In this document: positions 1-64,000 of the stretch, in pieces | Layout of the letters: each line of letters starts with the position of its first letter | Numbering within the stretch: the first letter of the stretch is position 1 | Notes under the pieces: model-generated | The model's input: the letters and a program-made list of their open reading frames with translations, nothing else | What the model was told of the DNA's origin: nothing | The model's database searches: none | Assembly (NCBI RefSeq): GCF_024223415.1 | Contig: NZ_CP100500.1 | Strand: one strand, 5' to 3' | Source: Escherichia coli | GTDB lineage: Bacteria; Pseudomonadota; Gammaproteobacteria; Enterobacterales; Enterobacteriaceae | Length of the DNA: 64,000 bases | Made by a program: the position numbers and the translations under genes

Positions 1-1538
1 TATTCAGCTGGCAGTGCTATGCGCCACGGAAGCAGTTCGCTGACCCGGTTGACCGGCCAGTCTGCTATGACGCCAAGCACATGGCGAAGGTAGCTTTCTG
101 GATCCACGTCATTCAGTTTGCACGTCCCTATCAGGCTGTACAGTAGCGCTCCCCGCTCACCACCATGGCCAGAGCCGAAGAACAGGAAGTTTTTACGACC
201 CAGACTTACCGCCCGCAGGGCATTTTCAGCGATGTTGTTGTCGATTTCCACCCAGCCATCGTTCGCATAGTACGTCAGTGCCGGCCACTGGTTAAGTGCG
301 TACGCGAACGCCTTCGCCAACTCTGAGTGTCGCGACAGGGTCTTCATCTTTTCACGCAACCAGCTTTCCAGGGATTTCAACAGCGGTTTCGTTTTTCGCT
401 GACGTTCAGCAAGCCGCTGCTCTGCCGGCATTCCCCTTATATCCGCCTCTATGGCGTACAACTGACCGATCTGCTCCAGGGCTTCTTCCGTCAGTGCTGA
501 CGGGATGCGGACGTGCACATCGTGGATCTTTCGGCGGGCATGAGCCCAGCAGGCAGCTTCCGTTATCCCACCATTGCGATACAGCTCGTTGAACCCGGCG
601 TACGCATCCGCTTGCAGCACACCGCTGAAGCAAGCAAGATGAGTCTGCGGATGGATGCCTTTTCTGTCCGGGCTGTAAGCGAACCACACTGCAGGTGCCA
701 ACGCTGACCCGGCATTGCGGTCATCACGAACATACGCCCACAACCGCCCGGTCTTCGTCTTCTTATTACCCGGCATCAGTACCTGGACCGGGGTATCATC
801 GGCATGGAGTTTGCCGTCAGTCATGACATAGCCATGAAGCGCCTCTTCCAGCGGAGACAGCAGCCGGCAGCATGCATCCACCCAGCCCGACAGCAGTGAA
901 CGGCTCAGCTCCACACCTTGCCGGCCGTATATTTCTGACTGGCGATACAGCGGGGTGTGCTCTGCATACTTCGAGGTCAGCACGCGGGCCAGCAGCCCCG
1001 GTCCGGCGATACCCCGCTCGATGGGCCGCGAAGGTGCAGGTGCCTGCACGATGGCATCGCACTGAGTACAGGCATGTTTTTCCCGTACCGTCCGGATAAC
1101 CCGGAAGGCGCTACGCATCAACTCCAGCTGTTCGGCGGTATCCTCGCCCAGATAGCTCAGTGAACCGCCGCAGTTCGGGCAGCACGGCGCCGCAGGCAAC
1201 AGTCGCTTTTCGTCACGGGGTAGTGATTCAGGGAACGGCTTACGGATGCGGGTCTGACGCAACGGACGCTGTACTGCCGGGTCATACACCCTACCAGTCA
1301 GCGTATCGCTCTCTTTCTGAAGCTGGTTCAGATCGGCTTCCATTTGTGCGATACGGCGGGAGACTTTTTCGGAACGACTGCCGAAGTTCATCCGGCGGAG
1401 TTTATCCAGCTGCGCCTGCAGATGGTCTATTTCGCGCTCCCGGTTGCTCAGCTTTTCCTGCAGGGCGTGGATCAGCGCTTCCTGTTCGGCCAGGCGCTGT
1501 TTCAGCAGGAAGATGTCGTCAGAAGAGATGTCGTTCAT
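1..1538 (-). CDS. IS66-family transposase (orf3), about 512 aa; stop codon runs off the window edge so it is absent from the ORF track
   Basis: Minus-strand translation starts [30 protein letters not shown] at 1538, contains the CPNCGG motif near 1160-1200, and ends ...PWRIALPAE at position 3; no in-frame stop listed in that frame. Confidence 0.85.
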
Positions 1539-1587
1539 AAGCCCGTATTTTACCGGGCTTATTCTGTGACAACCAGGATAAAGAGAT

Positions 1588-1935
1588 TTACAGCATGGTC
1601 AGGGAGGTCAGCAGCCGCTTAGGCTGTCGCCAGTCGATACCTTCCAGCAGCATCGCCAGCTGCGCCTGTGTAAGGAACACTTTGCCATCACGGGCTGACG
1701 GCCAGGCGAAGCGCCCACGCTCCAGCCGTTTGGTCAGGAGGCACAGTCCGTCACCGGTGGACCACAGCAGTTTAACCTGACTGCCGCTGCGGCCCCGGAA
1801 AATGAAAACATGGCCGGACATGGGATCGTCTTTCAGCGCCGTCTGTACTTTCGCAGCCAGGCCGTTGAAGCCATTTCTCATATCGGTGATACCGGCAACC
1901 AGCCAAATTTTGGTCCCGGAAGGTAAAGGGATCAT
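1588..1935 (-). CDS. IS66 Orf2-like accessory protein (TnpB of IS66 family)
   Basis: 115-aa [33 protein letters not shown]..., matches the IS66 orf2 family from memory. Confidence 0.85.
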
Positions 1936-2333
1936 CGCTTCAGTTCCTGTATCAGCAGAGTCAGGAGCTTTTCGCTGACATTGCCATTGAAGCGGAGCGT
2001 CCCGTGCCGGAACGTTACCTCACAGCTGATACTGAGGGTTTCCGGGTCCTCTGCGAGCGATTCTGGCTGTTCGGCAGCTGCATCGAGAGTCACAGGAAGT
2101 AGCTGGGGGCTCTCTGAAGAAGGTAATAGCAGCTTTCCCTCGCGCCATTGTTGTCGCCATTTGAACAACAGATTGGCGTTAATGCCATTTTCAAGAGCAA
2201 GTTTTGAGATGGATATCCCGGGTTCACAGGAGGCAGCAACGAGCTGCTGTTTAAATTCGGGAGGATAATTAGGGCAGCCTTTTCGCCTGCCGGGAGTCAC
2301 ATTTTTCTGCATATCTGACACTTTGGTTCCCAC
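1932..2333 (-). CDS. IS66 Orf1-like accessory protein
   Basis: 133-aa ORF overlapping orf2 by 4 bp, as is typical for IS66 family elements. Confidence 0.75.
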   Translation of the reverse strand: MGTKVSDMQKNVTPGRRKGCPNYPPEFKQQLVAASCEPGISISKLALENGINANLLFKWRQQWREGKLLLPSSESPQLLPVTLDAAAEQPESLAEDPETLSISCEVTFRHGTLRFNGNVSEKLLTLLIQELKR

Positions 2334-2764
2334 TACTTATTTGGTGGACACCACTTTGTCTAATTCGTCAGATTCTGACCAGACGGTTCAGGCTGTACGC
2401 TTACGCCTGAAAGCTGACTGCCTCCTGCTGAGGTGGGAGGCTATGATTCAGTGCGTTTATAGTCTCCGGGGTATGCATGTACCGGAGCATACCATTTCTG
2501 GTGGATAACAAGCCGGCACATTCAGACTGCAGTGAAGATGGAGGCACCTGGTTGTGAAGAACGTTTCTGCCCGTGGCTGCTTCGCATCATCAATGGTATT
2601 CATACCCGCTCAGAAATGACCGGGTGCTGAAGCCCTCCGTTATCGCGCAGTATAATGACGTATATGATCTGTGGACGAGTGAGCGGCGTGCCTGATGTAC
2701 GCCGCTATTACTGTATTTTACCACAGGGCTGGTTTTCTGCTGCCAGCCCTGTGGTTCTCAGACA

Positions 2765-3373
2765 TCAACTGTGAGCGGCATCAACCGATGTACGGTATGC
2801 CATAAGCACGTACTGATCCATCAGATTTGTCAGTGGTTCACTCTGACCCTGACGTGCAATGATCCATTGCTCCAGATCTTTTTCTGATTTGTGTTTCAGG
2901 TTTTTCGTCCAGTCGTCAAGGCTGTTTCCGGTCATTAAGTCAAGCCAGCAGAGCCAGACCAGTTTGAGACGTAACTCCGTGCCGCCAAACTGACGGAAGA
3001 GGCTGATCAGTTTGTTTGCCAGAGAATGTTGCTTCAGGCGCTCACATTCAGACAGCAGGATCCCTTCCAGCATCGGATGATGAACCAGCAGGTGTTCGCT
3101 GGTGCATAAATTCACCACCAGATCATCATCCAGGGACGGGGAGCTCCGTTTGTCCGGACCATAAATCAGCCGGTGCAGACTCTGGGGAACGATGGCAATC
3201 TCCGGTTTTTCGCCATTGAATGACACCCACCCGGGCGTCAGATTATGGAAATAGTAGATATTCGGATGACACACGCCCCATGATACGGCGTGCCGGGTGA
3301 AGCCGGTCAGCCATTTCTGGTAGTTTTCATGGAGCAGCTCGTAACGGGTCTGATACTGTTGTTTCATTTTCAT
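2765..3373 (-). CDS. hypothetical protein, island-associated, co-transcribed downstream of the alpA-like gene
   Basis: 205-aa ORF; likely start at an ATG a few codons inside the listed GTG start, with a GAGGA ribosome-binding site upstream; no family recognised. Confidence 0.5.
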   Translation of the reverse strand: MKMKQQYQTRYELLHENYQKWLTGFTRHAVSWGVCHPNIYYFHNLTPGWVSFNGEKPEIAIVPQSLHRLIYGPDKRSSPSLDDDLVVNLCTSEHLLVHHPMLEGILLSECERLKQHSLANKLISLFRQFGGTELRLKLVWLCWLDLMTGNSLDDWTKNLKHKSEKDLEQWIIARQGQSEPLTNLMDQYVLMAYRTSVDAAHS

Positions 3374-3460
3374 ATTCCTCACGGGGGATAACAGGCAGCA
3401 GAGCGCCGCCGGCAGGCCGGAGATTGCGTCTGCTGTGGGCGAAGGGTTAGTGGTTAAAAA

Positions 3461-3667
3461 TTACGGACGGGACTGTGCAATACGCGCCTGCAGCCAGGCT
3501 TCCACTTCACTTTTCAGCCAGCGGGAGCTGCGCCCCATTTTGATGGGCGCAGGAAAGCCCCCATCTTTGATGAGTTTGTCAAACCACTTATCGGTTAGGC
3601 CGGTCAGTTGAGTGATAAACGCCATGTCGACCATCTGGTCATCCATCAGCGAAACTGGGGTAGCCAT
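3461..3667 (-). CDS. AlpA-family phage regulatory protein (excisionase-like DNA-binding protein), about 68 aa
   Basis: MATPVSLMDDQMVDMAFITQLTGLTDKWFDKLIKDGGFPAPIKMGRSSRWLKSEVEAWL - typical AlpA/MerR-like HTH; start placed at the internal Met. Confidence 0.8.
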   Translation of the reverse strand: MATPVSLMDDQMVDMAFITQLTGLTDKWFDKLIKDGGFPAPIKMGRSSRWLKSEVEAWLQARIAQSRP

Positions 3668-4792
3668 GAGAATGTTCCTCCGGATGTTGTTAAACCAGCC
3701 GGTGTGGTCATGAAAACAGCGCGCCACCTTCACCGGCATAACAACCGGGGAGAAACGTAAAAAATAATCGGGAATGTGGCTGTCCGGAGATAAACGGGGG
3801 GATTGCGATGGCAGAGCCGTAGCGGAATCCCGGAGGGGGGTGTTGCAAAAGATGCTTCCGCACGCACGCGCGATAAAGAGGGGATAGTTTTCGTGAGGAC
3901 AGGGAGAGAAGCAGGCGTTCTGATAATTGCAGAGTTGTTTTCGGAGGTGGTTACAGTGAGTCAGCCCGTTCCTGGCGAGCAGGAGACTGATATCACCGAT
4001 GGGATAAGGTTGTCTGATTGGTATTATAAATATAAGAAGTCATCAGAGAGTAACGTAAAGGATTTGCCAGAATAACCTAAGAGAGTAAATCTCTCCGGTA
4101 ACAGAGCGCTATGAAGCATTCTGTATCAGAGTGCAGATACATGAACGCTGATGCGTAAAATCAGCAGTGACACGCCAGCTCCCCCTATGCCCATTCCTGT
4201 ATAAGACATGAACTGAGTGTATTAATGCTTCTGCCCTGAGACTGAGCCGGTGAGTGAGGGGCTGAGAAATCCCTCTTGACACAGCTCTAACCAGAAATAC
4301 TTCCCCGGTTGTTGCGGTGCGTCCGGATCCCCGATAACGGAACACTAAGGCTGTATTGCGGGACACCGGGTAAGTAGCAGCCCGTAAGGCGTTCTGTCAA
4401 CGCCAGAAAAAATGATTTCCCACACGCGTTATAGACTCACTCCTGTGGACCTGGAAGCCCGTAACTCTGCGGTTGCCCACTGACTGACGGAACTGACCGC
4501 AAATTTTACGAGTGCGTGCTGGGCTTCAGTCTGGTCACCTGAGCGTTCGGTAACGGAGGCGCGGGCGGTAATAGGCTGATTTTCAGGTATTACCGGCTTA
4601 CAGCGTGTGGTTGATATTGAGGGGCTGTGAGTTTCGCGTATTTGTCAGAAACCCAGACGAGTTTTCCTGTATGGGACGAAATAAGGCAGCGGCAATACCT
4701 GGAAAAATTTAATATGGTATGAAGGAGAACCTGTCGGTTACGCTTAATATACCCGGTACACTGTCAGCTCAGGGGATACATGAACCGTTATC

Positions 4793-4993
4793 TCACCAGC
4801 TACACAGTATATACACACTGACGCTGACAGTAGTCAGCAGGACCACAATAATCAGTGCCAGCAGTATGGTAACGATACGGTCTGTATTCCGGTAATAGCC
4901 GAAGGGGTCGACAGAACCACAATACGGGCAACACACTGTATTATGAGTAATCGCGTTTCCACAGTCCCTGCACTTCTTTTTGCGTATCACCAT
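4793..4993 (-). CDS. small zinc-ribbon protein with C-terminal transmembrane helix (about 66 aa), function unknown
   Basis: CRDCG...CCPYCG double CxxC followed by a hydrophobic stretch ILLALIIVVLLTTVSVSVYIL; GGAGGG ribosome-binding site 5 nt upstream of the ATG. Confidence 0.5.
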   Translation of the reverse strand: MVIRKKKCRDCGNAITHNTVCCPYCGSVDPFGYYRNTDRIVTILLALIIVVLLTTVSVSVYILCSW

Positions 4994-5156
4994 CACTCCC
5001 TCCTCACAGCCTTACCCGTAACCGGTTTTTTACATTAAAAAAACAACGCTGAAAATTCAACCGTCAGTCCGGAGACGACCGTTCGGGTTATCACAGAGTG
5101 CCTGAGACAGTGTCCTGCCGGAGGTCACTTCAGGGACTCTGCGCATTTTTTACGAC

Positions 5157-5762
5157 GTGGCTATTCCGTATGAACCATACGGAGATTTAACCATGACCTA
5201 CAAATACAACCCCTTCTGGCAGCAACGTATTCGTGAGACGGTGCGGCACGCACTGAATGTTCATCCCCGCCTGACGGCATTGCGGGTTGACCTGCGTTTC
5301 CCGGATGTACCGGCAGCAACGGACGCAGCTGTGATATCCCGCTTCATCAATGCCCTGAAAGCCCGAATCGACGCTTACCAGAAACGTAAGCATCGGGAAG
5401 GTAAACGCGTGCATCCCACCACCCTGCATTACGTCTGGGCCCGGGAGTTTGGGGAGTGCAAAGGTAAAAAACACTATCACCTGATGCTGCTGGTTAACCG
5501 GGATACCTGGTGTCGTGCCGGTGATTACCGTGCTCCGGGATCACTGGCCGGGATGATTAAACAGGCGTGGTGCAGTGCCCTGGGAGTGGATGTCGGGTGC
5601 CATGCCACGCTGGTGCATTTTCCGGCCTGGCCGGCGGTGTGGCTGGAACGCGATGATGACACTGGCTTTCAGCAGGTGCTGGAACGTGCTGACTATCTGG
5701 CGAAGGAACATACCAAAGCTCACTGCACCGGTGAGCGCAATTTTGGCTGTAGCCGGAGTTGA
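5157..5762 (+). CDS. HUH-type rolling-circle Rep-like protein (inovirus Gp2 / YagK-YfjJ-like family)
   Basis: 201-aa ORF with the motif KKHYHLMLLV (His-hydrophobic-His) and candidate Tyr motifs; family assignment from memory, not searched. Confidence 0.55.
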   Translation: MAIPYEPYGDLTMTYKYNPFWQQRIRETVRHALNVHPRLTALRVDLRFPDVPAATDAAVISRFINALKARIDAYQKRKHREGKRVHPTTLHYVWAREFGECKGKKHYHLMLLVNRDTWCRAGDYRAPGSLAGMIKQAWCSALGVDVGCHATLVHFPAWPAVWLERDDDTGFQQVLERADYLAKEHTKAHCTGERNFGCSRS

Positions 5763-6015
5763 GCACGACTGGCGCGCCAATATCCGGCAAACCAAAAGTA
5801 TGGGTTGTTGTCTGGCGGCAACGATGTATCCACTCGCCCACTGACTGTTTTTTACGTCAGTGTTCCATTGTGTGACAACCACAGTGCTGTAACAGCAACC
5901 AGCCTGCTTTACCCAAACTCCAGTCCAGATTTTAACTGAACCGCCATTCACACCCTGACCACGCTGCCCGTACCGGGACGGCTGTTGCCTGCGTGTCGTC
6001 TGGCGGCTGAGGAAT

Positions 6016-6423
6016 ATGACTATGTACGCAAAATCCTTTATCGCTCTTGATGGCAACGGACGTCTGACGGGCGCCCGTACTGCACAGGCCGCACCTTATG
6101 CTAACTACACCTGCCACTTGTGTGGCAGTGCACTCAGATACCATCCGCAATACGACACTGAACTTCCCTGGTTTGAACACACTGACGACAGGCTGACAGA
6201 GCACGGTCAACAGTGCCCTTATGTCAGGCCGGAGCGCAGAGAAATACAGTTGATTAAACGTCTGCAGCAATTCGTACCGGATGCCTTACCCGTGGTGCGT
6301 AAAGCCAGCTGGCACTGCAGACAATGTCACCACGATTATTATGGGGAGCGGTACTGCACACACTGCCAGACCGGAGGATTCAGTATTCCCCGGACAACTC
6401 AGGAGGAAATATGCGAATTCTGA
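6016..6423 (+). CDS. Cys-rich hypothetical protein A (putative double zinc-ribbon)
   Basis: 135-aa ORF; conserved pattern CxxC...PWFEH...C...CxxC...DYxGExxCxxC shared with the next ORF. Confidence 0.55.
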   Translation: MTMYAKSFIALDGNGRLTGARTAQAAPYANYTCHLCGSALRYHPQYDTELPWFEHTDDRLTEHGQQCPYVRPERREIQLIKRLQQFVPDALPVVRKASWHCRQCHHDYYGERYCTHCQTGGFSIPRTTQEEICEF

Positions 6424-6821
6424 ACTGTTATATGGCGAATGACAGCAAAGGCCATTTTGTTACGGCGAAAGAAGCAGCGAAGCACAACCGCCAGGACGTT
6501 TTGTGCTGTGTGTCCTGTGGATGCCCGTTAACACTTCAGCGGGGCAATGACGGACAACCACCGTGGTTTGAACATGACCAGATGACTGTCGCTGAGAAAA
6601 TCCTGCTGCGATGCACCTGGCTTGACCCGGCAGAGAAAGAGGCCCGTCGTTTGCATCTGCAGGGTATGACGGTTCCGGATTATACGGTGAAGGTGAGAAA
6701 GTGGTTTTGTGTGATGTGTGACGAAGATTATGAAGGAGAAAAGTGCTGCCCGCGTTGTGGTACCGGGGTATACAGCAGGGAGGGGGGGCTGCAGGAAGGC
6801 AACTGGAAGGATAGGAACTGA
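6411..6821 (+). CDS. Cys-rich hypothetical protein B, paralogue of A, translationally coupled
   Basis: ATG at 6411 lies just upstream of the stop of the previous ORF (6421-6423); same Cys/PWFEH pattern. Confidence 0.55.
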   Translation: MRILNCYMANDSKGHFVTAKEAAKHNRQDVLCCVSCGCPLTLQRGNDGQPPWFEHDQMTVAEKILLRCTWLDPAEKEARRLHLQGMTVPDYTVKVRKWFCVMCDEDYEGEKCCPRCGTGVYSREGGLQEGNWKDRN

Positions 6822-7024
6822 GCGGTTCAGTCGCGGAAATCAGTTGCAGAGCTGTAATGATATCTCCGGGAGTGCTGCGTTGGTAGGGGCATCCCGGGAT
6901 AGAGAAATTTTAGCACTTTGCCCTGAATGATTGTAGACGTTCCGAGTACTCGTACCGGTCTGAGTTATTACAGTTAGATATTCACTTTTTCTCCCGCATA
7001 CTTCACATCTGTCAACGACGGATG

Positions 7025-8757
7025 AAAAGTGGTTCTTCCGCAACCTGGGTGGAAGAAAATGGATGAAACTTTCTGGCGAACAAGGATCTAAGCTGTTTTA
7101 AGTTATGGGCAACGCAATGCACTCTCTTAAGACACTTCTACAGTTACCTTGCGGATGGCGATGCAGTCGACAAATTATTAGCTCTGACGGTATAACCCTC
7201 CATCTCCACGGAAAACGCAAAACAGCACAATGTCCTGAATGCTTTAAGCGTAGCGACTCTGTTCATAGTTGTCGTCGGCGCCGGATACAGCATCTACCCT
7301 GCTCAGGGCAGACGCTATGGCTTGTATTTTCCGTCCGCCACTGGTACTGCCGTAACCCGGCTTGTTCACGTAAAATTTTTGCCGAGTCGCTTGCTCCCTT
7401 CGCCGGTTCACACCAGCAGTCTTCACAGGCGTTACAAAATTTACAACGTCAACTGGGATTAATAGCTGGAGGTGAGGCTGGAAAACGGGCTGCAACGGCA
7501 GCGGGTCTCCGTTGCAGTGCTGATACTCTTCTTCGCAGGGTATCAATACCCCGGAGACGAAACAGTCAGGCGCGCCTCATGTCGGTATTGATGAGTGGGC
7601 GTGGCATCGGGGCCACTGCTGCGGTATGTTAATAGTCAATCTTGATACTCACCGTCCCCTCGTCCTGCTTCCCGGCCGTGATCAGCGTACGCTGGCGACC
7701 TGGTTCAGAAAATATCCGGAAATACAGGTTGTCTCGCGTGATCGCAGTGGAGTCTATGCGACAGCAGCACGTGAAGGTGCACCTCAGGCCAGACAGGTGG
7801 CCGATCGATGGCACCTGCTAAAAAATATTGGTGATGAGCCTGAACGAATGATGTACAGACATATGCCTCTGATACGTCTTGTTGTCAGAGAGTTATCACT
7901 GAAGAAATCACCTGAGCCAGAAATATCTGTGCCTGTAGCATCGCTCCGTCGTCTGGAACGCCTTAAACAGCACATCCGCAAAAAACGGCATCAGCGTTGG
8001 ACAGAGGTTATGGCCCTGCATAACAAGGGATGTAGTTTCAGGGAAATATCCCGTATTACAGGCCTGTCGCGAGTGACAGTCAGTCGCTGGGTGGGTTCAG
8101 GAACATTCCCTGAAATGTCAACTAGGCCTCCAAAGCGAGGGCTTCTGGACCCATGGAGGGAGTGGTTAAAAGAGCAACGAGAATGTGGTAATTATAACTC
8201 CGGCCGGATATGGCGGGAAATGGTGGCCAGGGGGGTTACAGGCAGTGAAACCATCGTCAGGGATGCTGTTGCCAAATGGCGTAAAGGCTGGATCCCACCG
8301 GTTACTACTGCCGCAAGACTTCCTTCAGTGTCCCGGGTAAGCCGCTGGTTGATGCCCTGGAGAATAATCAGGGGTGAAGAAAATTATGCTTTCCGATTTA
8401 TTAGTCTGATGTGTGAAAAAGAACCGGAGTTGAAAATAGCGCAGCAACTGGTACTCGAGTTCTACCGTATTCTGAAAACCTAAAATAAATCACAGCTAAG
8501 CAGCTGGTTCACTCGGGTCCACGAAAGCGGCTCAGCAGAACTTCGGTGCGTAGCTGCGGGGATGGAAGCTGATGCTGCGGCTATATGTGAGGCAATCAGC
8601 AGTCGCTGGAGTACTGGTGTTGTCGAAGGTCATGTAAATCGCCTGAAGGTGCTGATACGCCAGATGTATGGTCGAGCCGGACTTGAACTACTTAGGCGGA
8701 GGGTAATGAGTCCACTGGCATGAAAATCTTCACCCAGGTTGCGGAAGAGCCACTTTT
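7025..8757 (+). mobile_element. ISL3-family insertion sequence with imperfect terminal inverted repeats, decayed
   Basis: Left end aaaagtggttcttccgcaacctgggtg at about 7025-7051 and its near-perfect reverse complement at about 8731-8757; encloses an ISL3-type transposase. Confidence 0.7.
7105..8722 (+). pseudogene. ISL3-family transposase, disrupted by a frameshift near 7588 and an in-frame TAA at 8481-8483
   Basis: N-terminal zinc-finger region (CPECF...), ...IDEWAWHRGHCCGMLIVNLDTHRPL readable only after a frame change, then ...VVEGHVNRLKVLIRQMYGRAGLELLRRRV continues in frame after the stop. Confidence 0.75.
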
Positions 8758-8766
8758 GCACTGTTC

Positions 8767-9095
8767 GTGACAGTATGGCCTTTATGTACTCACTTTGTTA
8801 CCGGTAGCTGGATCATCACTACCGTGCTGCAAATGGTGGTGAACAGCATCAATTGTGGAATGAATGTTGCCGAAGCGACCAATGCGCCTCGTTTCCACTA
8901 TCAGTGGTTGCCGGACGAGCTGCGTGTTGAAAAGGGTTTAGTCCGGATACGCTCAAGCTGCTGGATGCAAAAGGTCAGAAAGTGGCGCTGAATGAGGCGA
9001 TGGGCAGCACGCAAAGCATTATGGTTGGGTCGGATGGTGAGTTGTACGGCGCATCCGACTCGCGCTTGGTGGATGATTTAACGGCGGGGTATTAA
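8767..9095 (+). pseudogene. ggt: gamma-glutamyltranspeptidase C-terminal fragment, frameshifted in an A-run near 8935
   Basis: GSWIITTVLQMVVNSI...NAPRFHYQWLPDELRVEKG then, after a 1-nt frame change, FSPDTLKLLDAKGQKVALNEAMGSTQSIMVGSDGELYGASDSRLVDDLTAGY; starts directly at the ISL3 right end. Confidence 0.7.
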
Positions 9096-9134
9096 TTGAC
9101 ATCCCCCGGCGCAATGTGCCGGGGGATAATGGTT

Positions 9135-10169
9135 TTATGCGGTCAATAATCGTCCGGGATTATCGATACAGAGTTTTTTGAGGATCGTTTTATCGACGCC
9201 GCGCTCCGCCAGATAGGCCAGAAAAACATCTGGAACAAATCCCCAGCCATTACCGCCATTTTTAGCCCACATTTGTTTAAGGAAGACATCGTGGCTGAGA
9301 ACAAGCTGATCGGCGTATCCCAACTCAATGAGATGAGCGACGGCATCGGCAGTCTCCTGCACCCCTGGCGCTATTCCCTCTTTCGGGAAGGTAATGTCTA
9401 GGCCAATCATGTCGAATTCCAGCCAGACACCTTTATCAAGCATTTTCCGCTGATACGCCACGTCTTTTCCTGACGGATCCGAGTGTGCGAGAGAGACTTT
9501 ATTTGGCGAGACGCCCATTTCACCTAACACAATGTCGAGTACTTCATCACCGCGACGAAGCCAGCCCGGCATGTGAATATTCATCGCCACATGAGGATTG
9601 TTAATCTGTGCCAGCGAGGCAGCCCGCAAGCTGTTATGCTCGGCTTCGGTAAATGTCGGTGAAACACCTATTTCACCGATCATTCCGGCACGAATATCCG
9701 TATCGCCAATCCCTTGATTCAATTCTTTATCGATCGTTGTCGCCAGTTCATCAACCGTTTTATGAATTCTCTGGCTTTCAAATTTTTCCAGGTAGGGACC
9801 GGAGGAAGCAACAATATTCAGACCTGTTTTTAATGCGACTTCTCGTAATGCCTGCGCATCTCGTCCGATAGACTCAGACCCTGTGGCATCAATAATGGTG
9901 CGACCACCGAGCGAGATAAAGTTATTGATTTCGAAGATCACATCTTCAATAGGTTTGCGGTCCATATTATCAGCGCAGCAATAAGGATCGTGTTTTAATG
10001 CCCACTGGATTTCTGCCGTGACTTTTTTATCAACAAGCCGTTGTGAAAAAGGATAGCAAGGAGCATCCACAACAGAGGAAAGATCGTTGAACAGATGTTC
10101 ATGAGGAAGTGTTAGCCCCATATCTTCACGGGCGACGGGGCCCGTCACAGTTTGTAGATAATCTTTCAT
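9135..10169 (-). CDS. phosphotriesterase-family metal-dependent hydrolase (Php-like, TIM-barrel amidohydrolase; possible lactonase)
   Basis: 344 aa; N-terminal GLTLPHEHL metal-binding motif characteristic of the PTE family. Confidence 0.8.
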   Translation of the reverse strand: MKDYLQTVTGPVAREDMGLTLPHEHLFNDLSSVVDAPCYPFSQRLVDKKVTAEIQWALKHDPYCCADNMDRKPIEDVIFEINNFISLGGRTIIDATGSESIGRDAQALREVALKTGLNIVASSGPYLEKFESQRIHKTVDELATTIDKELNQGIGDTDIRAGMIGEIGVSPTFTEAEHNSLRAASLAQINNPHVAMNIHMPGWLRRGDEVLDIVLGEMGVSPNKVSLAHSDPSGKDVAYQRKMLDKGVWLEFDMIGLDITFPKEGIAPGVQETADAVAHLIELGYADQLVLSHDVFLKQMWAKNGGNGWGFVPDVFLAYLAERGVDKTILKKLCIDNPGRLLTA

Positions 10170-10171
10170 GA

Positions 10172-11137
10172 TTATACCTCCATTTTCTTCATTGTTTTCG
10201 AGGTTCTGTATTCCGGAATAGTGGTAACAATTGCACCGACCAGTGCAAACAGTGTTCCGATGATCGTGACCAGATAAACGCTATTGCCCAGCGATGGAAT
10301 TAATACGTCAATCAATACTGATCCCAGTAACTGGCCCGCCGTTGAAGCAACCCCCAGCATCAGTAACCCCAGACCTCTGACCAAAATGGCCATTAAACCG
10401 ATAGACATTAGTCCAAGCGGGCCGCCAAGATACATCCACCAGACATCTGGTAATTGAACAGTGACGTGCCCTAATGCGACACGAATAGCAAGCGCTGTGC
10501 CTAAAACACAAAATCCAACGATGAAATTCTAGGTGATTGAAACCAGCATGGATCCCGTAGCTTCAGCTACTTTTGCATTTCCAGCGGGCTGCCATCCTGC
10601 AAGCAAACCAGCTAAGAACGGAAGAATGGCAAGTAAGATGAAAGAGGTAGAATGCCACTGAGGTGACACAACAAAAATCGTAGCAATAACCGCAAATAAT
10701 GCACCGATGATGCAATAAGGGGTAAAGTATTTTTTCTCGTCGACACCGATACCAAAGCGATCGCAAAGTAAACCAGACAGCAATAGCGCGGAGATCAGTG
10801 CGGTTTGAAACGTTGCGACCCCGAGTGCGCTGGCTGATGCGCCTTCAGAAAATACCACCATCGCTCCACAGAGACCGGCAAACCAGTTCCAGAGAGGAAC
10901 TTTTCGGTTTTTAATCAGAGAAGGAATTGCCGCAAATTGTTGCCGGGTTTCTTTTCGCGCCATAATAATAAAAAACATCACGACTAAACCACTGGCAAAG
11001 GAGATAACTGCGCATGCATTACCATCCTGTAACCAGTGACCTAATTGACCATTCACCGCTGATTGCATAGGGGAGAGCATACCCGCAAGAATCGTGGCAA
11101 GCATCCATAAGGGAGTTGAGTACTTATTCTTTTTCAT
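10172..11137 (-). pseudogene. DMT-superfamily (DUF606/YdcZ-like) membrane transporter interrupted by an in-frame amber codon at 10529-10531
   Basis: ORFs 10529..11137 and 10172..10435 are in the same frame; the sequence between them encodes hydrophobic helix-like residues; the single TAG (plus-strand cta) separates them. Confidence 0.7.
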
Positions 11138-11193
11138 ACATCAATCCTTCTATTATAGTAAATGGAGTAACTGGAGTTACCCCATTATTATTA

Positions 11194-11952
11194 TTATCTT
11201 GCAATATGAGTCAGTATATTTACCCACAACGCGGTATAGAACGGCCAGGACATAAACTGCTGTGTACCCCAGTGCGGTGAACAGTCACTCATAAAGCAGG
11301 CTATTTTCCCGTTGTGATAGTTACCAAAGACCAGTAATGGAGCGTTGTTTATTGTTAATACCACCTCAGCATTTTCTTTAGCGATCGCCCGGTTATAACC
11401 TAGGAAAAAAGGATATTCAGAGAACCCTTTAATAACTGGATGTTCAGGTTGTGATGGCTGTGCAATAACACCCTCTGGTTTTTCGACACGATCGTCACCA
11501 TCTAACATCGTAACCGGGAGCACATCAGCCAGAACTGTATTTTTATAATTGGCTTTTGCTTCAATTCCCATGAATGAGAGATAGCCGCCAATCATCAATA
11601 ACCCACCACCGTTATTCACATATTCTTTAATCAGTTCGAGAGCGTTTGGTTTTATGCGAAGCTGATAAAAAGTATCATTTTGTAGCAGGAAAGTATTACT
11701 ACCAATATCACTAATAACGATGGCATCATATTGTTCTAACTGTGCCACATCTTCAGGGAAGGCAATTTGTACCGTATGTGCTGGCATATAGGTGACATCT
11801 ACCTGACTATTTTTCAGACACTGGAGTAACCAGGTCGCACCTTCTTCATATTTACTTGAGGTAAAACTGTCATATCCTTTTGAATGAATCATATGAATAT
11901 GCCAGGATTCCCCAATAAAGAGCACTTTTAGTGATTTTTTGGTGTTATTCAT
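11194..11952 (-). CDS. ThuA-like / class I glutamine-amidotransferase-like domain protein
   Basis: 252-aa ORF; fold assignment from sequence impression only. Confidence 0.45.
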   Translation of the reverse strand: MNNTKKSLKVLFIGESWHIHMIHSKGYDSFTSSKYEEGATWLLQCLKNSQVDVTYMPAHTVQIAFPEDVAQLEQYDAIVISDIGSNTFLLQNDTFYQLRIKPNALELIKEYVNNGGGLLMIGGYLSFMGIEAKANYKNTVLADVLPVTMLDGDDRVEKPEGVIAQPSQPEHPVIKGFSEYPFFLGYNRAIAKENAEVVLTINNAPLLVFGNYHNGKIACFMSDCSPHWGTQQFMSWPFYTALWVNILTHIAR

Positions 11953-11965
11953 TCTCTGTCCCTTC

Positions 11966-13180
11966 TTAATGCGTAAAAATAGTTTGCTGATAATGTATAC
12001 TCTGAATTCGATGTATCACAGATTCATGTTCAGGCATGTCGGAAGCATTGCTTGTCTCCACCGCTAGGGATGCAAAGGCGCTGGCATAACACAGTGCTGA
12101 TTCCAGTGATTTTCCTTTCGCAAGTCCTGATGCCAGAGAGCCGTTAAACGCATCCCCGGCTCCTGCCGTATTTTTAACGACCGCTGGAAACGCTGGCGAA
12201 TGAATGAATTTTTTGCCATCAAATGCGAGCGAGCCCTTGCTACCGAGCGTGATAACCGTGTTTTTTACCCCTTTATTGTGGATAGCTTCTGCAGCTCGTT
12301 TAGCTGATTCAAGATCGTGTACGTCTATGCCGGACAGTAAACCAGCTTCTGTTTCATTGGGGGTGATATAATCAACATCCTGAATAAGTTCGTTGACGAT
12401 ATCATTATAGGGTGCCGGGTTAATAATGACCGGGATACTGTTTTTTTGCGCCAATGTGATCGCTTGTTGCAGAGCGGTATAATTTGTTTCGAGCTGCAGA
12501 AGTATGACATCAGAATTAATAATCGCTTCTTTCTGAATAGTTATTTCATCGGACGACATTGTCATGTTGGCACCGGGATAGATCGCAATAACATTATCGC
12601 CAGTACCTTCATTAACAAGGATCGTGGCAGTTCCGGTTTGCGTTTCTTTCGTTTGATAAATTATACTTTTATAAATCTTAGACGAATTCATAAAGTTGAT
12701 CGCATAATCACTAAAGTGATCTGTACCTACTTTTGTTATGAAATAAACATCAGTATCGGCAAAGCTTGCTGCCAGCGCCTGGTTACAGCCTTTTCCCCCC
12801 GGTGAAAATATAAAATTACTTGCCAGAAGCGATTCTCCGATAGTGGGAAGCCTCGGCAAATAACTGATGATATCAACATTAAACGAACCAATAACGCATA
12901 CTTGACTTTTCATAGTTGAGTGGCCTTTTTTTATTCCCTGGGCTGTATCATAATTTTCAAGCGCATAAGCGATTTCATTTTTCGCAATAGTATCAAGCGA
13001 GTCTAGGACGATAAAAGCACCGCCATGACATCGAGTCAGATAGCCAAGCCTGGCAAGTTCATTAAGATCTGAACGAATAGTTTCTTTCGTTACATTGAGG
13101 CTATTGGACAGATCGGATACTTTTACAGAACCGAATTTACTGAGTCGTTTCAATATTTCATGATGGCGTTCAAATTTCAT
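11966..13180 (-). CDS. fusion protein: N-terminal DeoR-type HTH plus PfkB/ribokinase-family carbohydrate kinase
   Basis: N-terminus HHEILKRLSKFGSVKVSDLSNSLNVTKETIRSDLNELARLGYL (DeoR HTH); kinase motifs GGKGCNQA and NTAGAGDAFNGSLASGL. Confidence 0.7.
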   Translation of the reverse strand: MKFERHHEILKRLSKFGSVKVSDLSNSLNVTKETIRSDLNELARLGYLTRCHGGAFIVLDSLDTIAKNEIAYALENYDTAQGIKKGHSTMKSQVCVIGSFNVDIISYLPRLPTIGESLLASNFIFSPGGKGCNQALAASFADTDVYFITKVGTDHFSDYAINFMNSSKIYKSIIYQTKETQTGTATILVNEGTGDNVIAIYPGANMTMSSDEITIQKEAIINSDVILLQLETNYTALQQAITLAQKNSIPVIINPAPYNDIVNELIQDVDYITPNETEAGLLSGIDVHDLESAKRAAEAIHNKGVKNTVITLGSKGSLAFDGKKFIHSPAFPAVVKNTAGAGDAFNGSLASGLAKGKSLESALCYASAFASLAVETSNASDMPEHESVIHRIQSIHYQQTIFTH

Positions 13181-13287
13181 GCTTCACCTCACTTCAGTTA
13201 CGTTAATATCTATCGATGTATATTGATGTGATAATCACCATAAAGTGGCGGGGAAAAGCAAAAAAAAGCAAAAATAGCCTGAGAAAA

Positions 13288-13850
13288 GGTAAGCGTTAAT
13301 GGAGAATCATATTGATGCTTATTTATTGGTGAGAACTACGTTCCATGGCAGGAGTTCATCAATACGGTTGGAAGGTTATTCCGGCAGTACGCTCAGGATA
13401 TGGCGCAGATACGCTTCCGGATCAATGTCGTTCAGAAGGCAAGTGCCGATAAGCCCATACAACAGTGCACTGCGCTCGCCGCCGAAGAACATAAAGTTTT
13501 TATTTCCGAGACAGATGGCACAAAGGGCTTTTTCCGCGGCATTATGTCTGCCTCCGCCTGACCGTCAACACTGTAATAACAGAGTGCGCCCCACTGATTC
13601 AGTACACAGCTGAACCATTCTCCCAGTCTGGATTTTTGGATAGCGTGGCATTTTTCTCCACCATGCATGCAGTGAGTCCAGTAACAGTTTGCTCTTCTTC
13701 TGCCTGACCACAAGATGTGCTGGACTGGTAAACGATGGGGATACCTGCTTACGCGAGAGCAATAAGTGGCTGGCCACAATTCTCGGTACAAAACTCTGCT
13801 GAATAGCAGCGATTTTCCCAGCGTGGTGCGTCGTTTTCATTTTACTGGTT
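13288..13850 (-). mobile_element. IS66-family remnant: terminal repeat (GTAAGCG at 13288) plus frameshifted 3' part of a transposase gene
   Basis: Minus-strand translation near 13327-13380 gives PSNRIDELLPWNVVLTNK*, resembling the IS66 transposase C-terminus; upstream frames are broken. Confidence 0.6.
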
Positions 13851-15230
13851 CTAAGTTAACAATTATCTGTTCACTAATGACTACTCTAAAAACTTGTATC
13901 AGGACTATCACTTATTTAAGTGATATTGGTTGTCTGGAGATTCAGGGGGCCAGTCTATAAACTTTTTACAAAAGGATGAATGCAGAAGGTTACTCTAATG
14001 GCCAGAGTGATGACAATGATGGTCAGACGTTGACCTGCAGAAACTGCATTTTAATTGGTCTATAAAGTCTGCAAGAGGAATCAGGGTCAGATCAGTGAGT
14101 CTTATCGCGGCCCGAAGCTATGACTGAAAGAAGGCTGGATACAGAATTGCAACAATTTGGCAATGTCAGAACACAGAAGCTTTGCAAGCAGGTGAAAGGT
14201 TATGTCTAGCAAAAGGAGTATATCAGAATACATCTACTGATGTACAAAACACAACAATAGCTTCATGATATATAAATACGTGATGACGAGTGGTACTCCG
14301 CATGGTTATTTAACTTCTCAGCACCACTAATGATCCTGAGCAACTTCGTATTTGGGCCATTGCCATGGAGTAGAAAGCTGTGTCTGAGAATGCAGAATTT
14401 GAGAAAAGAATTCGCTTTCTTGGAGAGCTTCTGAAAATGGCACGCTAACAACGTTTTGTTAAAAAATGTGAATCACTTGCCGGGGCTGCATTTTCTATTC
14501 GAGGAGAATGTTGACGTAGATATTACAGAAATCTCAGCGCATCAGGATAAACTGCTACCTTAGGTCAACCACCAAAAGAAAATACAATACGTCCAGTTTG
14601 TATGCCTTTAATAACACATCTTCTAAATGTTGAAGAATTATCCCGCCTGCTGAAGAACGTTGCTCTGAGTGTGATAAACCTTTTTATTCTTGATGATGTC
14701 AGCGAGAAGATGGAATATATCCCCGACTGGGTCGTGGTTACCCGGTTAAACATCTGGTGGCGCTAATAAATCTGGCAAGTCACATTCTGTTGAATGCTGT
14801 GACAGTGCCTTACCGAGAGAGCGAAATTGTGGTGTTCTAGTGCATAGTCGCCACCATTCCGGATAATTCTATTGCGTTGTTTTACAAGTTCTTTTACAGC
14901 GCAGATCTGTTGCTGACGTTGAATCAATAGCCTGGATTTCAGAACACAATGCCCGTTTGCTGGTTGGTCCGGCAGTAGCATTAATTCATTATCTGAATGA
15001 AATGTGTCAATCCACAGAAACCGCTGTCAATGACACATTTTGTCGGACGTTAACACGAGAAAGTCTGGCTATTCCGTAATGCCATCTTATTTCGTAATGG
15101 ATTGAGAATGCTGGATTTTTAATTATATTACGCGCAGTATTAATCGCGTAAATGTTTTGCGGTCAGCAACGGTGGGGGATCCATTGTTCTGTTCAATGAA
15201 TACCATCATACATTTGAATCAGGAGTCGGT

Positions 15231-15776
15231 ATGATGATTTTGGTGACGGGGGGCGCACGGAGCGGGAAGAGTCGCCACGCAGAGGCGCTTATTGGGGACT
15301 CTTCACAGGTTCTGTATATCGCTACCTCGCAAATCCTTGATGATGAGATGGCTGCACGGATAGAACATCATCGGCAAGGCCGCCCGGAGCACTGGCGCAC
15401 AGTGGAGCGCTGGCAACATCTTGATGAATTAATTCATGCAGACATTAACCCGAATGAGGTTGTGTTGCTGGAATGCGTTACCACAATGGTGACTAATCTG
15501 TTGTTTGATTATGGCGGCGATAAAGACCCTGATGAATGGGATTATCAGGCGATGGAACAGGCGATTAATGCTGAGATTCAGTCGTTGATTGCTGCCTGCC
15601 AACGTTGCCCCGCAAAGGTTGTATTAGTGACTAACGAAGTGGGAATGGGGATTGTGCCGGAGAGTCGTCTGGCACGACATTTTCGTGATATTGCCGGGCG
15701 GGTAAATCAGCAGTTGGCCGCTGCGGCAAATGAAGTATGGCTGGTGGTTTCGGGTATTGGAGTAAAAATCAAATGA
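15231..15776 (+). CDS. cobU: adenosylcobinamide kinase / adenosylcobinamide-phosphate guanylyltransferase
   Basis: 181 aa, [19 protein letters not shown]-loop; first gene of cobU-cobS-cobT. Confidence 0.95.
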
Positions 15777-16516
15777 GTAAATTATTTTGGGCGATGCTCT
15801 CATTTATTACGCGTCTGCCTGTACCGCGTCGCTGGTCCCAGGGACTGGATTTCGAGCATTATTCTCGCGGTATTATTACTTTTCCTTTAATTGGATTATT
15901 GCTTGGCGCGATTAGCGGGCTGGTCTTCATGGTGCTGCAGGCATGGTGTGGCGTACCACTGGCGGCACTGTTTAGCGTACTTGTGCTGGCGCTGATGACC
16001 GGGGGATTCCACCTGGACGGCCTCGCCGATACCTGTGATGGCGTATTTTCTGCACGTAGCCGCGATCGCATGTTGGAAATCATGCGTGATAGCCGTTTAG
16101 GCACCCATGGCGGTCTGGCATTGATTTTTGTTGTACTGGCAAAGATTCTGGTATTAAGCGAGTTGGCTCTGCGTGGCGAACCGATCCTTGCATCGCTGGC
16201 GGCAGCATGTGCGGTCAGCCGCGGGACTGCCGCATTATTGATGTATCGTCATCGTTATGCGCGGGAAGAAGGGCTTGGCAATGTGTTCATTGGCAAAATT
16301 GATGGGCGACAAACCTGCGTCACACTCGGCTTAGCCGCTATTTTTGCTGCCGTATTATTGCCGGGTATGCATGGTGTGGCTGCTATGGTGGTGACGATGG
16401 TGGCGATTTTCATCCTCGGTCAGCTTCTCAAACGTACGCTGGGCGGGCAAACCGGCGATACGCTGGGAGCTGCTATAGAGCTTGGTGAACTGGTCTTCCT
16501 GCTGGCACTGCTATAA
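15773..16516 (+). CDS. cobS: adenosylcobinamide-GDP ribazoletransferase (cobalamin synthase)
   Basis: 247-aa membrane protein; ATG overlaps the cobU TGA (ATGA). Confidence 0.95.
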
Positions 16517-16527
16517 AGAGACGTGAC

Positions 16528-17607
16528 ATGCAAACACTTGCCGATTTACTGAATACGATCCCTGCTATCGATCCTGCCGCTATGTCGCGTGCACAACGGC
16601 ATATTGACGGGTTACTCAAACCTGTTGGTAGCCTGGGAAGGCTGGAGGCGCTTGCCATACAACTGGCGGGAATGCCGGGGTTGAATGGCATACCGCATGT
16701 GGGCAAAAAAGCGGTACTGGTTATGTGTGCCGATCACGGCGTCTGGGAGGAAGGGGTCGCTATTTCCCCAAAAGAAGTGACAGCCATTCAGGCTGAAAAT
16801 ATGACCCGCGGAACAACCGGCGTGTGTGTGCTGGCAGCACAAGCGGGCGCTAACGTCCACGTAGTTGATGTTGGTATTGATAGTGCTGAGCCTATCCCCG
16901 GGCTTATCAACATGCGTGTCGCACGAGGTAGCGGCAATATTGCTTCAGCTCCGGCAATGAGTCGCCGTCAGGCTGAAAAGTTGCTTTTGGACGTCATATG
17001 TTATACGCGGGAGCTGGCAAAAAACGGTGTCACGCTGTTTGGTGTAGGTGAACTGGGGATGGCAAACACGACACCGGCAGCGGCAATAGTCAGCACAATC
17101 ACTGGCCGGGATCCTGAAGAAGTGGTTGGGATTGGCGCAAACCTGCCGACAGATAAACTGGCTAATAAAATTGATGTTGTGCGCCGGGCGATTACGTTGA
17201 ATCAACCAAATCCGCAGGATGGCGTTGATGTCCTGGCAAAAGTGGGTGGATTTGATTTGGTCGGAATGGCTGGCGTGATGTTAGGCGCTGCTTCCTGCGG
17301 TTTACCCGTGTTGCTGGATGGATTTCTTTCTTATGCTGCCGCGCTCGCAGCCTGCCAGATGTCTCCTGCAAACAAACCGTATCTCATTCCTTCTCACCTG
17401 TCGGCAGAAAAAGGGGCGCGTATTGCGCTGTCGCATTTGGGGCTGGAGCCTTATCTCAATATGGAGATGCGTTTAGGTGAGGGGAGTGGCGCAGCTCTGG
17501 CGATGCCCATCATCGAAGCTGTCTGTGCGATATATAACAACATGGGCGAACTTGCTGCCAGTAATATTGTTCTACCGGGGAATACGACTTCTGATTTGAA
17601 CAGTTAA
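16528..17607 (+). CDS. cobT: nicotinate-nucleotide--dimethylbenzimidazole phosphoribosyltransferase
   Basis: 359 aa; operon position. Confidence 0.95.
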
Positions 17608-17668
17608 AAACGAAAAGTCTGATAAAAGCTATACTTAACGGATAGCTTTCGCGACTTAGGAAAGGGAC

Positions 17669-18604
17669 ATGATGCGTCGTGTAAATATTTTTTGCTCATT
17701 TGCTCTGCTTTTTGCCAGCCAAAATAGCCTGGCGGTAACTTATCCATTACCTCCAGAGGGTAGCCGTTTAGTGGGGCAGTCGCTTACTGTAACTGTTCCT
17801 GATCACAATACTCAGCCGCTGGAGACTTTTGCCGCACAATACGGGCAAGGGTTAAGTAATATGCTGGAAGCGAATCCGGGCGCTGATGTTTTTTTGCCGA
17901 AGCCTGGCTCACAACTCACCATTCCGCAGCAACTGATTTTGCCCGCCACTGTTCGTAAAGGGATTGTGGTTAACGTCGCTGAAATGCGTCTTTATTACTA
18001 TCCGCCAGACAGTAATACAGTGGAAGTCTTTCCTATTGGTATCGGCCAGGCTGGGCGAGAAACCCCGCGTAACTGGGTGACTACCGTTGAACGTAAACAA
18101 GAAGCACCAACCTGGACGCCAACGCCGAACACCCGGCGCGAATATGCGAAACGAGGGGAGAGTTTGCCCGCATTTGTTCCTGCGGGGCCCGATAACCCCA
18201 TGGGGCTGTACGCGATTTATATTGGCAGGTTGTATGCCATCCACGGTACCAATGCCAATTTTGGTATTGGGCTCCGTGTAAGTCAGGGCTGTATTCGTCT
18301 GCGTAATGACGATATCAAATATCTGTTTGATAATGTTCCTGTAGGCACTCGTGTACAAATTATTGATCAGCCAGTGAAATACACAACGGAACCGGATGGT
18401 TCAAAGTGGCTGGAAGTTCATGAGCCGCTGTCGCGCAATCGTGCAGAATATGAGTCTGACCGAAAAGTGCCATTGCCGGTAACCCCATCTTTGCGGGCGT
18501 TTATCAACGGGCAAGAAGTTGATGTAAATCGCGCAAATGCTGCGTTGCAACGTCGATCGGGAATGCCTGTGCAAATTAGTTCTGGTTCAAGACAGATGTT
18601 CTAA
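17669..18604 (+). CDS. ldtA: L,D-transpeptidase (ErfK/LdtA)
   Basis: About 310 aa, signal peptide, YkuD-type catalytic region with conserved ...SQGCIRL. Confidence 0.9.
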
Positions 18605-18625
18605 GAGCGTTGATAATTAGAAAGT

Positions 18626-18655
18626 AAAAAGCCTGCTCGAAAGCAGGCTTTTTTG
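18626..18655. terminator. bidirectional Rho-independent terminator hairpin between ldtA and asnV
   Basis: aaaaagcctgctcgaaagcaggctttttt. Confidence 0.7.
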
Positions 18656-18659
18656 AATT

Positions 18660-18735
18660 TGGCTCCTCTGACTGGACTCGAACCAGTGACATACGGATTA
18701 ACAGTCCGCCGTTCTACCGACTGAACTACAGAGGA
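18660..18735 (-). tRNA. asnV: tRNA-Asn (GUU)
   Basis: Reverse complement matches the E. coli tRNA-Asn sequence including CCA. Confidence 0.95.
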
Positions 18736-18990
18736 ATCGTGTGAACGGGGCGCATATTAATGGCAGTGCATGGTGATGTCAAAGGGTGAAATGCATTTTT
18801 TTGTTTGTTTGCTGCCAATTTCAACAAAGTGGTGAGCTTTCAATCTTATTGGGTAATGAACCATCGTGGTGCATACCCTCCTTTTATAGGGCAGGTGAAT
18901 GCGACTGCAGATAAAAAGAGCCAATGACGAATCTATCATAATCTCTTATTTGACAGTTGGTTAGCTTGCGCATCAACGCCAAAATAGAAC

Positions 18991-19006
18991 TGGCAAGCAT
19001 CTTGCA
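18991..19006 (+). promoter_or_regulatory. sigma-54 promoter (-24/-12 element) for nac
   Basis: TGGCAAGCATCTTGCA fits TGGCAC-N5-TTGCA with correct GG-N10-GC spacing, about 55 bp upstream of the nac ATG. Confidence 0.7.
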
Positions 19007-19061
19007 TTCTGGTTGTAAGTAATGGCGGCACTTGGGCCGACTCTTAAAAACCGGAGGCAAC

Positions 19062-19979
19062 ATGAACTTCAGACGCCTGAAATACTTCGTAAAAATTGTA
19101 GATATTGGTAGCCTGACCCAGGCTGCTGAAGTATTGCATATCGCACAACCAGCGCTCAGCCAGCAGGTTGCCACACTGGAAGGTGAGTTTAATCAACAAC
19201 TTTTGATTCGCACAAAACGGGGCGTTACGCCAACTGACGCCGGAAAAATTCTCTATACCCATGCGCGGGCCATTTTACGTCAGTGTGAGCAGGCCCAACT
19301 GGCGGTGCATAACGTTGGTCAGGCATTATCGGGGCAAGTCTCGATTGGCTTTGCGCCAGGAACCGCTGCGTCATCCATCACCATGCCCTTATTACAGGCG
19401 GTTCGCGCTGAATTCCCGGAGGTCGTTATCTATCTTCATGAAAATAGCGGTGCAGTGCTTAACGAAAAACTGATAAATCACCAACTCGATATGGCGGTGA
19501 TTTATGAGCATTCCCCTGTGGCTGGTGTATCCAGTCAGGCTTTACTGAAAGAAGATCTTTTCCTGGTAGGGACTCAAGATTGTCCGGGGCAAAGCGTTGA
19601 TGTTAATGCTATTGCGCAAATGAACCTCTTTCTTCCCAGTGATTACAGTGCTGTTAGACTTCGTGTTGATGAGGCTTTTTCCCTACGGCGACTCACGGCA
19701 AAAGTCATTGGTGAAATTGAGTCTATTGCCACGCTTACCGCAGCGATTGCCAGCGGCATGGGCGTTGCAGTATTACCCGAATCGGCCGCGCGTTCGTTAT
19801 GTGGCGCAGTAAACGGGTGGATGTCACGCATTACCACACCTTCCATGAGTCTCTCTTTGTCATTAAATTTACCCGCCAGAGCGAACTTATCACCACAGGC
19901 ACAGGCAGTGAAAGAGTTGTTAATGTCAGTGATGAGTTCTCCAGTGATGGAAAAAAGGCAGTGGCAATTGGTGAGCTAA
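19062..19979 (+). CDS. nac: nitrogen assimilation control protein, LysR-family regulator
   Basis: 305 aa, MNFRRLKYFVKIVDIGSLTQAAEVLHIAQPALSQQV. Confidence 0.95.
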   Translation: MNFRRLKYFVKIVDIGSLTQAAEVLHIAQPALSQQVATLEGEFNQQLLIRTKRGVTPTDAGKILYTHARAILRQCEQAQLAVHNVGQALSGQVSIGFAPGTAASSITMPLLQAVRAEFPEVVIYLHENSGAVLNEKLINHQLDMAVIYEHSPVAGVSSQALLKEDLFLVGTQDCPGQSVDVNAIAQMNLFLPSDYSAVRLRVDEAFSLRRLTAKVIGEIESIATLTAAIASGMGVAVLPESAARSLCGAVNGWMSRITTPSMSLSLSLNLPARANLSPQAQAVKELLMSVMSSPVMEKRQWQLVS

Positions 19980-20080
19980 GCGTTATATCGGGATGGAATA
20001 AGATGCGGGTTTTTATTATTTGTTATGCCGGGCATTAGACTTTAACAATAACGGAAAATCTGAACTGCCCGGAGTTTACC

Positions 20081-21031
20081 GTGAATTTCCAACAACTAAA
20101 GATAATCCGCGAGGCTGCACGTCAGGATTACAACCTGACAGAGGTTGCGAATATGCTTTTTACCTCACAGTCCGGCGTCAGCCGTCATATTCGGGAACTG
20201 GAGGATGAACTTGGCATCGAAATATTTGTTCGACGAGGTAAGCGACTGCTGGGCATGACTGAACCGGGCAAAGCATTACTGGTCATTGCTGAACGTATTC
20301 TGAATGAAGCCAGTAATGTTCGTCGGCTTGCAGACCTGTTTACCAACGATACGTCTGGCGTTCTCACTATTGCAACGACGCATACTCAGGCACGTTATAG
20401 TTTGCCAGAGGTCATTAAATCTTTTCGCGAACTTTTCCCGGAGGTTCGGCTCGAGCTAATCCAGGGGACGCCACAGGAAATTGCGACGTTGTTGCATAAT
20501 GGTGAAGCTGATATTGGTATCGCCAGCGAGCGTTTGAGTAATGACCCGCAGCTCGTCGCCTTCCCGTGGTTTCGTTGGCACCATAGTTTGCTTGTTCCAC
20601 TCGATCATCCCTTGACGCAAATTACACCATTGACGCTGGAATCAATAGCGAAGTGGCCGTTAATCACTTACCGACAGGGGATTACGGGGCGCTCACGTAT
20701 TGATGACGCATTTGCCCGCAAAGGTTTGCTGGCAGATATTGTATTAAGTGCGCAGGATTCTGATGTCATTAAAACCTATGTTGCTCTTGGGCTTGGGATC
20801 GGAATAGTTGCCGAACAATCCAGCGGTGAACAAGAGGAAAAGAATTTAATCCGCCTGGATACGCGGCATCTTTTTGATGCTAATACTGTCTGGTTGGGAC
20901 TGAAGCGAGGACAACTTCAGCGTAACTATGTCTGGCGCTTTCTGGAACTTTGTAATGCAGGGCTTTCAGTTGAGGATATCAAGCGGCAGGTGATGGAAAA
21001 CAGTGAAGAGGAAATTGATTATCAGATATAG
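20081..21031 (+). CDS. cbl: CysB-like LysR-family regulator
   Basis: 316 aa, MNFQQLKIIREAARQDYNLTEVANMLFTSQSGVSRHI. Confidence 0.95.
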   Translation: MNFQQLKIIREAARQDYNLTEVANMLFTSQSGVSRHIRELEDELGIEIFVRRGKRLLGMTEPGKALLVIAERILNEASNVRRLADLFTNDTSGVLTIATTHTQARYSLPEVIKSFRELFPEVRLELIQGTPQEIATLLHNGEADIGIASERLSNDPQLVAFPWFRWHHSLLVPLDHPLTQITPLTLESIAKWPLITYRQGITGRSRIDDAFARKGLLADIVLSAQDSDVIKTYVALGLGIGIVAEQSSGEQEEKNLIRLDTRHLFDANTVWLGLKRGQLQRNYVWRFLELCNAGLSVEDIKRQVMENSEEEIDYQI

Positions 21032-21033
21032 CA

Positions 21034-21060
21034 AAAAGCCCGCTATAAAAGCGGGCTTTT
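21034..21060. terminator. Rho-independent terminator after cbl
   Basis: aaaaagcccgctataaaagcgggctttt. Confidence 0.7.
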
Positions 21061-21068
21061 CAGAAATT

Positions 21069-21144
21069 TGGCTCCTCTGACTGGACTCGAACCAGTGACA
21101 TACGGATTAACAGTCCGCCGTTCTACCGACTGAACTACAGAGGA
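21069..21144 (-). tRNA. asnU: tRNA-Asn (GUU)
   Basis: Identical sequence to asnV. Confidence 0.95.
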
Positions 21145-21304
21145 ATCGCTGTTGAGGCACATCTTAACGGCGAAAAATCTTTTGTCAAACCCGATTTTTA
21201 ATTTTCCCAACTGTTTGCCGTTTCTATCAACAGTTTGTTGCATTTGCAGACAATTTGTTGGCGAAAATCTTTGCAGCTTTGCTGATTCTCCCTCATTATT
21301 TGAA

Positions 21305-22792
21305 ATGTGGTTTCACTTTCTGCAATTAAGGTCGGCTTTGAATATCTCCTCTGCTTTACGCCAGGTTGTTCACGGCACTCGCTGGCACGCTAAACGCAAG
21401 AGCTACAAAGTGTTGTTCTGGCGCGAGATAACCCCGCTTGCTGTTCCTATCTTCATGGAGAATGCCTGTGTCCTGTTGATGGGGGTTCTGAGCACTTTTC
21501 TGGTCAGCTGGCTGGGAAAAGATGCGATGGCCGGCGTGGGATTGGCGGACAGCTTCAATATGGTCATTATGGCTTTTTTTGCTGCTATCGATCTTGGTAC
21601 TACTGTCGTTGTGGCATTTAGTCTCGGTAAGCGGGATCGACGACGAGCGAGGGTGGCGACGCGGCAGTCATTGGTGATCATGACGTTGTTTGCCGTACTG
21701 TTGGCAACGATTATTCATCATTTTGGCGAGCAAATTATTGATTTTGTCGCGGGTGATGCCACGACAGAAGTTAAAGCACTGGCGTTGACTTATCTGGAGC
21801 TGACGGTACTCAGTTATCCAGCAGCTGCCATCACTTTGATTGGTAGCGGGGCACTTCGTGGTGCAGGGAATACGAAAATACCGCTACTGATTAACGGTAG
21901 CCTGAATATTCTTAATATTATTATTAGCGGCATATTGATTTACGGCCTTTTCTCCTGGCCGGGACTGGGATTTGTCGGGGCTGGGTTGGGGTTAACCATT
22001 TCTCGTTATATTGGCGCAGTGGCAATTTTGTGGGTGCTGGCGATTGGTTTTAATCCTGCGCTAAGGATTTCGTTAAAGAGCTATTTTAAACCGCTGAATT
22101 TTAGCATTATCTGGGAAGTCATGGGGATTGGTATTCCCGCGAGTGTCGAATCAGTGTTATTTACCAGTGGTCGGTTATTAACCCAAATGTTCGTTGCCGG
22201 GATGGGGACCAGTGTTATTGCCGGAAATTTTATCGCGTTTTCAATTGCGGCTCTTATCAACTTACCCGGAAGTGCGCTCGGCTCTGCTTCTACGATCATT
22301 ACAGGCCGAAGGTTGGGTGTAGGACAGATAGCGCAAGCAGAGATTCAGTTGCGGCATGTGTTCTGGCTTTCCACTCTTGGATTAACGGCCATCGCCTGGC
22401 TAACGGCTCCCTTTGCCGGGGTTATGGCATCGTTTTACACCCAGGATCCACAGGTTAAACATGTCGTTGTGATTCTGATTTGGCTAAATGCTTTATTTAT
22501 GCCTATTTGGTCTGCCTCATGGGTGCTACCCGCTGGATTTAAGGGTGCTCGCGATGCACGTTACGCCATGTGGGTTTCTATGTTGAGCATGTGGGGTTGC
22601 CGGGTTGTAGTCGGTTATGTGCTGGGAATCATGCTTGGCTGGGGTGTGGTTGGTGTCTGGATGGGAATGTTTGCCGACTGGGCTGTGCGGGCCGTGCTGT
22701 TTTACTGGCGAATGGTTACTGGACGTTGGCTGTGGAAATATCCTCGACCTGAGCCGCAAAAGTGTGAAAAAAAGCCAGTTGTGTCGGAATAA
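21305..22792 (+). CDS. yeeO: MATE-family efflux transporter
   Basis: 12-TM MATE-like protein; start placed at the internal Met giving 495 aa (the ORF track extends further upstream to 21152). Confidence 0.85.
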   Translation: MWFHFLQLRSALNISSALRQVVHGTRWHAKRKSYKVLFWREITPLAVPIFMENACVLLMGVLSTFLVSWLGKDAMAGVGLADSFNMVIMAFFAAIDLGTTVVVAFSLGKRDRRRARVATRQSLVIMTLFAVLLATIIHHFGEQIIDFVAGDATTEVKALALTYLELTVLSYPAAAITLIGSGALRGAGNTKIPLLINGSLNILNIIISGILIYGLFSWPGLGFVGAGLGLTISRYIGAVAILWVLAIGFNPALRISLKSYFKPLNFSIIWEVMGIGIPASVESVLFTSGRLLTQMFVAGMGTSVIAGNFIAFSIAALINLPGSALGSASTIITGRRLGVGQIAQAEIQLRHVFWLSTLGLTAIAWLTAPFAGVMASFYTQDPQVKHVVVILIWLNALFMPIWSASWVLPAGFKGARDARYAMWVSMLSMWGCRVVVGYVLGIMLGWGVVGVWMGMFADWAVRAVLFYWRMVTGRWLWKYPRPEPQKCEKKPVVSE

Positions 22793-22892
22793 ACGACAAA
22801 GTGCAGATTATTTCAGCAAACGATTTCAAATTTAAAAAACAGGCTTTGACATTGTGGATGAGCGTCGCTAATATTCGCCTCGTTCTCACGAT

Positions 22893-22968
22893 TCCTCTGT
22901 AGTTCAGTCGGTAGAACGGCGGACTGTTAATCCGTATGTCACTGGTTCGAGTCCAGTCAGAGGAGCCA
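22893..22968 (+). tRNA. asnW: tRNA-Asn (GUU)
   Basis: TCCTCTGTAGTTCAGTCGGTAGAACGGCGGACTGTTAATCCGTATGTCACTGGTTCGAGTCCAGTCAGAGGAGCCA. Confidence 0.95.
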
Positions 22969-23029
22969 AATTTTAGTTTTGAGATATCTCTATAAGTCTC
23001 AAAACAGTTAAAAAATAAAAATTATTTTT

Positions 23030-23067
23030 ACCCGGCCGCTTTGTAAAAAAAAGTGGCCGGGTTTTTT
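23030..23067 (+). terminator. Rho-independent terminator downstream of asnW
   Basis: acccggccgctttgtaaaaaaaagtggccgggtttttt. Confidence 0.6.
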
Positions 23068-23423
23068 GATTTCTGTGTTTCGTGCGCTTAATCGAGTCTC
23101 ACGCTTCAGTGAGCAAATTGCCCCTCCCCAACAGACATCACGATTCACAGGGTCAAAAATTCTGTTCCATGAAGTACCGTACAAAGATAAAGAGAAAAAT
23201 GCCTTATGCGGGATGTAGCTGTCGCGTCTTTATCGGGAAACTATACGTAATTGCCACTTTGTCTTCGGTAATCAGAAAAAGAAGACCTGGAATTTTAATA
23301 AATATTATTTCTCTGGGGGCGGTATTTTTATAATCAATATGACGAGTTGAACATTATATTTATTATAAGAATTATATGAAATTAAAGAAATCTGCCATAA
23401 AGACAGATTTCTTTAAAATATAA

Positions 23424-24140
23424 TTAGAGATTTGCGACGTTATGATAAACTTTTTGAACATCGTCGTCATCTTCAAGGGCATCAACAAGCCCTTCAAAGA
23501 TTTCTAAATCTTCTGGGGAAAGCTCAACTTCAGATTGAGCAATCATTTCTAATTCTGTTGTTGAGAACTCAGTGATTCCAGCAGCTTTTAGAGCCGCGAT
23601 TCCTTTATGAAGGTCAGTAGGTTCAGTATAAATAACAATATTACCTTCTTCTTCAGTTACATCACGAACATCAACTTCAGCTTCAAGTAAAATTTCAAAA
23701 ATATGGTCAGGGTCTGTTCCTTTAAATACAATCACACCCGTATTGTCAAACATATAGCTGACAGAACCTGCCGCTCCGATATTGCCGCCTTTTTTATTGA
23801 AAATTGTGCGAACGTTAGCAATCGTACGGTTAACATTTGAAGTCAAGGTCTCGGCGATAATCATTGAGCCATTAGGACCAAAGCCTTCATAACGGCCCTG
23901 CACGAACGTTTCATCTCCGCCGCCTTTGGCTTTATCAATTGCTTTATCAATAACATGCTTTGGAACTTGTGCCTGCTTTGCTCGTTCAATAACGAATTTT
24001 AAAGATGTGTTTAATTCTGGATCGGGTTCACCTTGTTTGGCAGCAGCATAGATTTCTACACCGAATTTTGCATAAATTTTAGACGTCGCACCGTCTTTAG
24101 CCGTTTTTTTAGCAACAATATTGGCCCATTTACGTCCCAC
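23424..24140 (-). CDS. yeeN: YebC/PmpR-family probable transcriptional regulator
   Basis: 238 aa, [27 protein letters not shown]. Confidence 0.9.
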
Positions 24141-24481
24141 TGGAATGATCTCCTCGAAAATTTATTTACATTACTGGTAAATCGTTAACATGTGTTAATT
24201 CGGCATATTATATCATAACAGGAAAAATCTCGTCTATTAGAAATAAAAATATTCTAAATCCATAATCTTATATTTAATCTCATAAAAACTAATGTTGTTG
24301 GCGGATTTTTTTATAATTGTGTTTTGAAAGCATACTTGCTTTTAATATGTGGAAATCATTAAGGCTATAATAAAACTCGCATCTGCCCAAGGAAGCAAAC
24401 AGCCTGCTTTATTGCAGGCTATTTGCTGGATGACTTACTAAATCCTTCACATCTATTCCTGATAAAAAGGAACAGAACTTA

Positions 24482-25936
24482 TTACCGGAACGGCGGTTCA
24501 TTAAAGGTTCGTAATTTACGTGAATGCAGTCGGTCGCCTTCTGCGCGCAGCAAATCGATCGCCCGAATGCCAATTTGCAGGTGTTCGGAAATAGCGCCTT
24601 CATAAAAACGGTTAGCCTGACCGGGAAGTTTAATCTCACCATGCAACGGTTTATCTGAAACACACAGTAGTGTCCCGTATGGCACGCGGAAACGATATCC
24701 TTGCGCGGCAATGGTTGCACTTTCCATATCAATTGCTACGGCCCGGCTTAAGTTAAAACGAAGTGCAGAAGCTGAGTAACGTAATTCCCAGTTCCTGTCA
24801 TCTGTGGTTACCACAGTGCCAGTACGTAGCCGCTGTTTAACTTCCTCACCGGGCCTGCCGCTGACTAACTTGGTAGCGTCATAAAGCGCACGTTGCACTT
24901 CAGCAATGCTCGGAATAGGAATATCGGGCGGCAGTACCGCATCAAGAACGTGGTCATCGCGTAAATAAGCGTGTGCAAGTACATAATCTCCAATGGCCTG
25001 GCTTTCACGTAAGCCACCACAGTGACCAATCATCAACCAGACATCCGGGCGTAGTACTGCCAGATGATCGCAGATGGTTTTAGCATTTGACGGTCCCACG
25101 CCAATATTCACCAGAGTAATACCCTGACCATCGGCGGTAATTAAATGCCATGCTGGCATCTGGTGTTTTTTCCATGCAAGGTCGGAAATGGCTTCTTCTG
25201 GCGCTTCGGTTTCGGCGGTGATCCAGTTCCCGCCAGCACAAGAAAGGGCAATGTAGGGACTATCAGGATCGAGGATCTGGCTGCATCCCCAACGAACGAA
25301 TTCATCCACATAACGTGTGTAGTTGGTAAACAAGACGAACGGCTGAAAATGTTCAACTGGCGTACCGGTATAATGGCGCAACCGCGCGAGGGAAAAATCG
25401 ACGCGGCGCGCATCAAAATGCGATAGCGGGGAGAATTCCGTTGGATGATAAATGCCGTCTGCAGTTTCATCGCCAATTTGCGCCAGTTCTGTTGTCGGGA
25501 AGTAGCGAGTTAACCCAGCGCTCATTGAGCGATCAAGGGTCAATTCTGAGCCATCGATGACATAAGGATAAGGGATTTCATGCTGCGAGGGTTGCACCGA
25601 GATATGCGCACCATAATCCTGATACAGCAACGTAAGTTGTTCATTGAGATACGAACGAAAGAGAGTAGGGCGAGTAATCGTGGTGGTGTAGCTGCCTGCG
25701 TGGGTAAAACGACCAAATGCGCGCGTTTTGGGGGGATTGGTTGTGCTACCGTCCCAGGTTACGGTCAGTGATGGATAGACAAAAAGACCTTGTTTGCGGG
25801 CGTTTTCATCAGGTAATTCGCCACTTTTAATATATTTGCCAATGGCGTTGCGTAAAGCGACTACAGATTGCTCATACAGCGCGTCGAGTTTATCCAGTGC
25901 CTGAGCTGGGGTCAGACCGGAGCCCTTATTATTCAT
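24482..25936 (-). CDS. amn: AMP nucleosidase
   Basis: 484 aa from the internal Met MNNKGSGLTPAQALDKL. Confidence 0.9.
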   Translation of the reverse strand: MNNKGSGLTPAQALDKLDALYEQSVVALRNAIGKYIKSGELPDENARKQGLFVYPSLTVTWDGSTTNPPKTRAFGRFTHAGSYTTTITRPTLFRSYLNEQLTLLYQDYGAHISVQPSQHEIPYPYVIDGSELTLDRSMSAGLTRYFPTTELAQIGDETADGIYHPTEFSPLSHFDARRVDFSLARLRHYTGTPVEHFQPFVLFTNYTRYVDEFVRWGCSQILDPDSPYIALSCAGGNWITAETEAPEEAISDLAWKKHQMPAWHLITADGQGITLVNIGVGPSNAKTICDHLAVLRPDVWLMIGHCGGLRESQAIGDYVLAHAYLRDDHVLDAVLPPDIPIPSIAEVQRALYDATKLVSGRPGEEVKQRLRTGTVVTTDDRNWELRYSASALRFNLSRAVAIDMESATIAAQGYRFRVPYGTLLCVSDKPLHGEIKLPGQANRFYEGAISEHLQIGIRAIDLLRAEGDRLHSRKLRTFNEPPFR

Positions 25937-26037
25937 GTGTGTCTCCTGTTCCATACAATTACCGCACATCCGATAGTATGTCACAGGAATGTGAAACAAA
26001 AGTGTAAGGCGAAGATCGGATGATCTTCGCCAGGCTA

Positions 26038-27354
26038 TTAAGCGCGTTGATTGTCTTTCATCAACAAAGCGGTCATTGCGGAAATCAGGCATCCAGCCAG
26101 CAAATAAATGGCGACGCTATGCCAGTTCCCCGCAAAGTAAGTGATGAGTGCAGCGGCAATGAAAGGTGTAAATCCACCGCCAACCACACTGGCAACCTGA
26201 TATCCGACTCCAGCGCCACTATAGCGATAACTGGCACCAAACATTTCGGTAAACATCGGTTGTTGTACACACACCACCATGTCATGCGCAATGTTTGCCA
26301 GCATTATGGAGAAGAAAACTATCCAGAAAATAGATTGTGCTTCAAGCGCCATAAAGAAAGGAAATGCGCTCAACGTTCCGATTAACGCACCTGTGATATA
26401 AACCCTGCGGCGACCAAAACGATCGGCAAGCCAGGCAAAACAGGGAATTGTCAGGCAGCTTAATCCACCTACCAGCAAACCAATATTGAGGAAAAGTTCG
26501 CGCGGTAACCCCATATTCTGGGTTGAATAATTAAGTGCGAAGGCGGTAACGATGTACATCGTCAGCAACTCGCACAGTCGTAGCGCAATAATCTTCAGGA
26601 AAGCACCGGGATGTCGTAATAGTGCTTCGATAACCGGGATGCGTTTTTTCGCGGCCGCTTGATTATGTTGCTGTTGTTCAAATTCCGCGGACTCCTCCAT
26701 GCCATTACGCACCCACAATGCTCCCAGTACCAGTACGATGCTAAACAGGAAAGGAATGCGCCAGCCCCAGCTTAAAAACTGTTCGTCAGTCGTCATCATA
26801 CTGATCAATGAAACCAGTCCGGTTGAAAGCAGTAAACCTACACCGTAGCCAACTTGTACACCGCTACTGTAAAAGGCTTTTTTATTTTTCGGAGCACTTT
26901 CAACGGAAAGCAACGCTGCGCCTCCCCATTCGCCGCCGACGGCAAATCCCTGAATGGCACGCAGCGTCACCAGTAAAATGGGGGCCCACCACCCAATGGT
27001 CGAGAAGGAAGGAAGAATACCAATCAAGGCTGTCGCGATACCCATCATCCAGACGGTCAGCATTAACATGCGTTTACGTCCCAGTCGGTCGCCAAAGTGA
27101 CCGAAAATGACACCGCCGAGCGGACGGAACAGGAATCCGACACCAAAGGTGGCAAATGCGGCGAGCGTTCCCATAGCAGGGCTTACTTGCGGGAAAAACT
27201 CGCGATTAAACACCAGTGCGGCGGTAATGCCATAGAGTAAAAAATCATACCAGTCGACGACGGCACCAGCGAAACTGCCTAACGCAGCTCGTCGGGCGCG
27301 ACTTAACGAAAGCGTCCCTTCATCGGGACGAGTGGAGATGAGCGTGGAGTCCAT
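26038..27354 (-). CDS. shiA: shikimate:H+ symporter (MFS)
   Basis: 438-aa MFS transporter in the expected position. Confidence 0.9.
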   Translation of the reverse strand: MDSTLISTRPDEGTLSLSRARRAALGSFAGAVVDWYDFLLYGITAALVFNREFFPQVSPAMGTLAAFATFGVGFLFRPLGGVIFGHFGDRLGRKRMLMLTVWMMGIATALIGILPSFSTIGWWAPILLVTLRAIQGFAVGGEWGGAALLSVESAPKNKKAFYSSGVQVGYGVGLLLSTGLVSLISMMTTDEQFLSWGWRIPFLFSIVLVLGALWVRNGMEESAEFEQQQHNQAAAKKRIPVIEALLRHPGAFLKIIALRLCELLTMYIVTAFALNYSTQNMGLPRELFLNIGLLVGGLSCLTIPCFAWLADRFGRRRVYITGALIGTLSAFPFFMALEAQSIFWIVFFSIMLANIAHDMVVCVQQPMFTEMFGASYRYSGAGVGYQVASVVGGGFTPFIAAALITYFAGNWHSVAIYLLAGCLISAMTALLMKDNQRA

Positions 27355-27596
27355 AATGATCCTGTTTGTACTGTCTTTTTATAATTAGTATGGAAAAGGT
27401 AACTCACATTGCCGTCGATCTATAAACGAACCTTATGAGACTACCTCGACAGAGCGCATCTGCAAATGATTTTATGGCTGATTAACGGCAACATGAAAAA
27501 TTCGATGGAAGATGAAAGCGCAGGAGTTGCATAAGGATTAAGCAGGGCACCTACAGTTTTGAGATATGAAACATAAAAGTCCGCATATGCACAAAA

Positions 27597-28712
27597 TTGC
27601 CCCCTGATGATTCTGATAGACTGCATTGCATTATAACCAGTAGGGAGGCGAGGTTAATTATGTTTTTAGCATCATTGTTGAGACGTATTGCATTTAGTTA
27701 CTACGATTATAAAGCTTATAATTTCAATATTGAAAAAACAGACTTTGTTGTTATCCATATTCCCGATCAAATTGGCGATGCTATGGCCATCTTTCCAGTT
27801 ATTCGGGCGCTTGAAATGCATAAAATTAAGCGTCTTTTAATTGTTACTTCGACAATTAATTTAGAAGTCTTTAATACGCTCAAACTTGAACAGACTAAAT
27901 TAACATTAGTCACAATGACTATGCAGGATCACGCAACATTAAAAGAAATAAAAGATTTAGCGAAGAACATAACACAGCAATACGGTACGCCGGATCTTTG
28001 TATAGAGGCGATGCGTAAAAAGAACCTGAAAACGATGTTATTTATCAGTCAGTTGAAAGCAAAAACGAATTTTCAGGTAGTCGGTTTAACCATGCAGTGC
28101 TATTCCCCTTTGTGTAAGAACGCGTCCCGGATGGATCAGCATCTCAGGGCTCCCGTACCCATGACATGGGCATTTATGATGCGTGAGGCGGGTTTTCCAG
28201 CAGTCAGGCCAATATATGAATTGCCATTAAGCGAGGATGTACTCGATGAGGTGCGCGAGCAAATGCGATCGTTAGGATCTTACATTGCGCTTAATTTAGA
28301 AGGTAGCTCGCAGGAGCGTACATTTTCATTATCGATTGCAGAAAATCTAATAGCAAAAATTCAAAGTGAAACAGATATGCCAATAGTGATCGTTCATGGA
28401 CCCAAAGGGGAAGATAAAGCCAGGGTATTAGTGGATTGTTATAATAATGTCTTCCGTTTATCCTTATCATCCTCGATTAAACGTTCGGCAGCAATCATAA
28501 AAGATGCTTATATCGCAATAACTCCTGACACCTCAATATTACATATGGCAAGTGCCTATAATACCCCCGTTGTTGCAATTTATGCTGATTACAAAACGCG
28601 ATGGCCCGCAATGGCCGATGTCTCGGAGTCAGTCGTCGTTGGACAAAAAATTGACAATATAAGTCTGGATGAATTCGCAAAGGCATTAAAAAGTGTTTTG
28701 TCGAGAATATGA
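27597..28712 (+). CDS. yeeL: glycosyltransferase family 9 (heptosyltransferase-like) protein; apparently intact here
   Basis: Continuous 371-aa ORF (start uncertain, possibly internal Met); position between shiA and yeeJ. Confidence 0.65.
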   Translation: MPPDDSDRLHCIITSREARLIMFLASLLRRIAFSYYDYKAYNFNIEKTDFVVIHIPDQIGDAMAIFPVIRALEMHKIKRLLIVTSTINLEVFNTLKLEQTKLTLVTMTMQDHATLKEIKDLAKNITQQYGTPDLCIEAMRKKNLKTMLFISQLKAKTNFQVVGLTMQCYSPLCKNASRMDQHLRAPVPMTWAFMMREAGFPAVRPIYELPLSEDVLDEVREQMRSLGSYIALNLEGSSQERTFSLSIAENLIAKIQSETDMPIVIVHGPKGEDKARVLVDCYNNVFRLSLSSSIKRSAAIIKDAYIAITPDTSILHMASAYNTPVVAIYADYKTRWPAMADVSESVVVGQKIDNISLDEFAKALKSVLSRI

Positions 28713-28971
28713 GGAGTACTTATGCATAGTAGTACCGAACTGTTATGAACGGTGGTGTCATCAATACTCTGAGGCTGGTCAATCATCACAGAAAGCCAGC
28801 CTTTGGATCAAAGCAATACTCACCAAATACGATCATAGTCACACCGAACGCGATTCAGGTGGTGCCGTATTGTTATTTATTCATTTTCTTTGAGAGAGGG
28901 CAAGCTCTATAGTGGGAATGTAAAAAAGAGTGCCCCGAATGGAGCACTCTTTAAGAAATTATAGCGGAAAA

Positions 28972-37638
<8,667 letters not shown>

Positions 37639-37875
37639 TATGATTGAAAATTAATAACTTTTCGTTAAGCAGTTTTGGGTGTGAGTTGCAAGAGGGGAGA
37701 CTACTGAATTACTCAAGTTTTGTAATCGAGGGGAAAATGGTGATGGCGTTCATAGCAAAACGCCCTCAACCATAAAGGTCGAGGGCGCTTAAGATGTCAA
37801 AAACCCGCTATCCGTTAAAAAGCAATGCTCAACTAAGGTCAGTGACATTGCGCTAAAAAGCGAATTTTTAGAATT

Positions 37876-37951
37876 TGGCTCCTCTGACTGGACTCGAACC
37901 AGTGACATACGGATTAACAGTCCGCCGTTCTACCGACTGAACTACAGAGGA
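37876..37951 (-). tRNA. asnT: tRNA-Asn (GUU)
   Basis: Identical to asnV/asnU. Confidence 0.95.
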
Positions 37952-38051
37952 ATCGTGAGAACGGGGCGCATATTACTTAGCGGTACCTTGTCTGTCAACA
38001 CTAAATTTCATAAGTCATTTCAATTGGTTAATTAATCCGCAAAGTTGTTAA

Positions 38052-38849
38052 TTAATGAACATTCGTCGCCGAAAACGAGTCTGTATCATTAGCGTGATGC
38101 AGTCTCTGCAAAGGATCTTGTTGATAAAATTGGCAGAAACGTTGCCACAATGAAGGGAAACGAGGAGCAAAAAGTTCTGGGGCGCTAAAGAAATATTCAG
38201 AAAGTACGGCAAAACACTCAGCAGGATCACTGGCAGCATAAGCATCGATGCTCGCCGCATTCTCGCCAACTAATTCGATTTCTTCCTGAATGTTGTTCAT
38301 TGCAGCATGAAGATCGTGTTCCCAGCCAGCAACCTCACGCAACGGAATAAAGGGAACTCCGCTGGCGCGATCGCCGTTACGGGTGTCCAGCTTATGAGCG
38401 ACTTCATGAATAATCAGGTTAAAACCAGAAGCATCAAAAGAATCTTGTATATCCAACCAGTTCAAAACGATAGGCCCTTGCTGCCAGCTCTGACCTGACT
38501 GAACAATACGTTGGTTATGCACCAGACCGATATCGTCTTCCCATTCGTCATCGACCACAAATGGCGCAGGATAAATTAAGACTTCATGAAAACCATCCAG
38601 CCATTCCAGTCCTAACTCCAGAACGGGCAGGCAAAATAGAAGTGCTATCCGGCAGCTTCTTAATGAATCCAGTTCAAAGTCCTGTAAAGGAACAAGCCGC
38701 TTTTGCTGTAAAAAACGTTCGGCAAGAGTGACTAATTTGCTTTGTTCCTGTTCCGTCAGACACGTTAAAAGGGGGATCGATAGTGCTTCCTGCCAGGGAA
38801 GGGCAGTTTGATGTGCTGATTCTTGTACTTTCCAGGGCCACTTAATCAT
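38052..38849 (-). CDS. mtfA: Mlc titration factor A (zinc-dependent peptidase-like)
   Basis: 265 aa from [19 protein letters not shown] motif. Confidence 0.9.
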
Positions 38850-38942
38850 CGTTTTGCTCGCAAACTCGTCACTTGAACAAAATTGCACGGACAGGGACTG
38901 TTAAAATGCCAAATTTCCTGGCATCATGGCAACCATCTGAAC

Positions 38943-39032
38943 GGAGAGATGCCGGAGCGGCTGAACGGACCGGTCTCGAAAACCGGAGTAGGGGCAACTC
39001 TACCGGGGGTTCAAATCCCCCTCTCTCCGCCA
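38943..39032 (+). tRNA. serU: tRNA-Ser (CGA)
   Basis: GGAGAGATGCCGGAGCGGCTGAACGGACCGGTCTCGAAAACCGG...CTCTCCGCCA, long variable arm, anticodon CGA. Confidence 0.9.
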
Positions 39033-39701
39033 CTTTATCAATGACTTATCTCCCGACTTACCGCCTTGCTTTTCCTAAACAGAACAATCGTAGAATATTC
39101 TTGAAGGGTTAGATCGTCACTGTTTTCTGTTCGATACTGTGACATTCAGCACTTGATTCGCTATGGATCTGACAGGAAGGTTTCGAGCGAAAATCTGCAG
39201 TTATTCAGTCGTTTTCTTATCGGTCACCATTATTCTTTTAGACATTGATCCTACGAAGCTGCCGCAAAGTTGGTGGTGGGAACTGAAGTTGCGTAGAGAA
39301 GGGGTCAATAATTGAGCCAAAAAAGGAACGCGGCCGTCAGATTAAAGCCGCGGGACAAAGTCCATAATTTCCAAGAGTTGTTGAATTTCCCAGCTTTTTT
39401 GAAAGCCTTTGTATCATACTAACAAGTAAAAAAGGTTTAAATACCAAAATTAACCTATATTTCTGGTTAGCTTTACCATGACAGATGACTTGCTCCTGGA
39501 GACATTGGCGCTGCCAGTCTGTATTGGTGAGTTGTGTATTTATTGTTCGCCGCTTTCTCGGTTTTTTTCTACAGACATAATAAAAAAGACACGTCTCAAG
39601 CATGAGCGTGTCTGAGTTTGTTTTATTTATTTGTCTTGGTAAATTATTGTCGTTACTACCAGGCACTGTTCTGTTAAATAATTGAAGTCAGCGCAAAAAA
39701 A

Positions 39702-40352
39702 TCAATGAGACATCATCTCCTCGACCACTTCTTCGCTACTCAACTGATAGGGATAATACGTTGGCCAGTTTTCCATTTCATTCAATAAAGATTGCTGTGA
39801 ATCATTACCCATAAAAATGTGAAAATGAGATGATTTTCGTGGTGCAATTATATGATCGCTAAATTGAATATATTTAGGGGCTTTGCTTTCAGGATCTTTA
39901 CATTCGAATAAGTAACGAACGCCTTTCTTGCCTGATTTATAGGTGAGTATTTTGTATCCCTCGTAATCATATTTACAGGATGTTGTTTCATTATTTCTAT
40001 GGAATTCAACAATGCCGTCCTCAATGCCAATCATCTCGATATCTGTCGCATAACCTTTGTGATAATAATCTTTAATTTCAGCAAATGTTTTAGTTTTATC
40101 TGCATCCGCTTTCTTCTGAAAGACGGGATCAAGTTTGCCACTTTGCAGTAAAGGATAAACGGATTGCCAGACTCCATCCCAGTCACTGAGCGTTCGATTT
40201 TGTACATTGGCATCATCAAAAACACCATTAGCAGCTTTTTGTTCGATCTCTGTTAAAGGTTTGCCGTGTGAGTGATGACCATGCGAAAAGGCAGGAGCGC
40301 TAACAATAAAGACGCCTAAAGCAACAGCCAGTTTATGAAGACGAATCGCCAA
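39702..40352 (-). CDS. zinT: zinc/cadmium-binding periplasmic protein
   Basis: 216 aa, His-rich N-terminus [12 protein letters not shown]. Confidence 0.9.
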
Positions 40353-40385
40353 AACAGTTTCCTCCAGAGTTATTGTACATGATGT

Positions 40386-40408
40386 GTTATGTTATATTGT
40401 AACATATG
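40386..40408. promoter_or_regulatory. Zur-box-like palindrome upstream of zinT
   Basis: tgttatgttatattgtaacata (ATGTTA-N5-TAACAT) about 35-55 bp upstream of the zinT ATG. Confidence 0.5.
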
Positions 40409-40545
40409 GCGAAATGCAATAACTCTTAGAAAACGAGAGCATAGTTTTCTCAGGTGTATTTACCTATCTTATTGAAATAAAATAAATTATGTCGATGATT
40501 TGAGGTTGATGACAAACGAAACATAACCTGATGCGATCTGTGTGG

Positions 40546-40575
40546 GCCGGATAAGGCGCTCGCGCCGCATCCGGC
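40546..40575. repeat. REP (repetitive extragenic palindrome) element
   Basis: gccggataaggcgctcgcgccgcatccggc. Confidence 0.6.
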
Positions 40576-40608
40576 AGGGATAACGCGTACTTTGTCGGCA
40601 ATATGAAG

Positions 40609-41244
40609 TTATAGAGATAATTTGTTGTGAACCTGCTTGCGTAACCGGTTGAAAAAGGAAAGCAACTTCTTATACCGTAAGGCTAAAAGCAGTACCGCCA
40701 GCCCAGCGTAGATGAGCGGCTGCGGTGAAATAATCTTCACTGACCACAGATAATGTATTGGGGCCAGGATCGCGACAAGATAGACGAAATTATGCAACTG
40801 TTGCCAGTGCTTGCCGAGTTTTCGCTGCATCGCCTGGGTTGAAGTAAACGCTAAAGCAAGCAAAATAACCCAGCTGATAATTCCTAACGTTAAATAAGGC
40901 CGGGTAATTAACTCCTTACCTAATAACGCCAGATTATTCACGCCCAGCTCCAGCAATGCGTAACTGGTTAAATGCAGTGTCGCCCAGGCAAAGCACCATA
41001 AGCCTAACAGGCGGCGAGTGCGTATCAATAACGGCTGTTTTGCGTAGCGTGCCAGAGGTGTGATTAACAAGGTCGCCAGCAAAAATTTCAGTGCAGTGCG
41101 ACCGGTAAAATGCTGAATATCTTTCACTGGATCGGCACCCAGTCCACCGTGATTGATCGCCCAGACCAGCCAGAGAAACGGCAACAATCCGGCAAGATGC
41201 AGGCAAACTTTCAGCCATGTCACCTGTTTTGCTGTCAGACGCAT
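40609..41244 (-). CDS. msrQ: methionine sulfoxide reductase haem-binding membrane subunit
   Basis: 211-aa polytopic membrane protein immediately downstream of msrP. Confidence 0.9.
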
Positions 41245-42255
<1,011 letters not shown>

Positions 42256-42357
42256 TCACACTTTTTTGTCGTTAGCCAGCAAGAGCCGTTTACTGTTAAT
42301 CTGTCAGGGAGTCACCTCCCTAACAGTAGCAGAGATCTGCTTTTATATATTTATGCA

Positions 42358-42771
42358 TTAACTGCCACGATAGGTTGAATACCCATATTGGCTGAGTAAT
42401 AAAGGCACATGATAATGCTCGTTCACTTTATTGATATGAAATTCAACGGGGATCTCAGGGAAGAAACTTTCAAGATTTTGTTTCTTGAAATAGTCCCCGG
42501 TTTTAAATACGACACGGTAATCGCCAGTAGTCGCAGTTTGCTCGGGCCACAGTGCCTTAATTCGTCCATCCTTATCTGTTTTGGCGGTATTAAGTTGTAA
42601 CCAGCCGTTGTCCGCTTTCTTTTCAAGAGTGACTGTCACGTCGGCAGCGGGTTTTCCTGTTTGCTGGTTCAAAATATGCACGCTAAGAATGTTTTGTTGT
42701 GCAGCATAGACCAAAGAAGGTAATGAAAATGCAGCCGTTACTACGGAGAGTACTAAATAACGCTTTAACAT
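42358..42771 (-). CDS. hiuH: 5-hydroxyisourate hydrolase (transthyretin-like)
   Basis: 137 aa ending in YRGS. Confidence 0.9.
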
Positions 42772-42840
42772 GTTTATATCCTTGTCATGTGAATGATTTT
42801 TGAGGATAGCGAAAAAACGTCCAGGGTAACCTTACAGAAG

Positions 42841-42858
42841 CATTACAATTTTGTAATG
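42841..42858. promoter_or_regulatory. HprR-box-like palindrome in the hiuH/hprR divergent region
   Basis: cattacaattttgtaatg, perfect inverted repeat. Confidence 0.6.
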
Positions 42859-42903
42859 AACCAGGCTGTTTCTATAACATATGATTTATGGCATATTATT
42901 TTC

Positions 42904-43575
42904 ATGAAGATTCTACTTATTGAAGATAATCAAAGGACCCAGGAATGGGTAACGCAGGGGCTTTCCGAAGCGGGTTATGTCATTGATGCCGTTACTGATG
43001 GCAGAGATGGGCTTTATCTTGCGCTGAAGGATGATTATGCATTGATCATTCTGGATATTATGCTTCCGGGTATGGATGGCTGGCAGATCTTACAAACGTT
43101 AAGAACGGCAAAGCAAACTCCTGTTATTTGCCTTACTGCAAGAGATTCTGTCGATGACAGAGTCAGAGGGCTGGACAGTGGGGCAAATGATTATCTGGTA
43201 AAACCTTTTTCATTTTCTGAGTTGCTGGCAAGGGTTCGGGCACAATTAAGGCAACATCACGCTTTGAATTCAACACTAGAAATCAGCGGCTTAAGAATGG
43301 ACTCTGTTAGTCAAAGTGTGAGCAGGGACAATATCAATATTACACTGACGCGCAAGGAGTTTCAGTTACTTTGGCTACTGGCCTCCAGAGCTGGCGAAAT
43401 TATACCCAGAACGGTTATTGCGAGTGAAATTTGGGGAATCAACTTTGATAGTGATACCAATACGGTGGATGTCGCCATTCGCAGGCTCCGCGCAAAAGTT
43501 GATGATCCTTTTCCTGAAAAGCTAATCGCCACAATCCGGGGGATGGGCTATTCATTCGTAGCGGTAAAAAAATAA
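42904..43575 (+). CDS. hprR: OmpR-family response regulator
   Basis: 223 aa from MKILLIEDNQRTQEWV. Confidence 0.9.
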   Translation: MKILLIEDNQRTQEWVTQGLSEAGYVIDAVTDGRDGLYLALKDDYALIILDIMLPGMDGWQILQTLRTAKQTPVICLTARDSVDDRVRGLDSGANDYLVKPFSFSELLARVRAQLRQHHALNSTLEISGLRMDSVSQSVSRDNINITLTRKEFQLLWLLASRAGEIIPRTVIASEIWGINFDSDTNTVDVAIRRLRAKVDDPFPEKLIATIRGMGYSFVAVKK

Positions 43576-44933
43576 TGAAAAGATTATCTATAACCGTCCG
43601 TTTAACCTTGCTTTTTATATTGCTGCTGTCTGTTGCTGGCGCTGGAATTGTATGGACTCTCTATAATGGCCTGGCAAGTGAGTTGAAATGGCGCGATGAT
43701 ACAACACTCATTAACCGGACAGCGCAGATCAAGCAGTTGTTAATTGATGGGGTAAATCCAGATACGTTACCTGTGTACTTTAACCGGATGATGGATGTTA
43801 GTCAGGATATCTTGATCATTCATGGTGATAGCATCAACAAAATTGTTAACCGGACGAATGTCAGTGATGACATGTTAAATAACATACCTGCTACTGAGAC
43901 AATCAGCGCAGCTGGCATTTACAGAAGCATTATTAATGACACAGAGATAGATGCTTTACGAATTAATATTGATGAAGTTTCGCCATCATTAACGGTTACT
44001 GTGGCTAAATTGGCTTCAGCCAGACATAACATGCTTGAACAGTATAAAATTAATAGCATTATAATTTGCATTGTCGCCATTATACTGTGCTCAGTATTAA
44101 GTCCGTTGTTAATCAGAACGGGGTTACGAGAGATCAAAAAGTTGAGTGGTGTAACGGAAGCGCTGAATTATAACGATAGCCGAGAGCCTGTTGAGGTTAG
44201 CGCATTACCGAGAGAACTAAAACCTCTTGGGCAGGCGTTGAATAAAATGCACCAAGCCTTAGTCAAAGATTTTGAACGCCTAAGTCAATTTGCTGACGAT
44301 CTCGCTCATGAACTTAGAACGCCAATTAATGCATTACTGGGTCAGAATCAGGTTACGCTCAGTCAAACCAGAAGTATCGCTGAATATCAAAAAACAATTG
44401 CCGGAAACATTGAAGAGCTGGAAAATATTTCGCGGTTAACAGAGAATATACTGTTTCTTGCCAGGGCAGATAAAAACAATGTTTTGGTGAAACTGGATTC
44501 GCTTTCTCTCAATAAGGAAGTCGAAAATTTGTTGGACTATCTTGAATACCTTTCAGACGAGAAAGAGATTTGCTTTAAGGTCGAGTGCAATCAGCAAATC
44601 TTTGCGGATAAAATTTTACTGCAACGAATGTTATCGAATCTTATTGTTAACGCCATTCGATATTCACCAGAAAAATCGCGCATTCATATAACCAGTTTTC
44701 TTGATACCAACGGCTATCTTAATATTGATATCGCCAGCCCTGGAACGAAAATTAATGAGCCTGAAAAACTCTTCCGTAGATTTTGGCGGGGAGATAATTC
44801 GCGTCATTCCGTAGGTCAGGGACTTGGTCTTTCTTTAGTCAAAGCGATTGCCGAATTACATGGAGGAAGTGCTACGTATCACTATCTCAATAAGCATAAC
44901 GTGTTCCGAATTACGTTACCGCAAAGAAATTAA
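43575..44933 (+). CDS. hprS: sensor histidine kinase
   Basis: 452 aa; HAMP/HisKA/ATPase-type sequence; overlaps the hprR stop. Confidence 0.9.
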   Translation: MKRLSITVRLTLLFILLLSVAGAGIVWTLYNGLASELKWRDDTTLINRTAQIKQLLIDGVNPDTLPVYFNRMMDVSQDILIIHGDSINKIVNRTNVSDDMLNNIPATETISAAGIYRSIINDTEIDALRINIDEVSPSLTVTVAKLASARHNMLEQYKINSIIICIVAIILCSVLSPLLIRTGLREIKKLSGVTEALNYNDSREPVEVSALPRELKPLGQALNKMHQALVKDFERLSQFADDLAHELRTPINALLGQNQVTLSQTRSIAEYQKTIAGNIEELENISRLTENILFLARADKNNVLVKLDSLSLNKEVENLLDYLEYLSDEKEICFKVECNQQIFADKILLQRMLSNLIVNAIRYSPEKSRIHITSFLDTNGYLNIDIASPGTKINEPEKLFRRFWRGDNSRHSVGQGLGLSLVKAIAELHGGSATYHYLNKHNVFRITLPQRN

Positions 44934-45040
44934 CATAGGGCTTCAGTACGCCATAAATTAACCGTGAAAAAACGCAGTCACGTCGTAAGTACTAACGCAG
45001 CTGCGATTGATTATGCGCTTACATTCAAACGTAACAGGGA

Positions 45041-45892
45041 TTAACCCGCGTAAGCTGCCAGCATTTCCTGCGCCGCCAGTTTACCCAACGCATTCGCTGC
45101 GAAAGGACTGTCGCCGGTGAGAACTTTACGGTCCTTATGTACTCGCCCGGTGATGTCGTCATTAATAATGCTCATGCCCATTTTCTTCAGCTCTTCGCCG
45201 AAGTACCAGGTGAGATGACCCGGCATATAGCCAATATCTGGCGTTTGTTTGTCTGCGGCGTCTGGGAATGCGCAAATGGAATAACCATTCAGTGGGTTAT
45301 CGCCGTGGCGAAGCGCCAGAAATGCCGCCGGGCCGTGGCAAAGGGAGATAACAAAACGGTCATTTTTGATTGCCCACTGTAAAGCGGCAGCCACGTCCTG
45401 GCTTTCTGGTAAACCAATAAGTGCGCCATGACCACCAGGAACAAAGATTGCTGCATATTCGCTGTCAGCGTTGAGGCTGGCGACAACATCCGCGAGTTTC
45501 TTCGGATTGCGGAACAACGATTTATGCTGCTCAAAGAATGGCATTACTTTTTCATCTTTGTGTGGCATAGCCCAGTATTCAAACTTGGTCATCAGACCGG
45601 AAATGGTCGCCACTTCGAATTCGAAACCTGCAGCATGGAGATGATACAACGGCAGCAACGTTTCAATCGGATGGTTACCGGTCGAGAACAGTTTTCCGTT
45701 ATCGGTCGGCAAATAACGTTCGTCCGCGGCGATCACCAGAATTTTATGTTTCCCGCGATACGGTTTTGGATAGTCCACGCCATCAAGATCAGAGACGGGA
45801 CTCGTATATTGGCTAAGCGAATATTCTGAAGGGAAGAATGCATTATCTTCAGCAATATCGACCTGCGGGTTTTTACTTGTTTGAACAGTCAT
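45041..45892 (-). CDS. hchA: Hsp31 chaperone / glyoxalase III
   Basis: 283 aa, MTVQTSKNPQVDIAEDNAFFPSEYSLSQ. Confidence 0.95.
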   Translation of the reverse strand: MTVQTSKNPQVDIAEDNAFFPSEYSLSQYTSPVSDLDGVDYPKPYRGKHKILVIAADERYLPTDNGKLFSTGNHPIETLLPLYHLHAAGFEFEVATISGLMTKFEYWAMPHKDEKVMPFFEQHKSLFRNPKKLADVVASLNADSEYAAIFVPGGHGALIGLPESQDVAAALQWAIKNDRFVISLCHGPAAFLALRHGDNPLNGYSICAFPDAADKQTPDIGYMPGHLTWYFGEELKKMGMSIINDDITGRVHKDRKVLTGDSPFAANALGKLAAQEMLAAYAG

Positions 45893-46483
45893 AGTGTATT
45901 CCTTATTGTTGCTTAGTTAGGGTAGTCACTATATTTGCGACTGAGCTGGTCGTTATTTTTACCCAGGCTGGAAAATTGAGTCAATATATCGAAAGCGGTA
46001 GTCGGCGGGCGTAAGTATGTAATGATGATGCTGCACTGGTGTTGAATATTATTCACACCAACTTTTCCTTATTGAGCAACGCCGTCGCAAGTGGCCTCAA
46101 TGATTTTAGACCATTATCAGAGATCCGGGGCGGCAGGGAGAGATTTAGTGCTGTGGAATATTGTGGTGCTGATGAATATTTATATCCCGGATTGGCAGAG
46201 AAAAAGCTTTTTTCATGCACTATTTTTGCAAATATTTCTATATGGACGGCGGTTTTGTTGCGGATTAATTCATAAAGAAATGCATTTGGGTGTTGGCTGG
46301 AAGAAACGCTGGTAGATTTTATTGAGCCAGGAGGGGCGGGGTAATGTGCTGTATCGATATGCTTTGGCAATTGCGTGTGCCGCAGATGGAGATGAAATGC
46401 CAATAAAAAAGCCTGAGTTCGATGAGGGACGAACTCAGGCTAGTGTTTAGTTTTACAGTAACACGCCGCGGCGCGTTGGCTGA

Positions 46484-47671
46484 TTAGAACTGGTAGACTA
46501 AGCCCACAGCAACGATATCATCGGTAGCGATACCGTTTTCTTTGTAGAAGTCGTCGTCGTTGTCCAGCAGGTTGATTTTGTAATCAACGTAGGTGGACAT
46601 GTTTTTGTTAAAGTAATAGGTCGCACCGACTTCAACGTATTTAACCAGATCTTTGTTTGCGTAGTGATGATTACCCTGGCTATCAAAGTTATCACCATTC
46701 AATCCGCCTAAATCCTTACCTTTAGATTGCAGGTAAGCGATGGACGGGCGCAGACCGAAGTCGAACTGATACTGAGCAACAACTTCAAAGTTTTGGGTTT
46801 TGTTAGCGATGGCATCAGCATCACCGTAACCAGTCATGTTACGGGTTTCAGCATACATAGCTGCTAAGTAAACGTTATTAGCGTCGTATTTAGCACCAAC
46901 GGTCCATGCTTCTGCTGTTTCACCGCCAGCAGTTGCATCGAAGCGATCTCCATAACGAGTGTTATGCAAACCTTTGTGAACCTGATTGTCAGTACGGTCA
47001 GAATTAGAATATGCAGCACCCAGACTTAAACCAAAGTCAAAGTCATAGGAAGTGGACATACCGTAACCGTCGCCGTTCTCTTTAGCAAGTTTACGGCCAT
47101 TCCCGTTACCTGAACCTTCTTGATCAAATAATCCGCTTTTCTCGTTGTTACCTTGATACTGGAGTGCAAAGTTCAGACCATCAACTTGACCAAAGAAACC
47201 ATTGTTACGATAGGTTGCTACGCTGTTAGCACGACCGTTCATGAAGTTGTCGGCACCAGCATAGGTATCGCCACCAAATTCTGGCAGCATATCGGTCCAT
47301 GCTTCGATGTCATATACGACACCGTAGTTACGACCATAGTCGAAAGTACCATTCTGACCAAAGCCTAAACCTGCAAATGCCAGACGCGTTGCGGTATTAC
47401 CTTTGTCGCTTTCAGGACCGTTTGCGCCAATGTTAAATTCCCACTGACCATAACCAGTGAATTGGTCAGCGATCTGAGTTTCACCTTTGAAACCGATACG
47501 GGCATATGACATGTCGCCATCGCTGCCAGCATCATCAGAGAAGTAGTGCAGGCCCGCTACTTTTCCGTACAAATCCAGTTTATTACCATCTTTATTATAG
47601 ACTTCAGCCGCATTTGCTGCGCCAGCAACTAATAACGCCGGGACCAGCATTGCCAGAACTTTTCTTTTCAT
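46484..47671 (-). CDS. yedS: general outer-membrane porin (OmpC/OmpF/NmpC family), intact
   Basis: 395 aa from [22 protein letters not shown]-terminal ...VGLVYQF beta-barrel signature. Confidence 0.8.
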
Positions 47672-48235
47672 TATGTATTCCCTTGTGATTATAATCTTCA
47701 TGGATATATCAATAAGTGCCGTTATCCAAAAAAGCACATTTGGATACTATTCTATGAAGTTCATTTTATTTTAAGGGTTACATGTAACAAATGTATTTAA
47801 AAGATTTCAAAATGTTTCCAATCTATTTAATATAATTCAGAATTATGAATTCTAGATATAAGCATTCATGAGATTTATAAATATATATCAATATGTTATG
47901 AGTTAATCGGAAAGATAGGGAGTATCAATGAGTGTTGCGCTAAACGGCTGGTGTGATCACGCGCATATTAATGAAGGCATAAAAAAAAGCCGGCATCATG
48001 CCGGCCCAAAAAATATAAACAAGACGATAAAAGGCTAATAACGGGGTTATCATGACACAGAAATCAAAAAAGGTATAATTGAATTCGGTGCTAATATATT
48101 GTTTAGGTGAATTAATAAAACCATTACCATAGATAATAATAAATCTTTATTGCTGTTTTTCCGGTAATTATTGCCATTGCGCAAAAATTATCTATTTGTT
48201 CAAAAAATGATTGAGTCTTGACTGGCTCATCCAAT

Positions 48236-48601
48236 GTGAAAAAATGTGACTTTTATCACATAATAGTACTAAGTCTGAATTTTCCGGGTTATCTCAAAAT
48301 GGAATACGGTTCGACAAAGATGGAAGAGAGACTCTCTCGCAGTCCTGGTGGCAAACTGGCTTTGTGGGCTTTCTATACATGGTGTGGCTATTTTGTCTGG
48401 GCAATGGCGCGTTACATCTGGGTGATGAGCCGGATCCCCGATGCCCCTGTGTCGGGATTTGAAAGCGATTTAGGCTCTACCGCGGGAAAGTGGTTAGGGG
48501 CACTGGTTGGCTTTTTATTTATGGCTCTGGTCGGGGCATTGTTAGGCAGCATTGCCTGGTACACCCGACCTCGTCCCGCACGTAGCAGACGCTATGAATA
48601 A
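48236..48601 (+). CDS. yedR: small inner-membrane protein
   Basis: 121 aa assuming a GTG start; two hydrophobic helices. Confidence 0.7.
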   Translation: MKKCDFYHIIVLSLNFPGYLKMEYGSTKMEERLSRSPGGKLALWAFYTWCGYFVWAMARYIWVMSRIPDAPVSGFESDLGSTAGKWLGALVGFLFMALVGALLGSIAWYTRPRPARSRRYE

Positions 48602-48640
48602 AAACTGCTAAGGTTGCGACTCTTTGGCAACGGAGCGCGT

Positions 48641-49336
48641 ATGGACGTACAACACTGGCAGGCACAGTTCGAAAACTGGTTGAAAAACCATCACCAGCAC
48701 CAGGACGCGGCCCATGACGTGTGTCATTTTCGCCGCGTCTGGGCTACGGCACAGAAGCTGGCGGCAGATGACGATGTCGATATGCTGGTGATTTTAACCG
48801 CCTGTTATTTTCACGATATTGTGAGCCTGGCGAAAAATCATCCACAACGGCAGCGTTCTTCAATCCTGGCGGCAGAAGAGACGCGTCGCCTGCTCCGTGA
48901 AGAGTTCGTGCAATTTCCGGCGGAGAAAATCGAGGCCGTTTGTCATGCCATTGCCGCTCACAGTTTCAGCGCGCAAATCGCCCCCTTAACAACGGAAGCT
49001 AAAATCGTCCAGGATGCGGATCGGCTGGAAGCCCTGGGGGCGATTGGCCTGGCGCGCGTCTTTGCTGTTTCAGGGGCATTGGGCGTGGCGCTGTTTGATG
49101 GCGAAGATCCGTTCGCACAGCATCGCCCGCTGGATGATAAACGCTACGCGCTGGATCATTTCCAGACTAAGTTGCTGAAGCTACCGCAAACCATGCAAAC
49201 CGCAAGAGGCAAGCAGCTGGCGCAGCACAACGCGCAATTTTTAGTCGAGTTTATGGAGAAGCTCAGTGCCGAACTGGCGGGGGAGAATGAAGGTGTCGAT
49301 CACAAGGTGATAGATGCGTTTTCACCCGCGGGATAA
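48641..49336 (+). CDS. yedJ: HD-domain phosphohydrolase
   Basis: 231 aa from the internal Met; HD motif ...YFHDIV. Confidence 0.85.
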
Positions 49337-49402
49337 GCGCGTGGCCCTAAATGGCTGTAATTATGTTAACCTGTCGGCCATCTCAGATGGCCGGTTAAAT
49401 CT

Positions 49403-50821
49403 ATGCAGGAAAATATATCAGTAACCGATTCATACAGCACCGGGAATGCCGCACAGGCAATGCTGGAGAAACTGCTGCAAATTTATGATGTTAAAACGCT
49501 GGTGGCGCAGCTTAATGGTGTGGGTGAGAATCACTGGAGCGCGGCAATTTTAAAACGTGCGCTGGCGAATGACTCGGCATGGCACCGTTTAAGTGAGAAA
49601 GAGTTCGCCCATCTGCAAACGTTGTTACCCAAACCACCGGCACATCATCCGCATTATGCGTTTCGCTTTATCGATCTATTTGCCGGAATTGGCGGCATCC
49701 GTCGCGGTTTTGAATTGATTGGCGGACAATGCGTGTTTACCAGCGAATGGAACAAACATGCGGTACGCACTTATAAAGCCAACCATTATTGCGATCCGGC
49801 GACGCATCATTTTAATGAAGATATCCGCGATATCACCCTCAGCCATAAAGAAGGCGTGAGTGATGAGGCGGCGGCGGAACATATTCGTCAACACATTCCT
49901 GAACACGATGTTTTACTGGCCGGTTTCCCTTGTCAGCCATTTTCGCTGGCTGGCGTATCGAAAAAGAACTCGCTCGGGCGGGCGCACGGTTTTGCCTGCG
50001 ATACCCAGGGCACGCTGTTTTTTGATGTGGTACGCATTATCGACGCGCGTCGTCCGGCGATGTTTGTGCTCGAAAACGTCAAAAACCTGAAAAGTCACGA
50101 CCAGGGTAAAACGTTCCGCATCATCATGCAGACGCTGGACGAACTGGGCTATGACGTGGCTGATGCAGAAGATAACGGGCCGGACGATCCGAAAATCATC
50201 GATGGTAAACATTTTCTGCCGCAGCACCGTGAACGCATCGTGCTGGTGGGTTTTCGTCGCGATCTTAATCTGAAAGCCGATTTTACTCTGCGTGATATCA
50301 GCGAATGTTTCCCTGCACAGCGAGTGACGCTGGCGCAGCTGTTGGACCCGATGGTCGAGGCGAAATATATCCTGACGCCGGTGCTGTGGAAGTACCTCTA
50401 TCGATATGCGAAAAAACATCAGGCGCGCGGTAACGGCTTCGGTTATGGAATGGTTTATCCGAACAATCCGCAAAGCGTCACGCGTACGCTGTCTGCGCGT
50501 TATTACAAAGATGGCGCGGAAATTTTAATCGATCGCGGCTGGGATATGGCCACGGGTGAGAAAGATTTTGACGATCCGCTGAATCAGCAACATCGTCCAC
50601 GTCGGTTAACGCCTCGGGAATGCGCGCGCTTAATGGGTTTTGAAGCGCCGGGAGAAGCGAAATTCCGCATTCCGGTTTCGGACACTCAGGCCTATCGCCA
50701 GTTCGGTAACTCGGTGGTCGTGCCGGTCTTTGCCGCGCTGGCAAAACTGCTTGAGCCAAAAATCAAACAGGCGGTGGCGTTGCGTCAGCAAGAGGCACAA
50801 CATGGCCGACGTTCACGATAA
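49403..50821 (+). CDS. dcm: DNA-cytosine C5 methyltransferase (CCWGG)
   Basis: 472 aa; motifs FAGIGG and GFPCQPFS. Confidence 0.95.
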
Positions 50822-51272
50822 GGCCACTCGCAGCAAAAATATGCGCGCGATTGCCACGCGTGATACGGCGATTGAGAAGCGCCTCGCCAGTCTGTTAACC
50901 GGGCAGGGCCTGGCGTTTCGCGTTCAGGACGCCAGTCTGCCCGGAAGCCCGGATTTTGTCGTTGATGAATATCGCTGCGTGATATTTACCCATGGCTGCT
51001 TCTGGCATCATCATCACTGCTATCTGTTTAAAGTGCCTGCGACTCGAACCGAGTTCTGGCTGGAGAAGATAGGTAAAAATGTTGAACGCGATCGCCGCGA
51101 TATCAGTCGTTTGCAGGAACTCGGCTGGCGCGTACTGATTGTCTGGGAGTGTGCATTACGTGGGCGCGAGAAGCTGACGGATGAAGCGCTTACCGAGCGT
51201 CTGGAAGAGTGGATCTGCGGCGAAGGTGCCAGCGCGCAGATCGACACGCAGGGGATTCATTTACTCGCTTGA
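50802..51272 (+). CDS. vsr: very-short-patch repair endonuclease
   Basis: 156 aa from [14 protein letters not shown]; overlaps the dcm 3' end by 20 bp. Confidence 0.95.
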
Positions 51273-52181
51273 TGCGTCCTGAATAACTGGCGCAACTAAG
51301 GGTTTTGCCGGGAAGAGATATTTTCCCAACGTGACCAGTACCACCGCGAAGACAATTACGCCGAGCGCCAGCCATTCAATCTTCGACAGCGTCTCTCCGC
51401 CCAGTCCCGTACCCAGCAAGACCGCGACCACCGGGTTAACGTAGGCGTAGCTGGTGGCGAGAGCCGGACTGACATTACGGATTAAATACATATAAGCGTT
51501 GATGGCGATAATCGAACCAAACAGCGCCAGATAGCCGACCGCAAGGAAGCCTGAAAGGGAAGGGAGCGCCGTCAGTTTTTCACCTGCAATCATCGACGCG
51601 ATCATTAACACCACGCCTGCCGCCAGCATCTCAATCGCACCCGCCATCATCCCTACAGGTAAGGTAATGCGCGAGCCATAAACCGAGCCAAACGCCCAGC
51701 TAATCGAGCCGATTAAAATCAGAATCGCGCCCCACGGATTGCCGCTTAAATTTCCACCGCTATTGAGCATGATGATTCCGGCAAGCCCAATGGCAATACC
51801 CACCCATTCCAGTTTGCGCGTTTTAATGCCAAACAGGCGGCTGAAGCACAGGGTAAAGAGGGGCACGGTTGCAACCACTACGGCGGCGATGCCGGAAGGA
51901 ACATTTTGATGTTCGGCAACCGTCACCATGCCATTACCGACAGCCAGCAATAATAGGCCAATCAGCGCGGCATTAAGCAGCGGACGTAGCGGGGGGAGTT
52001 TGTGTCCGCGCAGTAGCAAAAATGCCAGCAATAAAATACCGGCTGCCAGGAATCGCACGCCTGCCATCATTAACGGAGGCCAGCTTTCCACGCCAATCCG
52101 AATGACAAAATAGGTTGAGCCCCAAATGATATACAACGCAAACAGCGCGCCAAAAAGCGGTAACAACTGGCGGAAACGCAT
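51261..52181 (-). CDS. yedA: EamA/DMT-family transporter
   Basis: 306-aa 10-TM protein. Confidence 0.9.
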   Translation of the reverse strand: MRFRQLLPLFGALFALYIIWGSTYFVIRIGVESWPPLMMAGVRFLAAGILLLAFLLLRGHKLPPLRPLLNAALIGLLLLAVGNGMVTVAEHQNVPSGIAAVVVATVPLFTLCFSRLFGIKTRKLEWVGIAIGLAGIIMLNSGGNLSGNPWGAILILIGSISWAFGSVYGSRITLPVGMMAGAIEMLAAGVVLMIASMIAGEKLTALPSLSGFLAVGYLALFGSIIAINAYMYLIRNVSPALATSYAYVNPVVAVLLGTGLGGETLSKIEWLALGVIVFAVVLVTLGKYLFPAKPLVAPVIQDASSE

Positions 52182-52353
52182 AATCCCTCACGGTGGAAAT
52201 AAAAAGGTGGGTCATAGTAAACGTGAAAATCATTCTGCTGACGAGAGATATAATTGCACTTGATTGTTAAAAAAATGTTGACCTGTGAAGCAAGTATCAG
52301 AGCTGCCGTTTTTGCTTCATACTTACACCCTTCAACAATAAAAATGAGAGGGA

Positions 52354-53271
52354 ATGCTTTTGGCCGGGAGTAGTTTACTGACGTTGCTCGATGATATCGC
52401 CACACTGCTGGACGATATCTCCGTGATGGGCAAACTGGCGGCGAAGAAAACCGCCGGTGTATTAGGGGATGACTTATCGCTCAATGCGCAACAAGTTTCA
52501 GGCGTGCGGGCCAACCGGGAACTTCCCGTGGTCTGGGGCGTGGCGAAAGGATCGCTGATTAATAAAGTGATTCTGGTGCCGCTGGCGCTGATCATCAGTG
52601 CGTTTATCCCGTGGGCGATTACGCCTCTGTTGATGATTGGTGGCGCGTTTCTCTGCTTTGAAGGAGTAGAGAAAGTGCTGCATATGCTGGAGGCTCGTAA
52701 ACATAAAGAAGATCCGGCGCAGAGCCAGCAGCGTCTGGAGAAGCTGGCGGCGCAGGATCCGCTGAAGTTTGAAAAGGACAAAATAAAAGGGGCGATTCGT
52801 ACCGATTTTATATTGTCTGCGGAAATCGTCGCCATCACGCTGGGGATTGTGGCCGAAGCGCCGTTGCTTAATCAGGTGCTGGTGCTTTCAGGCATCGCGC
52901 TGGTAGTGACCGTGGGCGTCTACGGTCTGGTAGGGGTTATCGTTAAGATTGATGACCTGGGGTATTGGCTGGCGGAAAAATCCAGCGCGCTGATGCAGGC
53001 ATTAGGTAAAGGGTTATTGATCATTGCGCCCTGGTTGATGAAAGCATTATCGATTGTCGGCACGCTGGCGATGTTCCTCGTCGGCGGCGGGATTGTGGTA
53101 CATGGTATTGCGCCGCTGCATCACGCCATTGAACATTTCGCCGGGCAGCAAAGTGCAGTGGTGGCGATGATATTACCGACTGTTTTAAATCTGATTCTTG
53201 GATTTATCATCGGCGGCATCGTGGTGCTGGGAGTGAAAGCCGTAGCGAAAATACGCGGTCAGGCACATTAA
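52354..53271 (+). CDS. yedI: DUF808 inner-membrane protein
   Basis: 305 aa. Confidence 0.85.
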
Positions 53272-53349
53272 TACTCGCACAGGCTATTATGCAAAATTCG
53301 CCATCTTCAACTAAGGTGAACAAGTTTCACTCGAAAAAAGGAGGCGAGT

Positions 53350-53592
53350 ATGAGCTTTATGGTTAGTGAGGAAGTTACGGTTAAAGAGGGCGGCCCGCGG
53401 ATGATTGTCACTGGATACTCCAGCGGTATGGTTGAGTGTCGTTGGTATGACGGTTACGGGGTCAAGCGGGAGCTTTTCATGAAACCGAGCTTGTTCCGGG
53501 GGAGGGGAGTCGTTCTGCGGAAGAAGTTTGAAAGGGTATCATTAACACCAGGCCGGATCACATCCGGCCTGGTGTGCCAATGCCTGCAATGA
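53350..53592 (+). CDS. yodC: small DUF2158-like protein; 3' end uncertain (a perfect hairpin lies inside the predicted C-terminus)
   Basis: MSFMVSEEVTVKEGGPRMIVTGYSSGMVECRWYDGYGVKRE. Confidence 0.5.
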   Translation: MSFMVSEEVTVKEGGPRMIVTGYSSGMVECRWYDGYGVKRELFMKPSLFRGRGVVLRKKFERVSLTPGRITSGLVCQCLQ

Positions 53593-53701
53593 ATGATAGT
53601 CGCGTCTTATCATGCCACCATTATAAAATTATCGCTGTTTTGCGGTACGCTATCGCCAGGTTATGCCAGAATCATAAAAAAGCAGGTTGGGAGTCGTCAG
53701 G

Positions 53702-56226
<2,525 letters not shown>

Positions 56227-56405
56227 TTACCAGGATGATTCTCAAAACAGCACAAATTATCAAAGATGATTTTTTCGGGAGCGATCCCGCTGACGCCAGA
56301 GCCACCAAGGGGTGACGTGCGTCACATTTCTATTCATAAGTAGCGTTAATCATTCATATAGCGAATATTTTCTTGTCAGCGAAAAAAATTGCGGATAAGG
56401 TGATG

Positions 56406-56492
56406 AACACATCAGATTTCCTGGTGTAACGAATTTTTTAAGTGCTTCTTGCTTAAGCAAGTTTCATCCCGACCCCCTCAGGGTCGGGATTT
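56406..56492 (+). ncRNA. dsrA: DsrA small regulatory RNA (activates rpoS, represses hns)
   Basis: AACACATCAGATTTCCTGGTGTAACGAATTTTTTAAGTGCTTCTTGCTTAAGCAAGTTTCATCCCGACCCCCTCAGGGTCGGGATTT matches DsrA as recalled, including its terminator. Confidence 0.9.
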
Positions 56493-56505
56493 TTTTATTG
56501 TGCAT

Positions 56506-56733
56506 TCAACGATTCACTTCAGAGACGCTGAAGTCATGAATATCCAGTTCGAAGGCATCCGCCAATTCACGCCATGTATGATATTCACGTCCATCGACGC
56601 TAACGTGTTCAGAATCGTTCTGGCTGCGATGAACCTCGCTTTCGCTAATTTCATTGATCGCCGCCAGCAGGGCATCGACATCGACGCTGACCTCACGTTT
56701 TGCGGTATCGCTGTACTCTTTTGCGGTTTTCAT
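56506..56733 (-). CDS. yodD: small stress-induced protein
   Basis: 75 aa from MKTAKEYSDTAKREVSVD. Confidence 0.85.
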   Translation of the reverse strand: MKTAKEYSDTAKREVSVDVDALLAAINEISESEVHRSQNDSEHVSVDGREYHTWRELADAFELDIHDFSVSEVNR

Positions 56734-56805
56734 CATCTTTCCTCGCAACCGTTACTCTGTTGTTGCCGCCAGTCGTTAAGTCCGCCTGGCATCTCTTAAG
56801 TATAG

Positions 56806-57084
<279 letters not shown>

Positions 57085-57127
57085 TCTTATTCAGCCTGAC
57101 TGGTGGGAAACCACCAGTCAGAATGTG

Positions 57128-57751
57128 TTAGCGCATGTTGACAAAAATACCATTAGTCACATTATCCGTCAGTCGGACGACATGGTAGATAACCTGTTTA
57201 TTATGCGTTTTGATCTTACGTTTAATATTACCTTTATGCGATGAAACGGTCTTGGCTTTGATATTCATTTGGTCAGAGATTTGAATGGTTCCCTGACCTG
57301 CCATCCACATTCGCAACATACTCGATTCGGTTCGGCTCAATGATAACGTCGGCATATTTAAAAAAGAGGTTATCGTTGTCTCTTTTTTCAGAATATCGCC
57401 AAGGATATCGTCGAGAGATTCCGGTTTAATCGATTTAGAACTTATCAATAAATTTTTTCTGACCAATAGATATTCATCAAAATGAACATTGGCAATTGCC
57501 ATAAAAACGATAAATAACGTATTGGGATGTTGATTAATGATGTGCTTGATGTGCTGACTGTTAGAAGCATCATGGATGAAACAGTCCTCATTAATAAACA
57601 CCACTGAAGGGCGCTGTGAATCACAAGCTATGGCAAGGTCATCAACGGTTTCAATGTCGTTGATTTCTCTTTTTTTAACCCCTCTACTCAACAGATACCC
57701 GGTTAAACCTAGTCGGGTGTAACTACATAAATCCATAATAATCGTTGACAT
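57128..57751 (-). CDS. rcsA: LuxR-type auxiliary regulator of capsule synthesis
   Basis: 207 aa, [24 protein letters not shown]. Confidence 0.95.
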
Positions 57752-58040
57752 GGCATACCCTCACTCAATGCGTAACGATAATTCCCCTTACCTGAATATT
57801 TCATCATGACTAAACGGAACAACATGGGTCACCTAATGCGCCACTCTCGCGATTTTTCAGGCGGACTTACTATCCCGTAAAGTGTTGTATAATTTGCCTG
57901 GAATTGTCTTAAAGTAAAGTAAATGTTGCGATATGTGAGTGAGCTTAAAACAAATATTTCGCCGCAGGAGTATCCTGGAAGATGTTCGTAGGTATTATTT
58001 TTCGGATAATCCTTAGGATAACATGATAAACGTTACGGAA

Positions 58041-58826
58041 TTATATTAATGGCAATTCACTAATAATATCAGCCAGCAAATTAAACATCTCACTGAATAA
58101 ATGTTCGCAAAAAGGCGCAATTAACGGCATTAATGCCGCCATTAAAGAGATACCGACAGTCAGAGTTAATGGAAATCCAATAACAAAAATGGATAATTGC
58201 GGGGCCATACGATTCAGTAAACCTAATGCCAGATTCAGGGTCAGCAGCAGAGTAATGAGCGGTAACGCCAGCATCAGCCCGTTAAGGAAAATCAAACTCC
58301 CTGCTTTGGTGAGTGCCAGAAACGCATTGCTGTTCAACGGTTCGCCACCAATCGGCAGGGTGTGAAAGGTATCGACCAGCAGTGAAATCAACCATAAATG
58401 ACCGTTAAATGTCAGGAACAGCAGTAACGCCAGCATATCCATGATACGCGCTAGAACGGGCATGTTGAGATGGCTGGCCGGATCGACAAACGTCGCAAAT
58501 GACAGCCCCATTTGCAGACCGATAATTTCGCCAGCGGTTCGCACAGCGGCAAAGGCAAATTGCATGGTGAAACCAAGCGCAATGCCGATCAGGATCTGCT
58601 GCACGGCCAGCCACAGAGCAAAGAACGAAAAAACAGGAACATCGTTGGCAGGTAATGATGGGGCAATAGCGAACGTGATCATCATTGCCAGACCCAGTTT
58701 TACCCGCTTCGGCACGCTGCGTTCGCTCAGAATTGGCGCGGTAGAAATGAGCGCCAGCACGCGCAGTAACGGCCAGAAGTACAGACTTAGCCAGGAAAGC
58801 CATTGATCGCTTGTCACCTGCAACAT
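58041..58826 (-). CDS. fliR: flagellar export apparatus protein FliR
   Basis: 261 aa from [19 protein letters not shown]. Confidence 0.9.
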
Positions 58827-58833
58827 AGTACGG

Positions 58834-59103
58834 CTACCCGATGGTATACGGCAGGTTAGTGAACAAGGTGCGGACGTAATCCAGCAACAGATTGAGCATC
58901 CACGGTCCGGCAATAATAATGGCAATAAATACGGCGATGATTTTCGGAATAAACGACAGCGTCATTTCGTTAATCTGGGTGGCGGCCTGCAAAATACTGA
59001 TGATAAGGCCCGTGACCAACGCTACCAACAATAGCGGGGCAGCCAGTGCCAGCGCGACTTTCATCGCTTCAGTCCCCATCATCATGACCGATTCAGGTGT
59101 CAT
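58834..59103 (-). CDS. fliQ: flagellar export apparatus protein FliQ
   Basis: 89 aa. Confidence 0.95.
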
Positions 59104-59112
59104 TTTGCCTCT

Positions 59113-59850
59113 CTAGCTGTAAAAGCTCTGCGCCAGCGAACCGACCAGCAATTGCCAGCCATCCACCAGTACAAACAGCATCAGTTTAAAGGGCAGAGCA
59201 ATGGTGGCGGGGGGAACCATCATCATCCCTAATGCCATCAACACGCTGGCTATCACCAGGTCGATAATCAAAAAAGGGATGAAAATCGTGAAGCCTATCT
59301 GAAATGCGGTTTTCAACTCGCTGGTCACGTAGGCCGGGAGCAAAATGCGCATCGGCACGGCTTCAGGTCCCTGCAACGGGTCGGTATTCGCTAGTCTGGC
59401 AAACAACCCTAAATCTGCCTCACGGGTCTGACGCAGCATAAACTCACGTAGCGGCTGCGCCCCTTTTTCCAGCGCCTCCTGCATTGATATTTTCTCTTCG
59501 CTGAATGGCTGGTACGCATCGACATAAATTTTGTCGATCACCGGTGACATAATAAAAAAGGTCAAAAATAGTGCCAGCCCCAGCAATACCTGGTTAGGTG
59601 GCGCGGAGGGCGTTCCCAGCGCGTTACGCAATAAACCAAAAACAATGATGATGCGGGTGAAACTGGTCATCATCAGTAAAATTGCCGGAATAAACGTCAA
59701 CGAGGTGATGAACACCAGCGTCTGCACCGGGAGCGACCAGCTTTGTCCACCGCCAGGCAGCGGCTGGCTGGTGATACCCGGCAGTTGCGCGAAGGCGAGG
59801 GGCGTAACCAGCCAGAGAAGGACAGGTGCGATAGACAACAAACGACGCAT
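59113..59850 (-). CDS. fliP: flagellar export apparatus protein FliP
   Basis: 245 aa with signal peptide. Confidence 0.95.
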
Positions 59851-60218
59851 CAGGATCTCCCACTACGCTTAAGCAAATTTTTCATGACCGACTGAAAATC
59901 GGTTTGCGGTATCTCTTCTGTTGGTGCTGAAGGGGGAAGTTTATGCAGCAGATTGATTTGCCCTGCGGTAACGCCGAGCACCAGCCGTGCATCTTCCACA
60001 TCGACCACCACAACCCGTTCACGCGCGCCCAGCGAAGCACTGGCGCTAATTTTCAGACCGTTAACGCCAGTGCGTTTCGGGGCAAATCCCAACCGTTTTA
60101 CCAGCCAGGCAGCAGCGAGGATCAGGGCAATAATGGCGATGAGTGCGCCGCTGACCTGCAGCAGTGGCGCAGCAGAAACCGGCGTGGAAGATTGCACAGT
60201 AGCGTGGTTATTCATCAC
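59850..60218 (-). CDS. fliO: flagellar protein FliO
   Basis: About 121 aa, single TM; operon position. Confidence 0.85.
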
Positions 60219-60631
60219 TAACGGCTCAGGCGACGCATTCGCTCAGACGGAGTAATGATATCGGTGATCCGCACGCCATATTTATCGGCAACGACCACCA
60301 CTTCGCCCTGGGCGATTAAATAACCGTTGATCAGAATATCCAGTGGTTCGCCCGCCAGACCGTCCAGCGCCACGACGGACCCTTGCGTCAGACGCAACAG
60401 CTCTTTGATGGTCATCCGCGTACGGCCCAGCTCGACGGTCAGCTTGACCGGAATATCCATTATCAGGTCGATATCCTGCAACGTTCCGCTGACATCACCA
60501 CCGCCAAATTGCTGGAACACCGCGTCGGCAGCGCTTTTGCTGCTGGTTGATTTTTGTTCGCTCAACGCTTCAGCCCACAGATCGTCCATTGCGCCGTTGT
60601 TGTCATCGGCCGGATTATTCATGTCACTCAT
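60218..60631 (-). CDS. fliN: flagellar motor switch protein FliN
   Basis: 137 aa. Confidence 0.95.
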   Translation of the reverse strand: MSDMNNPADDNNGAMDDLWAEALSEQKSTSSKSAADAVFQQFGGGDVSGTLQDIDLIMDIPVKLTVELGRTRMTIKELLRLTQGSVVALDGLAGEPLDILINGYLIAQGEVVVVADKYGVRITDIITPSERMRRLSR

Positions 60632-61632
60632 TTGGGCTGTTCCTCGTTCAGAGAATTTAAAATCGGGTTAATCAAATGTTCTATCCGTAACGCATACTGA
60701 CCGTTGAGAGTGCCGTACTGACTGGTCAGCACCGGGACGCCGTCAACATGGGCGATGATGCGATCGGGTTTTTCTATCGGCAGGACGTCGCCGGGTTTCA
60801 GTTTTAAAATCTGCGACAGGCGTAGCGAGATATCGGCAAAGTTGGCGACCAGCTCCAGCTGTGAATGCTGCACCTGGCGCACCAGGTTATCGCGCCAGTT
60901 CTGATCTTCATTACGCGAGTTTTCCAGCGGCGGGTTAACCAACAATTCCCGTAGCGGCTCGATCATGCTGAATGGCAGACAGATATTAAATTCGCCGGTC
61001 AGGTTGCCAATCTCCACATGGAACGGCGTGTTAACCACAATGTCGTTCGGCGAGGTGGTGATATTGGTAAATTTCACCTGCATTTCCGAACGCACGTACT
61101 CAACTTCCAGCGGATTAATCGCCTTCCAGGCGTCGCTATAGCCTTCAAGCGCCAGCTTTAACATGCGGTTGATGACGCGCTGTTCGGTATGGGTAAACTC
61201 GCGACCTTCCACTTTGGTCGGGAAGCGTCCATCGCCGCCAAACAGGTTATCCACGGCGATAAACACCAGACTCGGTGAAAACACCACCAGCCCTGTGCCG
61301 CGCAGCGGTTTCAGATGGATAAGGTTCAGGTTGGTCGGCACCGGCAGGTTGCGGGCAAATTCATGGTACGGCTGAATGCGGATGGCCCCGACGGTTATAT
61401 CCGGGCTACGACGCAGCAGGTTGAACAGCCCCATACGAAAATGGCGGGCAAAGCGCTCATTAATGATTTCCAGCGCCTGCAAACGTTCGCGCACAACCCG
61501 TCGTTGGGTATTCGGATCGTACGGACGAATGTCACTTTCGCCGCTAACACTGGCTGTCGGTTCGTCTTTGACTTCGCTGTCACCATTCAACAGCGCATCA
61601 ATTTCAGCTTGAGAAAGAATACTATCGCCCAT
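60628..61632 (-). CDS. fliM: flagellar motor switch protein FliM
   Basis: 334 aa from MGDSILSQAEIDALL. Confidence 0.95.
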   Translation of the reverse strand: MGDSILSQAEIDALLNGDSEVKDEPTASVSGESDIRPYDPNTQRRVVRERLQALEIINERFARHFRMGLFNLLRRSPDITVGAIRIQPYHEFARNLPVPTNLNLIHLKPLRGTGLVVFSPSLVFIAVDNLFGGDGRFPTKVEGREFTHTEQRVINRMLKLALEGYSDAWKAINPLEVEYVRSEMQVKFTNITTSPNDIVVNTPFHVEIGNLTGEFNICLPFSMIEPLRELLVNPPLENSRNEDQNWRDNLVRQVQHSQLELVANFADISLRLSQILKLKPGDVLPIEKPDRIIAHVDGVPVLTSQYGTLNGQYALRIEHLINPILNSLNEEQPK

Positions 61633-61636
61633 GTCG

Positions 61637-62101
61637 TTATCGCAGAATAAAAGCGGTATACAGCACGTCGGTGACATCCTGTTTCGGTTGCCCGGCAACA
61701 AGCGGGGTGGAAAGCGTGGTTTTAATCTCGGCAATCAGGTTTTTCTTGCCTTCTTCTGTCGCCAGTACGGCAGCATCCTGACGCGAAAACAGTAACAGCA
61801 AACGGCTACGGACTTCCGGCAAATACTCACTCAGCCGCGAGCGGGTAGCTTCATCTTTCAGGCGCAGGGTTATGCCGATATAAAGTACGCGATCTGCATC
61901 GCCCAGATTGACCGTAAAGGTATCCAGCGCATAGAAGACCGGGGAGGGCACGACGCGTTGCTGCGCTTTGTCGTCAGCGGCAACCTGATGCGAATGCCAG
62001 TAGCTGTAACCTGCGCTGGCACAGGCCGCGAGGGTAATGAATACCAGAATCGGGATCCAAAGCGATCGCTTGCTTTTCTTGCTTATCGCGTAATCAGTCA
62101 T
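61637..62101 (-). CDS. fliL: flagellar basal-body-associated protein FliL
   Basis: 154 aa. Confidence 0.95.
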
Positions 62102-62205
62102 GTGTTGCGGTCTTCCTGTGTCGCTACTGCTTATCGGCTAATTATCCTGCGTCTTGAGCGCAACAAAGCGGGGAAAAGACGCGGATTACGGTGCTACCTC
62201 TGACG

Positions 62206-63333
62206 TTAGGCGAAAATATCAACGCCGCTGTTGCCTGTTACACGTACTTGTAAAGAGACGGGAACCGGAAGCGTATCGTCGTCTTCCCCCGCCAGAGGTT
62301 CATGGTTTGCTGTGCGTTGGCTTTGCTGTTGCTGGGAAGCGGCCTGCTGCTGACCACTAAAGCTTTCGCCACTGATGTTGCTTTGCCCTAACTGAATGCC
62401 ACTTTCGGCCAGCTGCGTTCGCAGTACCGGAAGCGCTGCTTCCAGGGCGGCGCGTACGTGTTGATGCGGTGAAACCATCTGGATTTGCGCCTGGTTATCA
62501 TCCACTTTGAGGGAGATTTGCACTTCACCTAAATCCTGCGGGTGCAGACGCAACTCTGCACTTTGTTGCCCCTGGCGGGTGAACAGCGAAATATGCTGGC
62601 TTAATGATTGTTGCCATTCGTGAGAACCCAGCGGTGCACTCAACACAGGCGCGGCGACGGTGGGCAGTGGCTGTGTCTGGTGTGGAGTGATTAGCGGGCT
62701 GGCGGCAGCGGTCACCGGTGAAGGTGTGCTGATGACTTCCGCTTTACTCTGGGCTTCTGCTACCAGCGGTGTTAATGGCTGAGCTGGCGTGCCGGGGGCA
62801 TCATCAGGCTGTGCTGTTGTGAGTTGCGCAGAAGTCAGTTTTGTGAAGAGCGTTGGTTTCTCTGCCGGTAACACGGTTGACGGCACATCAGTCACTTTGG
62901 GCGTATTGTCAAAACCCGGCAACATCGCAAAAAGGGCGCTCAGGCTTGCGGTGACGTCTTCATTCAGATCATCCGCTTTTTCGTCTTTTGCCGTATTGTT
63001 GCCAGCCACCGCAGCCAACGTCATCGTTTGAGCGGTGGTTAATGGTGTTGATGTGGATTGTTCGTCGTTGATGACAGGCGGTGTTTCATCCACGGGGATC
63101 AGTAAATCCGCTTGTTGCGCGTCGGCAAGAATATCGCTGATCAGCGGCTCGCCTTTTGTCGTGGGCTTATCTGTTGCCACCAGCAACTGGGGGGCCGCTT
63201 TGTCGGTAGTTGTCTCGCCTGCTAATGCTTCGCTCAACAACGCGAGAAAATCTTGTGCAGCATCGCTGGCTTTGCCGCCAGGCAATGTGGTGGTGTCAAC
63301 GTCGGCGGTAATTAAGGGCGCTAAGCGAATCAT
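62206..63333 (-). CDS. fliK: flagellar hook-length control protein FliK
   Basis: 375 aa, Pro/Gln/Thr-rich. Confidence 0.9.
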
Positions 63334-63773
63334 TCAGGTTTCCTCATGGCGGCGCGCTGGGCGAACTCATCCATCTTTTTCTGATCGAGGCGGTTTTCTG
63401 CAAGCAGTGCCGCCGTGGATTGCCGTTCCTGCAGTGTCTGCCAGGCCTGCAAACGTTGTTTCTTTTCTCGCCAGCTGTTCAGGGCAATGTCAACTTTCTG
63501 CGTCCACTGATTAAGTTGCTGGCGATGCTGAGTAATGGCTTTTTCCAGCGTCTGGATAAACTGCTGATAGTTGATCCAGCGGTTGCTGGTCATCCCGGCA
63601 CTCATATCGCTGTTGAGGTTATTGCGATATTCATTCTGATAATCGATCAGCATTTTGAGCTGTTCTTCCGCCTGCTGACACCCGCGACGCATTTCACCCA
63701 GCAGGCGCGCGGCATCCTCTACCTCTTTTTCTGCCAGATCTTTCAGGGTCGCCAGCGCGCCATGTTCTGCCAT
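63330..63773 (-). CDS. fliJ: flagellar export chaperone FliJ
   Basis: 147 aa coiled-coil protein. Confidence 0.9.
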
Positions 63774-63791
63774 CTGCCGTTATCTCCTGGG

Positions 63792-64000
63792 TTATGACAC
63801 TGTCGGGAAAATACGCTCCAGCCCCTGGAGAGACGCTTCCCAGTCCGCACGTTCAAAAATGCCTTGTTGCAAATAGCCCTCCAGCTGCGGCCACAGGGCG
63901 ATGGCTTTGTCGAGCATCGGATCGCTGCCTTTGGCATACGCGCCGACGCTAACCAGATCGCGGTTACGCTGAAAACTCGACAACAGCTGTTTGAAGGTGC
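63792..64000 (-). CDS. fliI: flagellum-specific ATPase FliI, C-terminal part only (gene continues beyond the window)
   Basis: C-terminal sequence ...[14 protein letters not shown]; frame open to the window edge. Confidence 0.8.

Follow-up and report, generated by a model that had tools for sequence, protein, structure and literature searches.

The 64,000-nucleotide stretch of Escherichia coli DNA analysed here (contig NZ_CP100500.1; hereafter the window) very probably carries an intact, selectively maintained allele of yedS (ompS1), a fifth general porin locus of the OmpC/OmpF type that would be expressed conditionally. The six-frame list of open reading frames holds a minus-strand frame at 46484..47737 that encodes 417 aa from a GTG, and an in-frame ATG gives a product of 395 aa (Table 1). 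The RefSeq CDS called on the identical sequence in strain WG5 has the same start and stop as the 395-aa frame. Both the coordinates and the length of the intact yedS-type porin gene put forward in the original prediction are thus confirmed. All 13 upstream regions compared, which come from four genera, keep the AAGG of its Shine-Dalgarno sequence.

Table 1. Features of the yedS locus in the window (positions count from the first nucleotide of the window)
Feature	Position	Strand	Remarks
hprS	43575-44933	+	Flank
hchA	45041-45892	-	Flank, on the hprS side of yedS
Intrinsic terminator	46402..46441	-	12-bp stem (7 G-C pairs), 8-nt loop, T-run; 43 nt past the stop codon
yedS CDS	46484..47671	-	395 codons plus TAA stop (46484-46486); ATG at 47671
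Codon 162 (CAA, Gln)	47186..47188	-	TAG in K-12 yedS
Signal peptide, codons 1-21	47609..47671	-	Cleavage before AEVYNK; aligns with the signal peptides of OmpC, OmpN and OmpF
Predicted RybB pairing site (5' 16 nt of RybB)	47651..47668	-	mRNA +4..+21, codons 2-7
Conserved proximal block	47672..47822	-	5' UTR, promoter candidates, OmpR-box-like repeats GAAACATTTTGAAAT / ACATTTGTTACATGT
Shine-Dalgarno AAGGGA	47679..47684	-	7 nt upstream of the ATG; read from the sequence
Weak sigma-70-like promoter candidate	TTGTTA 47785-47790; TAAAAT 47763-47768	-	16-nt spacer
rseX small RNA gene	47982..48071	-	Rfam RF01401, 97.8 bits (gathering threshold 50), E 1.4e-13, full length
rseX terminator	48007-47987	-	Own terminator of rseX

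The yedS copy of K-12 MG1655 (b4496) is annotated as a pseudogene and occupies the same slot as the window gene, flanked in the order hchA-[yedS]-rseX-drpB. Alignment and translation locate two lesions in it, an in-frame TAG in place of glutamine codon 162 and a 1-bp deletion at about nucleotide 663 of the CDS (about 47009 in the window). K-12 yedS was formerly split into three b-numbers (b1964-b1966), and this three-way split agrees with the presence of two lesions, one stop and one deletion. The statement that the K-12 gene is a pseudogene is therefore borne out by its annotation and by both lesions, and the overlooked frameshift that could have undermined the original prediction did not appear: aligned to K-12 yedS and translated, the window gene is free of both K-12 lesions and shows no frameshift and no internal stop over its 395 codons. 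The two copies are homologous over the whole gene with a mean column identity of 92%, and they share the same upstream region and rseX gene. Identity reaches ~97-98% over ~480 nt at the 5' end and ~180 nt at the 3' end, and the central third is a mosaic (~80% identical) with indels of 9, 24 and 9 bp. According to the paralogue alignment and the AlphaFold2 model, this central third encodes the surface loops L4-L7. Several versions of the gene have been broken independently, the K-12 copy among them. The K-12-centred view of the gene is corrected accordingly, as the pseudogene is the state of K-12 and some other strains and not that of the species.

The N-terminus of YedS matches the signal peptides and cleavage sites of OmpC and OmpN at almost every residue of the alignment, the mature chains in the PDB begin at YedS query residue 21-22, and the protein ends in VGLVYQF, the final YQF being invariant in 38 homologues. 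These features point to a cleavable Sec signal peptide and to the C-terminal Phe for outer-membrane assembly. The Pfam family Porin_1 (PF00267) matches YedS over profile positions 1-337 of 337 with an E-value of 3.7e-142 and 474 bits, which excludes a chance match. The claimed signal peptide and C-terminal beta-barrel signature have thus been recovered, the former as an OmpC-like leader and the latter as the YQF end together with the full-length Porin_1 match. The best relatives of YedS in the PDB are OmpK37 of Klebsiella pneumoniae (6V78, E-value 1.5e-145; 63% identity in the structural alignment), followed by OmpK36 and OmpC. An AlphaFold2 model built on 38 homologues, of moderate confidence (pLDDT 73.6, pTM 0.73), is an all-beta barrel with low confidence at the signal-peptide junction and in loops 177-192 and 234-239. 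Foldseek comparison of this model with OmpK37, OmpK36 and OmpC returned E-values of 1e-42 to 1e-45 and target-normalised TM scores of 0.91-0.92, consistent with the 16-stranded beta-barrel of general porins. The loop 3 motif LPEFGGD lies at residues 129-135. Residues K37, R58, R96, R147, D121 and E131 (precursor numbering) are invariant in comparison with OmpC, OmpF, PhoE and OmpN, and the 38 homologues show little or no variation in the PEFGGD motif or at the basic positions K37, R58, R96 and R147. This pattern argues for an L3 constriction loop that would face a basic cluster on the barrel wall.

YedS is 68-71% identical to OmpN, 62-65% to OmpC, 54-63% to OmpF and 54-61% to PhoE, ranges that span BLASTP and MAFFT figures. 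Judged by these comparisons, it is a distinct paralogue in the OmpC/OmpF/PhoE general porin family. Its closest paralogue group comprises E. coli OmpN together with the OmpK37 and OmpS2 group. However, ompN lies in the context uspF-ompN-micC-ydbK, so YedS is not its positional orthologue, and YedS has 395 aa and longer loops L4, L5 and L7 compared with 377 aa in the OmpN group. The same three loops are also longer than in OmpC. K-12 OmpC (PDB 2J1N) and YedS have a common family and fold, near-identical signal peptides, the PEFGGD motif and an upstream OmpR-box 11-mer. The RefSeq/PGAP product name of the identical sequence is 'porin OmpC' (WP_000824410.1; PGAP name ompC), and the NCBIfam model of that name scores YedS at 542.7 bits against a cut-off of 484, as would suit a gene that is the strain's OmpC itself. 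It is nevertheless extremely unlikely that it is, since this NCBIfam model describes a subfamily and is not an equivalog, YedS is nearer to OmpN than to K-12 OmpC, and the gene sits away from the ftp-ompC-micF-rcsD locus and has no adjacent micF. Its position at the yedS locus refutes an identification as OmpC proper, the b2215 orthologue. K-12 yedS as a query also finds a median of three matching places per genome, indicating that other porin loci coexist with this one. Against the NCBIfam equivalog models of OmpF and PhoE, YedS scores below both cut-offs. The RefSeq name 'porin OmpC' on a yedS paralogue can mislead automated porin typing.

The surroundings of the gene place it firmly at the yedS locus. 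The rseX gene lies directly upstream of the yedS regulatory region on the same strand, at the position where K-12 annotates it, and is followed by drpB, yedJ, dcm and vsr in the order found around K-12 yedS. The yedS-type identity assigned in the original prediction accords with this position between hchA and rseX-drpB-yedJ-dcm. In a comparison of loci, a porin gene lies beside dcm-yedJ, with drpB where it is recognisable, in many genera, including Citrobacter, Superficieibacter, Klebsiella, Enterobacter, Lelliottia, Buttiauxella, Pluralibacter and others. The syntenic porins are identical to YedS at 94% of amino acids in E. albertii, 76-80% in Citrobacter and 68-72% in K. pneumoniae ATCC 13883. 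The presence of a porin next to dcm-yedJ across so many genera indicates an old resident locus and not a recent insertion. The converse, that a foreign porin from a source such as Salmonella or a prophage was recently acquired beside hchA, draws on the low GC of the yedS region, on the dS of 0.19-0.64 between E. coli alleles, and on a speculation in PMC8313858 about a Salmonella origin of the rseX-yedS region. We consider it highly improbable, because the dcm-yedJ-(drpB)-porin order is also that of E. albertii and the other genera, the window has no mobile-element genes beside yedS, and the flanks are collinear with K-12, down to a yedS-hchA spacer of 592 bp in both. The pattern is consistent with a long-resident locus at which homologous recombination has swapped alleles.

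Several minor features of the neighbourhood were recorded. The rseX gene is without annotation in the RefSeq records of WG5 and of the other non-K-12 genomes inspected; its 5' part differs between strains and its terminator is conserved. The yedS-hchA spacer gave no match in an Rfam scan, and it contains a 78-codon open reading frame on the plus strand (46039-46275) that is annotated as a hypothetical protein in WG5. In genomes with other porin classes, the spacer holds different hypothetical open reading frames of 64-136 aa, on the strand opposite to the porin. The drpB gene is flagged as a pseudogene with a frameshift or internal stop in several genomes, some of which have an intact porin.

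Counterparts of YedS outside Escherichia can be named with differing certainty. In K. pneumoniae ATCC 13883, a 381-aa porin (positions 7001-8143 of locus L018) lies in the dcm-yedJ-drpB context. It is not OmpK37, to which it is 69.5% identical. PMC7157821 (Rocker et al. 2020) describes OmpK38 as a second ompK37-like gene defined by synteny, a description that an identity of 69.5% to OmpK37 fits. The syntenic Klebsiella porin is probably this OmpK38, and if so, YedS and OmpK38 would be positional orthologues. For Salmonella, ompS1 is given as a synonym of yedS in PMC2731931, and an E. coli protein of 89% identity goes by 'outer membrane protein S1' in one source. None of the 80 loci listed in our comparison is a Salmonella ompS1 locus. 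The sole Salmonella match among them is a 383-aa OmpC-subfamily porin of Salmonella enterica subsp. diarizonae that is 66% identical to YedS (positions 7001-8152 of locus L038). It lies between rstA and rstB, in the context pntA-ydgH-...-rstA-porin-...-rstB-tus-fumC, which is a locus other than that of yedS, and it is probably an OmpS2/OmpN-type gene.

Intact yedS is widespread. Complete E. coli genomes with the identical 1188-bp gene (100%) number 24; among them are E. coli C, NCTC122, C122 and WG5 as well as isolates from pigs, people, birds, seawater and soil. E. coli C/WG5 serves as a standard host for coliphages. The exact protein is found on at least 1000 public contigs under the name 'MULTISPECIES: porin OmpC [Enterobacteriaceae]', with 1201 members in its 90% cluster. 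In a protein search, E. coli, Shigella and E. albertii yielded full-length relatives by the thousand, with 'outer membrane protein S1' and 'outer membrane protein yedS' among their names. We sampled 20 of 40 evenly spaced rows from the 4,885 complete genomes matching yedS, the spacing following the ranking of the matches. All 20 matches sit between drpB and hchA, and the porin is annotated as intact in 14 of them, each uninterrupted in our own translation. The rarity of an intact copy that the original prediction implied is thus not upheld, as intact is the commoner state. The porin is disrupted in the remaining six sampled genomes by independent lesions. Strain SY3626C5 has the K-12-type stop and frameshift, and the cattle strain 7784 has a frameshift in a 96%-identical 1187-bp allele that matches those of two further sampled genomes and has the length found in three O157:H7 genomes. 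Three further disruptions are insertions of IS3, IS2 and IS1, and the sixth is a frameshift in an allele of the 352-aa class with an adjacent IS30. K-12-type yedS sequence occurs at ≥99% identity in 388 genomes; the identity bands of the nucleotide search do not count full-length alleles, as 5' matches of 93-110 nt at 95% share the bands. An intact yedS is hence an ordinary and already known condition, annotated in thousands of genomes and with a functional YedS published in 2013. On its own, it matters little.

Where it is intact, yedS is under purifying selection. Compared with ten intact alleles and orthologues, the window gene gives an overall dN/dS of 0.06-0.19, indicating that purifying selection maintains it. 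Split by region, dN/dS where computable is 0.03-0.08 for the barrel and 0.08-0.24 for the external loops, synonymous sites being saturated for one allele. Purifying selection on the intact gene implies that it is in use.

The upstream region is conserved close to the gene. The proximal ~150 bp are conserved among Escherichia, Citrobacter, Superficieibacter and Klebsiella, and the more distal sequence is not. Within this block, the 11-mer ACATTTTGAAA at 47805-47815 recurs exactly 166-176 nt upstream of K-12 ompC, where the OmpR C1 box lies; it occurs once in the window, with 0.10 occurrences expected by chance. There are two or three promoter candidates for yedS, equally weak, of which one is given in Table 1. 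When the sequence upstream of yedS was aligned with its counterparts at ompC and ompN, short motifs were shared, and no convincing homology emerged overall. GC is 22-30% over 47700-48300.

Two T>C substitutions private to the window, at 47703 (-32) and 47777 (-106), fall within the cross-genus conserved block; over the 404 bp upstream of yedS, nothing else separates the window from WG5. Both are absent from every other Escherichia sequence aligned, and T stands at -32 in all 12 other sequences aligned. They could change expression in either direction. These two private changes at conserved upstream positions, together with the frequent loss of the locus (6/20 sampled genomes, through independent stops, frameshifts and IS1, IS2 and IS3 insertions), lend something to the reading that the open frame is intact yet functionally dead or dying here, permanently silenced by a regulatory mutation as a pseudogene in waiting. 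This is unlikely, given that the identical CDS is shared by 24 other complete genomes from unrelated sources, that the dN/dS values record long-term purifying selection on the allele class of the window, and that the Shine-Dalgarno sequence, start codon and terminator are all intact. A maintained, conditionally expressed gene is the reading that we follow below.

Post-transcriptional control by small RNAs was addressed by duplex prediction. For RybB, a sigma-E-dependent small RNA, RNAduplex predicts a pairing with yedS of -17.2 kcal/mol (z -3.1; equalled by 3 of 300 shuffles). Its position corresponds to that of the ompN site, and its strength is comparable to the ompC and ompF controls. The predicted site is in keeping with PMC2731931, in which yedS mRNA dropped 2.5-fold when sigma-E was induced in K-12. 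It suggests a post-transcriptional shut-off of yedS through codons 2-7 in envelope stress. Neither MicF nor MicC produced a signal on the yedS leader in a crude duplex search (z +0.39 and 0.00, respectively), and the controls of the search worked (MicF-ompF z -3.7; MicC-ompC z -4.9). The YedS described in 2013 is reported to admit carbapenems, to affect carbapenem susceptibility and to be subject to MarA- and MicF-dependent repression. Set against this MicF control, our null result for MicF on the yedS leader leaves the post-transcriptional picture incomplete.

Transcriptional control may resemble that of the quiescent porins. In the laboratory, OmpN and OmpK37 stay quiescent. The Salmonella porins OmpS1 and OmpS2, also quiescent, are silenced by H-NS and derepressed by LeuO (PMC4264507), with StpA joining H-NS in the silencing of OmpS1, and the AT-rich upstream DNA and OmpR-box-like sequence of yedS would fit the OmpS1 type of control. 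H-NS also represses rseX, the neighbour of yedS (PMC8313858). From the action of H-NS on rseX and the quiescence of OmpS1 and OmpS2, we infer that yedS is only weakly expressed in standard culture and is switched on by certain conditions. The richness of its upstream DNA in AT suggests silencing by nucleoid proteins of the H-NS type, and the OmpR-box-like promoter region suggests OmpR-dependent activation. By analogy with these nearest relatives, and with the AT-rich upstream DNA, an extra porin expressible under some conditions is better supported than an extra expressed porin.

Once made, YedS would be exported by the Sec pathway and would form a predicted 16-stranded beta-barrel with an L3 constriction loop, through which small hydrophilic solutes would pass by passive diffusion. 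If expressed, it would give the cell a further permeability route, open to beta-lactams for instance, and a surface structure specific to the strain. A precedent comes from a carbapenem-resistant clinical E. coli isolate (Warner et al., Antimicrob Agents Chemother 2013;57:1935), in which an active yedS porin gene occurred together with marR inactivation, according to PMC4048246. The yedS gene of that non-K-12 isolate is intact, as in the window, and active. Strains with intact yedS would hold a spare general porin that could restore or alter the entry of beta-lactams and carbapenems upon loss of OmpC and OmpF, and the gene is worth weighing when porin-loss resistance genotypes are read. YedS could also act as a phage or colicin receptor.

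The slot itself merits more attention than the intact yedS gene. Judging by the window together with loci L087-L099 and L103-L108, different E. coli genomes carry at least four highly divergent classes of porin in the drpB-[porin]-hchA slot. Their lengths and identities to the window YedS are 392-404 aa and 83-100%, 387 aa and 70%, 357-371 aa and 54-56%, and 352 aa and 53%. In the 357-371-aa and 352-aa classes, which are less like YedS than OmpC is, LVEWGGD replaces LPEFGGD in loop 3. All four classes have the first ~30 codons and the upstream promoter block in common. Inactivation at the slot is frequent and independent across lineages. The synonymous divergence of 0.19-0.64 noted above lies within class A and is far above typical E. 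coli core-gene values. It is possible, though we hold it only tentatively, that the slot is a long-lived variable porin locus at which diversifying or balancing selection by phages, colicins or host immunity acts on a conditionally expressed surface protein, with the window allele being an expressed variant. If true, the allele would give the strain a specific receptor and permeability phenotype.

The window is not strain WG5, although its yedS is 100% identical to those of WG5 and E. coli C. Taken over its whole length, it differs from WG5 by 1-3% in the part beyond ~49 kb and in further patches, and positions 1-7553 have no counterpart in the corresponding WG5 stretch. The best 18-kb match among 5,426 complete genomes is 99.3% identical. 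Between 34 and 49 kb, near-identity to WG5 and E. coli C is broken by a cluster of 24 differences in hprS (~44000-45000), and from 49000 to 64000 (dcm onward) the window is 1-3% divergent from WG5. This change from near-identity to divergence at ~49 kb suggests a recombination breakpoint close to yedS. In place of window positions 1-7553, WG5 has a degraded island with cbtA/cbeA, yeeS/yeeT, the group II intron gene ltrA, IS fragments and several frameshifted metabolic genes.

Follow-up and report, generated by a model that had tools for sequence, protein, structure and literature searches.

The system closest to the locus considered in the present work is the small RNA RseX of Escherichia coli K-12, originally reported by Douchin et al. 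(2006). RseX is described as a 91-nt RNA that lowers the production of OmpA and OmpC and that came to light as a suppressor in the envelope stress pathway of sigma-E (PMC7648144, PMC8313858, both with reference to that work). Repression by RseX is Hfq-dependent (PMC8313858, PMC11979758); ompA, fimB, and ihfB are among its targets (PMC8313858), and fepA is repressed through the RseX terminator loop, with the involvement of Hfq and RNase E (PMC11979758). In wild-type K-12, RseX has never been detected; it appears only when H-NS is missing, and more strongly when StpA is missing too, a transcript of about 91 nt being visible on Northern blots in hns mutants. The site of pairing between RseX and ompA has not been mapped experimentally (PMC8313858).

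We analyzed a stretch of 64,000 nucleotides of E. coli DNA (hereafter, the window), for which a preliminary description had pointed to an "orphan" terminator on the minus strand of the yedS-yedR intergenic region and had noted that a small RNA, rseX, is reported there in K-12. According to the data presented below, the hairpin is almost certainly the Rho-independent terminator of rseX, the gene for a 91-nt trans-acting and Hfq-dependent small RNA running from 48071 to 47981 on the minus strand. The identity, the boundaries, the terminator, the conservation pattern, and the in-silico complementarity derive from the present analysis; the Hfq dependence, the repression of ompA, ompC, fimB, ihfB, and fepA, and the silencing by H-NS are taken from the literature, and we infer that the allele of the window behaves like that of K-12.

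Identity and genomic context of rseX

The gene lies between yedS (46484..47671, minus strand), an intact gene coding for an OmpC-family porin of 395 aa, which is located immediately 3' of rseX and shares its strand, and the divergent drpB (48299..48601, plus strand), which is the new name of yedR (PMC7648144). The start of drpB adopted here, ATG 48299, is the experimentally supported one (M22 in the former yedR annotation, giving 100 aa; PMC7648144); NCBI PGAP uses ATG 48320 (93 aa) in a near-identical strain. From the yedS ATG (47671) to the drpB ATG (48299), the true intergenic region spans 47672-48298 and is slightly wider than the interval originally assigned to it (47738-48235). Its AT-rich character was borne out, with a GC content of 22-38% over 47700-48300 versus 45-57% in the flanking genes. 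The yedS gene is intact in the window versus a pseudogene in K-12, and the locus is highly polymorphic: in other strains, yedS is 1059 or 1074 nt long or is truncated by IS3.

The reading of positions 47400-48700 placed the hairpin gccggcatcatgccggc at 47989-48005, exactly where it had been described, and the T-run said to follow it on the minus strand corresponds to eight A residues on the plus strand (47981-47988), directly before the hairpin. The absence of a minus-strand protein gene upstream of the hairpin also held, since only mechanical ORFs of 36-44 aa lie between the hairpin and drpB; moreover, the annotated near-identical genomes carry no listed gene in this interval.

The whole window was then scanned against Rfam 15 at gathering thresholds. 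The RF01401 (rseX) family matched positions 47982-48071 on the minus strand with 97.8 bits (gathering score 50; E = 3e-12), and the match covered the model in full (1-94 of 94). The AniS, Esr41, RyhB, and Bp1_781 families scored 21-24 bits on the same interval, far under their thresholds, and were rejected as sharing only the common terminator shape. Elsewhere in the window, the same database identified the DsrA small RNA gene (56406-56492, plus strand; RF00014, 102.5 bits), as well as four tRNA-Asn (GTT) genes, distributed on both strands and with equal scores (72.6 bits each), and one tRNA-Ser (CGA); the tRNA-Asn and tRNA-Ser genes are located at 18660-18735 (minus), 21069-21144 (minus), 22893-22968 (plus), 37876-37951 (minus), and 38943-39032 (plus).

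The comparison with K-12 that had been suggested led to the same family. The rseX gene of strain MG1655 (b4603, 2033649-2033739) is syntenic, being located between drpB/yedR and yedS and on the yedS strand; the K-12 gene order is dcm, yedJ, drpB (minus), rseX, the yedS pseudogene, and hchA, of which the window is the mirror image. The alignment of the two sequences revealed 92.5% identity over 106 nt, b4603 aligning base for base with window positions 47981-48071. Because the K-12 5' and 3' ends align to 48071 and 47981, respectively, rseX corresponds to 47981-48071 on the minus strand, a length of 91 nt by annotation transfer from b4603. Hence, the placement of rseX in this interval was correct, gene names and strand included, in view of the full-length RF01401 match and of the synteny with b4603; these two data also support the proposal of a small untranslated RNA encoded on the minus strand. 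In other words, rseX is already known, and the "orphan" terminator is explained as its 3' end.

Among about 57 records listed for the interval, rseX is named only in that of K-12 MG1655, and no feature is annotated over the rseX interval either in the other BLAST records listed or in five further annotated regions. A BLAST search of 5,426 complete E. coli genomes retrieved one match to the 106-base interval in each of 4,879 genomes; the missing rseX label is an annotation gap rather than an absence. NCBI PGAP leaves rseX unannotated, and because of this, the raw sequence or a standard annotation shows an unexplained terminator. Recognizing rseX prevents a false "novel sRNA" call, a point of little importance beyond correct annotation.

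Terminator, predicted fold, and conservation

A consensus scan of positions 47600-48400 retrieved a single terminator-like site, on the minus strand at 48007..47987, with nine pairs (six of them G-C), a loop of three, and the tail TTTTTTAT. The corresponding hairpin, GGGCCGGCAUGAUGCCGGCUU (47987..48007, minus strand), consists of a core GCCGGC/GCCGGC stem at 47989-48005 closed by the loop (A)UGA(U), and is followed by a U8 tail (47981..47988, minus strand) whose first two U residues are also counted in the hairpin by the scan. On the plus strand, the sequence continues after the hairpin with CCCAAAAAAT; this is therefore a one-way, minus-strand terminator. We take the U8 tail to be the 3' Hfq-binding element, as established for Hfq-dependent small RNAs, and the U-rich spacer UGUUUAUAUUUUUU (48008..48021, minus strand), which immediately precedes the terminator, probably belongs to the Hfq-binding module; the tail and the U-rich tract would thus provide the sequence features for Hfq binding.

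In principle, instead of terminating a small RNA, the hairpin might be a palindrome that arose by chance, or it might have a regulatory or insulating role upstream of yedS. The terminator scan, by itself, is not significant, one site having been found versus 0.5 ± 0.7 when the same 800 bases were shuffled, and the conservation extends 3' of the terminator at 87%, some of which may serve the regulation of yedS. Nevertheless, this explanation is highly improbable in the light of the full-length covariance-model match (E = 3e-12), of the K-12 annotation, which puts the 3' end of the RNA at the hairpin, and of the Northern blot transcript of about 91 nt in hns mutants (PMC8313858). The hairpin can be considered real because of the Rfam match and of its invariance across the genus.

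As for the 19 bases lying just 3' of the terminator (47962-47980, minus strand; ATGCCTTCATTAATRTGCG), their mean identity across Escherichia is higher than that of the rseX promoter, and they may form part of the control region upstream of yedS.

In the predicted fold of the RNA, a short tail at the 5' end leads into a hairpin (nt 20-36), and a single-stranded U-rich region (nt 37-64) separates this hairpin from the terminator (nt 65-85), after which come the U residues. The first hairpin (stem-loop 1, 48036..48052, minus strand), delineated from the fold, the alignment, and the pair counts, consists, in the window allele, of a 7-bp stem and a CCC loop. The fold has a minimum free energy of -19 kcal/mol (z = -2.2 relative to shuffled sequences), and 7 of 200 shuffled sequences fold as well.

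The distribution of the gene in the genus was surveyed by searching a single genome of each species for a sequence pattern. Of the 37 stretches matched, the seven belonging to Escherichia or other Enterobacteriaceae were submitted to Rfam scoring. The RF01401 gathering score was exceeded by six loci, all from Escherichia, and the family was thus retrieved above that score in E. albertii, E. whittamii, two other Escherichia species, and further E. coli; the remaining scored stretch, from Pluralibacter (L015), matched the pattern and gave no RF01401 match. The other 30 matches, from unrelated phyla, were taken as chance matches of an AT-rich pattern without Rfam scoring. An exact-pattern search of this kind would miss diverged homologues in other genera and says nothing about absence outside Escherichia.

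In the alignment of 12 Escherichia sequences, the mean pairwise identity is 62% in the 70 bases upstream of rseX, 83% in nt 1-11, 98% in nt 12-23, 53% in the hairpin loop (nt 24-29), 90% in nt 30-64, and 96% in the terminator. The RNA body is near-invariant across the genus, variation falling in the promoter, in nt 1-11, and in the loop of the first hairpin; selection on the core of an RNA gene is expected to give this profile. The core stem pairs and the loop of the terminator are invariant in all 12 sequences, in which only the two outer G-U pairs vary, and the tail consists of 7-8 U residues in all the relatives aligned. The pair counts on the same alignment revealed that 96-98% of the cells are paired and that no pair has changed on both sides; since the stems never vary on both sides, covariation speaks neither for nor against the hairpins.

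Another possibility is that the region encodes a small protein, either from a 37-aa sense ORF (48053..47940, with its AUG at nt 19-21 of the RNA) or from a 36-aa antisense ORF (47928-48038, plus strand). Both ORFs do exist, and the antisense one is preceded by GGGAG five bases before the ATG. However, the sense ORF crosses the terminator, so that it would have no stop codon in the RNA, and it lacks a Shine-Dalgarno sequence; single-base indels in the T-run and in the U-rich tract shift both frames, neither frame nor length is kept in the relatives, whose peptides range from 15 to 54 aa with unrelated C-termini, and neither ORF is annotated in K-12. The two ORFs were rejected on the basis of this lack of frame conservation, and a protein-coding function is in our opinion scarcely credible.

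Promoter region and allelic variation

The preliminary description had indicated positions 48010-48200 for a promoter search. The candidate rseX promoter is not spread over that range, and it would occupy about 48072-48110, immediately upstream of the start of rseX at 48071. Measured from the annotated 5' end, the candidate -10 hexamer (-12..-7 of rseX) is located at 48078..48083 on the minus strand and reads TTCAAT in the window and TACAAT in K-12 and most relatives; no base of a sigma-70 -10 element is more critical than the A at -11. In every allele, the -35 region matches poorly, and the consensus scan called no minus-strand promoter upstream of rseX, either in the window or in K-12. It may be, judging from these sequences, that the window allele is transcribed even less than that of K-12.

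On the plus strand, opposite to rseX, there is a near-consensus sigma-70-like site, ATGACA-16-TATAAT (48052..48079), with 11 of 12 consensus matches, which is also present in K-12. Its -35 element lies inside rseX (+14..+19) and its -10 element over rseX -3..-8; it is distinct from the mapped drpB promoter, which is located about 160-220 bases further on (PMC7648144). This site might compete with the rseX promoter.

These features leave room for a reading in which the sequence is that of rseX and the allele, without the critical A at -11, would have ceased to be transcribed and would persist as a relic, decayed or silent. The TTCAAT hexamer versus the K-12 TACAAT, the poor -35 match, and the lack of a minus-strand call would agree with it, as would the failure to detect RseX even in wild-type K-12 (PMC8313858) and the dispensability of the gene, about 10% of the complete E. 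coli genomes showing no match to the locus and strain P276M harboring a 7-nt deletion in the seed. On the other hand, the RNA body is intact and scores as high as that of K-12 (97.8 versus 97.7 bits), its strong conservation across species argues for continued selection, and the -10 box is itself deduced from the annotated 5' end, other alleles varying at -10 and -9 as well. Poor or absent transcription of this allele is a weightier qualification than the small-protein ORFs, but overall, we consider the relic reading unlikely.

Within E. coli, the promoter and the 5' third of rseX are far more polymorphic than the 3' two-thirds. Among the 4,879 genomes with the locus, the 106-base interval shares at least 99% identity with the window in 197 genomes and 90-95% in 4,509; over positions 48040-48141, which comprise the promoter and the 5' third, 150 genomes reach at least 99% identity, 147 genomes have 90-95%, and the other 4,582 have 60-90%. 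The window allele is therefore a minority one, found in about 3-4% of the complete E. coli genomes, strains PigCaeca_2 and N3 being examples. Its 5' end and loop share 91% and 83% identity, respectively, with those of E. whittamii versus 64% and 33% with those of K-12, which suggests, as far as sequence comparison goes, that the form common in E. coli is the derived one.

In addition to the 7-nt deletion (TTTATCG), which falls inside the predicted ompA-pairing stretch, the rseX copy of E. coli P276M (L003, 1512-1591; 59.8 bits) lacks 3 nt before the terminator and carries 2 additional nt close to its 5' end.

The minority, apparently older allele could, through its altered -10 box (T at -11), its 5' end, and its C-rich loop, change the expression or the target reach of RseX, and the conserved promoter-like site on the opposite strand might add to the silence of rseX by promoter competition; this scenario is speculative, and we deem it rather improbable. 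As an example, the duplex predicted between the window allele and the ompC ribosome-binding site is extended (nt 23-43), with a hybrid energy of -19.7 versus -16.4 kcal/mol. What is mildly new here is this minority allele, the TTCAAT versus TACAAT candidate -10, and the plus-strand promoter-like site over the rseX 5' end.

Predicted target pairing and comparison with known small RNAs

The pairing of RseX with its targets was computed, for both alleles, as a windowed duplex energy plus the opening energies, the start regions of 34 long ORFs of the window being used as controls; this procedure replaced plain RNAduplex, which ignores accessibility and returned meaningless whole-molecule duplexes. 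The predicted seed (nt 29-50, CGUUAUUAGCCUUUUAUCGUCU; 48022..48043, minus strand) is identical in the window and in K-12 and should be mostly single-stranded, its first 8 nt overlapping the 3' arm of stem-loop 1; its assignment as a seed is a prediction. In silico, nt 37-50 (GCCUUUUAUCGUCU) pair with positions -21..-7 of ompA (GAUGAUAACGAGGCG), with a total of -13.5 kcal/mol. For ompC, nt 22-44 of the window allele pair with -28..-5 (-11.6 kcal/mol in total), and nt 29-44 of the K-12 allele pair with -15..0 (-10.8 kcal/mol). Both predicted sites cover the Shine-Dalgarno sequence, and the pairing with ompA and ompC is better than that of all 34 control start regions (best control, -9.8). The neighboring yedS was also considered as a target and rejected, its values (-5.7 to -6.9 kcal/mol) falling within the background, with 7 of the 34 controls as good.

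According to this picture, RseX would use the region at about nt 29-50 (…GUUAUUAGCCUUUUAUCGUC…) to pair with the ompA and ompC mRNAs at their ribosome-binding sites; such pairing would block translation and promote mRNA decay, lowering the abundant outer-membrane proteins. The first two of these steps, that is, the pairing at the ribosome-binding site and the block of translation, are suggested by the complementarity and by the established behavior of this class of small RNAs. The terminator loop reportedly acts on fepA as well, and the AT-rich promoter would be silenced by H-NS/StpA, so that the gene would normally be quiet. For those working on RseX, the targeting core and the terminator are fixed across Escherichia, with polymorphism in the promoter, at the 5' end, and in the first loop; furthermore, some strains lack the locus or harbor a deletion in the seed.

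RseX resembles MicA, RybB, MicC, and MicF in being short, in acting in trans, in ending with a Rho-independent terminator and a U tail, and in its predicted pairing at the ompA/ompC ribosome-binding sites. It is unrelated to them in sequence, no Rfam match to those families having been found in the interval; moreover, it is silenced by H-NS instead of being controlled by sigma-E or OmpR (PMC8313858), and its predicted seed is internal and not 5'-terminal. Likewise, SdsR and ArrS are unrelated to RseX in sequence and repress fepA through their terminator loops, as RseX does through its own, which is intact and invariant in the window.

The closest relative remains K-12 RseX (b4603; RF01401), with which the window gene shares locus, orientation, length, and terminator, as well as an equal Rfam score, nt 12-23 and 30-91 being identical. 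The two differ at 8 of the 106 aligned positions, all located in the first 11 nt (UUUUUUGAUUU in the window versus UUUUUAUUAUU in K-12) or in the loop of stem-loop 1 (AACC versus GCUU), and their promoter regions share 85% identity.

What the first reader, a model, noticed from the sequence alone, without database searches (positions are those of the whole stretch)
50802..50821. dcm and vsr overlap by 20 bp in different frames
The vsr start lies inside the dcm 3' end, the known arrangement coupling very-short-patch repair to Dcm methylation. Known biology, recorded for completeness.
Basis: established knowledge. Interest (0 to 1): 0.1.

Follow-up and report, generated by a model that had tools for sequence, protein, structure and literature searches.

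The report
Known dcm–vsr overlapping gene pair
This is the ordinary, textbook E. coli arrangement in which the repair gene vsr starts 20 bases inside the end of the cytosine-methylase gene dcm, so the enzyme that creates a mutation risk and the enzyme that repairs it are made from one transcript.

Summary
They share 20 nt (ATGGCCGACGTTCACGATAA), with vsr in the +1 frame. The junction is base-for-base identical to E. coli K-12 MG1655, where the two genes are annotated with the same 20-nt overlap. The locus is present in 5358 of 5426 complete E. coli genomes. Both proteins pass curated family thresholds, and Vsr differs from the crystallised E. coli enzyme by one residue (R49S). A Shine-Dalgarno-like AAGAGG lies 6 nt before the vsr ATG, inside dcm.

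Papers held here call dcm-vsr one operon and report that a nonsense mutation at dcm codon 45 also abolishes Vsr activity.

Added value comes from a comparison of 80 Enterobacteriaceae species:
- The dcm stop sits at the same place in 51 species.
- All variation inside the overlap falls on vsr wobble positions, so Vsr is the constrained gene and the Dcm tail is a passenger.
- The overlap is 14/17 or 35 nt in a few genera and absent in seven species.
- Sixteen species keep an intact, purifying-selected vsr at the same locus with no dcm.
- A hairpin predicted around the vsr start is not conserved.

Verdict: real, ordinary, already known.

The parts
49403..50821 (+). dcm, DNA-cytosine (C5) methyltransferase, 472 aa; stop TAA at 50819-50821
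   Evidence: ORF. Pfam PF00145 1.4e-76 and PF18284; NCBIfam NF007772 948 bits. 470/472 identical to K-12 Dcm. Motifs FAGIGG 93-98, GFPCQPFS 174-181 (Cys177), ENV 224-226, QHRER 274-278, GNSV 435-438.
50802..51272 (+). vsr, very-short-patch repair T:G mismatch endonuclease, 156 aa; ATG 50802, stop TGA 51270-51272
   Evidence: Pfam PF03852 2.2e-39 and TIGR00632 181 bits, matched from residue 1-2. PDB 1cw0 chain A aligns to residues 2-156 with a single difference, R49S. Residues D51, T63, H64, C66, F67, W68, H69, H71, C73, W86, D97 and C117 are present.
50802..50821 (+). the 20-nt dcm/vsr overlap, ATGGCCGACGTTCACGATAA; vsr codons 1-6 plus two bases of codon 7, read in dcm as (C)AT GGC CGA CGT TCA CGA TAA
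   Evidence: identical in K-12. Across 56 distinct junction sequences, almost all variation inside it beyond the start codon falls on vsr third codon positions, which are dcm first positions.
50790..50795 (+). Shine-Dalgarno-like AAGAGG for vsr, 6 nt before the ATG, inside the dcm reading frame. Its GAG is the one conserved Glu codon in the otherwise variable Dcm tail.
   Evidence: Duplex with the 16S 3' end is -5.8 kcal/mol. A GAG(G/A) core is kept at alignment columns 31-34: the Glu codon is present in 51/56 sequences, while neighbouring Dcm residues have entropy above 2 bits. Function as a ribosome-binding site is inferred.
50819..50821 (+). dcm stop codon TAA, formed by the last base of vsr codon 6 (GAT, Asp6) and the first two bases of codon 7 (AAG, Lys7)
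   Evidence: Species with GAC at codon 6 (Siccibacter) lose this stop, and dcm runs on to a 35-nt overlap. Species with CAT AAx at codons 5-6 stop 3 nt earlier, at 17 nt.

Best explanation
This is the chromosomal dcm-vsr operon of E. coli, in its normal neighbourhood (drpB-yedJ-dcm-vsr, convergent yedA, then yedI). Dcm methylates the inner cytosine of CCWGG. Deamination of that 5-methylcytosine gives a T:G mismatch. Vsr nicks 5' of the T so that a short patch is resynthesised and the C is restored.

vsr has no gap of its own. Its AAGAGG ribosome-binding site and its ATG lie inside the last 32 nt of dcm, and dcm terminates 17 nt after the vsr ATG in another frame. Both genes are therefore carried on the transcript that starts upstream of dcm. 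Ribosomes finishing dcm run across the vsr initiation region. Vsr is initiated separately at ATG 50802, and efficient initiation depends on upstream dcm translation (translational coupling).

Shown here: the identity of both genes, the exact overlap and frame, its identity to K-12, its conservation across genera, and the fact that Vsr's N-terminus is the constrained reading frame. Taken from the literature: a single operon, and loss of Vsr activity in a dcm nonsense mutant. Inferred: that the purine-rich GAG(G) is the functional ribosome-binding site, and that coupling works through ribosome traffic over the vsr start rather than through a specific RNA structure.
For: Gene identity.

Geometry.

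Same arrangement annotated in K-12 and in a near-identical strain.

Presence: 5358/5426 complete E. coli genomes carry the locus. The junction is identical or nearly so in 5319.

Start codon:
- The ATG at 50802 is the real start, because Vsr residues 3-5 and 8-10 are invariant in 56 distinct junctions while the wobble bases vary.
- The same N-terminus [10 protein letters not shown] is kept in 16 species where the upstream DNA is not dcm at all.
- The family models and PDB 1cw0 start at residues 1-2.

Expression signals: no sigma-70-like promoter match on the + strand inside dcm, and no + strand terminator-like site between the genes (weak evidence).

Literature:
Against: The overlap is not required for a working dcm-vsr pair:
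- Cedecea colo and Enterobacter sp. Ag1 have a 12-nt spacer carrying GGAG.
- Buttiauxella sp. B2 has a 35-nt gap.
- Four Buttiauxella species have an oppositely oriented 172-aa ORF between the genes.

Sixteen species keep vsr without dcm.

The hairpin that ViennaRNA predicts around the vsr ribosome-binding site in this sequence is not better than shuffles (z = -1.35). RNAalifold finds no shared structure. The pair counts equal the shuffled and slid controls (64.1% against 63.7% paired; covariation 0.091 at slide 0 and also at slide -3). There is therefore no evidence for an unmasking structure.

Protein levels are not locked together: VSP repair is reported as almost exclusively stationary-phase (PMC3527292).

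The primary papers (Sohail et al. 1990; Dar & Bhagwat 1993; Macintyre et al. 1999) are not held. The statement that vsr translation depends on dcm translation therefore rests on secondary citation and on my own recollection.
Confidence: 0.9

Rival explanations
1. The exact 20-nt overlap has no selected function of its own. It is a passive consequence of the conserved Vsr N-terminus. Dcm's dispensable C-terminal tail simply reads on until the first out-of-frame stop that vsr's codons happen to offer (GA-TAA-G at Asp6-Lys7). Co-expression comes from operon membership and stop/start proximity, not from overlap as such. This is compatible with the best explanation and refines it.
For: Inside the overlap, beyond the start codon, nearly all nucleotide variation is at vsr wobble positions. 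Vsr residues 3-5 are invariant, while the Dcm tail residues vary (G/R, R/C, S/A/T/P, R/Q). The Dcm tail upstream of the overlap is also highly variable, at 2-2.8 bits per residue. The overlap length tracks vsr codon choice: GAC at codon 6 gives 35 nt, and CAT AAx at codons 5-6 gives 17 nt. Non-overlapping and dcm-less arrangements exist.
Against: The stop position is the same in 51 of 80 species spanning Escherichia, Salmonella, Citrobacter, Klebsiella, Enterobacter, Lelliottia and Trabulsiella. Codon 6 is GAT or AAT, never GAC or AAC, in nearly all of them (column 58 is T in 52/56). That could reflect selection to keep the stop, although it could also be shared ancestry or codon bias.
Confidence: 0.4
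2. vsr really starts at the next in-frame ATG (50841, Met14), so there is no overlap.
For: An in-frame ATG exists at 50841. Truncated Vsr lacking about 20 N-terminal residues has been crystallised (1vsr and 1odg cover residues 21/23-156).
Against: Residues 2-13 are conserved at the protein level with synonymous variation across 80 species, including dcm-less loci where nothing else would constrain that DNA. The family models and PDB 1cw0 begin at residues 1-2. The sequence before 50841 (GCAGCAAAAAT) contains no Shine-Dalgarno-like motif.
Confidence: 0.02
3. Vsr activity is delivered as a Dcm-Vsr fusion made by a +1 ribosomal frameshift in the overlap.
For: The vsr frame is open for 54 codons upstream of the ATG, back to a TAA at 50631. 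A frameshift would therefore be geometrically possible.
Against: vsr has its own ATG with a properly spaced AAGAGG. vsr is maintained intact, with the same start, in 16 species lacking dcm and in seven where the genes are separated. From my own recollection, not checked here because the paper is not held, Dar & Bhagwat 1993 reported independent translation.
Confidence: 0.01
4. vsr is expressed mainly from its own promoter inside dcm, and the overlap is irrelevant to expression.
For: Vsr activity is growth-phase dependent, unlike what simple co-expression predicts (PMC3527292). In Buttiauxella and in the dcm-less species, vsr must use other promoters.
Against: There is no + strand promoter-like match inside dcm. 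A nonsense mutation at dcm codon 45 abolishes vsr activity (PMC4444293). The literature describes a single operon.
Confidence: 0.05

Closest known systems
E. coli K-12 MG1655 dcm (b1961) - vsr (b1960)
   Same: Same genes, same order, same 20-nt +1 overlap, identical junction sequence and same neighbours (yedJ upstream). Dcm is 470/472 identical and Vsr has one substitution.
   Different: Only allelic differences: Dcm S104L and V446L, and Vsr R49S.
dcm-vsr loci of other Enterobacteriaceae (Salmonella, Citrobacter, Klebsiella, Enterobacter, Lelliottia, etc.)
   Same: Same synteny yedJ-dcm-vsr-yedA-yedI, with the dcm stop 20 nt after the vsr start in 51 of 80 species.
   Different: Variants exist:
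- The dcm stop lies 17 nt after the aligned vsr start in four species. In two of these (Superficieibacter) the likely GTG start makes the overlap about 14 nt.
- 35 nt in Siccibacter.
- A 12-35 nt spacer in Cedecea colo, Enterobacter sp. Ag1 and Buttiauxella sp. B2.
- An inserted antisense ORF in four Buttiauxella species.
- dcm absent in 16 species.
Vsr homologues linked to other C5-methyltransferases or restriction-modification modules, on plasmids and phages
   Same: vsr lies next to a cytosine-5 methyltransferase gene. Examples are plasmids of Pseudomonas syringae, Aeromonas media, Burkholderia and Sagittula and the Burkholderia phage AH2/KL3 modules (PMC3483164).
   Different: These are distant proteins (44-48% identity), often accompanied by a restriction endonuclease. 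Junction geometry was not examined here.
Caulobacter ScmA / VsrA
   Same: A functional pairing of a solitary cytosine methyltransferase with a Vsr-like endonuclease (PMC12907096).
   Different: The two genes are unlinked on the chromosome, so there is no operon and no overlap.

Membership tests
Vsr very-short-patch repair endonuclease (Pfam PF03852 / TIGR00632) | Sequence match above the curated family threshold | tested here: met
   PF03852 133.6 bits (cut-off 27). TIGR00632 181.3 bits (cut-off 97.85), covering model positions 1-119 of 119.
Vsr very-short-patch repair endonuclease (Pfam PF03852 / TIGR00632) | Catalytic, intercalating and zinc-binding residues of the E. coli enzyme are present. 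The residue list D51, T63, H64, H69, D97; F67, W68, W86; C66, H71, C73, C117 comes from my knowledge of the 1cw0 structure papers. | tested here: met
   All twelve residues are present. The protein is identical to PDB 1cw0 chain A except for R49S.
Vsr very-short-patch repair endonuclease (Pfam PF03852 / TIGR00632) | Nicks 5' of the T of a T:G mismatch in the CTWGG/CCWGG context | not testable with these tools
   This is a biochemical activity. It is inferred from 155/156 identity to the characterised enzyme. The effect of R49S is unknown.
Dcm / C5 DNA-cytosine methyltransferase (PF00145; NCBIfam NF007772) | Sequence match above the curated threshold over the full length | tested here: met
   NF007772 948 bits (cut-off 710), residues 1-469. 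PF00145 258.5 bits. PF18284 N-terminal domain 72.1 bits.
Dcm / C5 DNA-cytosine methyltransferase (PF00145; NCBIfam NF007772) | Conserved C5-methyltransferase motifs: I (FxGxG), IV (PCQ, catalytic Cys), VI (ENV), VIII (QxRxR), X (GNS) | tested here: met
   FAGIGG 93-98, GFPCQPFS 174-181 with Cys177, ENV 224-226, QHRER 274-278, GNSV 435-438.
Dcm / C5 DNA-cytosine methyltransferase (PF00145; NCBIfam NF007772) | Methylates the inner C of CCWGG | not testable with these tools
   Inferred from 99.6% identity to K-12 Dcm.
dcm-vsr overlapping operon as described for E. coli K-12 | Same strand, with the vsr start codon inside the dcm 3' end, a +1 frame and a 20-nt (seven-codon) overlap | tested here: met
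dcm-vsr overlapping operon as described for E. coli K-12 | A ribosome-binding site for vsr lies within the dcm coding sequence | tested here: met
   AAGAGG at 50790-50795, 6 nt before the ATG, -5.8 kcal/mol with the anti-Shine-Dalgarno sequence. The GAG(G/A) core is conserved. Its function is inferred.
dcm-vsr overlapping operon as described for E. coli K-12 | Both genes are transcribed from one promoter upstream of dcm | not testable with these tools
   The consensus scan finds no + strand promoter-like site inside dcm, which is only weak support. The literature states a single operon.
dcm-vsr overlapping operon as described for E. coli K-12 | Vsr synthesis depends on translation of upstream dcm | not testable with these tools
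   Rests on the literature only: the dcm-6 nonsense mutation at codon 45 also loses vsr activity (PMC4444293).

The most novel reading that the evidence does not exclude
The overlap itself is evolutionarily passive, and Vsr has a role that does not depend on the neighbouring Dcm. Sixteen of the 80 Enterobacteriaceae species sampled lack dcm at the syntenic locus, next to yedA-yedI. These include Kosakonia, Phytobacter, Pseudescherichia vulneris, Klebsiella oxytoca and K. spallanzanii. They still keep a full-length vsr, with all catalytic and zinc-binding residues retained and dN/dS of about 0.07. If those genomes carry no other CCWGG cytosine methyltransferase, Vsr is being maintained for something other than repairing Dcm-caused deamination.
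Probability: 0.25. Interest if true: 0.4.

Novelty: already known. Interest (0 to 1): 0.07.

Why it matters
For this window it matters little. The finding correctly annotates two well-studied genes and a published overlap, and it can be closed.

The comparative by-products may interest people working on overlapping genes and on the cost of cytosine methylation:
- Vsr is the constrained partner in the overlap.
- The overlap length is set by Vsr codons 5-7.
- dcm has been lost repeatedly while vsr is kept under purifying selection.

None of these changes the reading of the finding.

Tried and rejected
1. An RNA hairpin (50773-50828) that would sequester the vsr ribosome-binding site and be opened by ribosomes translating dcm.
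- It is predicted in this sequence, but z = -1.35.
- RNAalifold finds no consensus structure in 56 sequences.
- Pair counts do not differ from shuffled or slid controls.
- Rejected as a conserved element.

2. The alternative vsr start at 50841 and the upstream TTG candidates at 50640, 50730 and 50751. Rejected on conservation and family-model grounds.

3. A frameshift fusion. Rejected; see the rival explanations.

4. Reading the primary papers: Dar & Bhagwat 1993 (PubMed 7694036), Sohail et al. 1990 (PMC213244), Macintyre et al. 1999 (PMC93950), Robertson & Matson 2012 (PMC3463329) and the EcoSal methylation chapter. None is held. A full-text search for 'translational coupling' together with vsr and dcm found nothing.

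5. A CCWGG/CTWGG word-count footprint of VSP repair in the window.
- By base composition, CTWGG+CCWAG is five-fold under-represented (92 against 484) and CCWGG is 1.3-fold over-represented (296 against 227).
- A third-order Markov expectation absorbs the effect (O/E 0.76-0.86).
- It is therefore not usable as evidence here.

6. Whether the dcm-less species carry dcm elsewhere in their genomes.

Full report
**Observation**

The ORF table and the raw sequence, rechecked by script, show two ORFs on the + strand.
- The first runs 49403..50821: ATG start, 472 codons, TAA stop at 50819-50821.
- The second, read from the ATG at 50802, runs to the TGA at 51270-51272: 156 codons.
- The second start is offset by 1 (mod 3) from the first frame.
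- The two share 50802..50821, which is 20 nt: ATGGCCGACGTTCACGATAA.

**Identity of the genes**

The 472-aa product matches NCBIfam NF007772 (DNA cytosine methylase) at 948 bits against a cut-off of 710. It also matches Pfam PF00145 and the N-terminal domain PF18284. It is 470/472 identical to K-12 Dcm. It carries the C5-methyltransferase motifs FAGIGG, PCQ (Cys177), ENV, QHRER and GNS.

The 156-aa product matches TIGR00632 (vsr) at 181 bits and PF03852, from residue 1-2 onward. It equals the crystallised E. coli Vsr (PDB 1cw0, residues 2-156) except for R49S.

The surrounding genes are those of the E. coli chromosome: drpB, yedJ, dcm, vsr, a convergent yedA, then yedI, yodC, dgcQ and so on. 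The sRNAs RseX and DsrA and five tRNA genes also lie in the window.

NC_000913.3 annotates vsr at 2030448-2030918 and dcm at 2030899-2032317, which is a 20-nt overlap. An alignment of 200 nt around the junction differs from K-12 at two positions, both outside the overlap.

The 2.1-kb locus is present at 80% coverage or more in 5358 of 5426 complete E. coli genomes. The 80-nt junction is 100% identical in 3280 genomes and 95-99% identical in 2039 more.

**What the literature held here says**

- PMC4444293 states that dcm partially overlaps vsr. [quoted passage not shown] - PMC12907096 and PMC4924334 describe the two genes as one operon.
- PMC2715241 gives the function: Vsr targets T:G mismatches in CTWGG/CCWGG that arise by deamination of Dcm-made 5-methylcytosine.
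- PMC3527292 reports that VSP repair is almost exclusively active in stationary phase. Co-transcription therefore does not mean equal protein levels.

The primary papers could not be read. My recollection that they reported a common promoter, independent initiation and dependence on dcm translation is marked as recollection.

**Anatomy of the initiation region**

AAGAGG lies at 50790-50795, 6 nt before the ATG. It pairs with the 16S 3' end at -5.8 kcal/mol. There is no + strand promoter-like match inside dcm, and no + strand terminator-like site between the genes (weak evidence).

The other in-frame start candidates are three upstream TTGs and a downstream ATG at 50841. None has a Shine-Dalgarno-like sequence.

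**Comparative test**

One scan of species-representative genomes with the Vsr protein returned 80 Enterobacteriaceae loci. I located vsr, dcm, yedJ, yedA and yedI in each. The junctions fall into these classes:

| Junction class | Loci | Notes |
|---|---|---|
| dcm stop 20 nt after the aligned vsr start, +1 frame | 51 | Escherichia, Salmonella, Citrobacter, Klebsiella, Enterobacter, Lelliottia, Trabulsiella, Raoultella. L004 and L035 carry only a truncated dcm. |
| dcm stop at 17 nt | 4 | In two of these (Superficieibacter) the likely GTG start makes the overlap 14 nt. |
| dcm stop at 35 nt | 2 | Siccibacter |
| No overlap | 7 | 12-nt spacer with GGAG in Cedecea colo and Enterobacter sp. Ag1; 35-nt gap in Buttiauxella sp. 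B2; an oppositely oriented 172-aa signal-peptide ORF between the genes in four Buttiauxella species. |
| No dcm within 3 kb | 16 | Confirmed with full-length Dcm as query. |

**Which gene pays for the overlap**

In an ungapped alignment of 56 distinct junctions, Vsr residues 3-5 and 8-10 are invariant, and residue 7 is Lys in 55 of 56.

Inside the overlap, beyond the start codon, nearly all nucleotide variation sits on vsr third codon positions. These are dcm first positions, so the Dcm tail residues change (G/R, R/C, S/A/T/P, R/Q).

The Dcm tail upstream of the overlap is also variable, at 2-2.8 bits per residue. One exception is a Glu codon, GAG, present in 51 of 56 sequences. This codon is the core of the vsr Shine-Dalgarno-like sequence. 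I infer that it is conserved for ribosome binding rather than for Dcm function.

The dcm stop is built from Vsr codons 6-7 (GA-TAA-G). GAC at codon 6 removes it and gives the 35-nt overlap. CAT AAx at codons 5-6 creates an earlier stop and gives 17 nt.

Vsr is therefore the constrained frame, and the length of the overlap follows from Vsr's N-terminal codons. This supports a refinement of the standard reading: proximity and operon membership give co-expression, while the exact 20 nt may not be selected for in itself. I rate that refinement at 0.4. It is compatible with the main explanation.

**RNA structure**

ViennaRNA folds 50773-50828 into a hairpin that encloses the Shine-Dalgarno-like sequence and the ATG, which would fit an 'unmasking by dcm ribosomes' model. 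Three results count against it:
- Its energy is not unusual (z = -1.35).
- RNAalifold finds no shared structure.
- On the 56-sequence alignment, the hairpin's pairs are formed in 64.1% of cells against 63.7% in shuffles, and the covariation score equals that of the -3 slide.

I do not claim a conserved structure.

**Rivals**

- A later start at 50841 is contradicted by protein-level conservation of residues 2-13, including in the dcm-less loci.
- A Dcm-Vsr frameshift fusion is contradicted by the independent ATG with its Shine-Dalgarno-like sequence, and by the existence of stand-alone vsr genes with the same start.
- An internal promoter as the main source of vsr mRNA is contradicted by the polarity of dcm-6 and by the absence of any promoter-like match.

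**Side observations**

The dcm-less vsr genes are full length and keep D51, H64, H69, D97 and the zinc ligands; residue T63 is Ala in one of them and F67 is Tyr in two. They show median dN/dS of about 0.07, against 0.09 for the dcm-linked genes. dS is saturated at about 1.5, so the ratio is approximate.

Their upstream neighbour differs between lineages:
- yedJ ends 12-18 nt before vsr in Kosakonia and Phytobacter.
- A 216-aa ORF (family not checked) lies upstream in K. oxytoca.
- A roughly 450-nt spacer follows an OmpC-like outer-membrane ORF (family not checked) in Pseudescherichia vulneris.

K. indica retains a short dcm remnant. Within the K. oxytoca complex, K. michiganensis and K. grimontii have dcm, while K. 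oxytoca and K. spallanzanii do not. K. oxytoca shares the last 11 nt before the ATG (AGATTAACC plus two further bases) with K. michiganensis; K. spallanzanii shares 10 of them. This points to recent deletion of dcm that spared the vsr initiation region.

I could not test whether these genomes have a CCWGG methyltransferase elsewhere.

**Verdict**

The finding is real, correctly located and correctly interpreted, and it is already-known biology. Interest is low. The only mildly novel material is comparative and lies outside the window.

Noticed in passing
window 50946-50948 (vsr codon 49): This Vsr has Ser at position 49 where K-12 and PDB 1cw0 have Arg, two residues before the catalytic Asp51. 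In the 80 related species the position is R in 76, K in 3 and T in 1, and never S. The exact 51-mer carrying the S allele occurs in 138 of 5426 complete E. coli genomes. The functional effect is unknown.
   Followed up: partly
L026, L027, L034, L038, L039, L044, L047, L048, L061-L063, L067, L068, L071, L077, L083 (vsr at about 3001-3500 of each): Sixteen Enterobacteriaceae species lack dcm at the syntenic locus, next to yedA-yedI; yedJ is also found upstream in 12 of them. They include Kosakonia, Phytobacter, Pseudescherichia vulneris, Klebsiella oxytoca and K. spallanzanii. They keep an intact vsr with catalytic and zinc residues conserved and dN/dS of about 0.07. K. indica (L035) keeps a short dcm remnant. 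Whether a CCWGG methyltransferase exists elsewhere in those genomes was not testable.
   Followed up: partly
L052, L055, L058, L065 (about 2000-3000 of each): In four Buttiauxella species a 172-aa ORF with a signal-peptide-like N-terminus, on the opposite strand, sits between dcm and vsr. The two genes there cannot be translationally coupled.
   Followed up: partly
window 51261-51272: The 3' ends of vsr (+) and yedA (-) overlap convergently by 12 nt. The same overlap is annotated in strain BE2-5.
   Followed up: no
window 49375-49393 (and 49337-49402 generally): A perfect 9+9-nt palindrome, CGGCCATCT c AGATGGCCG, ends 9 nt before the dcm ATG. It is found only in Escherichia (perfect in one of the three Escherichia loci shown, one mismatch in the other two) and not in other genera. 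dcm has no Shine-Dalgarno-like sequence. Across genera the conserved upstream elements are CCGGTTAA at about -14 to -7 and TTATGTTAAC at about -40. No function is assigned.
   Followed up: partly
window 1-64000: By base composition, CTWGG+CCWAG words are about five-fold under-represented (92 observed against 484 expected, both strands) and CCWGG is 1.3-fold over-represented (296 against 227). This is the direction expected from Vsr activity. A third-order Markov expectation removes the effect (O/E 0.76-0.86), so it is not specific at the 5-mer level in this sample.
   Followed up: partly
window 18660-18735, 21069-21144, 22893-22968, 37876-37951, 38943-39032, 47982-48071, 56406-56492: Four tRNA-Asn (GTT) genes with the same Rfam score (72.6 bits), one tRNA-Ser (CGA), and the sRNAs RseX and DsrA. 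This is the normal content of this E. coli region.
   Followed up: no
L004 (Escherichia sp. MOD1-EC7003), about 2217-3020: dcm is truncated to its last 166 codons (matching query residues 307-472), with only a fragment of yedJ upstream. The vsr gene and the 20-nt overlap are intact.
   Followed up: no

Follow-up and report, generated by a model that had tools for sequence, protein, structure and literature searches.

The 64-kb stretch of Escherichia coli DNA analysed here (the window) carries, just past the native end of yodC, a perfect hairpin that we are almost certain is a decayed REP lying downstream of a frameshifted copy of the gene. Alignment with its orthologues shows that a y-type REP, inverted with respect to yodC, was reduced to its basal stem when a net deletion of 13 nt took away the apex (the bulge, upper stem, and loop); the remaining hairpin appears intragenic because one lost base shifts the yodC frame. 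The full explanation, which joins this identity to a role at the RNA level, we consider likely. To a specialist the case is an ordinary one that holds no surprise, in which a frameshift specific to one lineage accompanies a degenerate member of a repeat family already known.

A Perfect 14-bp Hairpin Is the Longest Inverted Repeat of the Window

The inverted repeat is real and occupies positions 53545–53575 on the plus strand, with arms of 14 nt each at 53545–53558 (ACACCAGGCCGGAT) and 53562–53575 (ATCCGGCCTGGTGT) that are 100% complementary and enclose a 3-nt loop, CAC; its assignment as a y-type REP relic without the 13-nt apex draws on structure, homology to full REPs, and a chance test. An earlier note made from the letters of the window had placed a perfect hairpin with a 12-bp stem at 53549–53575, and the perfect hairpin exists as it claimed, but its 5′ end lies 4 nt further upstream and its stem is 2 bp longer. 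No perfect inverted repeat in the 64-kb window is longer, and first-order Markov shuffles of the window gave on average 0.01 repeats of at least 12 bp and none of at least 14 bp. Folded as RNA, the 31-mer has a dG of −26.8 kcal/mol (z = −7.5), which none of 200 shuffles equalled, and in its 91-nt context the fold reaches −35.6 kcal/mol (z = −4.75). RNAfold additionally drew an outer stem pairing 53534–53539 with 53580–53585, which is absent from the long allele described below and was therefore disregarded. An Rfam scan of 53250–53750 (E values up to 10) returned chance-level matches only, the best scoring 17.6 and 16.6 bits against gathering thresholds of 47 and 100. Three more long perfect inverted repeats with stems of 12–13 bp and no obvious T-tract are present in the window at 2720–2755, 23382–23416, and 46410–46441.

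A Single-Nucleotide Deletion Carries the yodC Frame through the Hairpin

The three genes yedI, yodC, and dgcQ follow each other on the plus strand of the window in an order that is conserved across Enterobacteriaceae. The upstream gene yedI (DUF808) lies at 52354–53271 and the downstream gene dgcQ, which encodes a diguanylate cyclase and has a GTG start, at 53702–55396, both assigned from the ORF list, RefSeq annotation by alignment, and synteny. The hairpin falls within an ORF of 80 aa on the same strand (53350–53592), where it takes up codons 66–75 (TPGRITSGLV); the ORF list, the DUF2158 match, and the 60-aa orthologues identify this ORF as a frameshifted yodC in which residues 1–41 are native and residues 42–80 are out of frame. 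A 471-nt query found matches in 5,364 of 5,426 complete E. coli genomes, and the best match differs from the window by a single gap. In the alignment, one A of CGGGAAGC, the sequence of all other E. coli, is missing from the plus strand of the window at 53471/53472, where the window reads CGGGAGC, and a 61-nt query centred on this site recovered the sequence of the window in none of the 5,287 complete E. coli genomes matched. The deletion lies at codon 41/42, 58 nt upstream of the native stop, which is the TGA at 53529–53531 (plus strand), out of frame in the window and established from where RefSeq ends the CDS in four genomes, one of them K-12 (b1957). The frameshifted ORF skips its own TGA, crosses the hairpin, and ends 61 nt further on at the TGA at 53590–53592.

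In each genome inspected, K-12 included, the RefSeq yodC is 183 nt long (60 aa) and ends at the TGA corresponding to 53529–53531, 13 nt before the start of the hairpin. Comparison with orthologues, which the earlier note had proposed as a check, found no conservation of an 80-aa frame: in 80 other species-level enterobacterial genomes, all 80 orthologues are 59–62 aa long. Residues A42, F43, E45, and L48 are invariant among them, and the frame of the window turns A42 into L and E45 into K, so that the C-terminal motif R-E-A-F-[RH]-E-x-[ED]-L, like the length of 59–62 aa, is absent from the window ORF, which reads RELFMKPSL and runs to 80 aa. The Pfam model PF09926 (DUF2158) matches with 28.3 bits against a cut-off of 22.3, but covers residues 9–44 only of the 80-aa ORF and ends just past the shift. 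The idea that the hairpin marks the true gene end and that the ORF has been extended is thus borne out by the RefSeq CDS ends and the orthologue lengths, with the refinement that the native stop lies 13 nt ahead of the hairpin and not at it. The earlier note had suggested a shifted stop as the source of the extension; the extension is confirmed, but the stop codon is not mutated, and the cause is the 1-nt deletion. On this comparative evidence, the 80-aa product represents YodC/DUF2158 after a frameshift, and its last 39 residues are not conserved sequence.

The exact 80-aa protein has been deposited several times (CAK1206188.1, STQ49559.1, SRA11533.1, and others) and is encoded on at least 99 public contigs. 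This deposition favours the view that the ORF is a genuine, functional longer isoform of YodC, with the hairpin as coding sequence or a recoding signal, but we find that view scarcely credible: the 90%-identity cluster of the protein has a single member, the allele is absent from every complete genome matched, the orthologues have a uniform shorter length, the shift destroys the invariant A42 and E45, and the tail is encoded by REP-derived DNA. Neither is the frameshift at all likely to be a sequencing or assembly error in a yodC that really encodes 60 aa. A single-base deletion found in no complete RefSeq genome would fit an error, but independent runs and assemblies yield the same protein in about 150 index blocks, three independently assembled loci (SRR29200026, SRR22666504, and GCA_974490515.1) agree with the window at every one of 360 nt, and the site is an AA dinucleotide with no long homopolymer. 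The frameshift allele is rare but real and not a one-off error. The locus matters mainly for annotation: the 80-aa "DUF2158 domain-containing protein" deposited from this lineage is a frameshifted yodC with a tail of translated REP DNA, and its entry calls for the label of a pseudogene or variant and not for that of a new isoform.

In E. coli NU14 (NZ_CP019777.1, 2065163–2065345), RefSeq flags yodC as a pseudogene with an internal stop. Together with the frameshift of the window, this pseudogene suggests that at least two E. coli lineages have inactivated yodC separately, that of NU14 and the frameshift lineage to which the window belongs.

The Hairpin Descends from a y-Type REP within a BIME

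The origin of the hairpin becomes apparent from alleles in which more of the element is kept. A long allele, present in 1,216 genomes (~22% of E. coli), has a 42-nt palindrome, CACCCGACCGGATGTGGCGCTCACGTCGCATCCGGTCGGGTG, where the hairpin sits and a full second REP, TGCCTGATGCGACGCTATCGCGTCTTATCATGCCTAC, about 20 nt beyond it. This two-REP arrangement is also found in all six other Escherichia genomes from the species-level scan, which are E. albertii, E. whittamii, two further Escherichia species, and two divergent genomes labelled E. coli. We compared these elements with the published REP consensus GCCGGATGCGGCGTGAACGCCTTATCCGGCCTACGA (PMC12306157), taken as its reverse complement. The orthologous Escherichia elements agree with it at 24–32 of 34 positions, one of them over 32 contiguous positions, and the window hairpin, which by its sequence is now half an element, agrees at 19 of 34 positions with 13 deleted. 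The right-hand part of the locus has decayed as well. Alignments show that a linker between the two REP relics spans 53576–53598 (plus strand) and includes the TGA that ends the frameshifted ORF, and that it is followed at 53599–53619 (plus strand) by the right half of a z2-type REP (GTCGCGTCTTATCATGCCACC) whose left half is missing; the long allele has the full version, TGCCTGATGCGACGCT..GCGTCTTATCATGCCTAC, as do all the other Escherichia sampled.

The likeness to a y-type REP, and to a y–z2 BIME, thus lies in the orthologous position in other Escherichia and in ~22% of E. coli, in the extragenic location just 3′ of a gene, and in the consensus basal stem AGGCCGGAT...CATCCGGC, which the hairpin retains. 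The differences are equally clear. The hairpin has 31 nt and not 35, its apex is deleted, and it has no AA–GC bulge, the stem being perfect and brought to 14 bp by bases from its flanks; at its foot it reads CCAG and not GTAG (ACCAGG where the consensus has GTAGG); and the multiple copies expected of a REP are lacking, as this form is single-copy. Because the GTAG foot, the bulge, and multiple copies all fail, the hairpin is best described, from its alignments, as a decayed REP derivative by descent and not as a current family member. The window likewise lacks the defining arrangement of a BIME, at least two REPs in alternating orientation with a short linker, as REP1 is left with its base and REP2, the partner z2 REP, with its right half. 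The long E. coli allele has this arrangement, and so have all the other Escherichia sampled.

Of 5,426 genomes, 4,146 (~76%), K-12 included, have the short form, each at a single locus; the median of two places reported for the 35-nt query reflects the two strands of the palindrome at that one locus. In K-12 the hairpin lies on the minus strand at 2028144–2028174 and has one U–G wobble. The 9-mer AGGCCGGAT has a single occurrence in the window. Under the native gene model the hairpin is extragenic, and it overlaps an ORF in the frameshift lineage only. These observations give the history of the locus. In the Escherichia ancestor, a y-type REP and a z2-type REP formed a BIME between yodC and dgcQ; in most E. 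coli (~76%, with K-12 and the window among them), a 13-nt internal deletion produced the perfect 14-bp palindrome, and the left half of the second REP was also lost; and in the lineage of the window, the 1-nt deletion in yodC lets the frame run through the hairpin. The locus is an example of REP/BIME decay: other genera have a terminator at this place, Escherichia has a full BIME, and most E. coli keep a perfect hairpin whose apex is deleted.

The copy number of the BIME at the yodC–dgcQ locus is variable. E. coli E69 and E. whittamii have a tandem REP1–linker–REP2 BIME in two copies between yodC and dgcQ. Within the long E. coli allele, a stretch of about 36 nt is directly repeated, GTCGCGTCTTATCATGCC..TTATAAAA.TATCG. 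Elsewhere in the window, the only near-canonical full REP lies on the minus strand at 40542–40575 (GCCGGATGCGGCGCGAGCGCCTTATCCGGCCCAC), with 31 of 34 consensus positions and a foot of GTGG instead of GTAG. The K-12 RefSeq record has no REP feature at the yodC locus, and none in the msrQ–zinT interval, which we take to be the K-12 counterpart of the place of this canonical REP. Since REP features are lacking in the record at both places, their absence from the annotation is uninformative. The RepRanger supplements contain no yodC entry.

Paired Changes Modestly Support a Maintained Basal Stem

Among 12 aligned sequences, 90% of cells form pairs, versus 33–37% when the partners are slid by 1–3 columns, and five pairs have changed on both sides. 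Two of these five double changes, A–T to C–G and G–C to A–T, separate the short from the long E. coli alleles, and Escherichia sp. MOD1-EC7003 has an intermediate single step that is fully paired. As 10–12 of 500 shuffles equalled the observed covariation values, covariation in the alignment lends modest support to maintenance of the stem. All eight short-allele sequences compared have the same inner 12 bp, and the outermost two pairs are weakened in the O157 and K-12 alleles. A hybrid long allele in E. coli JX21CE8 combines the left arm of the short allele (CACCAGGCC) with the right arm of the FORC_028 long allele (GGTCGGGTG), which leaves its basal stem half-compensated with one A–G mismatch and one G–U pair; this allele may be an intermediate or a recombinant.

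The Hairpin Is Not a Canonical Intrinsic Terminator

The earlier note had proposed a terminator or a REP-like element. The second label is upheld by the orthologous element in other Escherichia, which fits the published consensus at 30–32 of 34 positions; the first fails for a canonical intrinsic terminator. The hairpin does provide one terminator feature, a GC-rich stem-loop with a 14-bp stem and the stability given above, but no T-tract follows, the 8 nt past the stem being GCCAATGC, and a terminator scan of 53000–54000 reported no site, while the same scan found the terminator of Citrobacter. Because the T-tract and a scan site are both missing, the hairpin is not a canonical intrinsic terminator. 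Other genera do have one at this place: at least 51 of 74 non-Escherichia loci carry a canonical intrinsic terminator past yodC, defined as a GC hairpin within 25 nt of the yodC stop (mostly 4–7 nt) with at least five T among the 8 nt behind it. In Citrobacter, Salmonella arizonae/diarizonae, Kosakonia, Enterobacter, Phytobacter, and others, this terminator is AAAACGCCCGGN..CCGGGCGTTTT. The hairpin shares with these terminators its place between yodC and dgcQ and a GC-rich stem, but has no U-tract and is unrelated in sequence save for a CCGG core. No experimental yodC 3′ end was found, as the available supplements of Adams et al. 2021 (PMC7815308), TERMITe (PMC12207403), and SMRT-Cappable-seq (PMC6131387) contain no yodC entry. 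Canonical terminator-like hairpins are present elsewhere in the window at 18626–18653, 21034–21060, and 56466–56490.

Possible Roles of the REP Relic

Expression of yodC depends on sigma-S, and detection of the 61-aa protein is on record for Salmonella. REP stem-loops have been reported to block 3′-to-5′ exonucleases and to attenuate transcription (PMC12306157), and, according to the summary of Liang, Rudd and Deutscher 2015 in PMC12306157, the upstream ORF is translated less when a REP lies closer than 16 nt to a stop codon. In its normal context behind a 60-aa gene, the hairpin would form a very stable 3′-UTR stem-loop on the sigma-S-dependent yodC transcript, where it would block 3′-to-5′ exonucleases and so set and stabilise the 3′ end of the mRNA, and it may attenuate read-through into dgcQ, the REP/BIME holding the place that the intrinsic terminator has in other Enterobacteriaceae. 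At a distance of 13 nt from the stop, the stem could also affect translation of YodC. In the frameshift lineage, ribosomes would translate through the stem and add the 39-residue non-conserved tail. [quoted passage not shown] Because of the sigma-S-dependent expression of yodC, the reported activities of REPs, and the missing features for TnpA_REP, we put at about even chances the proposal that the element is an immobilised REP relic acting as a protective 3′-UTR stem-loop or as an attenuator on the yodC transcript.

Three other readings of the hairpin have to be set against this proposal. One is that the hairpin is itself the Rho-independent terminator of yodC and the functional successor of the terminator of other genera. 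Its very stable GC-rich stem would suit this, as would its location with respect to the yodC stop, which matches that of the canonical terminators of other Enterobacteriaceae; with no T-tract after the stem and no site in a scan that did detect the Citrobacter terminator, this is quite improbable. That the palindrome acts at the DNA level (as a cruciform or as a site for gyrase, Pol I, or a nucleoid protein), or is a functionless neutral relic, also seems unlikely, despite the DNA-level roles reported for REPs and BIMEs (PMC12306157) and despite outermost pairs that vary by lineage and one allele that is half-compensated. Against it stand the inner 12 bp that are the same in eight short-allele sequences, the perfect basal stem that the short, long, and MOD1-EC7003 alleles keep by paired changes, and the transcription of the site as the 3′ UTR of an expressed gene, all of which fit DNA and RNA pairing alike. 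Descent from a y-type REP could further suggest an active mobile REP that serves as substrate of the REP-associated tyrosine transposase TnpA_REP (RAYT). The E. coli TnpA_REP requires a GTAG foot and an AA–GC bulge (PMC8266576), however, and the hairpin has a CCAG foot, a perfect stem without the bulge, and a single locus per genome, which reduces the chance of an active element almost to nil. Since the features needed by TnpA_REP are absent, the relic is probably no longer mobile. Active RAYT substrate, genuine long isoform, and sequencing error were all considered and rejected, and a decayed, probably immobile REP past a frameshifted yodC is the reading that we retain.

A more far-reaching proposal, which we offer as a speculation with a small chance of being right, is exaptation. 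A truncated, immobile REP without a U-tract would have replaced the ancestral terminator in Escherichia, would be kept perfect by compensatory changes, and would set both the yodC 3′ end and the read-through into dgcQ; in the frameshift lineage, ribosomes melting the stem would couple translation of yodC to expression of dgcQ, a c-di-GMP cyclase gene. The locus could in any case serve as a natural test of how a REP stem acts once the features recognised by the transposase are gone.

Some minor observations concern the surroundings of the hairpin. In a supplementary table of Adams et al. 2021 (PMC7815308, file 2), K-12 minus-strand position 2027287 is listed as "internal" to dgcQ, about 730 nt into the gene. 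In nine loci from genomes of the Citrobacter freundii complex, neither a terminator hairpin nor dgcQ is found within 1.5 kb downstream of yodC, and the same nine loci share a conserved stretch, CTCTCAACCATTAGTTATATTTATCATTT.GGTGAGAAT, about 30–70 nt past the yodC stop.

Follow-up and report, generated by a model that had tools for sequence, protein, structure and literature searches.

The sigma28-type -10 box upstream of fliL in Escherichia coli very probably belongs to the known FliA secondary promoter of fliLMNOPQR

The fliK-fliL intergenic region

The right end of the window (the whole 64-kb stretch of E. coli DNA that was analysed) carries, on the minus strand, the flagellar genes fliJ, fliK, fliL, fliM, fliN, fliO, fliP, fliQ and fliR. 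Positions 53599-64000 are colinear, in the same coordinates, with the annotated genome NZ_CP025849.1, and many complete E. coli genomes match a 1.1-kb query across fliK and fliL at 100% identity, with fliK, fliL and fliM annotated beneath the match. At the other end of the window, positions 1-14934 have no counterpart at the colinear place in NZ_CP025849.1, and around 33100-34100 there are repeated partial matches to a stretch of that genome annotated as yeeJ, an inverse-autotransporter pseudogene. The subject of the present work is the spacer at 62102-62205, which is the whole of the fliK-fliL intergenic region (104 nt) and is bounded by the following features:

62208..62206, minus strand: stop codon TAA of fliK
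62112..62117, minus strand: Shine-Dalgarno sequence AGGAAG of fliL, retained in transcripts from either of the starts predicted below
62101..62099, minus strand: start codon ATG of fliL
61637..62101, minus strand: coding sequence of fliL, first gene of the fliLMNOPQR operon, which reaches fliR at 58041

A sigma28-type promoter upstream of fliL

An original prediction, made from the sequence of the window, placed a sigma28-type -10 element on the minus strand at 62131-62138, about 30 bp upstream of fliL, and described the accompanying -35 match as weak. All three points hold. The octamer GCCGATAA reads 62138..62131, ends 29 nt ahead of the fliL ATG and agrees at every base with the sigma28 -10 consensus and its conserved CGA core (PMC2859248), and the -35-like octamer upstream of it agrees with the consensus at only half of its positions. 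The elements are:

62150..62157, minus strand: sigma28 -35-like octamer TCAAGACG, 4/8 to the consensus TAAAGTTT, 11 nt from the -10 octamer
62131..62138, minus strand: sigma28 (FliA) -10 octamer GCCGATAA, 8/8 to the consensus including the CGA core
62123..62127, minus strand: predicted start of the sigma28 transcript, at about A62125, 6 bp 3' of the octamer as in the aer promoter

The two octamers are separated by CAGGATAATTA, which has the 11-nt length of a sigma28 spacer. Poor as it is, TCAAGACG retains T1, A3 and G5 of the -35 consensus, the positions at which mutations cripple the sigma28 promoter of aer (PMC2859248). In that promoter, the start of which has been mapped, the CGA lies at -11 to -9 and transcription begins 6 bp beyond the octamer (PMC2859248). 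By the same geometry, a sigma28 transcript of fliL is predicted to begin at about A62125 and to carry a 24-nt leader that keeps the AGGAAG Shine-Dalgarno sequence (62117..62112). The supplementary data of Cho 2014 and of Kim 2012 give no transcript start near fliL, and Zhao 2007 makes no mention of fliL.

The -35 region also takes part in a 7-bp inverted repeat, GCGTCTT/AAGACGC (62178-62184 and 62149-62155, minus strand), which links TCAAGACG with the right arm of the FlhDC box described below and has a fold z of -1.8. The repeat is found in Escherichia, in Erwinia typographi (where it is 8 bp long), in Mangrovibacter and in some Pluralibacter, is missing from most genera and has a single compensatory version, CGCCTT/AAGGCG. 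It was considered as a conserved structure over the sigma28 -35 and rejected as too patchy across genera.

The overlapping FlhDC/sigma70 promoter

A second set of promoter elements overlaps the first:

62166..62207, minus strand: FlhDC-box region AACGTCAGAGGTAGCA - N10 - CGTCTTTTCCCCGCTT, overlapping the stop codon of fliK
62141..62146, minus strand: hexamer GATAAT, the inferred -10 of a class 2 sigma70 promoter, 5/6 to TATAAT and lying within the sigma28 spacer
62133..62136, minus strand: predicted sigma70 start, at about 62134/5, some 7 nt after GATAAT by standard geometry and inside the sigma28 -10 box

For comparison across genera we assembled 67 enterobacterial fliL loci, one genome per species, by means of peptide patterns, a scan that missed Salmonella. 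GATAAT is kept in 65 of these 67 loci, as CGGGATAATCA. In the literature on fliL the FliA promoter is preceded by a sigma70 promoter, and a generic scan for sigma70 promoters and terminators over 61900-62500 gave no match, as expected because an activator-dependent promoter would have a poor -35. Given its wide conservation, we take GATAAT to be the probable sigma70 -10 of the FlhDC-dependent promoter, in keeping with the published position of the FliA promoter as the downstream one of the two and with the lack of a good -35. A sigma70-type -10 with a poor -35 is the arrangement that a class 2 promoter requires, and here GATAAT is joined by no -35 that passes the scan.

Further upstream, the block AACG..GGTAGC..CGTCTTTTCC..GCTTTG (62207-62166) is nearly invariant in 64 distinct enterobacterial upstream regions. 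Its agreement with the FlhDC consensus AAYGSSNNAAATAGCG-N10-12-CGCTATTTNNSSCRTT at 62207..62166 is 19/28, which is at the level of chance in 64 kb, and the authors of the published FlhD/FlhC ChIP-seq study themselves describe the FlhDC motif as degenerate. Since the consensus match is no better than chance, the assignment of the box rests on its conservation, on the position of the best consensus match in the orthologues, which is the same relative to the gene (-106/-107 from the ATG, 20-21/28), and on the ChIP-seq peak. The centre of that peak, 2017573, has scores of 38/27, the highest in its table, and corresponds to about 62172 of the window. A different FlhDC box is listed for fliL in a genomic SELEX study (PMC9962212, Table 1), where AAAGCGCAGCAACGCGTCGTGC...CCGGTCTTCTACGCGCT falls inside the fliL coding sequence at about 61940-61985, outside the conserved intergenic block beneath the FlhDC ChIP-seq peak.

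Between the sigma70 start region and the gene, the fliL leader (62111-62133, minus strand) contains the blocks ATAAGC[A/T]GTA and ACAGGAAG, which are kept across genera, including those that have lost the sigma28 box; ACAGGAAG is present in almost all of the enterobacterial loci compared. This conservation suggests that something other than FliA constrains the region of the sigma70 start or the 5'UTR. No Rfam family was matched, the sole hits being eukaryotic snoRNAs below threshold, which are noise. The predicted folds of the two 5'UTRs show no more structure than shuffled sequences do (z about -0.4), and we dropped the possibility that transcripts from the two starts differ in leader structure.

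The match to sigma28 promoters in relation to chance

The bare octamer is not enriched in the window, where five copies of GCCGATAA are found against 2.18 expected. The copies other than that at fliL are:

13445-13452, plus strand: GCCGATAA
41659-41666, plus strand: GCCGATAA
54324-54331, minus strand: GCCGATAA
60282-60289, minus strand: GCCGATAA, within fliN

By transferred annotation the copy at 41659 is antisense within msrP and that at 54324 antisense within dgcQ, while around the copy at 13445 the window is not colinear with the reference NZ_CP025849.1. The best composite of -35 and -10 that can be built on any of these three scores 14.0 bits (41640-41667, plus strand), below the fliL site, on the second of the two weight matrices described here.

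How the fliL site ranks depends on the search. One for TAAAGTTT-N11-GCCGATAA with up to three mismatches passed over it, the site having four mismatches in its -35. A first weight matrix, which included the 11 spacer columns and was noisy, ranked it only 8th in the window. A second matrix was built from 48 published FliA sites with the spacer masked and the fliL site left out, and known sites were scored by leave-one-out. On this masked matrix the fliL site reaches 14.7 bits, of which the -35 contributes 2.9 and the -10 contributes 11.9, and comes 2nd of the 127,946 positions in the window. Among real FliA-bound sites it is 26th of 49, a mid-range rank, and the -35 elements of several of those sites (fliA, ves, yafY) score below the 2.9 bits found at fliL.

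Simulated 64-kb windows contain on average 0.55 hits as good as this one, and 37% of them contain at least one; a sigma28-type hit somewhere in such a window is unremarkable. Within a spacer of 104 nt and on the correct strand, by contrast, about 0.0003 such hits would be expected, so that the match goes beyond chance once its position is counted.

The best hit of the masked matrix in the window lies elsewhere, at 60257-60284 (minus strand, 16.6 bits, TAAATATGGCGTGCGGATCACCGATATC). It is inside fliN, in the sense orientation near the 3' end of the gene and just upstream of fliO, and encodes the invariant peptide DKYGVRITDII. This hit looks like a by-product of the coding sequence, because its synonymous sites differ freely among 65 loci and the FliA ChIP-seq table lists no peak there.

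Conservation among E. coli genomes and across genera

Of 5171 E. coli genomes, 5169 carry the 104-nt spacer at 99% identity or more; the 1.1-kb query, which includes the fliK and fliL coding flanks, attains this level in just 1392 of 5172. Six Escherichia lineages were sampled (that of the window and five others, including E. albertii and E. whittamii), and in all of them the octamer is unchanged while the -35 and the spacer vary.

Among the 67 loci, an exact GCCGATAA at -37 is confined to Escherichia and to three genomes of the Citrobacter amalonaticus group, and 16 of 65 loci retain the CGA core. The masked-matrix scores are bimodal, at 12.7-14.7 bits in Escherichia and the C. amalonaticus group and at 6.5 bits or less in every other genus. 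Position 4 of the box is the most variable column (G in 25, C in 15, T in 17 and A in 8), and the CC and ATAA that flank it are kept far better. In many Enterobacteriaceae GCCNATAAG stands two bases past GATAAT, and in Escherichia and the C. amalonaticus group alone its N is G, which makes a sigma28 -10 box; close relatives are one base off at this position, carrying GCCCATAA (C. sedlakii), GCCAATAA or GCCTATAA.

According to a published study (10.1101/188474), the fliL promoter is the one core flagellar FliA promoter that lacks conservation, and in Salmonella FliA does not bind it. Judged from the aligned loci, the bimodality of the scores independently reproduces that non-conservation.

Three records in the comparison stand apart. 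One titled 'Chryseobacterium sp. 18061' (CACSKA010000001.1) has an enterobacterial fliL locus and is probably mislabelled or contaminated, because its upstream region is nearly identical to that of 'Citrobacter sp. 18056', with two base differences in the aligned part. In Buttiauxella agrestis and B. massiliensis the fliL upstream region is wholly different and has neither GATAAT nor an FlhDC-type block, other Buttiauxella fliL loci having the standard layout; the two divergent loci may belong to a second flagellar gene set.

FliA binding and fliL expression in K-12

The whole element, TCAAGACG-N11-GCCGATAA-G at 62157..62130, reads TCAAGACGCAGGATAATTAGCCGATAAG and is base for base the FliA ChIP-seq motif published for fliLMNOPQR in K-12. 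Fitzgerald, Bonocora and Wade (2014; PMC4183435, Table 2) list a FliA peak at 2017629 of MG1655, with the motif centred at 2017601 and a Fold Above Threshold score of 18; the offset of the motif from the peak centre is that expected for the holoenzyme. The same paper credits the first demonstration of FliA-driven fliL transcription to Liu & Matsumura 1996, and concludes that FliA can drive fliLMNOPQR from a complex promoter 'supported by our findings'. On these grounds the fliL box is very probably the -10 of the already known secondary FliA (sigma28) promoter of E. coli fliLMNOPQR.

The original prediction had gone on to read the box as class-3 input into the operon, and this needs qualification. 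An input from FliA is upheld by the identical ChIP-seq site and by FliA-driven RNA in a flhD deletion strain, in which overexpression of FliA raises fliL RNA significantly, by less than for other targets of both regulators (PMC4183435). That input is small, however: in exponential growth in LB, fliL RNA stands at 989 in the wild type and 980 in a fliA deletion (PMC4183435). The strict sense of class 3, in which expression is lost in a fliA mutant, does not apply to fliL with these values, and the operon is class 2 or '2/3'; in a 2023 eLife paper fliL serves as 'a representative Class 2/3 promoter'. Expression of fliLMNOPQR is essentially FlhDC/sigma70 dependent, because fliL RNA falls from 509 to 1-2 in flhD and flhC deletion strains (published FlhD/FlhC ChIP-seq study). 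In a fusion of the fliL promoter FliA-dependent activity was undetectable, for which the authors blame the strong sigma70 promoter (10.1101/188474), and overexpression of FliA in a fliA deletion strain lowers fliL RNA 2.1-fold, for which competition for the DNA has been suggested (PMC4183435). The FliA promoter of fliL is, then, already known and ordinary, and has little share in steady-state expression.

Comparison with known sigma28 promoters

With the fliLMNOPQR FliA promoter of E. coli K-12 there is identity throughout: the same TCAAGACGCAGGATAATTAGCCGATAAG at the same site before fliL, next to the same FlhDC site. The only difference is the strain: the window shows the K-12 element as it stands in the genome of a different E. 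coli.

The dual promoter of fliAZY (FlhDC/sigma70 and FliA) has the same nested layout, with a sigma70-type GGATAAT in the sigma28 spacer, and like fliL it has a poor sigma28 -35. The gap between the two -10 elements is 3 nt at fliA (GGATAAT-CAT-GCCGATAA) and 2 nt at fliL (GGATAAT-TA-GCCGATAA). The two nevertheless differ in their response: fliA RNA drops from 1257 to 15 in a fliA deletion and its ChIP score is 91, against 989 to 980 and a score of 18 for fliL (PMC4183435). The FliA site of flgKL shares with fliL the TCAAG at the start of its -35, the consensus GCCGATAA and the 11-nt spacer (PMC4183435, Table 2); unlike fliL it has no GATAAT-type hexamer, and its ChIP score is 47. In the fliA deletion flgKL RNA goes from 318 to 138, a drop not flagged as significant (PMC4183435). 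The class 3 promoters of tar, motA, tsr and fliC (TAAAGTTT-N11-GCCGATAA) have the same -10 octamer and spacer length as fliL, but their -35 elements score 7-9 bits against 2.9, and they are fully or almost fully FliA dependent whereas fliL depends on FlhDC.

Discussion

A consensus -10, a degenerate -35 and an 11-nt spacer would together allow FliA holoenzyme to start transcription at about 62125 and leave the fliL ribosome-binding site in the transcript. The identical K-12 sequence is occupied in vivo by FliA holoenzyme and supports transcription of fliL without FlhDC (PMC4183435). As the sigma28 -35, spacer and -10 span GATAAT and the probable sigma70 start, with the FlhDC box just upstream, the sigma28 and sigma70 holoenzymes would be expected to bind mutually exclusively, because both need overlapping DNA. 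In growing cells nearly all fliL transcription would come from FlhDC and sigma70, and the FliA promoter would add a small FlhDC-independent input, completing a feed-forward path from FlhDC through FliA to fliL. The fliL promoter was reportedly used in the feed-forward work of Kalir and colleagues. As cited, that work describes a feed-forward loop in which additive FlhDC and FliA inputs prolong flagellar expression as FlhDC falls (Kalir et al. 2005). At very high FliA activity, FliA holoenzyme may compete with the stronger sigma70 promoter.

Several other accounts of the box have to be weighed. That it is a chance 8-mer to which FliA does not bind is highly improbable: the count of 5 copies of the 8-mer in the window against 2.2 expected, the higher-scoring composite that seems to have arisen inside fliN purely from coding and the equal hit to be found in 37% of random 64-kb windows would all fit such a view, but the position-specific expectation is only about 0.0003 and published ChIP-seq places FliA on the exact sequence. 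It is possible, though on balance improbable, that the site does bind FliA and has no selected function, GCCNATAAG being kept for other reasons (as part of the sigma70 start region or 5'UTR) and N = G making a box by chance. This would agree with the variability of box position 4 between far better kept CC and ATAA flanks, with close relatives that differ at that one base, with fliL RNA that is unaffected by deletion of fliA and with a site that is neither conserved nor bound in Salmonella (10.1101/188474); most E. coli FliA sites are, moreover, reported to be non-conserved and without regulatory effect (10.1101/188474; PMC4183435). It agrees less well with the effect of FliA overexpression, which shifts fliL RNA both ways, with the recurrence of the nested layout at fliA or with the invariance of the site in Escherichia and its near-invariance in 5171 E. 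coli genomes, although six lineages are statistically uncompelling.

A FliA holoenzyme that initiates poorly might instead act as a brake, blocking the FlhDC/sigma70 promoter and so providing late negative feedback on the basal-body and export genes. Such a role would account for the 2.1-fold cut in fliL RNA on overexpression of FliA in a fliA deletion, where the authors speculate on competition at the DNA level, and for fliL being restored least among the dual targets when FliA is overexpressed in a flhD deletion; it would also suit the sequence, in which the sigma28 promoter, from its -35 through the spacer to its -10, extends over both the sigma70 -10 and the probable sigma70 start. We nonetheless regard it as quite unlikely, since the effect is seen under overexpression only, fliL RNA is equal in the wild type and the fliA deletion, and the reporter work, as cited, has additive activation by FlhDC and FliA. 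A related idea, which we offer tentatively and hold to be doubtful, is that the box is a one-base, lineage-specific switch, in which G at the N of GCCNATAAG brings FliA input and the overlapping site, in the lineages that have it, serves mainly for late negative feedback by occlusion of the FlhDC/sigma70 promoter and less as an activating class 3 input. If this were true, the novelty would be limited to the one-base toggle and its spread over the phylogeny, since competition has already been proposed in print and the lack of conservation in Salmonella already reported.

The reading that we prefer, a known secondary FliA promoter nested in the FlhDC-dependent one, confirms for this genome the standard regulatory region of E. 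coli fliL, namely an FlhDC box, a sigma70 promoter and an overlapping FliA promoter, and beyond correct annotation it is of little importance. The literature already asks whether binding of FliA at fliL increases, extends or reduces the expression of the genes for the C-ring and the export gate, and for this question the one-base difference between close relatives suggests a clean natural experiment.
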